Assembly (NCBI GenBank): GCA_002633005.1
Contig: NMRA01000029.1
Coordinates: forward strand, 512,956-576,955
DNA from: Phoronis australis
Lineage: Eukaryota > Animalia > Phoronida
Reading direction: 5' to 3'
DNA: 64,000 nt
In this document: one piece after another, positions 1-64,000 of the stretch
Position numbering within the stretch: position 1 is the first letter of the stretch
How the letters are laid out: the number at the start of each line of letters is the position of its first letter
Notes under the pieces: model-generated
Database searches by the model: none
Told to the model about the DNA's origin: nothing
The model's input: only the letters and a program-made list of their open reading frames with translations
Position numbers and translations under genes: made by a program

Positions 1-544
1 AGAATATAACACGTCCAGTGGCAAAGTAAGACACGGAAAATTATAAGTAAACTCTTTTCTCACATGACCTGGAATGTGTTATGACACGACTGGTTTATGA
101 CACCGAGTAAGTATTTTTGATATTACATGAGCAAATCACAAAACAGTGCAAAGTAGAAGTCCATACGCCTTACATTTTATCGTCTGCAAACCCTAAAACA
201 ACCAAACGCGCGCCAACCAAACAATGCCGGAATTCCGAGAAGGTGACAAGCATAGATATCACATACACCAGGCGCGCGTCACTCAGATGTTCGTGCAGCT
301 CGCGTTGTCAATATGACGCCATATTGGAGAGTGCTTCACAGAACAAAAATGGCGGAAAACACTGCGAGCCCTACGGCATCAGTCAGGAAGTGCGGGGGCT
401 CGCAGTGTTATGCCTTCAGCCAAAGAGTTAGTTTTTTTAGTCCTGTCATTGAGTCATGGGTTTTTTGGTTCGGCCATGGAGTTTAGTGGTGCTGCAACTA
501 GGTTTTAATGTTCTGCCACCATAGTTTAAGCGGAGCGACTATAT

Positions 545-1038
545 GCGTTGTTTCCGCATCAGTCTTGGTGATTTAGACCAATTAAAAAGATACTTGTTGA
601 CCACCATATGCTGTTATCCAATAAAGGTGCTGTTTGCTAATTATATTTAAGTAAGTTCGATAATTGCTCTAATCTCCAGTAACATCATATCTAGCCTGAC
701 TGGGCTGTGCTGCTAAAAACAAAAGTTAAGTTATAACATATTTGAACATAAACCAATAGCATTTCTGATATCCTCGTCAAATGGTGATCATGTTTTTTAG
801 TTTTTGAATTTCCAAAATCGCCCAACTACAACTGAAGTTACGACAATCTATTCTTTAAATGCCGGTATCAATTCGCTCTGGGTTTGACTGTGTTCACACG
901 TGGTCTGGTAGATAATTGACCTGTCTGTTGTCATAACAGACAAAATACTATGCTTGGCACTTAACAAAGAAGCTAGATGTTATCACACGCTCACAACCTT
1001 CTACGTCTGGTAAAGTAACTGAACGGAAAGACGCCGTC
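545..1038. mobile_element. Diverged copy of the ~500-bp non-autonomous TIR element at 1361-1863
   Basis: Interior is collinear with 1486-1863 (gttcgataattgc..taatctcc, aaaatcgcccaacta, ctgggtttgactgtgttcaca, tatcacacgct). The right end aactgaacggaaagacgccg resembles the TIR of the other copy. The left boundary is approximate. Confidence 0.6.
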
Positions 1039-1360
1039 ATGGGGAGCGGGGCTGATCTCTTTGTAAGCACGGTGTGGGGATACTACAATTACACGGTGTG
1101 GGGATACTACATGTCGCCAACAATTAAGTGCCTGGTGCTTTATCGGGGGCGGGGGACTTCGGAACCGTGAGAGAGGAATACCGTGCGTGAGAGAAGAATA
1201 TTTGTAATAATATAATTTTTCATTTATTGTACATCGTAAGCTTTGCCTACTCATACAAAATACATAAATTCAAACGTATAGAGAAGAATATTTGTACGTT
1301 GGCAATTCCGAGCGAAGCACAGGAAAGGAACTGAGTCTGTATTCTTTGCTTTTTACATTA

Positions 1361-1863
1361 CGGCGTTCTCCCGTTAAGTTCTACATCACAACAAATTGGG
1401 CGGATGACCGCTGTAGCCAATATCTTACACTGACGACGGATCAAGTCCATTCTGGCAATTAGGGTTGGAGGGTCAGCTCTCTTTTGTTCGATAATTGCTT
1501 TAATCTCCGATAAGATCGTATCTTACATCCTCACTGGGCAATGTGCTGTTAAAAACAAGTAAAGTTATAAAATGTTTAAACATAAACCAATGAGATTTCT
1601 GAATTGCCCATCAAATAGTGATCTAGCTTAAAGTTTTTGAATCACCAAAATCGCCCAACTATAATCGAAGTTACCGTCTATTCTGTCCGAACGTACCAAC
1701 GTACTGGGTTTGACTGTGTTCACATATGATCGGTTATGAGCCTGGTAGATAATTTATCTGTATGTTGCCCTACCAGACAAAAGACTATGCTTGGCAGTTA
1801 AGAAAGGAGTTAGGTATTATCACACGCTTACATGCAACCTCTGTACTGAACGGGAGAACGCCC
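1361..1863. mobile_element. MITE with ~19-bp TIRs flanked by TA (Tc1/mariner-like)
   Basis: Left end cggcgttctcccgttaagt matches the reverse complement of the right end actgaacgggagaacgccc. TA lies on both sides (1359-60, 1864-65), and a second copy is adjacent. Confidence 0.7.
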
Positions 1864-3590
1864 TAATGAACTTTAAAAACCCGCCAATTATTTAAATGAC
1901 CCCAATGAGGTCATTTTCGCAGTATTTCACATTGAATTTAGACCCCATTAAAAGCGACCCGGGTCATATTTTAATTTTACAAAGTTACCCGGGTCATTTT
2001 TAACACTCAGTGAAAAGGCTTCAGGGGCACCACGAAAGTACGTACCGAGCGAGCGGCACGTCTCCTGGATATATTGTATTTGCATCGAGTGACACGGATT
2101 AAATGATAAATTTGCGCGATTTTTGTGGTTTCTCTTGAAAAAATGAAAAAAAAGTAAAACGCTCGCAGTGGATTGACAGGCGTGCAGCCGCTCAGGCCAC
2201 GCGAGAATCTGCCACTGGTTGCGATCTCCTAATAGTTTGATATTTTCTCTATCGACTGATTAACCCTTAAAAAACGCATGTAAGTGCTACATCACATGTT
2301 TTTGTATGTTTCTGGAAACAACGACACTCTTCGGCCTTTTTTGTTAGATATCGCGCTTTGAAAAGGACAATTTACCTCGTATGTTTGCACGCCAATTAGC
2401 CGTGTCACACTAGTAGCCCTCTCCAATATGGCGTCAAGTTGTCAGCTGCAGTAGCTCGTGCGCCTGGTCTATAGTATAATTATTAAGATGTCTATAATGA
2501 CCAAGTTCTGATTGAAAAATCGGGTGTCGCAACTGTATGTACTCCCAGTGGGAAGGACATACAAACAACAGTTTCTTCTTAAACCGACCCATCTTCGGCG
2601 GCGAATTCCATATCCACATTCATTCAAATGGGAACCAGCCCCAACTCAAGAAACGAGGCGAGACTGTCTAACTGTGCTGTTTATAGGTCAATTCAGTGCT
2701 CACGCGCGGGGAAGCCTTACTGACTTAAGATTTTAAGTTTTTATATTATAACTTCATAGACTATTGATTAGGTTCTAACTTGAATGTTTGCTACGAAAGC
2801 TGAATGCAATTTACAATTGTTAAGCTAAAACCCTTTAACAAAAAGTAACTGAATTACTTTAAATTGAGCAAGCGTGGTTTTACAGAAGTTGCGTCGTGTG
2901 TTTGAAAGTTTTAGACACGCCGAGTTTTTCAGCAAAAACTATCGTTTTTACGATTCATGTGAGAAAACAAATCCTACACTCGTCTCAGATTTAGGACATG
3001 GGCAAAACCTCTTGGAAATTTCGGCAAGCCTCGGGATTTTGACAAAATTTCCAAGAGGTTTTGCACATGTCATAAACCTGAGACTCGTGTAGGACTCTAT
3101 TTCTGGGCTGTCCTGAGAAAAGGTGGATATATCACGTGCTTGGTTCCATAGTTTCCCGCCATTCAACTCAGGATCAGCAGAAGACACCAACTATTCACAA
3201 GAACCTTGAATAAGTCTGCAGTAGTCGACGGAGTATTGCTCTGAACAGTCAGATAAGGCCAGGAAAGATTTACCGGTATAAATTGTCCGTGTTGCGTCAT
3301 TTACAGGCTTTATCATTCCTGGGGTGTTTCTGTAACTTCTGGATTGTTTCATCATTTTGTAAAAAGCAGACCACCGTTATACGGCTGTTATTGATTAAAC
3401 AGATAAGCAAAAATATTCTCTTTGCTATAGCAGTCATCAAAATCTCGTGTTTATAAGTGAATAATCAATTGAGTTGATTATTTATTGATCCCTTGTGAAA
3501 TACTACACCAATTACGTATAATTGTCTGCCTTCACAACTAGGCAAAAGTCTTTGCATGTCTATGTGATTTTTTTCTTGTTTGTAGCATTG

Positions 3591-3880
3591 CAGGTGTCAT
3601 ATAATGTCACCATTCACTGTTTCTGTACATAAATCGAGCTTGGAATATGTCCTAACACTTTGTCAGGAAGATTTGTTAATTTTAGCGCAAAGGAGTTTAT
3701 CCGTTTTACGGCCAAATTGTTCGATTGGACAGACGTCTGAAAATTATTAGCATTGGCCAGAGCTATAAAACAACGAAATCCTTTGTGTTTTTGCGGTTTT
3801 ATTACAATTATCGCCAATTTTTGCCGTTGTCTTTACCATATAAACAAAATAATACTGCAGTGTTCCTGGTTCTAAGAACA
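3591..3880 (+). repeat. Interspersed repeat family, copy 1 of 3
   Basis: caggtgtcatataatgtcaccattc matches 24350 caggtgccatgtaatgtcaccattc. The segment ggccagagctataaaacaacgaaatcc is found reverse-complemented at about 15643-15670. Confidence 0.6.
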
Positions 3881-3980
3881 GTCTTACAAACAGGATGTGG
3901 AAAACGAGTGCAGGTTCAATGATGTATCTGGTTCTTTTTCAGGCGGACACAATCACTTTGAATGTCAATGAAGTGGTAAA

Positions 3981-4400
3981 ATGTTTCACGCAATAAGAAG
4001 GAGTATGCACAGGGTGCAAAGCAATGAGACGCTGAATAGCAAGCCGAGTACTTCCCGACAAACGTCCAGGGAAGACGGTCAAAGTGATTGCGCCACCTGC
4101 CGTACGCGCAGCCAGACCAGTATGAGCTGTGATAATTTGAGTGAACAGTCGTCCCATCCCATAACGGAAACAGAGTACCGAGAATACTTACGTCAAAGTA
4201 GACTATATGAAATCGAGACCAATGCATGTGACGTAAGTCATGACCACCGTCACAACACGTTTCCGAGGTTGGAAAGAAGAATACGTACTACGTCCGCTGA
4301 TGACAGCATTACGGACAGACGGCGGAGTTCGCGACTCGCGGTTAACAACAAGCGTAGCATCAGTCATAGTTGTATTGTGACACCAATAAATCAACAGTGA
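3981..4400 (+). CDS. Hypothetical 139-aa Ser/Arg/Thr-rich, probably disordered protein (orphan candidate)
   Basis: Long ORF for this AT-rich DNA with protein-like composition. A strong acceptor (gttctttttcag) ends at 3942, an in-frame stop precedes the ATG (3969-71), and AATAAA lies at about 4739. No recognisable domain. Confidence 0.4.
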   Translation: MFHAIRRSMHRVQSNETLNSKPSTSRQTSREDGQSDCATCRTRSQTSMSCDNLSEQSSHPITETEYREYLRQSRLYEIETNACDVSHDHRHNTFPRLERRIRTTSADDSITDRRRSSRLAVNNKRSISHSCIVTPINQQ

Positions 4401-5441
4401 TTACTTGGAAGGTCATTTATTATCGTGCCCTTCCATAAGGACCGTTATTCTTCTACAAAGGAAGTCTAGTTCCTTCTCCTGGAACCGCCAGTGGAGATCT
4501 TCAAGACCCTTGCCTCAATGTGTTGAAAAGTACGGCAATCTTGGTCAACTTACCAGCTCAAGTTTCTAATCAACAGTTCCAATTGGTCAGTCAAGCTAAT
4601 GATGTCCGAAAGTCATGCCGCATGAACATCTAAACACTACGTGACAATCCACCATCTTTGTCCCACAGACGTTGGTTGCGAACGAAAGCGTCAATACGCT
4701 TTTACGATAAGCTTGGAGCACTTGCTGTGTAGATCAGCAATAAAAGCAGAGCAAACGAGGAAAAGTGAACTAAATGTCACTGTTAAAAACCTGTAACAGG
4801 TTTCTGATGAATGTGACCCAGATGCATAAGGAACTGTCAACGTTTTAGTTTTAAGTCGGATTTGTCTGACTTTGAGATAAGAAATTTCCTGATTTGAGCA
4901 TCAATAGTCATGTGCCAAATATGAACCTGTGGATTGCTTGGTACAAAGACCACTTCAAAGTTCCATGAATGTTCGAATTCCGTCGCGATTTACCGTCCAG
5001 TTGTTTTATTATATTGTATATCCCAACCCGAGCTAATCCTAATCCTTAATCCTACCTGTTTTTATGTGCTTATGGATAGACGAAAATTGTATGTCCTTTG
5101 TTCTGACCCCCCCCCCCTTTCTACCCTGTTACTCATTTGCAGCTGATAACGAACAAGCAAGTGCCGGTTCCTGAATGGCTTTATTGAATAGTCGTAAACG
5201 GAAAGGCTCCCAAAAAATGAAGGGGGCTGAGTTAAACAGCATAAACCGGAGATCCAAGAAGTGCCAGGCTGTCTACCGTAAAAACAAATATTTTACAACT
5301 TGGGGCATCACAGAAGAAGGATCCCCACCTCGTGGACACACTAGCCTTCTTCGTGTCGACCGGGTAGGGTTGGACTTAGTTCGACTGTGGGCTAGCTCGG
5401 AAACTGTGGTAACCTGGGACTGAAAATTTGGGGGTAGCTCG

Positions 5442-5510
5442 CATAAGCGGCACACCATAGGGGACGGGGGGGGCTATAGCTGCACTTTTTTCAGTGCTGC
5501 GCCGCCCATG
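5442..5510. mobile_element. 69-bp hAT5-like mini-element with 5-bp TSD GCTCG
   Basis: Ends cataagcggcaca and tgcgccgcccatg, with GCTCG at 5437-41 and 5511-15. Related to 22801-22936. Confidence 0.7.
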
Positions 5511-6474
5511 GCTCGGTGAAGCATTGTGGCGATGGGCCAGGAAATTGTGACAGCTAGGGGCTGCTCGATTTTCTAGAGCCCCCAAAACATTTTTAGCTTA
5601 GGGGTCCCGAGAAACCTTGGCATGAATCCAAAGTCCCATTTTTGTTTGACGGCATGATGACATCAAGGAGTTTGTAAAAATTCGTTGGGAAATCCGGCTG
5701 CGTTAATTCCCCACCCTGAACACTGGCCTCCAAATACTAAAGCGCCGTCTAGTGGCAAGTCATGTCTTTATATCTCCATTATCGGAAAGTGATTGAAAAT
5801 CAAGTGCCAATATGACAAAATTAAGGCCCTTGGTTACCATTCTGGCAGCAAGTTTACATAATTGTGTCGGGGTTGGTGGTTTTATTTTCTTCCCCATTTG
5901 TTATCGAAATTTAAAAAGTTTGAATAATGGAATTGGACCCCAAATTTCTCTTAACATGACAGCAGTCGATTTCAACTAACTACATAAGTTGAGAGAACGT
6001 CTGCAAATGTATTGAAGCCCAAGTTTGGGAGATATGGTTGAATTTTACAAAATTGTGGACTTTAAACAGCCTTTTCTTATTGATGTTGTGCGTGATCTGT
6101 CCAAGATGACATGCTTTCCTAAAGTGGTTCGTAAACGGTTAAGGCAACATTTTACAGGGAAGGCTGTGGAATAAAACTGAAGTGTCTCTTTAAGAGACGC
6201 ACTGTGCCTTTCAGTATAACGTGGCTATAGAAGATATTTTGTGTTAACATTCAGTAGTCAATGAAAGTATGCATAACTCCGTCATTATGAAGATAACTGA
6301 CTGCATGTATTCTGAAATATAGGTAGAATTTCGTAAATGTAAAAATCTCGCTAAGGAACTCGTGTGATCATGTTTTTGCTAGCAATACATGGCAACATCT
6401 CGCAACGTATTGTGAGGTATTGTTATTCTTGTATGACACTTAGGCCTACGGAACGCAACCCTGGATGTATAGAC

Positions 6475-6600
6475 AGACAGATACCTACATACATACATAC
6501 ATGCATACATACTTATATACATACATTTATACATAAATGCAAGTATACATCCACTGTATACACATAAACAAATGTACATTACCTACAAACGTCCGTACAA
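6475..6600. repeat. Degenerate (CATA)n microsatellite
   Basis: acatacatacatac tract. Confidence 0.85.
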
Positions 6601-8014
6601 TACATAGATAAATGCACAACATGCACGCGCGCACACCCACACACACGTATACCCATACAGATATTACCACTTACGTATACCTTATATTCTTTTGGTCTAG
6701 GTGTTCTTTTTTATTCTATTTTCATGCTCGCCAATTAATGTACGTGTCTAAAGAATTGTAGAGTTACCGAGAATGTATTTATTGAATTATACGTAAATCA
6801 ATACAATTTAAAAGTATAACTAATTCCTATGTATCTAAATAATTCTATGCATATTCTATGATAATTTTAATAACGCTCTCGTATTTGATTGTAGCAAAAC
6901 CGAAGCACGTCGTTATTATTTTAGTGCTCCTCAATGAACCGTATATGTAAAGAACTACAATCGTCATTAGTTCATTCCTTTGTCATTTTGAACATAGCCG
7001 GAACAGGGGACATCATTATTGTATTGAATGGTTGTAATAAAAATGTATACCCATTTCAAAATGAACGGAACATTAACTGTGGTATCGGAACAAAATAAGT
7101 CCTTGCAATAGAATTTTTCAAAAATGGCAACTGGCCTTCAAATTTTTCCTCGTTCAGGTTGACATTGGAAAACTATTGTAGCAAAACAGGGTTCGTGAAA
7201 TGTTACACGGAACATGCTTACAGGAATTGATTGGTGACTATGATAAACTGGTATGGTTCGCATCACATTCTGTATGTGTCATCATGAAAATCGCGAGATC
7301 ATGTAATCCATTCAGATAATGCATTCTTGCTATGGAACAAACTGTCTATGGATAGGATTGTGAATACATTTTGCACCTCACCAGAAACGTATACAGGAAT
7401 TTTAAGTGCAAAACATATTTCGTCGAAGTCTTTACAAATCCCACTTAGCACATAAAAATGGTGAACCTAAGACAGAATCAAAATCAATCAAATGAAGAAC
7501 ATAGACAATAATTAACATTAAATTTATATACACTAATCCGAATATCAACAAAATACATGTATGGCTGACTCAACAATAGCACACCCAATGATGAAACGCA
7601 CATGTTAATAGTTATTTCCTATTTATCTCAAATGATCCTTACTTGCTTAAATTACATATATGTTTAACAAGACTGCGTGCTTCGTTGTACAAACGTTACA
7701 TTTCCTAAAGCGCATGTACACACGGATGTGAGTGTAATTTTCCTTTTTCCAAGAACTGTAGTTATTCATAATTTCCAACCTGTATCAAGGTTAAAGCATA
7801 AAGCGATTTGTCATATTGCATGATATGAACTATGCATCAAGCGATTTCTAGTATTCAATCCTGTGTTAGATCTTCCTATTACGATTTCTTGATATAAAGG
7901 CAAGGAAATGCATGCAATATTGTCTGCCTTCGTCCATTAATCAATCTTTGATGTCATAGAAATGATAACAAAGGGTGAAAGGAATAACAAGGGATGTTTC
8001 CATTTATAACCCGA

Positions 8015-8195
8015 CTCTGTGTTATTTCTTCCAATCAAGAAATAGTGACGTCATCAAGATAAAATAACATGAACGGTGCTCGTTCGTTATTCAGGCCTGT
8101 TTAAATACGTCCAATCAAGAAATGGTAATGGAAACAAGAAATAATAGGGGTCGTTTCAACTCTGTGTTATTTCGTCCAATCAAGAAATGGTGACA
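8015..8195. repeat. Three degenerate direct repeats with core tccaatcaagaaat(a/g)gt, spacing 65-80 bp
   Basis: Core recurs at about 8030, 8110 and 8175. ctctgtgttatttc precedes two of them. Confidence 0.6.
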
Positions 8196-9116
8196 AAGAG
8201 GAAACATACACCATGTGTCGTTCCAAAAATATCGGGTGTGCCATTGTCTGTTGCCGAGTTATAACAAAAATTACAAACGAAGCAAACAAAATTATTAAAC
8301 AACGGGTGGTTTACATAACTAGGTTTAAAGAAAAGTTTGTAGTTTACGGTCATACTGTCTAAATTGATTATAACCGATTAGAACAAAACCCACATACATA
8401 TATTTATACCAAATAAATAGATACTGAAAGAAATATAGAAAAAGCTGACTAAATTAATTGGAAATTTTGACAATGTGCACAATGAGAATACCAACATCGG
8501 TAAAATTATTTCAAAACCGTGTCTTAATATATGCAATTGTCATGTCTCATAACTGTCCTCAAGTAAACAGGGATGTGAATCAAGCTCTCAGATGTAACCA
8601 TACGCAGTAACATGCTAATTTTCATAATTTTCAAAAAATTGATCCTGTTTCAAAAAAATTAAGTGGATGGAGGAAACATAAAATTCAATATTGTTTGTGA
8701 TTATGTAATCAAAAGTAAACTGTTAAATTTGATTGAAAAATGTTTACTATTTTGTTTCTATTATTCTAAAATAATTGGCGAGTACAAAAGCAAAAAGAAC
8801 ATGAAGGTCTGCTCTTCCTGAAGAGTAAAAACCTGTGCTTCGGTTTTGCTACAGCAATAAAGGGGTCGCTACCATTGCAGGGCAGTTACGGGTCACATAT
8901 ATCATGTTCTTGTTTTCAAAATATGAGTTTTTTGGCTAGATGTTTAAACAAATTTGTACCAAAACTGTTGAACGCGATTTCTTTTCTAGAACAATTTAAG
9001 ACGTACAGCAACCTCCTAGCAAATTTTCAAAGTGAATTGAAAACCAATAGTAAAGTAGTGTGTGACCGCTATTTTGCAAAGTTTACGACCCCTGTGATTA
9101 CCGTTCCTTGTCGTGT

Positions 9117-9563
9117 TTACTTGCTATAGTAGTAATACAGTGCAGCAGCGCCACCTACAACGGCACCGCAAATGGCAACATCTCTGAGTCGAACCAAACC
9201 GACCAAGCTTCGGAAGCTGTAGAAAGGGAACCTAGGGAACTCCTGAGGCTGCTCGACTGTAGGCACCTGTAAGGCTGGCACGTAGATTACCGGCTGGTAT
9301 TCCTCGATCAATATGTCGGCATCGCCGCCACCTAGGAGCCTCCACTGAAAATGCAGAAATTGTATGCCTTGGATTACTGAGAGAGGTGGATGGGTTAGCC
9401 CAGCTTGGTTTCATCAACTGCAGGTGGCGTTGTGCTCAGTTATAACAGGAAGAAGGCCCAACACAGAGATGGACAGTTAAACATATCCAATGCTTACCTG
9501 AATATGAAGAACAGTAACAACGATATTGTTACTGTTCTGGTTGCTTGTTTGTAAGAACGCCAT
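9117..9563 (-). CDS. Putative two-exon 97-aa protein with C-terminal hydrophobic anchor (exons 9498-9563, 9117-9344)
   Basis: ATG at 9563 in a good context (ATGGCG), donor CAG|GTAAG at 9497, acceptor ttttcag at 9345, and a phase-0 join that keeps the frame open. Product: MAFLQTSNQNSNNIVVTVLHIQ|WRLLGGGDADILIEEYQ...VAICGAVVGGAAALYYYYSK*. Confidence 0.55.
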
Positions 9564-11404
9564 AGAAATGACTCCGCAAATAATATCAATTTTGTTATCT
9601 GGTGGCAAATCATGGGTGAATAAAGAAAAACGAATATACAGAATCGTCTGAAAAAGAAGTTGTGGAAAGGGGGATTTAATGTTTGATATTTAAGCCGCTA
9701 AATAATTTGATTTCAGCTATTCGAAGAGGAATCCCAGGCGCACATTCCTTGAGATTGTTTAATTGCATAGGGTGTGTCATCATGGGTTTGCTGCATTCCT
9801 GTATTTATAGATTGTCCGAAAGAACTGATTGGAATAGAAATATGCCCTACTTACTGGGACACCGCGAGTTATAACCGATGGCATGGTATGGTGCTTTGTC
9901 ACTTATCAGCGACAAGCGATCAGTCTTCGCACCAGCAAAGTCACTTAGTAGCCCGCACACTCAAGTCTTCAATGAACTATTCTGGTTCCGTCAATACAGC
10001 CGTCGTCACTGAAACGTACACTTGTGCGAATAGATCAGATCCTTTAGACCAACAGCAGTCGCCTTCTTCAAGGAAACCGAGTAGACAACAAACGACAATG
10101 GATTGCGTCACAGAAACGATTGTATTATTGTTCACGTAATAAAAATTGGCTAGCAACGAATTTTTACGCCATTCAGCGCTTGAGTGGAATTCATAACTTA
10201 ACCAAGACTGTCGCATACATACATGTACACGTAGCAACAGTGCACCCATAACCGACACCTTACAATTTTTGTTAAGCAAAATATCATACCGCTTGAAGCA
10301 CGTTTGAGTCTCGGGTACACTCAAGTACGCAATACACTGAATGCGATAATATATATTTTGCCGTTTTTTATGTATGAGTAGCGCTCCTTTCGTCGCGAAC
10401 CCGGCAGAGAAACATTACTCGCGCTTGACTGATGTTCGTAAGCGACTACTGTAAAACCATACCCTAATTCCACGTGTTGTCTCGTTCCATTGGTTACAAT
10501 GACAATGTTGGTTCCATATATGCGGTGGTCTATCTATGGACAGTTCCGACGGTTGCAATTAGGCCACGCCTAGTACCTTAGTAACCGTTGCGAAGTTCCT
10601 CAAACTCAAGGCAAAAGGACGGAAGTCCTTTGCAAGCGTTAAATAGCAACAAATTTTCAGCGATGTTTTTGTCATATTTCACTGTAATTGTTGCCATATA
10701 GAGCCGCATTACGAGGAAACATGATATGCGCTACGGTATATCCGCGATACAAAGAGTCTTCGACCTTATCCATAGATTACGCCAGCTCATTGATATGGGA
10801 ACATCCATTCAGGATCACGCTTGTGTCTGATTCACACTCATCATGACAGTTATTGTTTGTCTATGTTCTCTTGTATTCGGCAAGAAGGTAAGGCGCTCCG
10901 GTTAGCTATTTCAAGCATAGATTTATGACTGGAAAAACTACGTCCACGCAATCTGACGGAATCTGACAGTTGTTTAGGAGTACATTGGCAGTCTCGTGTT
11001 AACTGTCTTGGTTGACGCCTCCGTAAGTCAGATTGCCACGCTCATTCACAGGTGTATATTCATCTCATCGTGAATTCATATTTCTTTCACTGTGTGATTG
11101 TTTATCCAGAGATACTCGATAACAATCTATGGTTTATCCAGGCGTGACGTCTGCTAAGCGCCAATTAATCAGTGATAACCATTTTCCTCTCCCCTTCTCT
11201 GTATTGTTGATCTACATTCCAAGTGCTCCAAATATACCATAAATCCATCTTTCACTGTTCAATCACAGCATGGTTGTGAGACTAAGATGGTGGTCTACTG
11301 TTGTGCTTACATGTTCCTTCGACCTGATTGGCTGGAATTATTAGCTTAATTATACGCATTAGGAATTAAGATAGCGTTGAGATTATTTTCATTACTGCCA
11401 TAAT

Positions 11405-11465
11405 TATTATCATCATCATCTTCATCATCATCATCATCATCACCTTCATCATCATCATCATCATG
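11405..11465. repeat. (CAT)n microsatellite
   Basis: catcatcatc tract. Confidence 0.9.
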
Positions 11466-11555
11466 TTATTATTATTGTTCCTTTATCTTTTCTATTACTA
11501 TCATTGTTAATGTTGTGGTTGTTATTGTTATTACTGAATATCAAAAATATGCTCG

Positions 11556-11848
11556 AGCCCTGTCCACACGACTCCCGTTTTCATTTGAATTAGAAAAACC
11601 AAAGAGGCAAATTTTGATAGCGTAAACATTTAAAGAATTTACTTTTTCTGTAGGGCTATGACTTCCATCCACACGTATCCACTGAATTCGTGAGGACGAT
11701 AAAAGTTCTGAAAACGATGCGAAAACGATGTGCGTCGACGCAGAAATCTTAAGAACAATGCAAAAAGATAAGCAACAATTTGGAATTTTTTAAAACGCAA
11801 AGAAAATGTTGCGTTTTCAAATTAAAACGGAGTCATGCGGACTGGGCC
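11556..11848. mobile_element. PIF/Harbinger-like MITE
   Basis: Left end gccctgtccacacgactcccgttttt is an imperfect inverted match to the right end aaaacggagtcatgcggactgggcc. Confidence 0.6.
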
Positions 11849-13138
11849 TAAATCTTGTTTTTGGCATTAAAACTTGTCCTCGTTGTGTCAAAAATGTGTT
11901 CTGCAGTTCGAGAGATGGGGTTTTTCCCACAGCCGTCGGTCCCCAAAGCATTAGTAACGCTTGCCGATTCAGAAGAGATTGTAAAGGGTTTTTAAATTTG
12001 TTCCAAACCTTTGCAAGTTGTCAATGGCTACAGAACGTTAGTATAGTTCAAAAACATCAGTGATATTTTCACGGTCTGTTCTTTTGAGGTCTTCATTTTC
12101 GAAGTATGTGGGGTCAGTGCTTTCTATAGTCATGTCAACATTAGACGTTTACTTTTGAACGTCTTGCATTAGAGCATCTTGCATCATGGAATTTTATACC
12201 CGACAAAGTGACACATGGTCCCCGTATATTTTTTATAACCCGTTAAGAATTTCCCATGTGTCTATCATGATTAAACTCTATCCTCGTGTGAATATATTGA
12301 AATTGCGTTAACTGATGGCATTGAATATGTTATACGGTCGTGCGCTGAATGTACGTAAAGTATTGACCAAACGGAGTTCTCTTACAACCAATGTTAATAA
12401 TAAAAAAGCATCTAACTGTCTTGCTCGGGGATGAATCTTTCAAATCTGTGGATTGGTAGTAAAAAAATACAGCAATCTGTCATGTATTCCATGGGCGTGC
12501 ACATCTCTGGCTCTCACGTCAAGACCAGGTCGTGTATGTACATGACTTTGTATTTTAGTGGCAGGTCTTGCTTCGTTGTTTTATGTTTGGCACACACTGG
12601 CACGTTTACCACGCACCACGGGTCCATGCACTAAAAATTGTGCGTGGAAGAATTTTTGCTTTGCGTGATGTTTTGTGGGCTATGACAGGGTAATGGTTCC
12701 GATTCCATGGTAAGTGATCTGCTTTGTGATAAGTATTCTATGGCCGGGGAGATGGTTCCATTACTGCCCTTGGATTTATTTTTGATTTTGCTTTGAATTG
12801 ATGTCAAGCTGTGAAATAAAGCCACTTAAAATATCTTTAAGTTTTCCACAACTATTTTTATGGAGTTTTGTATTTTATTCAAGTTTGAAGTTGTAGATTT
12901 TTGGGACTTCCGAAAGCGTCCGCTGCCAATAGATCAAACCGAAATCATCAAGTTCAGACTGGAAAATCAAGTCAATGGTGATCAATCTTGCCATTGAATC
13001 TCCATTCTGGTCATTATTTTGTGCTGTGTAACTAAGAACGCTAGTCGTCGTATTAAAAAATCAACTGGTTTCGCATAAGTTCGAATAAGTTAATTCAAAG
13101 AAACTGTCACTACCTGTGCGATTCAGGAGGTAATCAAT

Positions 13139-13144
13139 TTTATT
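13139..13144 (-). terminator. Polyadenylation signal AATAAA of the protease gene
   Basis: tttatt on the plus strand, about 42 nt past the stop codon at 13186. Confidence 0.6.
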
Positions 13145-13185
13145 TCACCACTTCGTCGTCAACACTGATACAACAACATAGCAGA

Positions 13186-16100
13186 TTACTGGTTAGTCAG
13201 TATGTCGTTGATCCAATCCAGGAAGAAGGTTACTCGCGAATAGACACTGGGGTAGCCTTCCGTCTGACATCCCGATCGTCCCCACGAGGTGGCGCCGTTC
13301 ACGTACCATTTCCCGTCGTTACCTTTGCATGAAAGTGGACCACCACTGTCTCCCTAAAGAAAAAACAGTTGTGTTCACATTAGTCAATATTAGTAAAACC
13401 ACATCTACGATTAGTACAGGCAGCCACAACTTCACCTCTCGCCAGTGAAACACTGTTCTTCCTTTTGGCGGCGCTTTCAAACTGTTTCCTTCAAAAACAC
13501 AACTCTTAAAATCCAGCAGTATTTCTGAACAACTGCAATATACCTTGGGTTGGTTTTTAACAGAATCTTCCATGTATGTGTATGTCACGAAACCCAGCGT
13601 TAAGGAAATCCTCACATCTAGGGGTTTCCTGCTCTGTGCCAAGCAACTGAAAACAGTTTCTTTAGGGACTGCTACGTTTTTGTATGTAAGTGAACAATTA
13701 AATTAAATTCAAATTAGGATTAGTTAGATCGCAGTTTTTCCTGGTAGCTCGATTCGAGGAAGAATTGCAACACGAAAGGTGCTTGTTTTTGACACCTTTT
13801 TAGAGTCGTGATGTGTCTTCATTTAACTTATATTTAACACATTCGTGTTCTCAGTGCTTTAAATTATAAATCAGCTGAGTTTTGCTAATGTGTTTGTGTG
13901 CAAACTAATACAATGACTACTTCAGAGATATTGTTCCGTCAAGGCCAATATCTACGGCTGGCTTGTTCGCGTTCCGTTCCACAGTGTTGGAACACAGTTA
14001 AGGCATTAATGTTCGTAAGGTAACAAGCCATTTCATGAGTCAGGTCAAATATTATAATTCAAAACTTGACATTTTTCCGTGATCAACTTGCAATTTGTGA
14101 GCGCATGCTATTTAACCAAATAGCTACGATTTGTAAGCATCCAAAGTTTTCAAAGTACTAAGGACAAATAAAAGGACATTTACATACAACTTGCAAGGAA
14201 TTTAACGCCTAGTACAGAAAATAAGTTCTATGGTACATGGGAAGTGTTTTTTCTAAAATTTGCTGAATTGTTTACAATTTCATTGGCTAAACGCATCGAA
14301 TCAATTATACTGACTTAGAGATACTTACATTGCAGGCTCCCGAGAGACCGTTGTTCAAGCAAACATGGCCGCTGTTGATATAACTGCTACCCCACTTGCC
14401 AGAGCATACTTCATTGGTTAGTACGTCAACCTTCAGCTCGTTCAAAATTTCACTCTCGTGATTTGGGTCTAAAAATTGAAATACAAGTAAGAATACGCAA
14501 CAGATAATAATAAATTACCCAAACTGTCTTTTTGTCCCTTAACAACGCGGTATGTGAAAGAGGGGCTGAATGTTGTCGGCGTTACGTCATATAAAATGAT
14601 GTATTTCCTCGCAAGTCACGCTAACAATGGGCTAAAATTTTCTTGAATTTTATTATTGTCAAGAAAATTGACAAAATACAGTTGCACTTGTCGGCCATGC
14701 TGTGCGCTAAATGAATAAAGAATTACCGTAATCGAACTCATAATCTCTAAAATTGAAAAATCTGATTTGAGAAGTTGCAGTTTTATACCTGAAAACCAAA
14801 TGTGTTTAAGAACATGTATGTATAACAAAATACAATGTGTAAAGTAAGCGTTTTTATTCGCTGAGCAGTAAACCTACCTTGTGTGTTACCCCATCCTGAA
14901 ATCCAACAGTTGTCGCTTCCGGCAATAATCATGTCCGCGGGAGGTAAACATGCGGGAATGATCTCATTGGTGAAAGTGACTGGTTCGGTAAACTTCACCA
15001 AGGCGATGTCATTGGGGAAGCCATTGCCATTTCCGTCGTAATTTGGATGCTGAAATAGAGTGTAACCACTTTAGGCCCACGTGACACGGGGCGTGTGCTC
15101 TTCATGTTTCAAGCTATTAAAGATGTGGTATTTTTACAAATACTGAAGCAGTTAGCACAGCTCGTACTGAGAAATATCGGCAACTTCGTAGCTCAAACAT
15201 GATTTATCAATGACCCGACAAAACTGACATCACTTTAGATATAGGCCTATCTATATAGTGTATAGACTTCATAAATCGAAGAGGCCAGCTTCTTAACAAG
15301 CTGGGCTAAGAAGAGCAGCAAACTCGACAGAAATAAGGATTGAGTTTCGTTTAAGCAAGACACTCGCAAAGCATTTATGGCGAAAATTTGCGCTTGTGGG
15401 ACGGAAATAGTTAATTTTATCCCGTAATTCAACATTCCTTCCTCGCCGGCCAATCACTTCAGTTGGAGTCATTTTGCTTGTGTACGCTAGTAAGGTAGTG
15501 AGCGTATTTGTGAAACTTTTTCCTGTTGCTCGTAGGATTTTGCGAGGCCTAGTGTGATCTTGCTGTTTCGCCTGACTTCAGTGAATGGCTGGCAGATAAC
15601 AACGGAAATCAGCGATGTGTGATAAAATCCCGAAAACACGACGGATTTTGTTGTTTTATAGCTCTGGTCAAAGCTAATAACTTCAAGAAGTCTATCCCAT
15701 CCAACAAATATCCCAATTGTTTTGGCTGTAAAACCGACTGTGTCCCTTTACGAGACCCTGTATTCGTAAGGCAGTTATTCGTTGACAAATTTTTGTATTA
15801 CCACTTACCATGAAAACTTTACTCAATAATTTTGTGACGGGAGGGGCGTCCTCGTGACCAGCTTCCGTCACATGATGTTCGCCAAGAACAACCTTCATGG
15901 AAGAAGTGCTGGATCTAAAAAAATTCCTTAGTATGTTATCCTAAGAGAACATGAAATTCTCCACACCTTAAATGCATAAGCGCTAAAATAAATTCTTGTG
16001 TTTTAGAAATAAGAATTTAATTTAAAATGAAATTTATTTCAAATAAAAAAGCTGTGTCGCGTGTGCGCGCTATCATCATTCGTTTCACTAGTGGTCAAAT

Positions 16101-19100
16101 CCAGCAGATTCACAATTCGGATGATGGCTCGGCCAATGTGCCGATTACGTGCCCGGAAACTCTCGTTCACATTACTGAATAACCCGCCTTTGGATTCCCG
16201 TAGTTCACCTACCCTGTAGGTGAAAACGTGGATGCGAATCAGTGGCATTGACTGCAACTCTTATGGAAGCAAGATTACCTCACTCGAACTGCGCCTGGAC
16301 ATGACTCATCCGGAACAGGTAGGAGGAATGAAGTTGACAAATGCGCAGATAACATTCTCTCCAGGGGAAATTTGAGTTTACGAAAATAACCGAGGTGCAC
16401 CGCGTGGCCATGACTGTATAATTTCTTCTGATCAGTTTCTAACATATTGCACTTGTACCCCTACGTGTACATGTGCAGTTTATTGGCGTATTAAGGCAAA
16501 TACGCCTGTATTTAATGTTGTGCCTATACACAGAATTAAGTGCATGCCACCATATGTATATATTGAAAGATTATAGAAAAACAGTGCAAAAGAAACTATT
16601 TACATGTATATGCCCTAACTGCGAAGCGATACCGAAGCTAGTTTACAGTGAAACAACACGTGTAGGTGAGATAAAAGGTCATATATATTATGACAAATAA
16701 TTTTTAACCGTTACAGCGGAGTAGAAAGTGAATTGCCTTCATATTAGCACCAAAGAATTTCACAAGAATGGCCAAAACCACATGAATAACACCCAATTTA
16801 GACCAGCACTGTCTACAAGGTACAGCCGCCAACGCCTTTATACATGTACATGTATGTGAATCTTGGGCGGGACATTTCAGTCAAGTAAGTTTTCATTGAA
16901 AAACATTTTTCCGATAAAGCCATATTGATCCAAACACGTTAATATTCGGTGTATTTGTCGGTAAAATCCAATAATGAATTGAAAAATACTCACCCGTCCA
17001 CACAATGTGCAGCAGTCATGGCCCAGTAGTTGTTGATAAGTGTCGCGCCGCAGAAATGGAAGCTGGACGAGGTCGTCTGCAGGGACGCCTGCCAAGGCCA
17101 CTCGTGCTTAGAAGCATGGTTGCCGCCAACGATACGAGATTCCCTGCGAACTCCGCATCCTGTTAGAATGTCGTGTTCAGTTGAGCAATGCGTTGACTTG
17201 TCTGATTACAGGTTATGCATTAAGTATAAAGGATCGTTTAGCACCACAAACGAAAAAGTTCTTCTGAATGTAGACTGGTGAAGTAATTTAATTTGCACAA
17301 AGGCGAGTAACTCTCGTTCATTTCTATGCGGTATAGATGTTCGTATTCTTCCGATTTGGTTGGTTCGTGAGATAAGGGTGTTCTTCAAAGACGAAAACGC
17401 AAAGTCCGGAAACTCAAAAAGGACTTTCAGTGACGCCTCGTTTCTATTTCATTTCCGGATCGTATTACATCGGAATTTCCACGTTGCGGATCTGCTTTGA
17501 CGCCCGAAAACCAGACGAAGAACTGTTATCTGTTTCCGTCTTTAATTATTTCTTAACAGGAAAATTTACCTTCAGCACTCAGGTCTGGTACACAGCATAC
17601 GGTTCCTGCGGCTGCGCAGTATTCGTTGACAGCCTGTCCAGTGCAATCAGCTTCCGCCACGCATTCGTAGCTACACGTGAGTCCTGCGGAAAATGAAACA
17701 ATGACCAAATAGCACATGGAGATAGTATGTGGAATGGATAATTGGAAACCTTGCCCTTGACTGCAATAAGTAGCGTGACGCTAACGTCTTTCCCAGTTGA
17801 CTTCGTGAGCCTTTAGTAGCGCGTACGTAGTATCTCCCTAATGTTCCGTCCGATTCATCTCCGCGTGTAACCAAAATAATGGGGTATTTTCAGATGAAAA
17901 GCGCTTGACATTTTCTGCTCAAATCATAGTGAACCGAGACGATAAAGCAGGAACAGACAGAAATCATAGTTTTCGGAGGAAAAGTATCTACATAAGCCCT
18001 GTAAATGTCTACTTCTTTCTCTTAGTATGTGCGTAGGAGGATCGTGGTGTAAACATACTGTAGAGGGCGCGTCAGTTCTGGTCTCAGTTTCACTGAATGT
18101 GTGGATTCATTAATGGATCATGCTTCTTTGGGGCAAATAAACATGGGCTGGGCTTGCCCTCAGCTACATAGTTTTCACAAGACAACAGAAGGAAAATTCT
18201 CTAGTTGTGCACATATTATAGAATGTGGAAAGCATGAAATTCATTTACAGATGCACCAAAAACACTCACGTTCAAATTCAATTTTCCAACCCGTTTTCTG
18301 CACACTGCTATCCGTTACGAATCTCATAGTGACCGTATTTGACGAGGCTTTGTACGTTGAAGCAGATGCGCCACACAGTTTTTTCGACGCACCGTTATCT
18401 TGAATCTGTGAGAAATATAATAAATATTTCAATTGGTCTTCCCAGTCCCGCGTTCGACAGACGCAAGACACTCGCGAGTAAAACTAGTGTAAACAAATTC
18501 TTGGCTTGTAACCCAGATAAACATCTCGCGAACACTGTGTGGTTTTCGTTTTTTACCAGGTGCTTTGCGTTTACGGAACACGGCTCGAAATTGTTTTACA
18601 TAGAATTAGATATGTAACTAAAGGGCGAACTGTCAGGAAAATGTCTTAATAACTCGAATCACATGAGCATTTTAGGCGGTAAATATTTGTTCCCAGGTAT
18701 TGCATAAAGAACGCTTATGAGTATAATTAGGAGTACGAGTCTGCATCTACTGCCGAAATAATGCATTTGAAAATATTTTTGTACGTAGGCGCATGCGCCA
18801 ATGCTTCAATATAGGCGCAAGGGACTTTCCGTATATGCCGTGGGCCGTCTTAAACTGGTAGGTTTTGCGTCTTTAATACAACCTTGCTACTTTTATCTAA
18901 ACAGTTTTTGACAAAATGGAAGCACGCAATTATTATCCATTATGTATGATATCAATCAGTGTTCATGTCAGCTTGAGACAGTCCCATATTTACTTCGAGT
19001 CTTTCTTGTTATGGCGTATTTTCTTATTAAAATTAGTACACAGACCTATTGGATTAGGGTTTGCCTGATATTGCACGAAGTCTACATTGTAACGTATTCC

Positions 19101-22014
19101 CCAATCAAAATCTGTTCAGCACCTTTTTGACTAACCCTCATCAATAAGCTGCGTTAAAAGAAACGGAATCTGTAATTCCAGTACAAAAGGACATGCGAGA
19201 TGAACTCTTTGAACCACGCATCTAATTTGGGATAGTAAAAGAAGCTGGGGTTCAAAAAACTAGCGTCAGGTGGAGCTATCTACTCATGATGTACCTCTAA
19301 GTAATCGTATTGGCATGTTGAACTGCTTTCAACATCAAAGGCCAGAAACTTGAGTGCGAGCTTTCCTTCAGGTATGGTGACGGTATACGTACAGTCAAGG
19401 TTGTTGTCGTAATTGTTGGGGTGGTTGGGGGACTGAATGATGCCCGATTCACCCTCAAAGTTGCCTCCACAACCTGCAAATCAAACACATTTTCAGCTAC
19501 TGTTAGAAGGCAGAAGTACGGTATTAACTCCAGCCGTGTATCAGCCAATCGACATATATACATTATAACTACAAGTATGTAAGTACTGGCTTGGATGAAA
19601 CGATCTCAAATAAGGACTCGATTAAGTTCCCTAAGTCTTGTGTATATCATGTGTCGTTCTTTACTCACAGATCTAATCTTGTTCTATCATTTTAATCAAT
19701 GAACTCCTCGTTGACTAATGACATTTTAATGCAACTGAAAACTGGACCTTTAGTTCAATGAAAATAATTAGAGATTTACTCTCGCCTTTTATATTAGGGG
19801 CGTTGCATGAAAATGTACCTACTTATTGAGAATGAAATTCCGAGTTCATTCTCCATTAGTATCAAAGGGAAAAAATACCAAGTAATGAAACTAAAACAGC
19901 GTAAGAAAGGACAATCAGTGTTTTCACAAACCCACATATACGCAATAGGTAGATTTAGGAAGCTTACTTAATGTCCGCTGTCCCTAGTTTCGGACTATTT
20001 CATGCAATCGGGAACAGATCTCTTCAGTCTTTATTATTTCTCACTTTGAGTCTGCAGGAAGTCGGAATCTTGGGAAACCATAGGTTGGCCTATCCGGCTC
20101 GTTTTTCTTTCTGGGACTTAAAACTTAAGCTGCACCGACCATGAAAACACGACCGCCAAAGGAGCTCAGTCATTATTTGATGACTGCAATTCAGCAACTT
20201 TCATGGATCGACGATACAATGGAGTTCAAGAGGACTTTTTTGCTTTGGATGAGAAGGAACTTGTATGGTCGTGGAGGGTGCTTCAGTGTTATTAACTTAA
20301 TAATTCTCTTGCAGATTATCATTACTAATAACTAAGGACATGCTTACCAGCGACAGGTGGCGTCGTGGTGGCTGGGTTTGCTGGGGTTGTACCGGTAGAT
20401 GGCGTCCCCGCGACGTAGGATGCTCGGAAACCCTTCTTCCTTACCGATGAATCCGACGAAAATGTAATTGTTATGGATCCCGTGAGCTCCAGAGGCTGAG
20501 GAGCTTCGGTGCCACACAGCCTGCGATAAGCACAAATACACACATAAAATCCGAACACGATAGTTGGATACTGTGATGTCGGGAGTTCTGTTCAACTTCC
20601 GTCGTTTTACTGACCCGTCTTTTTCTAGGGACAGTGAATTAATCTATGACATGACAAAAAGTATTTTTCAAGACTCTCTGTGGTACTTCAACTTCGTTCT
20701 TAAAGGCATCACTCTAATGCACACACCCTTCTTATGTGTCGTCTTGCCAGCATGAAACAATTAATTTATAGTTTCTGAACCGAACATCTCTAAACTTGGC
20801 GTTCTTTTGCCATATTTTGAACACAGTCGTGCCACCACGAGGACTACTCTGTGTGACGTTGTTTTGGTGAAACACTGTTTAAAACGACTAATTGGACTGT
20901 GTAAACATGTGTTCCGACACGACTTCTCGAGTTAAAATGTCGTATACTGACTTGTAAACTGAAGGACAACATGCCCAATTTTGCTCCAAATTTCCGACTT
21001 TCAGTAAAAGAAATAGTAAGGGAGTTTTGGACCGCGTTTACACTCTCAGATTGTCATAGAATAAGCCGATTCATTATGTATATACTAGGTTCAAGGGTGT
21101 TGGCGCGTACCAGTGCTTCAAGAAACGCCAGACAATTTTTATAAGCAGACGTCGCAAACTCTACTCACGTCGCCAATACCGTGTTTCCTCGTTTCACCTC
21201 CAAACTGTCGTATCTGCATTGAGAGAGTGACTCAATCTCAAATTCATCTTCGAACGTTAAAATGTAGGTGTTACTACCAGCCTCGAGGGTCCAGATGCAC
21301 TCGGCGTTATTGGGATAGTTACTCGGGTAATTCGGCGAGGAGAATGTTCCGCCGTTCACGGAGAGCACTCCACCGCAACTTTGAGCTGCAAAATACATAC
21401 CATCCTTACAGTATTGTGTGCAGTACTGAACCGCCATATAGGTCAAACGAGTGAACTGATAGGAACACGCGACACTATTAATTAAACCTAATTGCTTTGC
21501 AACATGTAATGCCAAAGTTTTCAGCTTGGCACCTTTTCTTCTTTACGCTTCCTGTAAGTGTTTGTCATCATGTGAGTGCTAAGTACTTTGAAAGATCTCA
21601 TTCCTTTCATCAAAATCTTTTTGAAAACTGCTTAATTAATTCATTTTATTCGGCTGTGTTTTAACAACACCCTAAAAGAATTATCAATTACACACAATGT
21701 CACATAATTTTCGACAAAATGTCATTCGCTGTTATTTAATCTCTCTTTAAGAGGGCTGACGTAGTAACTAGACAATAGAGAGGCATAAGTGTATTGCACG
21801 AGCATAACATCGATGTCAAGAACTTAGCGCCACAAATTTCGTCTGCACGCACAGGTACCCCAATTACCAACAATTAATCGAGCAGACGACTTCACATGAT
21901 ATCTAAGAATACTAAATGTTCATAAAAAGTTGAGAAAAGGAATCGAAAATATTCACCAGACTCACCATGCGAAAGCGCTGCCAGGCAAAGGAGGACACCA
22001 AGATGTGCCAACAT
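13186..22014 (-). CDS. Secreted CUB-CUB-(6-Cys module)-S1A serine protease, chymotrypsin/elastase-like, ~539 aa, 11 exons
   Basis: Exons: 21966-22014 (signal peptide [16 protein letters not shown]), 21169-21385 and 20348-20520 (CUB1 [42 protein letters not shown] plus P/T linker), 19295-19473 and 18270-18405 (CUB2), 17570-17683 (6-Cys module), 16994-17159 (CG..R|IVGG..WPWQ..TAAHC), 15809-15914, 14878-15049 (NDIAL), 14329-14468, 13186-13353 (GDSGGP..TSWG). All introns are GT-AG, the total is 1620 nt in frame, and the catalytic triad is intact. Confidence 0.95.
15620..15795 (-). repeat. Interspersed repeat family, copy 2 (inverted, intronic)
   Basis: Reverse-complement similarity to 3665-3810. 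Confidence 0.55.
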
Positions 22015-22063
22015 GTTTGAAGGTTTCCAAACTGAAGGTGATTGTTCCAAACGAAAACCCGCC

Positions 22064-22071
22064 CTTATATA
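22064..22071 (-). promoter_or_regulatory. TATA box (TATATAAG) of the protease gene
   Basis: About 50 nt upstream of the ATG, with Inr-like TCA motifs 32-38 nt downstream. Confidence 0.6.
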
Positions 22072-22800
22072 CCTGGAGACGAAATCTCAAGTATGAGAAA
22101 ATACCATACGAAGTGCAAGATATTTTCCTTGAAAATTTCTCAGGTGTTTGTGACTTGATTATTTTATTGTTCCCGTAAATTATGACGTGAATACCATTAA
22201 AAAGACTGTCGTCGGTTATTTATCTAAATTGAAATTACATCAACCGAGTTCACCTTCACGACCCGAGGTTTAAAGGAGCATGCCACTCAAAAAACAACCT
22301 AATTTGTATCAATTTAGATCGAGTAGTTCTACTCCAAAACGACACGTACGGTTGCGTTACCTGACTCCTGAAGGCAGACGGAGGTGTTGAAATTATCCAA
22401 TGACGCCATCGGTTTCACACACAGTCTGTTCAGCAGTTCACAACACGGGTTACTGGTGTCAGCTTATCGCTTGAAGTCATCGTTTAACGCCAATAAATCA
22501 TCAAACTTCGATGTAAAACCCTTAAAAATACACCGAGTTGTTATAAAAACGTGTTGTTTTATTTCGCTCTTACGGATTTATAGGTATTTGGCCGAAGCCT
22601 ACAAAGTTCGGCAGGCCAATAAGGTTCGTAGCGGAGTTTGGCCTGTTCGGAGATAATTTCGAAGTATTTTCCGTGAGATACAGACAGGAGAACCTAGATC
22701 TGTGTTGTTTGGACTTGTGATTTTTTGAGTTCTAAACACAAAACGCTTGTTATCCCGGCCAGTGGCTNTTATTTATTACATTATCCATTCTATTTTAATA

Positions 22801-22936
22801 CATGGGCGGCGCACATGGGTGCTATAGCCCCCACCCCCCAACCCAGCCCCCTATGAAGCGCACTTCTTATGGCAATGGGCACCGCAGCACTGAAATAAGT
22901 CAGGGCTATAGCCCCCCCCATGGTGTCCCACCCATA
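22801..22936. mobile_element. 136-bp hAT5-like MITE with 5-bp TSD TAATA
   Basis: Ends catgggcggcgcac and gtgtcccacccata, with TAATA at 22796-800 and 22937-41. It has internal gctatagcccc motifs shared with 5442-5510. Confidence 0.65.
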
Positions 22937-24348
22937 TAATACGAACTCAAGGTAAGTGCCTCTTATTCTGTGCTCAAGTATATTATGGTTTATGTAGTGG
23001 ATTGTCTATTCCAAGTTCGTGTTTGATGATTTCTAGATTCCAACGACAAACTCGAGTAAAAAAACAGATTTTGAATTCAGGCTCTAGCTTATAATTTCGA
23101 TGTTGGGGTAACCAAGAGCAAGCTTGGACTAGATGATTATCCACTTAACCTTTATGCACTCGATCACAGCCTGTTGACAATTATCTTGAGTTCGCGCACA
23201 TGGATTTTGTCAAAGATAGTTTCGAGTTGGATTTTGAGTAGGCCTACAAAGATTAGAATCAGTGTCCAGGTGTTTTGAATTTCAGTTTCCATACATTGTA
23301 AGAATAACTAAATCGCATATAAATAGAAACAGCTCACAAAATATTTAGTCAGTCAAAAAATATTTCAGGTAAAAAAGTCAAATGAGATAATGAAAAAACC
23401 CAGGAGGCAAATGGTTATATCTGGTTCTAAATACAAAACAAAAAATATGCTTCATGATGGTTTATTTGCCGACATTAAAATTAAGAGCAGAAACAAAAAA
23501 GCAAAAATACAGCGCTTAAAATTAACGAAGTTTGTAACTAAACAAAAGGTAAAAACGGGAAGACGTTTAGTTATATCTCAGACGTAGATATTTTATTTTA
23601 CTGCGATTCATTTCTTTTGTGAGATGCATTACCAAATGTGCTAATTGTCCAATTAATCACGGGCGTCTTGGTTAAGTGAACGCCTCAAAGACTGTATAAT
23701 GACTGACTTCTACAACGGATATTTACACTAGTTAATTTCTTGCATTAAACTACCCTACCCAAATCTACATTGGTATATTGCTCGGCATGATCTTACCATG
23801 AAACAGGAGCCCTTATTTTGTAAGCTTGTGATGGAGTCTTAAATGTAAAAATTTGGTTTACTTTGAAACATCCCGTTTTAGGAATGGATGCTGGGTTTCA
23901 CAATAAAGCTTTCAGGTGTTATGAATTGTGCACTCTTCTCAAAACCACTACTGAGAATTGGTTTTAAAAGTTTCAGTTTTTCACAAGGAGCTATCAAAAA
24001 TTGGAACTTTTATTTATTATTGCACAAAACAAAAACGAAAAAAATAATTTCAAAACTGTGGCATCGGTTTTGAGAACTTATTTTGAGGACTTGTATCAAA
24101 AGAATAGCTTTTCTACTCGTGTTTGTTTTTTTTCTCTTGAATACATAGTTATGTGACTCAATCAATGACAGATCGGTATCAAATCGGAAATTATTATTTT
24201 CGCACGTTCTAGTGCCCGACAATATAATAACGAGTTAAATTCTAAAATTCTGTGCATGCTAATAAGGCTACTTACAATCTTACAACAGTGTAATACCGAT
24301 GGGCTTTCTTTAAATTTGCATTTGTACGCCATTTTTTGTTTTATTATT

Positions 24349-24640
24349 ACAGGTGCCATGTAATGTCACCATTCGTTCAGTATATTAGCCTATATCCGAA
24401 CACTTTTTTGCCAAAAAGATGTGTTATGTTTCGCTTAAAAGGACATTATCGGATATTTCGGCCGAAAAACGCGTTTTGAGAATTATTGTTCGATAGAATG
24501 GACGTTTTGAAGATACTGGCTTTGAGCAAAACTATCAAACAGCAACATCTGAAATGCCTTATTTTGCTACTGTAGTGTCGTTTACGCTTATAAGGTCTCG
24601 ACCAGGCCTAAACCGAAACACTCGCCTTTACTCGCTTGAT
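24349..24640 (+). repeat. Interspersed repeat family, copy 3
   Basis: Similar to 3591-3880. Confidence 0.5.
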
Positions 24641-25472
24641 TTCGCAAGATCTTGTGTGTTTTTTCTTTTTCGCGTCATGTTCTGTGTTGAAGGCTGCCCA
24701 GGGGTTTTAAAATATTTGCATGAAAGTGCCATTGCTGCTGATCTAATATAATTTGTTGATAAAATTTTAATTTGTACTTTCACAAATGTTTTTCGGAGAT
24801 TCGTTCGTCGAATTTCAAGTCGTTTTCTGGTGTCTTTGGCCGGGTTACATGTATGTTGTCTCTCACTCAAGTATATTTGCCTTTTTTAAAAAGGCACATC
24901 TTTCAGTTTACGGTGTCACTCTCTCTGAAACGAAACGTTCTAACATTACAGTGCTGTTCTGTCCCGTATTGTATTGTGTGTTGTTCCTTAGTGTGAGGAT
25001 ATTTGTGGTGAAAATAATTTAACATCTATATGACTTTCATTCTCAATTTCAAAAACTATTTTATTCGTAGTCTACTTTTAGCGAGAACTTGACTCGATGT
25101 GTTTTTTTACAGTTGAACTCTTTACATTGCCAGATCAAGGTTTCTCGGGGCCTTAAGCCATACAGAAGTCTGAAGGTCCTGGTTTCTATTGCTGAGTTAC
25201 CCCTCCCCGTTTTCGCTATCCAGGTAGTCATGTACATTTTGTTCACTTCCATTGTTTCACTTTCTACCCTCCTCCGCTCGCCACGATTTCTGTCCTAATT
25301 TCACAAGGGCCCCCGATTTTGCGTGGGGGTTCGAATACATGAATAGTCCGGCGTTGACAAAGGCAGGCCGATCCAGGTTCCCCTGTTACGTTAATTCAGC
25401 TTTGGAATACCCAGATTAATGAGCCGTTATTTTGTTCATCAGCAGTAAAAGAAACTTTTCATCGTCACGTTT

Positions 25473-26016
25473 CAGTGGCGGATCTAGGATATCACAAGGG
25501 GGTCCCAACATTTTGTCTGTAAACATTTGTGCAAAGCACGATTATAGATGCGCATAGCACCGAATGGGGGGAGGTCGGGAGGGGGGCAAACCCCAGGAAA
25601 TTTTTTCTGTCTTTTCTTCTAAAAATCAAGCATTTTCCTAGATTCCTGAAGTATAATTCTAGAAAAAAAAACACGGAGAACGTGTCAAACTTGAAAAACT
25701 GCAATTACCACACACTCAAACTCACGACCTGACGATTACAGCGCGCCTGATTTACCACTACACCACCACGAATTTCATTCGTCATTAGTAACTAAGAGAC
25801 GTATTTGTTCATGGTCCACTGCGTTTGCGCGCGAAACCTACTTCTTTTTGTAATGTTTATTACATTTTTTATATTTTGTGCAATCAGTTCGTAACAAATT
25901 TGTTGTATTTAAAATAGTCTTCAATTCATAGGCGGATTTAGGGGGGTTAATTAATAAACTCAACATTTCCCTACGCTCTTGCTGTTTTATTTTATTTTTT
26001 GCTAAATCCGCCTATG
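25473..26016. mobile_element. hAT5-like non-autonomous DNA transposon, 5-bp TSD CGTTT
   Basis: TIRs cagtggcggatctag and ctaaatccgcctatg, with CGTTT at 25468-72 and 26017-21. Homologous to 50598-51307. Confidence 0.85.
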
Positions 26017-28393
26017 CGTTTAATGTTTTAAAACTCGTAGATGAACAACCAATCTGCACCAATCACAGCCGTTTAGATTTTCTTATAAGTACACATGACT
26101 GTAGAAAATACCAAGTTTTGGAAAATGACATCTCGACATTTGGCAAGTAATGAATGTACATGTTATGCTTTGTGAGGTGAGAAACTAAACCTGGATATTT
26201 GATTTTTAAGGCCATCGACAATTTTATGGTCTCTGTCTATGGGAATGCACCATTCGGACACAGAGATAAGAACAAAATTCCTGTCCTATGAGATAAACCG
26301 CGCGATTGGGAAAAACAAGAGTCCACAAGGTGCTGCGGCACCAAATGTATTATAACAAAGCGCTGTGTCTCAAGGTTGGGCAGTCCTATTTAGGATACAT
26401 AAATTGGACAGCATGCCAGTGAATTCAGTCGTGGTGGCTTGGGACCATCATTACCAAGGAGTACATAACGTGACCAACACCAGTACCATGTGCAAGTAGT
26501 TTTTATATCGTTAGTTTGAACGTGATGAATCAAACATATTTTTAAACTTTTAAATCCCATCACTTTGCTGTTTATGTAGTTCGATCCCTTTCTTATTTGT
26601 ATTGATCCAATTATTTATTTATGTTTGTAATTATGTGAATGTTATTTATATATATCATGTGTTTACTTGCACATTTACTTAGTCGTACATATCTATCCAC
26701 GCATCTAGTTCTTGTTGAGTTTATTTTGCTAATAAACTTCATATATAGGGTGTTCAACGATGGAAATATTTTATTTTTTCGTGCCTACGATTCAGGTCCA
26801 GTTTAATTTATTTTTTACTCCTACCACAGTCTTGTATGTCTGAACGTATGCTTTCCAAGGATGTTGTATATTGTGTTATATTCTGTTGTACTATTCTCTG
26901 GACGTCGCTAAATAAATCGATCAATCAAAAAAGAGAATTGCAAAACAACTTGTGCAACAAGAAAGGTAGATATTGGCACACACAATACGTAAATTAAACA
27001 CTAGAAGTTTGCAACTTAAATTATATATTTATTCTCAAGAAGTATGTCACAGCTTAAGGTAGATTCCGTAAAGAAACGTACACGTAGCAGTCAAAATACA
27101 GTGACCCGCAAGTTCAGTATGTACAGAATAATTTACATAAGCAATCAAAGTATTGGTTGAACAATTACAACGCGGTCATCATAAAATTTTCAAAGACGAT
27201 GTCTCTTTTTATCATACCATTAAAGACATTAAGTAAACTCTGAAGGTTACGGACTTTGAGGAGTACTACAAAAAGTATAACAATGAAACGGAAAATATTT
27301 CATGAAAAGTGCCTGTGACACATCTGACCAGTACCTCCTCAAACACAAGCAAACAACTAACAGTGACTAGATGACTGCTATGGAATGTGTTGCTAGCTTT
27401 AAACAAATTATCAATTAATGAATAAAATCGCCAAATGGAGATTATGTCTGCATAGAGACATGTTTTATTCACAAACTCTTCCCTGAACACTCAGTTACAG
27501 GAGATTTTGTGTGAGTGTCAAACAGTGCTGTAAAGTTTCAATTAGAGGTTTCTTCACTAAAAGTACACACCATGTACAAAAGATAGCCCTACCAGCAGAC
27601 AAAAAATATAAGGAAAGCCATCCAAAAAGATCCATATAACGCGGTCAAATTGCAATACATCTCTCTCATGACTTTTTAAAATGTCGGCTGTACCGAAATT
27701 AGCTGCATTCAAATGAACGCATATGTTACATTTGGCTTGGTACTTGTGGAATGAATCGGGGTTACAAGCAACCAAGCAAACCTCACGAAGCAGGTTCATT
27801 GTAATGTGGCTTGCCAACAAGAAGATACATCAATTCTGAACTGGGCACATGTTTGAAACACTCAGTATTTTAAATAACAATGATGGTACAGCTAAAAAAT
27901 AAGCAACTACAGAACATGGACGGATATTACGATGTATCACAGGGGAGTCTATGGATGACAATAATTACATTTTATTCTGTATTTGCGTGCATTTAAACCC
28001 AAACATTGATATGCCATAGCTTACCATTCCTCAAACTCAGGAGCATGCACTTTTACAACAAAAAAACGCTCAAGCAAAACCAAGGAATATATTTTTAAAG
28101 TAGCAGGTGAGTGAATCTTGACTTAACCGAAACCAAACAGTAGATGTTGAGACGTTTTCAATTAAAAAAATTAATGAAAAGGTATAGCAAACGAAGGCAC
28201 AGAAAAAAACATCCAATTCAAGACTTGTGCAAGGAATACACACCTCTGCCTATAATTGAAACTTAGACAAAAATAACTTCAGAAGCAAATGAAGTTTTTC
28301 GGCTACAGGCCCTGGGCCTAAATGCACGCATAAACAGCACAAGAATCACAACCTTTAATTTGTCAGCACAAGACCATTAAAATAATGTATAAC

Positions 28394-28560
28394 TTGGGCC
28401 CGAAGTCTAATCTCTGCACTCGAAACTAGACTCAAAAATTGACCAATTGCATGTCATGTTTAGAGTAAACTTACAAGTTTTTATCAAATTATGCAGCGCA
28501 ATTGGTTAAATTTCAAGTCTGAGTCGAGTCTGAGATCAAAGATTAGATCCTGGAGCCAAT
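28394..28560. mobile_element. Palindromic Harbinger-like MITE in the presumed TRAF3IP1 3' UTR
   Basis: ttgggcccgaagtctaatct..tagactcaaaaattgaccaattgc is mirrored by gcaattggttaaatttcaagtctg..agattagatcctggagccaa. Confidence 0.55.
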
Positions 28561-29192
28561 ATTATAACTTGTTATCCCAATGCCCATTAGGGAGGTCAGT
28601 TCTCGTAATGAGGTGTTTTTTGACGAGACCGGTTCATTCATGGCTCGGTCCATCCCACTGCATAATTAAAACAGCAGGGCTGAAACGGTTCAAAGTGTAT
28701 GGTTCTGTTCTCAAGTACCTTAGTTTCCATTTTATTTCGATTCATCAATTTGGTTTTATGCAAAAACTTTTGAGAGAGCTGATCACTGAGAATCTTGGTA
28801 AAAAGTAAACTAGACAAAATGTGCCAGACAGTCTTTGATTTTTGATTTTGTACACTTCTTCATCACAGCATCAAATTCCATTAAAATATAAAACTTTCCA
28901 CGAGTTCCAAAATCATAGTTCGACGATACTCGTACACCCACTGGCATATTATATCATGCAATGATGACTGTTTCTAAGTTGAACAATGCAACTGAATTTT
29001 GAGATCTGTTTTGTCCAAATAATATAGAAACAAAACGAAGAAAACAAACAAATGTTTGTTTTTAGAAATGAATAAAGTCGCAAAAATCCTGATCCCATAT
29101 GAGCAATAGGTTGAACCCTAAACTGTGAACCGTGTCAACCCTAGTAAATGCCCATTTGTTGTCCTCCAACATCTACACCACAATTCTCTTCA

Positions 29193-32100
29193 CTACGACT
29201 TGGCCACACTGGCTAACATTTTGGCAATCTTGTCATCGTTCCTTAGAATGTTGTGTTTCGAAGCAGCGATCAAGTCCATTTGATCTGCAATGGCTTGTTC
29301 AACCTCTTGAAGCTGTTGCCTTAGGGGCTCTATTGAAGATTCTGTCACGCTACAATAACACGACAACAATTAGATCATGCTAAACCACCCACTCCTTAAC
29401 CAATTCCTGCCCACCTCTGTTTAACCATCAGCATCAAGACATGTTGCATATTTCTCTAATAGACAATGGACAGCCCACATTAGATATAAGCCACGCCTCT
29501 AGCACTAAGTTTCAACTACATCTGCTTTGCAATTTAATTCTATTCATGCTGCCTGTACTGCCAATCATCAGTACACAAAACGCCATGTTATAACAAGATC
29601 AGACCCACACACAGTTACTAAGCCTTCAAGATCTATAGTTGATGGCTGTTCTCCCAACTGAATCCCACTACTTGCCAAAAAGATCACCAATGTTCGCTCT
29701 GCCTTTAAGGTCTTCAAGCGGTGCTTTTTAATCCAACAAACCAAAAGCCCTGCATCACAATCAAACTACCCGCTTCAGCTCTGCCTTCAACCCCCACACG
29801 TTGCCTGTTCAGCCATTTAATAACACAAAAAGAACAAGCGGTGCCTGTACTACCAATAACAAAATACAAAAGACCACACCCCTTCCAGCAAGCCCCACCC
29901 ACCTCTGCTCTGCTTTCAATTCCTGAGCGTGCTGTCTGTTCTCCCTTCGCCACATGGCCAGTTCCTTTTGCATGGAGTCCAGATCCTCCTGCACGTAGTC
30001 CATGATCTTGCCCAAAGGATTGGCACTGCGCGTCAGTGACTGAATGCTGCCGCGCAGTCGATCTATCTCCTTCTGAACCATCTCGCGCTCCTTGCGCCGT
30101 GTCGCGTCAGACACAACAGGTTTTTCCTGCGCCAAGAAAAACTATGTCAATTCAACATTTGAGCTTCTGTGTCTGCTGTTTCATTATGATGATTGACACA
30201 AAAATAGTTGACCCACTTTTTACCATTTATTACGCAAGCTGGAATACGTTTGTCAAATATCTTCCAAAAACTGTAAGTTTAGCCCAAAAATGAAATGTAA
30301 AATTCAAAACACCATACAGGTGATTTGCAAATAAATCAGAATGATTGACTAGTAATAATTTCAATCAGATTCCAAGTCCCAGGCCGCCATCACAACACTC
30401 CAATAAACTTACGATCTCCTGTTTTCTGGCTTGAGGTTTCTGAGCGCCCCCTTCCAGCTCCTTCTTGGTCTCAAGGATCTTCTTGACCAGCCCACCGTGG
30501 TCACCAGTGTCTTCCACCTCCTCAGATGGCGGTGGCTGTAACAGACAAGGCAACATGAGCCTTTCTCACCAAGACTGAACAATACTGAACTATCGAATCT
30601 ACTCAGGAAAAGCCAGCTTGGGGTTATTCAGGCGAATAAGCTCAACTACTTGTGTATAAACCCAGCCTCCAATCATGCAGATAAGCCCACAAGCTCAAGT
30701 AGAATTTTGTCCACACTTTCCACTCATCCCAAACAAAGTTGACTTCCCTTCTCGTGTAGACCCTAGTAAATAGTCACTTACAGGGGCACAAAATTTCCAG
30801 AACCACTATTCAGGGGAGACAATTTGTTCTTAAAATGCAGGTCCCAGTTAATGACTGTTACCCAGAGTTGCCTAGAAAGACTAATCCTGACAATGCACCT
30901 TCATATCTGATATGCCACAAGCTTCTGGGATGGTTGCAGTGAACTGCATGCAAAAACAGCCTAACCAAACAGGTCGGTTTGTCGGTACACTTCCAAGCTC
31001 ATAGCAGTTATCTAGCTGAAATTAACATGAGTCGCAAGTCCCTGCTTATTACAAGTCCTGTGATAGTAAGGAAAGTTGCCCAGTAGTGCCGTGTTGTAGT
31101 GCTGTATTCTACCATACGGAAGTTCTGATAGAAAGCCCCACAGTGTATATTTGGAAAATGGCAGATTTTTACCTTGCTAGCACACCAAATATAAGCCTGA
31201 ACCTATTTTTTGAAACAGATTCCAAACAGAAAATGTGACAGAGATATTAATATGAAATGATCAAAACCCAGGGCTTAAGACATCTTAAAGTCTAACTTTA
31301 ACGGAATTTTCTTATTTTAGATGTATTGGGCTAAACTGGTAGTCCTAGCAAAGCCTTAACAAAATAAGAAAACACGAGTTTAATCATGCAAATGTAGGCC
31401 CGTCAAATGATAGCTGAAGCCGCCTTTTCGCGCCATATTGCATCACTGCAAGATCCCTGCACAAACAACAAAAGGCCGGTAACAATTGTATTGAATAAGG
31501 ATCTGAATACAACACCATTGCGTGCGGATGTTATTCGCAGCCGTTTGAATTAAAAGGTGGTTCTCGTCGTGACGTAGGCAAAAGCGAACCAATACGCCTA
31601 ACAGTTCGTTACATTTGACAATTTATGGCACGAGTGGGCTCAGAACAATGCTCTAAATATACTGCAGGATCCAAATTTACAGGTGTTACCGTTCAAGATA
31701 GACTTTAAGGTGCCAATGGTAAATGTTCATAAGTTTATTTTGGCACGTTTAACATGCCAAAATAAACTACATCCTGTTTCTCATAAAGCCATATTCTTGT
31801 TTGACACTCACTGACACTTTTCATTCTTGGAAACTCAACAAGCCGTACAAACTTTTAATTACATCTTTGAAAACAGGCTCATGGTCCTATATTCCGAAAT
31901 GGGCCTACACTGGGGGGAGCCTGTTTGGTGAAATTTTCAATATACTGCCTAGTGAAGTATCGTACTCTACTGCACTGCTGCACCAGTCACATTTGCCACG
32001 TTTCAAATGCCATAAAATCAACAAAGAAACCAGTCTGATAACATCCCACACTATACATACAACAGAGAAGCAACTTTACTGTGTCAACTAAGCTTTCCTC

Positions 32101-35100
32101 AAATGTTTGAAAACATCCATAACCTGACCGTAGTAATGACAGCAGAATGTTCCATTCTTAAAAATATCAAAAGTTACAGTTAATTTCAGGATCAATTCTA
32201 GTATCCTGGTTCAATTCCAATTTCAGGCAAACGGCTGAATTTTTACCCTAATCATTACAGTGGTATCTTGGCTTGATGTAGCATAATGCCAATCTTGGGC
32301 AAGCCTCGCCCCATCTCATTACCTCATCCACCACCTCTGCCTGAGGAGCAGACTCCTCCACCATGAATGTGTCATCATCGTCAGAGTTCTGACCATCGTC
32401 CACTATGAGATTACTGACTGGTTTGCCGCTGCCGACTCTACAAAAATGAAAAGTCTCCCTTTAGAAATTAGCGCAACTTCCACTATTCGCTATAGTGCTA
32501 GTCTTTACAACAAGAGGTCAGCACAATCCTAACTTTCCCACTACAGGATTCTCTGTGGCTACGACAGGTGGGACGCTGATATGTGCGAGGTCCAATCTGT
32601 AGTTTAGTCAAATTGATGGCTTGAAAATGCCACATGTTTTGAACAATGTCCATCTTTTTGAAAACTACGGAGAGATCAACAAAGCGATCAAGTGATAACA
32701 AGCTCCAACAAGATCCTTCTTCTTATACTATGTCTCTCTGGATATGTGTGCAGTAGTCGTAAACTGGCCAATTTCTTGAAGAATAGACTTTTATAAATAT
32801 AATTTACTATAATCTAACGAAAATCTCAGCTATTCTGCTTGCATGCTTTGTTGAGTAGTTGTGAAGCATAGCAAGAACATTCAAAGAAGCCTCAAGTGTT
32901 AGGAAACATTATTTCATCATGGCAGAAACAAATAGCACAGACCTCTTTACACACATGTGGAAACATAGCATACTCAGTGGATTGCGAGAAATCACCTTCC
33001 GCACAACAGACAGAAATTTTCAAACACTAAACAGTTGGAAGAGGAATTTCACACAATCCATTATTCAATACATGTGCAAGAAATGGACAATGTAAAAAGG
33101 TCCGTGGGCCTTCGGACAAAAAGCACCTTTTGTTTTAGACCACTTACAGAAGATATCGGTTTCACGACCAAAAATGCATTTTAAGATTAACGCTAGATGG
33201 GATAGACTTCTTGAAGTTAAGGCTACAACACAAAATCCGTTGGCTTTGTAATTTCCATACAAATCACCAATTCCAGCCATTGTTTGCCAGACATTTGATG
33301 GAGAAAAGTCTGGTGACTTGACCAGTTACACGCGTTTCCACTACCCAGCCACTTATCAATTGAGACTTAGCTCCAGTTGAGCATTACATTGCAACTGCAA
33401 GGAGTTGAATCTGCCATGAAGTTCATTATAAAAAAGTCCCTTCAAATCTTTAAGATTGGTCTCGGGTGCCTTATTCACATTATAAATGATGTCTAGGCTT
33501 CAGAACCTAAACTTCATTAGCGCTTCAGACAAGAATCACGACAGTTGCTTGTCAACGTAGATTAGTTTCAGTTGCCGAAGTAACATGGCCGTCACAGGCG
33601 TTTCGTGGCAACAAATTTGAATTGAAGCAAAAGATAACCTCATGACAACAGCAAATACGACAGTGAAGAAAGGCAGTTTTTGGCACAAAAACATGGTTAA
33701 TAAAGGCTTTGACAACTAAAAAATAAATAAGAATTCTCCACTGAGTAACATGTGTCAGTCAATATCGTTATGAAAGCAACAGGGGTCATACCTTGCTTCT
33801 TCATCCGCATCGACTGCATCTTGTTTCTTGATCTTAGGTGGCGCTGGCCGTGCACTACTGGGACGCGCCAGCTTGCGACTGCAACAACAAACAATGTTAC
33901 GGAAAACTCTACTATTTGTCAACAAGCTACCAGCACAGCTGCTTAGAACTTGTATAATTACAGGGACAGGCCAGCTCATGACAATTACAATCAGTGACGT
34001 GGACAAAACAATCGGTTTACATAATTGCCAGGGCATATTACAATTTACAATCAAGAGATGCCAAGGTATCTACCCCACAAACACCGTCAAGTCATGCCTT
34101 CTGAATCACTTATGAATAGTTATTGAATTTTTCTAATTTTTATACAATGCCATTTGACAATGACTAAAACACAAAGCATAATGGTGGGAGTATCTATGGG
34201 GTCAAGACAGTACCTCTCATTGCATTGTATTGTATTGTTTTGTATTGAATTGTATTGTATTGTATTGTATTGTATGGTATTGACCTCTTATTTGCTCCAA
34301 CTGCTTTGTTTTGTGAGTACGTGGCTTTACACGTCATAATACTATTGCCAGAGTAAAAATTTGCCTTAAGTTGCTAAGAACTTTGACGTACGCTGCAGCT
34401 ACTTGAGGCGGTAGGTCATCCTCTCCGACAGTAGGACCATTGTTTAGGTCGGAGTCTTCCCTCCGCTGATCTCTCAGACGCTGTTCCTCGTCATCTGTGG
34501 AAAGAATACGTCGGCATGACACTCACAGCGTAGGAACACAAACTAGACAAGCTAACACAGACTAACAGCACTACTTTGCTGACTCATCAACGAAGGCAGA
34601 ATAAAAGCTCTTATTTTCATTTCAATCAAATTTCAGCAGTTTCAAGAATTTGACCATAAGTGCATGATAGCAGTTTTCCAAAAATTTGATGATTCAGATC
34701 GAAACTTGTCAAAATTATGGCAAAAACTAAGAAGAAAATCAAACAAAAAATAACTGCACATAGGGTCATTTGAAAATTGGCCAGTAACCAAACTTTGCTT
34801 TGAAATGTCAGCGACAATTGAAGAGAAGAAAAATCGGCAACTTGGTAATAATCGAATATAATGAGCTCGCATTTTGAGAACCAGTTTACTCCACTGAATA
34901 ACAAGCAACAAACTATTACTCAAAAATGTGGGCGCATTATCTCCGACTAGTAACATCAACTTTTTGAAAACTACTACGTGCAGCACATAAAGACAACCAC
35001 AGGACTTTCAGAGCTGATACACCATGGCCATGTTTTACACAGTGCTAGTCACTGCTTCAGTGGTATCATTACACAGAGCAAGAGTGGCAATAACAATGGG

Positions 35101-38100
35101 GTCAATAAGTGAGTACTGTCTTACCAAGGATACCATGTGCTGGAACGTGGAAGAGTGCCAAAAGATTGAGATAAAAGTAAAGCACCGAAAGCCATGACGG
35201 TTAAGCAGAGAAGTCGCACGTTTGAAATTCAAGGCAGATATAGCAGAAGTGAGTGGATGCCAAGCGAGGAAGGAATTTAAAGCAAAAGAACTGGTGTACA
35301 GAACAGTCAGACGTCTGCTCCTTAAAGGCGAAAGCAACCTTTTTTCATGTCACTTTTAGCAAAAATAAGGTTCATTGTTTATCCCAGACACATTTTTCAC
35401 TTAAATTACAGCTTTTCGTAATTTGATTAATTTCTCGTCTTCTACTCTGGAAGTGACGTTTTGAGAGGCAAGAGTTTCGCGCCTATTTCTTTTCATTATA
35501 GTCCGACTGTGAGAGCTGTCGAGTCAGTCATTGTTCTACCTCGGTTGTGATAAGTTCGGTCGTCGTTTGCTTTTGTTTACAAGTCAGTCAACATGCCACG
35601 CTGTTGCTGCGTACCGGGATGTACTCATTATCGTCTCACACGCGCTTTGGGTACCTTGCGTCGCTTTCCGAAGGATGACACACTTCGCCGTACTTGGCTA
35701 GCTCGTTCACGTGAAGAACGCAGCGCTACCCATCCACACAACATACAAAGCAGTGGAGGGTTACCGAGTGTGTGGCAAGCATTTTCTGCCGTCAGATTAT
35801 GACAGATATGTACGCTGAATTGATGAAGGTCCCTGCGAAACAACNACGTGCAGCACATAAAGACAACCACAGGACTTTCAGAGCTGATACACCATGGCCA
35901 CGTTTTACACAGTGCTATTCACTGCTTCAGTGGTATCATTACACAGAGCAAGAGTGGCAACAGCAATGGGGTCATAAGTGAGAACTGTCTTACCAAGGAT
36001 ACCATGTGCTGGAACATGGAAGAGTGCCAAAAGATTGAGATAAAAGTAAAGCACCGAAAGCCATGACGGTTAAGCAGAGAAGTCGCACGTTTGAAATTCA
36101 AGGCAGATATAGAAGAAATGAGTGGATGCCAAGCGAGGAAGGAATTTAAAGCAAAAGAACTGGTGTACAGAACAGTCAGACGTCTGCTCCTTAAAGGCGA
36201 AAGCAACCTTTTTTTTTCATGTCACTTTTAGCAAAAATAAGGTTCATTGTTTATCCCAGACACATTTTTCACTTAAATAACAGCTTTTCGTAATTTGATT
36301 AATTTCTCATCTTCTACTCTGGAAGTGACGTTTTGAGAGGCAAGAGTTTCGCACCTATTTCTTTTCATTATAGTCAGACTATGAGAGCTGTAGAGTCAGT
36401 CATTGTTCTACCTCGGTTGTTATAAGTTCGGTCGTCGTTTGCTTTTGTTTACAAGTCAGTCAACATGCCACGCTGTTGCTGCGTGCCGGGATGTACTCAA
36501 TATCGTCTCACACGCGCTTTGGGTACCTTGCGTCGCTTTCCAAAGGATGACACTTCGCCGTACTTGGCTAGCTCGTTCACGTGAAGAACGCAGCGCTACC
36601 CATCCACACAACACACAAAGCAGTGGAGGGTTACCGAGTGTGTGGCAAGCATTTTCTGCCGTCAGATTATGACAGATATGTACGCTGAATTGATGAAGGT
36701 CCCTGCGAAACAACGCCTGAAGAAGGGTACCATGCCGTCGCAGTTGATTCCCGGCAGTGCCCCGTCGCCAACCCTGAGAAATGCGTTTTTGAAGCGAGAA
36801 GCCTCGCAAGCTGTGGCCACAGTGACTGGAGGCACTTCATCTACTGTCACCTGTGCCTCCGAACGTACCCCATTGCGTGCAATTCCGGGAACTAGCAGTG
36901 ATTCGCCCTGTGCTGCTGTCTCTAGCCCAGAGCCTGTAAGCAGCCCTGCAGCGATGTTGAGTAATGGGAGTGAATACAGGCCCAGTTCGACACCCAGTGA
37001 AGAGGACAATTCGTCATCCAATGAACAGATCGGTGAGCCTAAGTTTGATAAGTTTATTGTGGACTTGTATTGGAGCTATTTGGAAGGTGCCAGGTGTGTG
37101 GCGAGGGAGTCACACGGCGGGATGTAAGCAGTTTGGGTGCTCAGTGGGAGTGTGTCGCGGGACACTCGGGCAAGTGGGACAGTTCTTCCTCTGTACGTGA
37201 CACGATAATGAGTACACCTTAGTACGCAGCAACAGCGTGGCATGTTGACTGACTCGTAAGCAAAAGCAAACGACGACCGAACTTATCACAACCGAGGTAG
37301 AACAATGACTGACTCGACTGCTCTCACAGTCAGACTACATGAAAAGAAATTGGCACGAAATTCTTGCCTTCCAAAACGTCACTTCCGGAGTAATTAATTA
37401 AATTACGAAAAGCAGTAAATAAGTGAAAAAAATGTCTGGGATAATCAACGAACCTTATTTTTGCTAAAAATGACATGAAAAAGGTTGCCTTCGCCTTTAA
37501 TTATACCAAGAGGAATTAGTAAATACAAATTGTAAAAGAGAAATCAAAGCAAATCAGATTTCTGGAGAAAACATCAGTTATAAGAGTCCCTCGAGTACCC
37601 CGTCAAAAAACCTCTAAAGTCTAATTTTCTGTCCACACATCTACAAAAGCCGACAAGGTGAATTTGAGGCAACGACCATTCATGCTACATGGAGAAAAAG
37701 GCCAAAGGTCGCGACAGTTCGTTAAGTCAGTATACTATAAGATAAGATTCGGCTCGTCAGCAACACTAGCTGAGATACTTACCATCATCATCCTTCTGGT
37801 TGGGCGGTGCACGTCCTGCAAAACCACAGCAAGCAGACATGCAGAGGAGTTAGATGGTGAAACACGCCGGTTGAATAGGTCACACAAAAACACGTGACCA
37901 GATCAAACTGTGAACGAGCCATTCTTCTTTCGGTGGAGTTTCCCAGAAGCTTAGCAGTCAAGTTCAGAAAGAAAATTAGGAATTTTCACTCGATTATACA
38001 CCTGGTAGCGTTGTCCAGGATGAGTCGATATTGTGAATTTTTATTCAACTGCTGAGCTGAGAAACGCCAGAACGCCCGGTGGGATTCAGTGATTTTTAAA

Positions 38101-41100
38101 CAAAAAATACATGGTGCTAACACATCACAAACTCAAGGCTCTTCGTGGCTTGTGTTTTAGCTAATCAAGATAAGAGCAATCACAACAATGAGGCCATTTC
38201 CGATCAGGAAATCTACCTCTTAGGTAAGTCACAGCACAAAAAAATTCAAAATTTGTAGCACTTTTGTAACCAGGCCTTTCATAAGAGAAAGCTTCAGTCA
38301 AAATAGCTAAAAACAATGACAACGCCGTTCAAGGACAGCGCATACTGTTTTTACGTCTTAATTATCTGAGTTATGCAGACTTCCCACGCATATCTTTAGA
38401 TTTCTTAAACTAGGTATTAACTTCCTACGTCGCTGTTTCAGAGGTTATTTCTGCAAAATGGCCTCTGTGTTCAGATTGACGTTAGGCATGCAGTTTTGAC
38501 AGATGAATGCAACTCTCAAGACTAGCAGGCAAAGTGAACCCACATTGCCAGGAATCAAATGCAACACGTCTCAAATAAACAGCCGGCAACTTTCAAGACT
38601 GTCAGTGCGAGACGAAATAGGCAAATCCAAAATATTCACCGAGAGATATGCAGGCTTCATGCATAGTAGACTAGGTCTACCCTGCATATTCAGCAGCACA
38701 GTGACTTGAAATACTTTTTAGACAAAAATGGGTCTCTGGTTCCAAGAGCACGCCCATCATAAACAAATACCTTCTTTTTACCCACACAAGGTTGTCACCT
38801 TTTTATTGATGCAAAAGTCAATCCCTTTATCAACCGAGTCACATAAGCCGCTAACCCCCATGGGAAGAATCTAGAAGTGAGACTTGCATTCAAATAGGGT
38901 TTTCTACACTTAAATTGGCATGTATCGTTTGCCACCTCATTTCAGCTGGAAGAAAAAAGTCCTTGTTGTTCATCCGCTGTAACATCTGTGCACGCTCAGT
39001 TGCCACACACACAAGTGCAACTCAACAGCCAGGAGTTCAACGTGCGGTGCTACCTACCATCTTTATGACGTCGTCGGGCACCTTTAGCTGAGGTGGGTCG
39101 TGGCATGCGAGCTGGCTGCTCCTGAAAAGGTGACAGGAGCAATGGGTGAACTTCACAGCCATCGTATAATTATGAACAATTACGTTCATTGGTAAGTTTA
39201 CAGATTTTTTCATGCCATTTAAGTCACACAATAGCTATTAAATGTCAATGAGCCAGACCAATTTGGGTCAATTTGTGCAAGGTAGAGAACACAGGTCGCC
39301 TTCACTCATACACATGTAAAGTCCAGCTCAGATACTCATTTGAATCCAATTCTTGGAACTGTTAACTGTGGGTTCTGTGTCGGTTGTAAAGCCAAGGCCC
39401 ATGACCTAGATACTACCACAGTACATTTAGACAGACATGCACCATGAACAACCAAAAATGTCAAAAACAGTGACTGAACCTTTACTGGTGCTACAAAATC
39501 CTACTGTCAACTGATTACCTCATCATAACACCCCAAGTCAACCCCAACAATGCAGGCTGAAGGCTTACCTCTTCATTTTCCCCTGCAGTTCCGTTCACAG
39601 TAGGCTCAGCCTCTGGCTCTGCTTCTTTGGTGGGGGCGTTGTCATCTGTCTTCTCTTTCTCTTTTTCCTTTTTCTATGGAGACGCCAAGGTAAGAGTTAC
39701 AGTGAAACGTTTAACAGGAACTTTCTGCCAACCTTGGATGAGTATGAGAGCAGAGAGTATTGCAGTGTCACATTTCTTCAAGTGTAACAACTGTCAGTGT
39801 TCAACGTTTTGTAATTGCATGACCACTGACCGCACTGTGGACGCACATCAAATGGTACCGGAATTTTCCGTAGATAAGCCCACCCAATGAAATGCCCATG
39901 GGCATTTTCGAAAAAATTATGCCAAATAAATGCCCATGGGCGTTTATTTGGTGTTTCAATTTCTGATGTCAAGTTTTTCCAGATAATGGAGGATATATTT
40001 GGAATGTTTCCACTTAAAAGCCCACTCAGCGTCAGCTTTTTGTCTCAAATTTAGTTTTCTGGAACATTTATCATCTACAAAATCAAGCAAGGTGTTGACG
40101 AACTATGCATTAATTAACATAAAATTTAAAAACATAGTTTTAAGTAAAAAATGTTGAGTCAGCAAAACTATGACTTTCTGTTTACAAGCCCCCTTTTCCG
40201 AATAAACGCCCAGGCGTTTATTTGGGGTTACTTAAAACTCCTGAAAATTTTCATTTTAGGAATACACACCCATGGGTATAAAAATCAGAACAGTTCTCAT
40301 TTGGACATTTCTTTATACTGCCAGCCAACAACACCCACATTTCTTTTAAGAACCCCAATCGTTCATTCTTCATTCAAGATTCTGACAACACACCCTAATC
40401 CCTCTTAGCTCCAAAACATGTTAAACATTCTTCCAATATCTTCATAACAACTCCACCTTTCCTCCAACATATCCGACCCTCCTCTAAGACTCCACAACCC
40501 CAAAAATACCCTATCTTCCTCTAAGACCCCCATATCATATTCAATTTTCTCCAAGACCCCACACCCCAATGCATCAAATCCTACTCTAAGATCCTCGCAT
40601 TATATTCAGCCTTTGCCAGGACTGTCTCAACATGTCCAACCTTCCCAATAGACCTCACACAACACCCAATCATTCTTATAAGTTATAAGACCCTCAACAA
40701 ATCCGACCTTCCCTTAACAGCACACAGCCCACGGCACATCCACAATTTATCTGAAAGTTCCACAACAATGCCAGTCATTCTTTTATGATCTCATAACATC
40801 CTCACGTCACATCAATCCTTCCCCCACAACCCCACAACATATCTTTCCCACGTCACATCTATCCTTCCCCCCACAACCCCACAACATATCTTTCCCACGT
40901 CACATCTATCCTTCCCCCTACATCACCTTTACCTTGTCCTTATCCTTCCGTCGCTCCCTATCTTCCTTCTGTCGCTCCCTGTCTCGCCCCTCCTTGCCTC
41001 CTTCCTTCTCCTCTTTCTTGTTCTCTTTCTCTCGTTCCTTTGCACTATCCCTGTCCTTCCTGTCACGGCTACGCTCCCGATCCTTGTCCCGATCCTTTCG

Positions 41101-44100
41101 GTCATCCTTGCTCTGCGACCGCTTACTGTCTTCAGCGCTGTTTTTCCGGTCAGCGCTACTCTTGCGATCTGTTTTTTCCTAGAGACAAAAAGCTGCATCA
41201 ACCGAGAGTTATCCATGAATGATAAATTACCTTAAGTTTTTTCTGCATTTCGCATCCAAAATAGAACACATAACACTCTCATTCAATTGCTTCTACTGAC
41301 AAGTTAGAATAGATCCACATTTCAAATAAAAAATGAGTGTTATCTACAGACCACAGAATAAATTTTCCTCAGCATTTAATGTCCAAAATATACCTGAGAC
41401 CACTCTTTACTTTGTTGCTTCAGCTGACAAAATTTGATTCATGTACCAAATAAAAACAGACAGACTGTTCAGTTTACCATCACAATGTCCAATGTAGAAA
41501 AAGGCTTACATCTTTGTCCTTCCGTCGTCGCCTGTCTGAGCTGGTATCTCTGTCTTTATTCCTGTCTTTTTTAGAAGCACTGGGTGGTTTACCGTCACCC
41601 TTGGAATCTGTCTTTTCCCCACCAAGAACTTTACTGACATATTCATCGTTATTTACCTAAAATAATTGTTAAAACACAGTAAAAATACAAAAAATGTGCT
41701 CATAGGGGCAGCTGAAAAGTAGCAGAAAGACGACTGTCTGGGAGATTGGCCATTTAACTCTGGAGATCGACCAACACTTGTCTTCATCATTTAATTTAAG
41801 TCAAAACAATTGAATACATATTTGACACATGACTACATCACAAGCCAAAAACCAGCACAAGTTAGTTGTTTAGAAGACTGCATGGCAACAGTCACTTACA
41901 AGGGTCCCGGATTTTTGAGAACCAGTTTAAAGCCCGTTATTTAGTGGAGAAAACTGGTTATCACAATGCAGGGACCCCTGTAAGCGACTTTTACAGACTG
42001 ACTTTCATTATAACTTCCCCACTGTATTTAACACAGAAACTCATCAAGATCACAATAAATGGACCTTTAGATGACTTACATTTTTACTGACTGCTTCAGC
42101 CAATGCTTGCAGAAACTCATTGGTCTTCTCAGGTTCATGACCGGCCACTATCTTGCTTGGTCGTGCGGACACCTGCCGGCCAATGACCATACCTAAAAGT
42201 ACACATTACCCAGGCATGAACAAGTCAAGGGTGCAGCTTTTGTACCACCCAGGGTGGCAAGTGGTTATGCGGTGAACTCTGGAGGGTAGAATACTACAGT
42301 ATGTAGGAATACTATGTATGTAGGATACTACAGTATGTAGGAATACTATGTACGTAGAATACTACAGTATGTAGGAATACTATGTATGTAGGATACTACA
42401 GTATGTAGGAATACTATGTATGCAGAATACTACAGTATGTAGGAATACTATGTATGTAGAATACTACAGTATGTAGGATACTACAGTATGTAGGAATACT
42501 ATGTATGTAGAATACTACAGTATGTAGGAATACTATGTATGTAGGATACTACAGTATGTAGGAATACTATGTACGTAGAGTACTACAGTATGTAGGAATA
42601 ATATGTATGTAGAATACTACAGTATGTAGGAATACTATGTATGTAGAATACTACAGTATGTAGGAATACTATGTATNGAAAACAGAATAAAATGAAATTG
42701 CCACTTAAGTGGGGCACAGTGTCCGTTGGATCCGCCTGAAAGTCGTTGAAATCTGTTGTTATCTTCATTACAAATACACTCACTAAATTTAATAAAGATC
42801 CTGCAGTGGGTTTAGGAGATACAGCTATAGGCACAAAACAAAACAAAACAAAACTACCACTAGGAGGAGCCACAGTAGTCAGTCGCCATCATCAAACGGT
42901 TGACAGAAGGGTGGACGCCAAAAACAAGATTCGGCCAGGTGGCGCAAAATACCTCGATTCCATCCAAAAACAGGAGGATAGCGTCACCTCACCAATAGAT
43001 GCCTAAATTCAAAATGTTTTGAAAATCTGTTGAGGACCTTTGAACATACAGAATTAAACGTAAAAAAATGAAATTGTCAATAGGGGGCACACCAGCAGTC
43101 AGATCCGTCCAAAAGTTGTCATCGTTCATTGCCTAAATCATATAAATACACTCTCTAAATTTAGTAAAGATCCTGCTTACGGTTTAGGAGATACAGGCAT
43201 AGGCGCAAAAAACAAAACTGCGACTAGGAGGCACCACTGTATTTGAAGTTGTCGGAAAATCATCATCAGCCGTCCACTTCACAGTATGAACGTACATGCC
43301 AATTTTCATAACCATTCTTCGAGCGGTTTGGATGATAGAGGGGTGGACGCAAAAATCATACTAGAAAACAGTAAAAATGGCCACTAGGTGCCGCAATCTA
43401 CGTCGCATCCATCCAAAAACGGGAGAACAACATCATCTCACAAATACGTGCCTGCAAATTGAATTTTATGAAAATCCGTTGAGGACTTTTGAAGATACAG
43501 AGGTAAACGTAAAAAAACTAAAATTGCCACATTGGGGCACACCGGTAGTCGGATCCGTCCGAAAGTAGTCATCATCTGTTGTCAACGTCATATAAATACA
43601 CTTCCTTAATTTAGTAATGATCCCTCAAACGGTTTAGGAGATACAGCCGTAAGTGCAAAAAAACAAAACTGCCACTAGGAGGCGCCACAGCAGTGTAAAT
43701 GGTCGGAAAATCACCGTCAGCCATCCACTTCATAGTAAGAACATACATGCTAATTTTCACAATCATCCTTTAAGCGCTTTGGTTGATAGAGGGGTGGACG
43801 CAAAAAACAGACTCAAAAACAGTAAAAATGGCCACTAGGTGACGCAAACTAAGTTGAACCCATCCAAAAACGGGAGGACAGCGTCATCTCACTAATAGGT
43901 GCCTATTTACCAAATTTTATGAAAATCCGTTGAGGACTTTTGAAGATACAGAGGTAAACGTAAGAAACTAAAATTGCCACTAGGGGGCACACTGGTAGTC
44001 TGATCCGTTCGAAAGTTCACTCATGCCGTCCCATTCATGGAAGGAAAACATATGCAAAATTTCATGAACATAAATTAAGACGTTTTTGAGATAGAGCAGC

Positions 44101-47100
44101 GGACGCCGGACGGAGATGACAGCATAATGCGTCCACATATAAATATGTGGGCACATAAAAACACATCGACTTCGCAACCATGATAAAAGCGACAGCTTAT
44201 CCGAATGACAACCTATGTACAAGTTATGTAACCAGAAACGAAGGAAATGTGACAACTTATTCAGACTAAGGAGTTATTTTTAATTAGAGATGAGTACAGC
44301 GAGGCAGCATGTATTAAGGTTTTGTGGGATCCTGGAAAAATTCCAAATCTGACTCACTTCGGAACATCATACCTCAGAAATGGCTGACCAGATTCGGATG
44401 AAACTTTCAGAGAGCATCTCTTATGCAGTTCTCCAACACGCTTTGAAATTGTTTTTAAAATGTTTCTGTTTTGTACAAGATATCAAAAATTAACTTTTTA
44501 TGATTGTTTAACACGAAAATGAAATATTTTAGAAAACTGTTATAGCCTTTTAGAGATCTTATCTTGAAAATTTCTATCAAATAAAATTTGGCTGCTATCA
44601 ATGTGCATTTCTTTTCAGGTAAATTTTACTGTCCATACATGAGTGTTCAAATTTGAGCAACCTCTTCTGATTAAGGCCCAATTTTTAAAGTGACGGGCAC
44701 AAAGTTTTAAGCAGGCGTATGTCCCTCAGGCAAGCTCGTCCCCAATGTCCGGCAATCCATGCAGCCACTTGTAGTCCCTGGCAACATCATTTGCACAGAC
44801 AAATTTATGCTTTTAGCTGTGTTTTGAATTTATGCATGTTTACTGATTGATGTAGGTTGCAGTGGCGACTCTGGGCGCATGACTTTATTGGTAAGATTTG
44901 AATTGGATTGCAACATTGGAAATTACTAAAAAATACCAAGTGTCGCTTTATGACAACTTACAAACTATTTTAAATTTCTGAATTTTCATTTTCATTTGAG
45001 TAATTTTAAATGGAATTGCACGCCAGCACGTTAACTAGGTGAAGAATCACTATGGCATCAAGGTTCCACATTCCTACGGTTGATTCCAAATATGGAGTCT
45101 CAGATAAAAACTTAAACAACGTGGTTATTCTTGAAACTCCTAAATTTACATAAAATTATGCCATGTTTCTAAAAATTTAATGTATCAAATAATGAAACAA
45201 ATAACTCCCTTTTCTCACACAACACGACAACTAGTACTCACCCACTAGATCTATTGCCTTCTGTAGAAAAGCTATTTTTGCTTCTTTATCCTGAAAAAAT
45301 CATCACCAATCATGACCTTCACCTTGATGTTTTTTATCAGTATGTCAAAAGATCCACTTATCATGAGTCGTCACTTTGTCTGCTCTAGTTGAACTTAAGA
45401 GTTAATAAGACATGGAGACTTAAAAATATCAATTTTAAATACTCGTCCAGAAAAAAGAACTTGAACATCATTTTCTAAGGGTCCAACAATGAATGACATA
45501 TCTGATAACACCAATAACTTTCCATAGTTTGCAGTTACCTTTATGTTATCTGAGCTAAGGTCCGAGTCTTCATATAAACCTTTCATGAAACCTGTGGTCT
45601 TGATTACCTAGAATCATAACAGAAAGAACCTTCAGTAACAGAGTGCAGAAAATGATCTTCCAGTTTCCACGGCAACATATAAATGCTAATGTTGCGAACA
45701 GATGCAAACCTGACAAAGAGGTAGAGAATGTTTGTCTAAAGATTACCCATCAATTCAATCTCCTTATTGATATGCCTATTTAACGTTTTCTAGTAAGTAC
45801 TCGTCGTGGAATAACTCTAATACGTCCGAGTATGAAACACTTTGCGAATTTTTGGAATGAAACAATCAATGTTTCGATGCGAGCTTATAGAAACTTGGCC
45901 TTGCAAATATCATGTGACCAAATTTTGAGCTACCCACAATCCTAAGGTGAGGTAGTTGTTTTGGTCAAAGTCAAGACTACGCATCAGTGTCACATGATCC
46001 CACATTACATCTGCGGCAGAATCAACGGAATATGTTGTGGTGTGAGCATTAAACAAAAACAACGAAATTTCCCTCGCTGTTTGTGGGTTATTTCAGGACA
46101 GACTTGAATCATTTTTGTTTGGAAATCTTAAAATGTGGTAGTCTTGGAGAGTAGAACTGTGAATAAGTGGGGTGAAACCTGTACCTTCTCAAAAAACAGT
46201 CATGATACGAAATGAAAATCATAAACAATGTTTCAATTAGCATACTACCACTGCATTGAATGTAAAAAGCACACACACCAGTAGCACATTGAAACAATGG
46301 CACACACACCAGTAGCACATTGAAACCTGCTGCAATAAAATGCCAGTAGTGACGGTACTTGTTAAGAATGCAAAGTTTAAACCGTCTTCAGATTTATTCC
46401 TCCACAGAAAAGGTATTTAACTAGAGCAAATTTACTGGTTCCCTCTAGTCATGGGAGGTATTTGCAGGGAGGTGACTCCGAGTGCTTAAGCTGATAATAT
46501 ACAGTGAGGCGGTAATAGAATGTAATGAGCATGCAAATGCTTTTTGGCCGATCGATTAAGGGACGTGATTCTGGAGCCTAGGGCCACGAGTTTCATTCCT
46601 AGTACATATATGATTTTACAACACCCAACAGACTCAAAGCAGCACAGAAGTACCACACAGCTGCGAGATGCCCAAGACGGGGAGTCAGGGACAGAGAGGG
46701 AGCAGGCTTGATGGCAAATTCCAGGATGAGCAGAGCAGGGACTCTTCAACTCCGAGCGGTGTCCTTAATTCCGCATGACTCTGAAGAAGCTGATGAGATG
46801 TACTTAAGTTTGCTTCACTCACTTGACCTTGCAACACTTAAGTAAAGGGTTTTGAGTTGGTCACCCTTAGCCCATGTGTATCAGAGTGGTAAAGAATTAG
46901 ACAATTTTTGCATCGCACTCTAAGGGGACCCAACAAATAGAATGGCAAAATCTGTGGTTGATACTAAATTTAAGCCACACAAACTATTCACAAACTTTGT
47001 TTTTTTTATCCGATCTCGCATTTGCTGGTTAGTCGATGCTGGGCTATTCAGCCATGCGATACATGGCATTAAGGATTTAATAGTAATAACTTATAACTAA

Positions 47101-47688
47101 CAGTATCAATACTGACTTTGGCCCAGCTTGGGACCTTGCAAATTATCAGATTTTTCTTGACATCATTGGCTTTCTTAAAAGTTAAGTACTCCGCGACTGA
47201 GCTTATGTAATATACTTGTCAAAAAGAAAAATGAGTGTGAGCCAATACTAAATTTTTGTTTCAAAAATCAAGTCGGCATCTCCTGAAAATATTAGTTTTA
47301 ACATGTCTTACTTTACCGTCCACATACGTGGGCAGTGCACATGAAATGGCCGACGAAAACACCATGTCATGAGACTTTCCCATTGAAAAATTCATAGACT
47401 AGTTATGATTCATGGTCGAACGTCTTATTAAGTCGGACTTCACAGCGGTTTTTGTACTCTCAGCAGATTAGCAGACATACAGTAGCATGGCCATTATTTC
47501 CCCATTCCAAATACCAAAAATAATCACCGATACTGCAACGCTCGTATTTACCACGGTTTACTCACCGAAGTCATAACATCGTGTAAAAACCGAAACGGTG
47601 GTCTGTTCAGGAGCTTTTCTGTCATCGGTGGTTTTTTGATAATTTTACCCAAGGTGTCTTGGGTTTTCTTAATCACTTTGTCATCCAT
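29193..47688 (-). CDS. TRAF3IP1: TRAF3-interacting protein 1 / intraflagellar transport protein IFT54 (MIP-T3), ~585 aa, 15 exons
   Basis: Exons: 47566-47688 ([38 protein letters not shown]), 45539-45607, 45242-45290, 42080-42192 ([19 protein letters not shown]), 41510-41656, 40933-41178 (K/R/D/E-rich), 39569-39673, 39058-39121 ([10 protein letters not shown]), 37783-37815, 34392-34494, 33792-33878 ([10 protein letters not shown]), 32323-32437, 30413-30535 ([14 protein letters not shown]), 29903-30126 ([29 protein letters not shown]), 29193-29349. Total 1758 nt in frame, all GT-AG. Confidence 0.96.
31289..31704. mobile_element. 416-bp TTAA-flanked non-autonomous element (Kolobok-like)
   Basis: ttaa|agtctaactttaacgg ... 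ccgttcaagatagact|ttaa: 16-bp TIR with 2 mismatches, RR..YY termini, TTAA on both sides. Confidence 0.7.
33544..33650. promoter_or_regulatory. Cluster of RFX X-box-like motifs in a TRAF3IP1 intron
   Basis: GTTGCTTGTCAAC 33544-56, GTTGCCGAAGTAAC 33571-84, GTTTCGTGGCAAC 33600-12, and a half site CATGACAAC at about 33641-49. Confidence 0.45.
34220..34278. repeat. (TTGTA)n microsatellite
   Basis: ttgtattgtattg tract. Confidence 0.85.
34976..36714. other. Near-identical tandem duplication (34976-35844 vs 35846-36714) joined by a single N, probably an assembly haplotype overlap
   Basis: The copies differ by scattered SNPs and small indels, and the junction is exactly the N at 35845. Confidence 0.8.
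36195..37496 (+). mobile_element. Kolobok-type DNA transposon deletion/foldback derivative with ~300-bp inverted ends and TTAA TSD
   Basis: ttaa|aggcgaaagcaacc ... ggttgccttcgcct|ttaa. The inverted match runs from 36195-36510 to 37198-37496. A THAP pseudo-ORF lies inside. A partial duplicate starts at 35326. Confidence 0.85.
36465..37195 (+). pseudogene. Frameshifted THAP domain plus Cys/His zinc-finger N-terminus of a transposase
   Basis: Read across frames: [36 protein letters not shown] (THAP C2CH signature), then KFIV../[24 protein letters not shown]. No DDE core. The duplicate ATG is at 35593. Confidence 0.8.
40802..40918. repeat. ~46-bp tandem repeat, about 2.5 copies
   Basis: cacgtcacatctatccttcccccacaaccccacaacatatctttcc repeated. 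Confidence 0.8.
42287..42676. repeat. 34-bp minisatellite (two ~17-bp subunits), about 11 copies, ending at an N
   Basis: gtagaatactacagtatgtaggaatactatgtat repeated. Confidence 0.95.
42678..44161 (+). mobile_element. Helentron/HINE-like element with an internal 450-bp (3 x ~150 bp) satellite array
   Basis: Units start at about 42695, 43071, 43521 and 43971. The 3' end has cggacgccggacgg, the hairpin gtccacatat-aa-atatgtgggc (44131-52) and ataaaaa. The 5' end is lost at N 42677. Confidence 0.65.
45663..45676. promoter_or_regulatory. RFX X-box GTTTCCACGGCAAC in TRAF3IP1 intron 1
   Basis: Near-consensus 14-bp X-box in a ciliary gene. Confidence 0.5.
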
Positions 47689-47874
47689 GATGACAGACAG
47701 TCAATGAAGCACCACAAAAGCACGTTTCTGTCAAAATTCGCACTTAAAAGTTCCCATTGGTACAGTATTTTTCCTGCCGAGTGAAGTGATCTCTCAAATA
47801 AATTTTCGTCCAGTCGGAATTCTATCCCATAATGCTTTTCGCGAGCTTGCGCAATTTGGGATTTCCGCTTGTAT

Positions 47875-47888
47875 GGCGTCATGGATAC
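47875..47888. promoter_or_regulatory. Promoter X-box-like motif GGCGTCATGGATAC about 190 bp upstream of the TRAF3IP1 ATG
   Basis: Strong CATGGATAC half site at the typical position. IFT genes are established RFX targets. Confidence 0.5.
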
Positions 47889-50597
47889 CAGGGAACTTCA
47901 TTTTCAAGTAAAATAGGCATTGTAGTTTGAATTTTTAAGAGTTCGAATAAAACATTTAAATATTATTTAACTTTTAATTCATGTCATTATATGGCTTACA
48001 CAGTTTTATTCAGATTTTTTCATTTCTAAGGTTCAATATTTGCTTTTTTATTTACCTGCAATGCTCCCCAAATACCCTGGATGGATTTCTAAAGAGAGGG
48101 CGCAGTGATCAGAGACATGATTGTGCTGGCGAATCTACGACACTGAGTTAAGAAGGTGGCTATATCAAAATCATTCACACAGTGCCGTACCGTAAGGCGC
48201 ATGATTGAAATTCTGGGGATTCGTCACTGCCAAATTGGAATTAAATGCAGGATAATTTCCACGGTTTCCCAGGGTGTTAGCAAAAAATAAGCCCATGCAT
48301 GGACGGATAGTTGAGAAACGGCGACCTTTCACTGACTGAAAAACGGCGAGGCCGAATCATAGTACGCCCGTACGACGATTTCCGCTGCGCTGACGCGTCC
48401 TGCTCCGCGGACTGTCAAATTCACTCATTATGATGCAGTTTTGTTAAACTCGCGCGGTTGTGATTTTTTTTAAGTAACACGCCCATGGCAGTCGCTGGTA
48501 TTTCATTCAGTTGTCCATATAGCGATTCAGTTTTTTAAGTAACACGCCCTTATAATTCATATGGCAGTCGCTGGTATTTTGTCCATATAGCGGGCCTACA
48601 TGTACTTACTTCGCATTCAAAAAATGTCCTCAGTCGGTTACCATCGCCATGAAGCAACCTCGCAATGTGTGCTATATTTATCTCATTGAGCCCACCTATC
48701 TCAGGTCAGTCTCGCCGCGACCGTGATGCTGAAAAAGAACATTCGCCATAGATTTAAAAAATTCAAAGGCGGATACTATTTACTAAAAACTGTCAAGTTA
48801 GTCGCTGGCCTGATTTCATGTTCGTTTCATTCAGTTGACTTTAGCCCGCTATACTGACAGGCGCGTATTGGTTTACTCCCCAAACCGCAAAGATGACTGG
48901 CATACTGAGTGAATTCTTCTCATGAGGAGATTCAAAATATAATGTCTTACCAAAATAAATTTTAATTTTACATCAAAACATATTAAATTCGTAGGCTTAT
49001 TTTAGAACGAATGAATCTGTCATATTTTCAAAACACTGTTGATCCAAACATGAGTTATACCTGAATACCCTCGTGGGCGTACTCAAATTTTATGCTCGTG
49101 GACGCCAATTGTGGGTGGGCCTATTTCAGGAAGTTGTCCTGGTATGTTTCAACTTTGAGTGTCACGAAACTGAGCGCTATCTATTGGCCAATATTAGTGC
49201 GATTCTCAATCCCTTTAGTGCACACGAGTTCTTGGTATTACATAAAATTAGGCCTGCCAGAAGCGTTCATTTCGTTAGTAACGTTTCGAGTACTTTTTGC
49301 CAGTGAACCAAAATTCTGAAAAAAATTTGCTTCGGCGAGGATGTCGTTTCCACAAAAAAAATGTCACTTTTAACAAACCTTAAAATCCAGCAAACTAGGC
49401 GTAAGTAATTAAGTTCGCTCAGTTCTTGCATTTTGGGGATTAATTGTGTTGATAACAAAGACTCATAGTCTTCTGTCTTTAACGCTTGTTGATGAGAGTT
49501 TAATTTAGTTGTTGAATTTTTCTTTGTTTGACTTGAAATTTTAATCAATACAGTCAAATATGTACGTTAAAACGTTTCTTAACATGACACTCTTTCATCA
49601 GCACAACATTTATCGGTGTTCTAAAAGCAGAATAGACCCGGTGTTTTTAGGATATTTTAGTGTGCAGATGTCCACCACAAAATGACCGCTATATTTTCCG
49701 AAAAAAAATCCAGTAGTAAAAACTTTTATTAAACCTTAGGCCCTAGCCACAAGACAGTAATTTACCGTACGAAGTGTTTCCGGCTGAAAACGACGCGGGG
49801 GAAATAGTATCCGAAAAACAAATGAAAGAATGCACGCAATCTTGCTCTGTTTTCTACTTTTATATCAGCTGTACTTCTGTTCCCGCTTACAACCTGAATA
49901 TAGGATCCCCATCGATACTTGGCCTAGCCTGAATCTGCAAAATAAGCATTCGGTCAACCTTTCGTCGGTGCCGTCACCGCCGGGCAGCATTCGATCTGCC
50001 AAATAACCTGTAATTGAAATGGGGGGTAATCGGGCGGCAATTGGAGTTCGGTTAGCTCAAACCGTGTGTTTCTGAGGTGTTTTGCCGACTCCGCTGATGT
50101 CATTTTAAAAATTCTCTTCTTAGCGTTGAAATCAAAGACCTATTGGAAGAATTATTCGTGGGCGTTTCGTCAGTGGAGGCTTCACTTTTGGTTTTGGTCA
50201 AGGAAACTGGAGACAGAACGGTTTTACGTTTACAATTAATAACAATGTGATATGATTTTGGTGTTTGGTTTTTGACACTAGGTCACAACGATCATTAGCT
50301 GGTGGTCTTGACGTCAGTGATTTAATGAAGTTTCCGCTTCAGTTCAACGGAAACTCATAAAAGGCCATGCATGTTTGTAATTCAGTTATGTCAAGCAGAT
50401 CAGTTCATGACATTCAGTAACCCAGCATTACTTTTTAAAGCTGAGGAATCCGTTTTCTGTAAAAAATAGCTTTTGAGCAAGACCACTTATTTATAAAAAT
50501 TCAACTTACTTCGAATGAAGAAGTGATTTCGGAGCTTTTGTGACGAAACCAAATCGTTTTTTCTCGAAGCCAGACTCAATAGCATGTCACTGCACTG

Positions 50598-51307
50598 CAG
50601 TGGCGGATCTAGGATATCACAAGGGGGGCCCAACATTTTTCCGGCTGTAAGCATTTGCGCGAACCACGATTGTACATGCGCACAGCACCGAATGGGGAGA
50701 GGTCGGGAGGGGGGTTTGCCCCGCTCCCGCCCAGGAAATTTTTCTGTTTTTTCCTATAAAAATCAAGCATTTTCCTTGATTTCTGATGTATTATCCAAGA
50801 AAAAAAGGAAAAAAAAAACACGGAGAATGTGACACACAGGAAAATTGCGAGTTTCACAGACTCGAACTCACGACCTGGCTGACAAGACGGGCGTGCTTTG
50901 CCACTACACCATCACGACATCACTAGTAAACAGAAACTAAGAGACCTACTTGTTTATGGTCCACAGCGTTTACGCGCGAAACCTTCTTCTTTTTGTAATG
51001 TTTATTACACATTTTATATTTTGTGTAATAGGTTCTTAACAAATTTGTTGTATTTAAAATAGTGTTCAAATGCCCAAAAGACCAAATCCGTTTTTCGTGT
51101 TGGCAATAATGACGGGATTGGTTTGGAAATCGTCTTAAGTTAAGGTTTGACAAAGAGAGAATTAATGAGTTTCTGAGTGATTCACATAGGCTTCGATTGA
51201 ATTTCACATCTTACCCGCAGCTTCTATTTTTTCATCGTCACTCAGGTTCCATTTTCTTTAAAAANGGGGCCGGGCCCCCTGGGCCCCCCCCCCTAAATCC
51301 GCCTATG
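50598..51307. mobile_element. hAT5-like non-autonomous DNA transposon, 5-bp TSD CACTG
   Basis: TIRs cagtggcggatctagg and cctaaatccgcctatg, with CACTG at 50593-97 and 51308-12. Homologous to 25473-26016. Confidence 0.85.
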
Positions 51308-51853
51308 CACTGATAGGCAGGTCATGTCATGCGCCAATCATGGTCTCGATAGTTCTTCCCAATTGAGAACAAATCGAGATCACTTTTATCGCTGTAATTG
51401 TGGTCTCACAGGTTCGTTTCTTTGACAGAACATGAGATTATAGTGGCTTTCGGTTGATTACAGCTGCATTTGCCTGTTTTCACTTTGACTAAAAACGAAA
51501 ATAGAATATTAATGCGGAACTTGCAGGCTAATTCTTTATCTTTGGTGATTGCTATACCAAATAAGTTAGAAACACAACGATATATAGCGACGATGTGAAT
51601 ATGAAGTACGTTGAAAATTGTCAACTGCTTTTAAGAACGGGTTTTGTGGCGAAAATGATCCGCCGCAAATCACTGAACTGTGCCCCAGTGTCGTGACGTG
51701 GTGCTGGGGAAAAGATGCGTTTTATGTGAGCCCCCGAGGTACGACATTAGTGCAAAGTTCAAACGTTTCAGTGTAAAAACTCGAATACAATCGGTCTTAT
51801 CCCCTTGGCGTGACAGGATTTTATTTGCGTTTCTAACAAAAACATCAAAACAC

Positions 51854-52022
51854 CTGGCGTGCGTTCAGTAGACGCTAGGACCTACGCTAGGACCTAGGCT
51901 AGGACCTAGCTAAAACCTAGTCAAAGGCATGTGCTCTCATTTAAAATGCACGGCAATATCTCACGTAATCTCGCGAAGTGCTGCTTTTTAGCGAGGTCCT
52001 AGCGTTAATGAACGGGAGCCAG
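51854..52022. mobile_element. Harbinger-like MITE with internal ctaggac repeats
   Basis: ctggcgtgcgttcagtagacgctaggacc is an inverted match to ggtcctagcgttaatgaacgggagccag. Confidence 0.6.
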
Positions 52023-52134
52023 ACTGCCGTGTTTATTGCAGTGGGCCAACACTAAAATTGCGGCGCACGTAGGCATTGCTTGTCGGTAACTTGAGTTGCC
52101 GACTTATTCGTCGGACAATATTAATTCAAGATAG

Positions 52135-52817
52135 GAAAAGCGTCGTAATGCTAAGAATTCAAAATTTACGACTAAACAATGGCGAGAGGCTTTGACAGAA
52201 TTTGATTGGTGGAATCCAACAAAATGGTGAGTAATGCCATAGAAACCAAAGCCTAAATCAATGACAATATCAACCTCCTCTTCAAGATGTAAAGTTTGAT
52301 TGACAAAAATGCAAATGCATAGCAGACTGTACTTCACAAAATGTTTGAAATTAAATTTGTTGAAACTCCTCAATTCCATGCTCGAAAGGAGAAACTACCG
52401 AAATAGCATTTTACATGAAGAACTGCTGACGGTGAGGATTCATACGAGTACGGCATGTGCCCTACAGGTTACAGAGTCTGACGCAAATACATACATGTAT
52501 ACTGGCTGTTATCTGTTCCCACTGTGAAAAAGTATCTGAACAAAGACATGGGGCAAAAAGATTTCAGCAACAAGTCATAACGTACGGGGCTTGGAATGAC
52601 CAACATCAAAAAAAGGTAAATTTTCCAGGTGATGTATCGTTGCACAAATAAATAGGCTTGTGTGATAGTAATATTTCTGTGTTTTAAAATTGAACTGAAA
52701 TCAACGTTTTTGCAAGAATGAATTCAAAATAATGATAAAATGAGAGAGAAATTGAGGAGACTGGAAATGAAATAAGAAGAAATCAACCAAAAAGTGGAAA
52801 TCCTCTTAAAAGAACGT
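52135..52817 (+). pseudogene. Possible decayed spliced gene fragment
   Basis: Exon-like blocks with GTGAG/GTAAA donors. The first two join in frame (EKRRNAKNSKFTTKQWREALTEFDWWNPTK|WRNYRNSILHEELLT). A later coiled-coil-like block has an in-frame TAA. Confidence 0.3.
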
Positions 52818-53296
52818 AATTATATTTATTAGCCACCTCTTACAATTCTTCTTGAAAATGAAACATGACCAGTATCGAAATACATGTACAGTCTTAGTAT
52901 CATGGGAACGTTTCTTGGTGATCAACTCTATTCTTGCTCTTCAGAGATCTCCTGAATGTATCAGGGGTTCGTGTGAGCCTCTATAACAGTAATAAAAAGA
53001 CCTCACTGTCTGTATTCAACAAACTTCGAATTAAAATATGCCACATTTTTCAGGAAAATCAATTGGTTATAATCTCACTAAAACAAAGGTTTTATTAAAA
53101 CAAGAAAGCAAAATTTGTTATACATAATTTATTGGACACAAGCCTGTGATTAGAAACACATGGAACATTCTAATTCTTAGAACACATAAACAATTACAGA
53201 CCAAACATGACACTTTGAAGTGTTTCAAACTTACAGACAAGGAAAGGTATGCCTCATGACATCACAGGGGCACAGTGGAGTCATAACCTCCTTACA

Positions 53297-53381
53297 CATT
53301 GCCAAAAGGCCAACCCCTGGTCTCATTGCAAAAAGGCCAACCCCTGGTCTCATTGCAAAAAGGCCAACCCCTGGTCTCATT
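53297..53381. repeat. 27-bp tandem repeat running into an assembly gap (N 53382-53717)
   Basis: gcaaaaaggccaacccctggtctcatt x3. Confidence 0.9.
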
Positions 53382-54598
53382 NNNNNNNNNNNNNNNNNNN
53401 NNNNNNNNNNNNNNNNNNNNNNNNNNNNNNNNNNNNNNNNNNNNNNNNNNNNNNNNNNNNNNNNNNNNNNNNNNNNNNNNNNNNNNNNNNNNNNNNNNNN
53501 NNNNNNNNNNNNNNNNNNNNNNNNNNNNNNNNNNNNNNNNNNNNNNNNNNNNNNNNNNNNNNNNNNNNNNNNNNNNNNNNNNNNNNNNNNNNNNNNNNNN
53601 NNNNNNNNNNNNNNNNNNNNNNNNNNNNNNNNNNNNNNNNNNNNNNNNNNNNNNNNNNNNNNNNNNNNNNNNNNNNNNNNNNNNNNNNNNNNNNNNNNNN
53701 NNNNNNNNNNNNNNNNNCCCCCCCCCCCCCACCTCTGGCTATGCCAGAGCCAACAGCATGTCACAAATGGTTATGAGTAAAATACATTTTGGATGACTTG
53801 AATTCAAGCAGTGTTCACTTACACTAGACACATGTAATTGACACTAAGTGATCTGCTTAAAATAATACAGTGCGACATTTTTCATATCACCAAACAACAC
53901 CAGGATTATTAAATTCGTAGTATTTCAATACGAGCAAGTGTTCCCCCATTTTACACACTTACATAACGGATTGTATGGAGTTCACTGATCACATCTGAGA
54001 CTATATTCGCTGCCGTGGACTTTAGGGATTTAGAATGTTCTTAAAGCATGACCAAAGAACACATTCTGAAATTCAGTGAATTGTCCATGAAACACTCCAC
54101 ACGCGCAACATTTAAGTTGCAAATAAAAGTCCAAAACAGTTCCACTGAAATTACTAACAACTCACAATGCATGTCAAAAAAACAAGACACTTCTATTCTG
54201 ATTTCTATTCACTGACCTCTTTGTTAAACATTCACAAAATGTCTCTTTTTCCTTAAATAGTAGTCAACACAATCCATATAACCACACAACTGTCACTGAA
54301 AAATGTTTACGCTATTCTCCACAGGCTATCGCCAACATTTTTGAAACAAGTTTTTAAAACACCAAAATTTTTTTTAACCTGTTTTTAAAACAATTTTGAG
54401 TCAATATTCTTTGTATTTTTCAAAAAAATTTTGCCTCAGATAATTAACACAAATTCCTACCTATACCTTTCGATTCACAGAACTGAAGCTTTGTCACTTT
54501 CTTAAAGCTAAGGTATAGCAAGGGAGAATGCCATTCTTTCAGGAAAAAGATTTCCAGATACTGTCTGTGTAGGACTTCCCAAACAAGCGTACTAAATT

Positions 54599-56327
54599 CT
54601 AACCAAATCTGAATGGTTTTCTGTTAGCGTATCTCAGTTCAGGTGGATCGGGTACAGCATCAATGCCATCTGGTGGCAGCTCTAATCCAGGGGCTTCTAC
54701 AGGATAAGACTCGTCCTTAGCCGCAGGCTTAGGTCGCTTTGAGTCGTAAATCTTCACCTTGGCGAAATATCCAGGTTCACGATTTTTCTGGCCCAATGAC
54801 TCAAAAACGCACTGGTCATAAGCTGCTTGTTGTCGTTTACACCTGAAACAATGACACCAAAGTTGTCAACAAAAACTGACATCTTGACAACCATTAATCC
54901 ATAAGAGATTGTTTTAGGACTAAAAATAACTGGCCACAGCTTGCCAGTGTTCTCCACAATATAATATTCAATCACAATAAGAATCACAAAATTCGAGCAC
55001 ATGTTCGAAAGTCCAAATTCAATCTGTGGAGAGTGTTTTGATGTGATAACCTCATTTCTAAACTTGAGTCTGTTTGCACCAACCTCTTGCATATTTACAT
55101 TGCCACGATGTTTCAGTCCGTCATTTCTCCCGCCACCTTCAGGTGTTACAACATTCTTGGAAGAACGAGCACAGGTGTATGGCACACTCGCTGTGGTCAA
55201 TGACGAGCACTGTTTTATTTTAATTTTTCTTGAGAAAAATACCACCCAAGGATGGCTGGGGAAATAACCAACAGAAACATCATGCCAATGCAAATAGACT
55301 ACAGGTTGGTGTGAATAGACTACAGGTTGGTGTGAATAGACTAATAGTGTAATAGATTGCAGAAACCATGTTGGTTGCTGGAGCATCACCGGATTTACAA
55401 TCCAAAATAAGTTTACTTGAATGCATGAGCATCTACGGAGACGTGGCAATTACCTGCACAACAAAATGGCCATAAACCTAAAATATTACACGATGTTTGG
55501 TATAATCTTTGATTTTTCGCAAATTTTCCAGTATGAACGTGTATATCCTTGCATACACGTTAGCTGCACTCACGGCTTGTCATAGATATGTGGCCACAAC
55601 ATGACATTAACAGAAAAGCATGTGATAATGAAAATTCTTTTTAGACATGTATCACCACTGATGACCCACTGTGCACATACGTCTCGACTGATGCCCCATG
55701 AAACGGTCCTAAATAGGGACTCAAGTAAGTTCCCTAGACCTACGGCATTCTTGTGGGCTTGTGAAAACACCGATTTGCCCTTTCTTACGGTGTTTGAATA
55801 TTATTAATAAGCCAATTTTTTTCTTAAATACAAATCGAGTGTGAACCCTACATTGAATTCTCAATATCATTGAAAACATGGGTGTCGAATTAAAGGCTCA
55901 GTTTTCAGTTGATAATTATTAGGAAATGTCTCAGACAAAGACCTCATAATAAGGATAAAATGATAGAACAAAAAACTACATCTATGAGTAAAGAACAAAA
56001 CAAATAAAAATTTAGAGAACTTAGTTGAATCCCTATTCCATGCAACCAGGCACTGGAGCCTATTCAGACACCCCCAAGACTGCACATCACTGAGAAATTT
56101 GGGGGGTACAGCAGGCTTGGTAGCGATACGAAGGGAGACTACACTCACCTCCAGTACTGCATATCATTGCCTGACCGGTCCACGCACTGCCAGTATTTGG
56201 TGAAGTCTTCATAACAGTGCTTTTTTAACTTCTGGAAGAACTGAAGGCCACACCTGGTCACTTCTTTACCTTCGTTCAAACATATCCTGTGGTCGAAGCC
56301 ATTCTCTCGCAGGCACAGCATGAATTC
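54599..56327 (-). CDS. NDUFA8: NADH dehydrogenase (ubiquinone) 1 alpha subcomplex subunit 8, last two coding exons (56149-56327, 54599-54842); 5' exon(s) lie beyond the window
   Basis: EFMLCLRENGFDHRICLNEGKEVTRCGLQFFQKLKKHCYEDFTKYWQCVD..YWR|CKRQQAAYDQCVFESLG..PGYFAKVKIYDSKRPKP. CX9C-type cysteine pattern and motifs typical of NDUFA8, GT-AG, in frame. Confidence 0.93.
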
Positions 56328-58536
56328 CTGCAATAGAAATCAAGAGCTAGAACATGCAACAAACCTGCCTTCAGTCTGTTAGCGTTTGAATAAGTGACAC
56401 TTTCCATTACACAACTGGTCTCTAAAGGCTACTTGTTCCTTACTGATATTAGAAGGAGTTCTGGGCTCGGAGAGTACTGACAGTTCATTAATACTTTAAC
56501 CAGGGCTTCATAGGTTGGCCACTTTTCACTCCCCCCCCCTTTTGTTGTCACCCATCATCATGATATAACCCCCCGTTGAGCCTTTAATTACACCATCACA
56601 GCCAGTTTGTAGGACTTCCCAAAATGAACAGTGTCAATAACTGTCAAACAAAAACCAATAGCTGTCTCGCGGTGATAAAAATCACGTTCTTTGACTGAAA
56701 ATTCACAACAGATATTTCTTGCGAGGTCTCGCTTTTATAACGAGATACTGACATTATTACAACTCAACCCAGACTACATGAGAAACAGAACATATACATG
56801 AACCGATTATCCTATACTTCTAATCTGTAATTCCCTGTCATGCTGGCTGAGCTGAGGCCGAATTCATCATCAGAGAAGTCTTCCCTCATAACTGTGAATG
56901 ACAGGGAATTGACAGGAAAGTAAGTGATGTGGCTAAGCCATTCTGTTTGTCACCCTAATAGTTATTACCAGACATTTTTTGCTGTTAACAGAACTAGCCG
57001 TCATGATGGGAAAACGGCATTTTGTCCAGGATAACTTCTGACTTGTGCTGTACTCCCAGGATTTTATTTGGGGGACTAAAAGGTAAAAACTTGGCCATAT
57101 CTAAGGTGTTCAGTGCTCACATAAAGAAACTCCCCAACTACATGTTTTATTGAGCTTTAAAATTGGCTTTCATGGTTAGTGTGTGTCTTAATATGTAAAC
57201 AAAGGATTGTGGGAACTCAATCAACCAATTTGAGGCAACTCAGTGACCTAGTGACAATTGAGCTATGTCATCGAATTCCTTGTGTGCGCAAGATATAAGA
57301 ATGACAAGAAACAAGAGATGAACTGATCAACTAGATAGTACATAGACAGCGATTACAGGAGTTAAGTTTAATCTCTCTTGTAAGTTTATCCAGCAAATGA
57401 TTCACCTATGTCACTCTTGGACTGACCTATTCATATGGATCCACAAATATCTATGCTTTCAGAAGCACACACATCAATTTTTGCTTTCTGCAAAAATGCT
57501 AATTGGTTTTTCAAACAATGCCAAATAAGTTCCTGGTGGCTCTAAATTTGTCATACTGGTAAAATATAGAGGTCAACTATTACGTCAACCACTTTCCTCG
57601 ACCGAATAATGGGCAGGAAAGTGGTTCTCAAATATTGTGACCAGTTCATATTGCCACAGCCATCTTCCTTCCTCATCAAGTTCGGGACCAATCTAAACGA
57701 CCAATTGCTGCTTTTACCAGGTAAAAGATCACCTGAAAATGAAGGGCATTGTTCAATCTACCCAAATACTTTTTTCAGGTGCTTGTACTTTGATCGAAGG
57801 ACATGCTTCCAAATGAGTTTTCACCTCGTACAAAATACATTCTACACTCAAAACTATCACTTAAAAATGAGCTTACTTTCTTCAGTGATCCTTTCTGCTT
57901 CTACACATATCTTCGATGAAGCATATCTACTAGAATTAAGGTGACTTTGGAGACGAATTCCAACTCCACTTTTTGGTCACCGCACATGCGATAACCTCAA
58001 AATATTTCAACTGAGTCACTAGAGTTAGACAAAGGCTAGCGCGAGACTGAGCGAAGCGCGTGACCTGACACGTGACACTTGCAAAATAGCATGGGAAGAA
58101 AATATCAGGTGGAATTTGTGAGTTTTGTGTCCCTTGGACTTTGTGTTCATTACCAGGCGTGATTTCTCGTAACTTCTTCAAAATCGAACCCGTTGAGAGA
58201 AACTCAAGCAAACCTCAACAAAATATTCACAGATTACTGTTCAAGTAATGTTGACTAATTGTATTCAGAGTCATGGTATGTGTTAATTATAACTCCATGT
58301 GCATTTATGCATGTTTCATTCGATTTTATTTGCTGTATTTTGAAATGCGTAATTTTTTATGGGGATGTACTATTGCCCCTGTATGCCTGCAACATCCAGG
58401 GTGGTGTAATTACCTATCATGAATCAAGTTAGGCAACACGTAGCCCCTCGGTTGGCCAGTTAGGGGCTACTATACTTCCCATCGCTTTCTCTACGCATTT
58501 CGTTCCATATATTATAAATAAGCAGTGGGCCAAATC

Positions 58537-59347
58537 TAGGCAATGACCATCACCTCTGTTGGCCCGAACCAGAGGCGATGCAGAGGCTATAGGCGATCTG
58601 TACGCCGGAAGCTTTTCGGCAAATTATGCCTCGCACCGGCTAAACCATCAAAGTCACGTTGTTATAAATACCTTTTGCGCATAGAGGAACACCTGAGGAG
58701 GTTGTCGATTTGTTTAATTCCTTCCAACTCGAACAAATACTCCCATTATCAAACTTTTTCTTCGAGCAGTCCCTATTTCAGTTCCCAAAATCGTGAACTC
58801 ACAATTTTTATACTGCACATGCTCGCTAGGTGATGTGAATTCATGACCTCAATCTTTAAATAGGCCAAAGGTGAGTCATTGCGGTCTTTTCAGTCAAATG
58901 TCCGTTTCCAAAATGCCACCACTTATACTTGTCTTTAATTGGCGTTACTTGAAACTGATTGTATTTCAATGAATCATTGTTTGTATTTGCTAAAAATAAA
59001 TGCTGTTGATATGACATTTAATAGTTTTTGTGCAAATATTTGACATTTTAATGTTTAACAACACGGCAAATGCACGGCTGGTTCCCGGCAGCACGTACGA
59101 GAAGGGCGGGAACTTCAGCTTTCAAAGTTCGCCGGTAGGTCCGCAACTTCTGACCTTCGGCCTGGTTAAAAAAATTAAAAAGTTGATTTCACGATTTTGG
59201 GAACTGAAATAGGGACTGCTCGAAGAAAAAGTTTCATAACGGGAGTATTTGTTCGAGTTGGAAGGAATTAAACACATCGACAACCTCCTCAGGTGTTCCT
59301 CTATGCGCAAAAGGTATTTATAACAACGTGACTTTGATGGTTTAGTC
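58537..59347. mobile_element. MULE-like element, first copy, truncated by the gap and lacking the solo LTR
   Basis: Same sequence as 62721 onward. The empty site ggtatttataac is at about 59313-59324. Confidence 0.8.
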
Positions 59348-60335
59348 NNNNNNNNNNNNNNNNNNNNNNNNNNNNNNNNNNNNNNNNNNNNNNNNNNNNN
59401 NNNNNNNNNNNNNNNNNNNNNNNNNNNNNNNNNNNNNNNNNNNNNNNNNNNNNNNNNNNNNNNNNNNNNNNNNNNNNNNNNNNNNNNNNNNNNNNNNNNN
59501 NNNNNNNNNNNNNNNNNNNNNNNNNNNNNNNNNNNNNNNNNNNNNNNNNNNNNNNNNNNNNNNNNNNNNNNNNNNNNNNNNNNNNNNNNNNNNNNNNNNN
59601 NNNNNNNNNNNNNNNNNNNNNNNNNNNNNNNNNNNNNNNNNNNNNNNNNNNNNNNNNNNNNNNNNNNNNNNNNNNNNNNNNNNNNNNNNNNNNNNNNNNN
59701 NNNNNNNNNNNNNNNNNNNNNNNNNNNNNNNNNNNNNNNNNNNNNNNNNNNNNNNNNNNNNNNNNNNNNNNNNNNNNNNNNNNNNNNNNNNNNNNNNNNN
59801 NNNNNNNNNNNNNNNNNNNNNNNNNNNNNNNNNNNNNNNNNNNNNNNNNNNNNNNNNNNNNNNNNNNNNNNNNNNNNNNNNNNNNNNNNNNNNNNNNNNN
59901 NNNNNNNNNNNNNNNNNNNNNNNNNNNNNNNNNNNNNNNNNNNNNNNNNNNNNNNNNNNNNNNNNNNNNNNNNNNNNNNNNNNNNNNNNNNNNNNNNNNN
60001 NNNNNNNNNNNNNNNNNNNNNNNNNNNNNNNNNNNNNNNNNNNNNNNNNNNNNNNNNNNNNNNNNNNNNNNNNNNNNNNNNNNNNNNNNNNNNNNNNNNN
60101 NNNNNNNNNNNNNNNNNNNNNNNNNNNNNNNNNNNNNNNNNNNNNNNNNNNNNNNNNNNNNNNTACATCTATGAGTAAAGAACAAAACAAATAAAAATTT
60201 AGAGAACTTAGTTGAGTCCCTATTCCATGCAACCAGGCACTGGAGCCTATTCAGACACCCCCAAGACTGCACATCACTGAGAAATTTGGGGGGTACAGCA
60301 GGCTTGGTAGCGATACGAAGGGAGACTACACTCAC

Positions 60336-60514
60336 CTCCAGTACTGCATATCATTGCCTGACCGGTCCACGCACTGCCAGTATTTGGTGAAGTCTTCATA
60401 ACAGTGCTTTTTTAACTTCTGGAAGAACTGAAGGCCACACCTGGTCACCTCTTTACCTTCGTTCAAACATATCCTGTGGTCGAAGCCGTTCTCTCGCAGG
60501 CACAGCATGAATTC
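60336..60514 (-). CDS. NDUFA8: Second copy of the NDUFA8 internal exon (allelic or duplicate)
   Basis: Same peptide as 56149-56327 with two synonymous changes (GAA/GAG, AAT/AAC) and intact splice sites. Confidence 0.8.
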
Positions 60515-62720
60515 CTGCAATAGAAATCAAGAGCTAGAACATGCAACAAACCCCGCCTTCAGTCTGTTAGCGTTTGAATAAGTGACACTTTCCATTACAC
60601 CACTGGTCTCTAAAGACTACTTTTTCCTTACTGATATTAGAAGGAGTTCTGGGCTCGGAGAGTACTGACAGTTCATTAATAATTTAACCAAGGCTTCATA
60701 GGTTGGCCACTTTTCACCCCCCCCCCCTTTTGTCGTCACCCATCATCATGATATAACCCCCGTTGAGCCTTTAATTACACAGTCACAGCCAGTTTGTAGG
60801 ACTTCCCAAAATGAACAGTGTCAATAACTGTCAAACAAAAACCAATAGCTGTCTCGCGGTGATAAAAATTACGTTCTTTCATTGAAAATTCACAACAGAT
60901 ATTTCTTACGAGGTCTCGCTTTTATAACGAGATACTGCTGGCATTATTACAACTCGACAAAGACTACATGAGAAACAGAACATATACATGAACCAATTAT
61001 CCTATATTTCTAATCTGTAATTCCCTGTCATGCTTGCTGAGCTGAGGCCAAATTCATCATCAGAGAAGTCTTCCCTCATAACTGTGAATGACAGGGAATT
61101 GACAGGAAAGTAAGTGATGTGGCTAAGCCATTCTGTTAGTCACCCTGATAGTTATTTTTTGCTGTTAACAGAACTAGCCGTCATGATGGGAAAACGGCAT
61201 TTTGTCCAGGATAACTTCTGACTTGTGCTGTACTCCCACGATTTTATTTGGGGGACTAAAAGGTAAAAACTTAGCCATATCTAAGGTGTTCAGTGCTCAC
61301 ATAAAGAAATTCCCCAACTACATGACTGTTTTATTGAGCTTTAAAATTGGCTTTCATGGTTAGGGTGTGTCTTAATATGTAAACAAAGGATTGTGGGAAC
61401 TCAATCAACCAATTTGAGGCAACTCAGTGACCTAGTGACAATTGAGCTATGTCATCGAATTCCTTGTGTGCGCAAGATATAAGAATGACAAGAAACAAGA
61501 GATGAACTGATCAACTAGATAGTACATAGACAGCGATGACAGGAGTTAAGTTTAATCTCTCTTGTAAGTTTATCCAGCAAATGATTCACCTATGTCACTC
61601 TTGGACTGACCTATTCATATGGATCCACAAATATCTATGCTTTCAGAAGCACACACATCAATTTTTGCTTTCTGCAAAAATGCTAATTGGTTTTTCAAAC
61701 AATGCCAAATAAGTTCCTGGTGGCTCTAAATTTGTCATACTGGTAAAATATAGAGGTCAACTATTACGTCAACCACTTTCCTCGACCGAATAATGGGCAG
61801 GAAAGTGGTTCTCAAATATTGTGACCAGTTCATATTGCCACAGCCATCTTCCTTCCTCATCAAGTTCGGGACCAATCTAAACGACCAATTGCTGCTTTTA
61901 CCAGGTAAAAGATCACCTGAAAATGAAGGGCATTGTTCAATCTACCCAAATACTTTTTTCAGGTGCTTGTACTTTGATCGAAGGACATGCTTCCAAATGA
62001 GTTTTCACCTCGTACAAAATACATTCTACACTCAAAACTATCACTTAAAAATGAGCTTACTTTCTTCAGTGATCCTTTCTGCTTCTACACATATCTTCGA
62101 TGAAGCATATCTACTAGAATTAAGGTGACTTTGGAGACGAATTCCAACTCCACTTTTTGGTCACCGCACATGCGATAACCTCAAAATATTTCAACTGAGT
62201 CACTAGAGTTAGACAAAGGCTAGCGCGAGACTGAGCGAAGCGCGTGACCTGACACGTGACACTTGCAAAATAGCATGGGAAGAAAATATCAGGTGGAATT
62301 TGTGAGTTTTGTGTCCCTTGGACTTTGTGTTCATTACCAGGCGTGATTTCTCGTAACTTCTTCAAAATCGAACCCGTTGAGAGAAACTCAAGCAAACCTC
62401 AACAAAATATTCACAGATTACTGTTCAAGTAATGTTGACTAATTGTATTCAGAGTCATGGTATGTGTTAATTATAACTCCATGTGCATTTATGCATGTTT
62501 CATTCGATTTTATTTGCTGTATTTTGAAATGCGTAATTTTTTATGGGGATGTACTATTGCCCCTGTATGCCTGCAACATCCAGGGTGGTGTAATTACCTA
62601 TCATGAATCAAGTTAGGCAACACGTAGCCCCTCGGTTGGCCAGTTAGGGGCTACTATACTTCCCATCGCTTTCTCTACGCATTTCGTTCCATATATTATA
62701 AATAAGCAGTGGGCCAAATC

Positions 62721-63884
62721 TAGGCAATGACCATCACCTCTGTTGGCCCGAACCAGAGGCGATGCAGAGGCTATAGGCGATCTGTACGCCGGAAGCTTTT
62801 CGGCAAATTATGCCTCGCACCGGCTAAACCATCAAAGTCACGTTGTTATAAATACCTTTTGCGCATAGAGGAACACCTGAGGAGGTTGTCGATTTGTTTA
62901 ATTCCTTCCAACTCGAACAAATACTCCCATTATCAAACTTTTTCTTCGAGCAGTCCCTATTTCAGTTCCCAAAATCGTGAACTCACAATTTTTATACTGC
63001 ACATGCTCGCTAGGTGATGTGAATTCATGACCTCAATCTTTAAATAGGCCAAAGGTGAGTCATTGCGGTCTTTTCAGTCAAATGTCCGTTTCCAAAATGC
63101 CACCACTTATACTTGTCTTTAATTGGCGTTACTTGAAACTGATTGTATTTCAATGAATCATTGTTTGTATTTGCTAAAAATAAATGCTGTTGATATGACA
63201 TTTAATAGTTTTTGTGCAAATATTTGACATTTTAATGTTTAACAACACGGCAAATGCACGGCTGGTTCCCGGCAGCACGTACGAGAAGGGCGGGAACTTC
63301 AGCTTTCAAAGTTCGCCGGTAGGTCCGCAACTTCTGACCTTCGGCCTGGTTAAAAAAATTAAAAAGTTGATTTCACGATTTTGGGAACTGAAATAGGGAC
63401 TGCTCGAAGAAAAAGTTTCATAACGGGAGTATTTGTTCGAGTTGGAAGGAATTAAACACATCCATAACCTCCTAAGGTGTTCCTCTATGCGCAAAAGGTA
63501 TTTATGTTGTATTACTGCAGGTTCACTAGCTAGGCCTCTAGAAGTACTCACCAGTTAAAACACAGCTATTCAAGCTTCAGGTAAAACCCAATCCAGGTGC
63601 CCATCCCTGACATCCTGATTGCTTGCTGAAAGACTGCCAGCAGGATTCCCGCCAGCAGTTTAAGTAAAACAAGCATCCGGGGAACCATAAAACTGACAAA
63701 TCACAAGACACCACAGAAAGATAAAGGACGAATGATGTTGACGATTACAACATTTATAACAACGTGACTTTGATGGTTTATTCGGTGCGAGGCATAATTC
63801 ACCGAAAAGCTTCCGGCGTACAGAGCGCTTATAGCCTCTGCATCGCCTCTGGTTCGGGCCAACAGAGGCGATGGTCATTGCCTA
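62721..63884. mobile_element. Mutator (MULE)-like non-autonomous element with ~260-bp TIRs and 9-bp TSD GGCCAAATC
   Basis: ggccaaatc|taggcaatgaccatc ... gatggtcattgccta|ggccaaatc, with TSDs at 62712-20 and 63885-93. Confidence 0.85.
63505..63752. mobile_element. 248-bp solo-LTR-like insertion (TG...CA, 4-bp TSD TTTA)
   Basis: ttta|tgttgttatt ... gattacaaca|ttta with short inverted termini. It interrupts the right TIR of the MULE-like element and is absent in the other copy. Confidence 0.8.
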
Positions 63885-64000
63885 GGCCAAATCAAGCCAT
63901 CGATTTTGAGTTTTTACCTCGTCAAAAATACATTCCACACTTAATTTCTTAAAACCACCACTGTACATATCTTCCATGAAAACTGAGTGATGCGCGTGAC

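Follow-up and report, generated by a model that had tools for sequence, protein, structure and literature searches.

A predicted defensin-fold module in the slot before the catalytic domain of a CUB-bearing serine protease gene of Phoronis australis

The question raised by this locus of Phoronis australis is what a small cysteine-rich exon encodes between two CUB domains and the activation site of an S1 serine protease. A sequence-only reading of the window (the whole stretch of 64,000 nucleotides analysed here) likened the exon to clip and beta-defensin domains, proposed that it had been acquired by exon shuffling, and suggested either an undescribed proteolytic cascade or a protease with a releasable defensin-like peptide.

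The protease gene, in an intron-rich animal genome, lies on the minus strand, with 11 exons from 22014 down to 13186 and an open frame of 539 aa (Table 1). Behind the signal peptide, exons 2-3 encode CUB1, exons 4-5 encode CUB2 beyond a Thr/Pro linker, exon 6 supplies the module and exons 7-11 form the S1A protease domain. Pfam finds two CUB domains and Trypsin in the exons flanking the module (PF00089 on three of the five protease exons scanned), which upholds the CUB-CUB-module-S1 architecture first read from the letters; the placement of exon 6 directly before CG..R/IVGG is likewise correct, between the second half of CUB2 and the activation-site exon. All ten introns have GT-AG borders, and raw RNA reads of X2 support all ten, with 81-222 reads per joint (e.g., 169 for the joint of exons 1 and 2, 21385-21966). 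Furthermore, X2 read ends accumulate at 22022 and 22026, just downstream of a TATA box and an initiator-like site. The signal peptide suggests a secreted protein. The upstream neighbour on the same strand is a TRAF3IP1/IFT54-like exon (29812-30141, minus strand; Pfam MIP-T3_C, 4.3e-26).

Table 1. Features of the protease gene, in positions of the window.
Feature	Position	Strand	Content or evidence
TATA box	22066..22071	-	Initiator-like TCAGT at 22031-22035
Exon 1, coding part	21966..22014	-	Start codon and hydrophobic signal peptide (by eye)
Exon 2, CUB1 first half	21169..21385	-	Pfam CUB 1.5e-15; read joints
Exon 3, CUB1 second half and Thr/Pro-rich linker	20348..20520	-	Pfam CUB 4.4e-05; read joints
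Exon 4, CUB2 first half	19295..19473	-	Pfam CUB 3.4e-17; read joints
Exon 5, CUB2 second half, last residue Arg252	18270..18405	-	Pfam CUB 2.7e-06; read joints
Exon 6, phase 1-1 six-cysteine module, residues 253-289, acidic	17570..17683	-	Splice sites; read joints
Exon 7, Cys291, Arg298/Ile299 activation site, His341	16994..17159	-	Pfam Trypsin 1.7e-15
Exon 8, protease domain	15809..15914	-	Read joints at both ends
Exon 9, Asp394 and Cys414	14878..15049	-	Pfam Trypsin 5.6e-13
Exon 10, protease domain, Gly481 (position 189)	14329..14468	-	Read joints
Exon 11, coding part, Ser487, Gly509 (216), Ser520 (226), stop codon	13186..13353	-	Pfam Trypsin 1.3e-11; PDB alignment

Exon 6 is 114 nt long and in phase 1 at both ends, with a pyrimidine-rich acceptor ending in cag before it and a gtaaat donor after it. 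Its translation gives a module of 37 residues with the pattern C-x3-C-x5-C-x8-C-x6-CC, so the exon is as the sequence-only reading had described it. The plus-strand translation of 17570-17683 is interrupted by stops, and coding runs on the minus strand from 17683 to 17570. The earlier reading left inclusion of the exon to be settled by RNA, and inclusion proves to be constitutive in the transcripts: 99 raw X2 reads with 51 start points cross the exon 5-6 joint and 98 with 50 start points cross the exon 6-7 joint, which is also present in an X1 contig from another study. These two inclusion joints are the only ones listed among reads over 16900-18500 at a threshold of 3 reads; no joint skipping exon 6, a form that would preserve the reading frame, was seen there, and skipping therefore has fewer than 3 reads. 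A relaxed six-cysteine pattern ending in CC has a single match when all six frames of the window are read and matches 0 of 100 block-shuffled copies, and no second copy of the module was found within the window. As for exon shuffling, the symmetric phase fits, but the CUB and protease modules are also in phase 1, and neither a donor nor a module-less orthologue was found. Big defensin and beta-defensin genes, the vertebrate beta-defensins among them, likewise carry a phase-1 intron directly ahead of the cysteine-rich part (PMC7203481, excerpt); since CUB1, CUB2 and the protease start in phase 1 too, such an intron before the module does not discriminate.

Expression of the gene is restricted: of three comparable RNA samples, one has it switched on. 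Over 16900-18500, reads of at least 99% identity numbered 502 in X2, 6 in X3 and 0 in X4 (three samples from one study, with 12.8 million, 11.3 million and 11.0 million reads examined, respectively), and the level in X2 is about 90 reads per kb per million. Over exon 7 (16994-17159), 2-3 reads per run in X3 and X4 differ from the window at the same 12 places, of which four are synonymous and eight fall within six changed codons, and the loose ends of these reads into exons 8 and 4 differ too; they represent a close paralogue, or a divergent allele, with low expression in these samples. Interspersed repeats, intronic or upstream, at ~15630-15710, 16607-16700, 19670-19940 and 22270-22300 are marked in all runs by divergent reads that come from both strands.

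The catalytic triad is intact (His341, Asp394, Ser487). Counting from the catalytic serine and alignment to 1bru place Gly481, Gly509 and Ser520 at positions 189, 216 and 226, and Asp189 is absent. Such a pocket would be of chymotrypsin/elastase type, with predicted cleavage after hydrophobic residues; a Gly/Gly/Ser pocket marks a chymotrypsin-like clade in Tenebrio (PMC11172050, excerpt). When exon 11 was compared with PDB sequences, the top four of 256 matches were elastase (1bru), proproteinase E (1pyt and 1fon) and chymotrypsin C (4h4f). Pancreatic elastase 2 and chymotrypsin C (1bru, 4h4f), the best PDB matches of this last exon, share with the phoronid enzyme Ser226, Arg/Ile activation and nine cysteines that fit four internal bonds and the 1-122 link, whereas position 189 is Gly here and Ser in them. 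They are not known to have a large N-terminal accessory region. Exon 7 points in the opposite direction from exon 11, its PDB matches being led by the cascade enzymes plasminogen, kallikrein and factor XI. Cys1 and Cys122 of chymotrypsin, whose bond retains the N-terminal chain on the activated enzyme, have their counterparts in Cys291 and Cys414. Clip domains of arthropod proteases likewise stay disulfide-linked to the protease after activation (PMC10643895, excerpt), and the same tether is predicted here.

The module contains six Asp/Glu and no Lys, Arg or His, with a net charge of about -6. Its single-sequence AlphaFold model (pLDDT 76.8) is arranged strand-helix-strand-strand, with strands at 7-9, 17-21 and 27-31 and a helix at 10-13. 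In a wide structural search with this model, 11 of 48,161 chains reached a Z of at least 2, and all 11 are beta-defensins or defensin-like, although the scores are weak (Z 2.0-3.0); human beta-defensin 2 is the best match (Z 3.0, rmsd 1.9 A, 32 aligned). Vertebrate beta-defensins and other trans-defensins (1fd3, 2lwl, 6qeu, 7t9q) have three antiparallel strands and six cysteines, and the predicted fold of three strands and a short helix would resemble theirs, with rmsd 1.7-3.2 A over 30-36 residues. A beta-defensin-like fold is predicted for the module, the signal being the uniformity of the match list, given weak scores. The modelling check proposed with the sequence-only reading has thus brought weak beta-defensin-fold matches, but Foldseek of the model against the PDB returned none. 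Neither a clip nor a tick-inhibitor chain is among the matches of the wide structural search, which does not exclude those folds. Clip structures exist for PPAF-II, PAP-2 and Grass, but a control, the clip domain of a metagenome locus (L039), gave too poor a model (pLDDT 49) to be informative and found no match.

Sequence searches recovered no family for the module. Pfam gave none for the 37-aa module or its 75-aa reading frame (the HMMER filters discard most matches above E 0.1), the NCBIfam profile search gave no match, PDB sequences gave three chance matches only (E 0.9-6.3), and the ESM Atlas search gave no usable match and a low recognition score. Two matches among 1.84 billion representatives were rejected as repetitive proteins lacking the cysteine pattern of the module. 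A 37-residue query is weak in power, so these missing relatives do not show that the module is unique. It had been conceded at the outset that the module might be a degenerate LDLa or EGF domain, and neither identity holds. Against an HMM of 66 LDLa modules (chosen by pattern from 123 fetched proteins; spacing 6-4-6/7-5-8) it scores 0.4 bits, and Pfam is silent; LDLa has a D-x-S-D-E motif and no CC, whereas the module ends in CC with another cysteine pattern. EGF modules have C4-x-C5 spacing and no terminal CC, with which the pattern of the module disagrees, and there is no Pfam EGF match.

Resemblance to clip and beta-defensin domains, by comparison, is borne out by the fold search, at weak Z, and by a spacing in common with a Pfam CLIP_1 domain. 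Among 39 metagenome loci, a six-cysteine module ending in CC occurs only in L039, a clip-A protease homologue, where it is a clip-A (CLIP_1 at 3.3e-14). The spacing is 3-5-33-6-0 in L039 and 3-5-8-6-0 in the module, so that four of five intervals are equal and the difference is a loop of 8 residues here versus 33 there; both have C-V after the second cysteine and V-C-C at the last cysteines. The L039 clip-A also has C-x3-C, in keeping with the earlier remark on short C1-C2 spacing in clips. BLASTP of the module against this clip gave no alignment. Arthropod clip-A domains of the PPAF-II type (PF18322, CLIP_1) likewise have six cysteines, a CC end, a position upstream of S1 and the spacing 3-5-n-6-0. 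The module also agrees with a working rule for insect clips, a cysteine doublet near the protease and four cysteines upstream (PMC11172050, excerpt). Disulfides 1-5, 2-4 and 3-6 are the pattern of clip domain and beta-defensin alike (PMC7203481, PMC11335235, excerpts), and clip domains are described as having the beta-defensin cysteine arrangement (PMC11335235, excerpt); the labels 'clip-like' and 'defensin-like' may describe the same thing.

In its predicted structure the module resembles the core common to clip and beta-defensin, yet it cannot be placed in either group. Between a clip and its protease there is a long linker, and here 8 residues separate Cys282 from Cys291. Furthermore, no Pfam clip profile matches, and the module is internal, after two CUB domains, whereas clips are N-terminal (PMC10643895, excerpt). 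With vertebrate beta-defensins it shares the terminal CC, but a beta-defensin is a free and usually cationic peptide, and the module is acidic, has a short C1-C2 spacing and is embedded in an enzyme as an internal exon of a 539-aa protein. A speculative idea, which we consider doubtful, is that the module is a minimal proto-clip, a beta-defensin-fold core on a mobile phase 1-1 exon, and that clip-A grew from such a core by loop expansion. The host of this proto-clip would be a chymotrypsin with CUB domains and an intact catalytic site, from an animal that is not an arthropod; were the idea true, clip domains and trans-defensins would be related by descent, and the existence of a clip-like cascade beyond the arthropods would be indicated. 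If relatives prove homology to clip-A, the link between clip domains and trans-defensins becomes testable; if not, the module adds one more accessory domain to a protease family in which domain shuffling is well known.

The preferred reading, to which a probability of roughly 0.55 is given, is a chymotrypsin/elastase-type zymogen secreted in the gut or a gland and carrying a tethered defensin-fold docking module. The signal peptide would direct secretion, and a trypsin-like enzyme would cleave Arg298/Ile299, as the motif suggests. The Cys291-Cys414 bond would then hold the CUB-CUB-module chain on the catalytic domain as Cys1-Cys122 does in chymotrypsin, the Gly189/Gly216/Ser226 pocket would favour hydrophobic residues before the cut bond, and positioning of the enzyme at a substrate, a surface or an activator would fall to the CUB domains together with the module. 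The module is likely to be a compact acidic docking unit, and it probably remains attached after activation rather than being released. We infer the gut or gland site, as the tissue label of X2 is not given. Several observations count against this reading: a bulk digestive enzyme would be expected at more than the modest level in X2, the PDB matches of exon 7 are led by cascade enzymes, and the structural evidence consists of Z scores of 2-3 with an empty Foldseek search.

A true clip-type cascade protease, in which a short-loop clip-A-like module recruits the zymogen to an immune, clotting or developmental cascade and the CUB domains are extra docking sites, is possible though unlikely. The working clip rule, the spacing and the C-V and V-C-C residues held in common with L039, the defensin-type cysteine arrangement ascribed to clips and their persistent disulfide link all fit it, and activation of the zymogen requires another protease. 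It has to contend, however, with the silent clip profile, the failed BLASTP alignment and the internal module 8 residues from the interchain cysteine. Moreover, the clip-A proteins of Tenebrio are all non-catalytic (PMC11172050, excerpt), whereas the triad is intact here, and the counts given there imply trypsin or trypsin-like identity for every one of the 39 clip proteases that are catalytic, whereas Asp189 is absent here. The cascade role imagined in the sequence-only reading is not borne out. The pocket is of chymotrypsin/elastase type, the closest PDB sequences to exon 11 are pancreatic enzymes, and a digestive organ is the reported source of CUB proteases that have a small disulfide module in the same slot (PMC4398375, excerpt).

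It is improbable that the module instead acts from within the protein to inhibit or regulate, as one half of the tick carboxypeptidase inhibitor might, so as to guard the zymogen or restrain a co-secreted peptidase. That inhibitor is built of beta-defensin-fold domains, and a regulatory role has been proposed for similar peptidase-fused repeats in rusticalin (PMC6339383, excerpt), but the inhibitor has two tandem domains where a single one is present here, the rusticalin repeats are spaced C-x6-C-x6-7-C-x8-C-x7-CC, and the module is without a Pfam match. Most improbable is that the module is freed as an antimicrobial defensin-like peptide, the other suggestion of the sequence-only reading. The predicted fold would suit such a peptide, Arg252 directly before the module is a possible trypsin site, and anionic big defensins exist (PMC7203481, excerpt). 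However, the module has no basic residue and a charge of about -6, the Cys291-Cys414 bond would hold it after the activation cut so that two more cuts would be needed, and no basic site lies between its last cysteine and Cys291.

Known systems offer partial parallels to the docking enzyme that is preferred here. CUB-(LDLa)-S1 proteases such as scorpion midgut TsCLTSP and tick HlSP are also secreted S1A zymogens with CUB (PMC4398375, excerpt), and scorpion midgut trypsins all have CUB and sometimes LDL domains (PMC4398375, excerpt). Some of these proteases have, as here, an acidic three-disulfide module of ~37 residues directly before CG..R/I (excerpted source); the phoronid module occupies the LDLa slot and is like LDLa in size, disulfide count and acidity, but differs in ending in CC and not being LDLa, with two CUB domains and a chymotrypsin-like rather than trypsin-like pocket. 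Three CUB-LDLa-S1 units in Clavelina P0083 are a precedent for the slot. A transcript labelled as ovochymase, from a digestive organ of a syllid annelid, clustered with a chymotrypsin of molluscs (PMC6350857, excerpt). Rusticalin, from marine invertebrates, has beta-defensin-like six-cysteine repeats N-terminal to a secreted peptidase, but there are two repeats of other spacing, the peptidase is a zinc MD-clan enzyme rather than S1A, and there is no CUB (PMC6339383, excerpt). A separate metagenome locus (L001:12-1046) encodes a signal peptide, a short six-cysteine region that is ShK-like by eye and has no Pfam match at E 0.01, and a trypsin domain, again a small disulfide module ahead of an S1 protease.

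A search with exon 7 found one bivalve fragment (Pinctada) at 71% identity, a single match that hints at a lophotrochozoan, and a search with the CUB2 exon found no relative. The best 120 of 7,058 matches in an alignment search were all multi-protease proteins, and none of the 123 proteins fetched has a similar module ending in CC. A full-length relative was never reached by these searches, so they do not establish that the architecture is rare. The sequence-only reading allowed that the architecture might already be described; no description appeared in the literature searched, where subscription journals are thinly covered. CUB proteases and clip proteases are known already, as are peptidases with defensin-fold repeats joined to them; the CUB-CUB-six-Cys-S1A combination did not appear in that literature or in the 123 proteins and 39 loci examined. 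A predicted beta-defensin-like fold is likely to serve here as an accessory domain inside a serine protease, occupying the slot of LDLa. Because no profile detects the module, automated annotation would label the protein as a plain CUB-CUB-trypsin and miss it.

Elsewhere in the window, a 3.35-kb direct repeat of 98.4% identity (55977-59321 and 60164-63505) flanks an 816-base N gap and is likely an uncollapsed haplotype or assembly duplicate. An 880-base tandem duplicate of 96.9% identity (34968-35844 and 35838-36714) has a single N at its junction, and inverted partial copies of it lie at 37197-37500. Tandem repeat arrays with a unit of ~34 bases and a longer diverged unit occupy 42286-42676 and 42937-44016.
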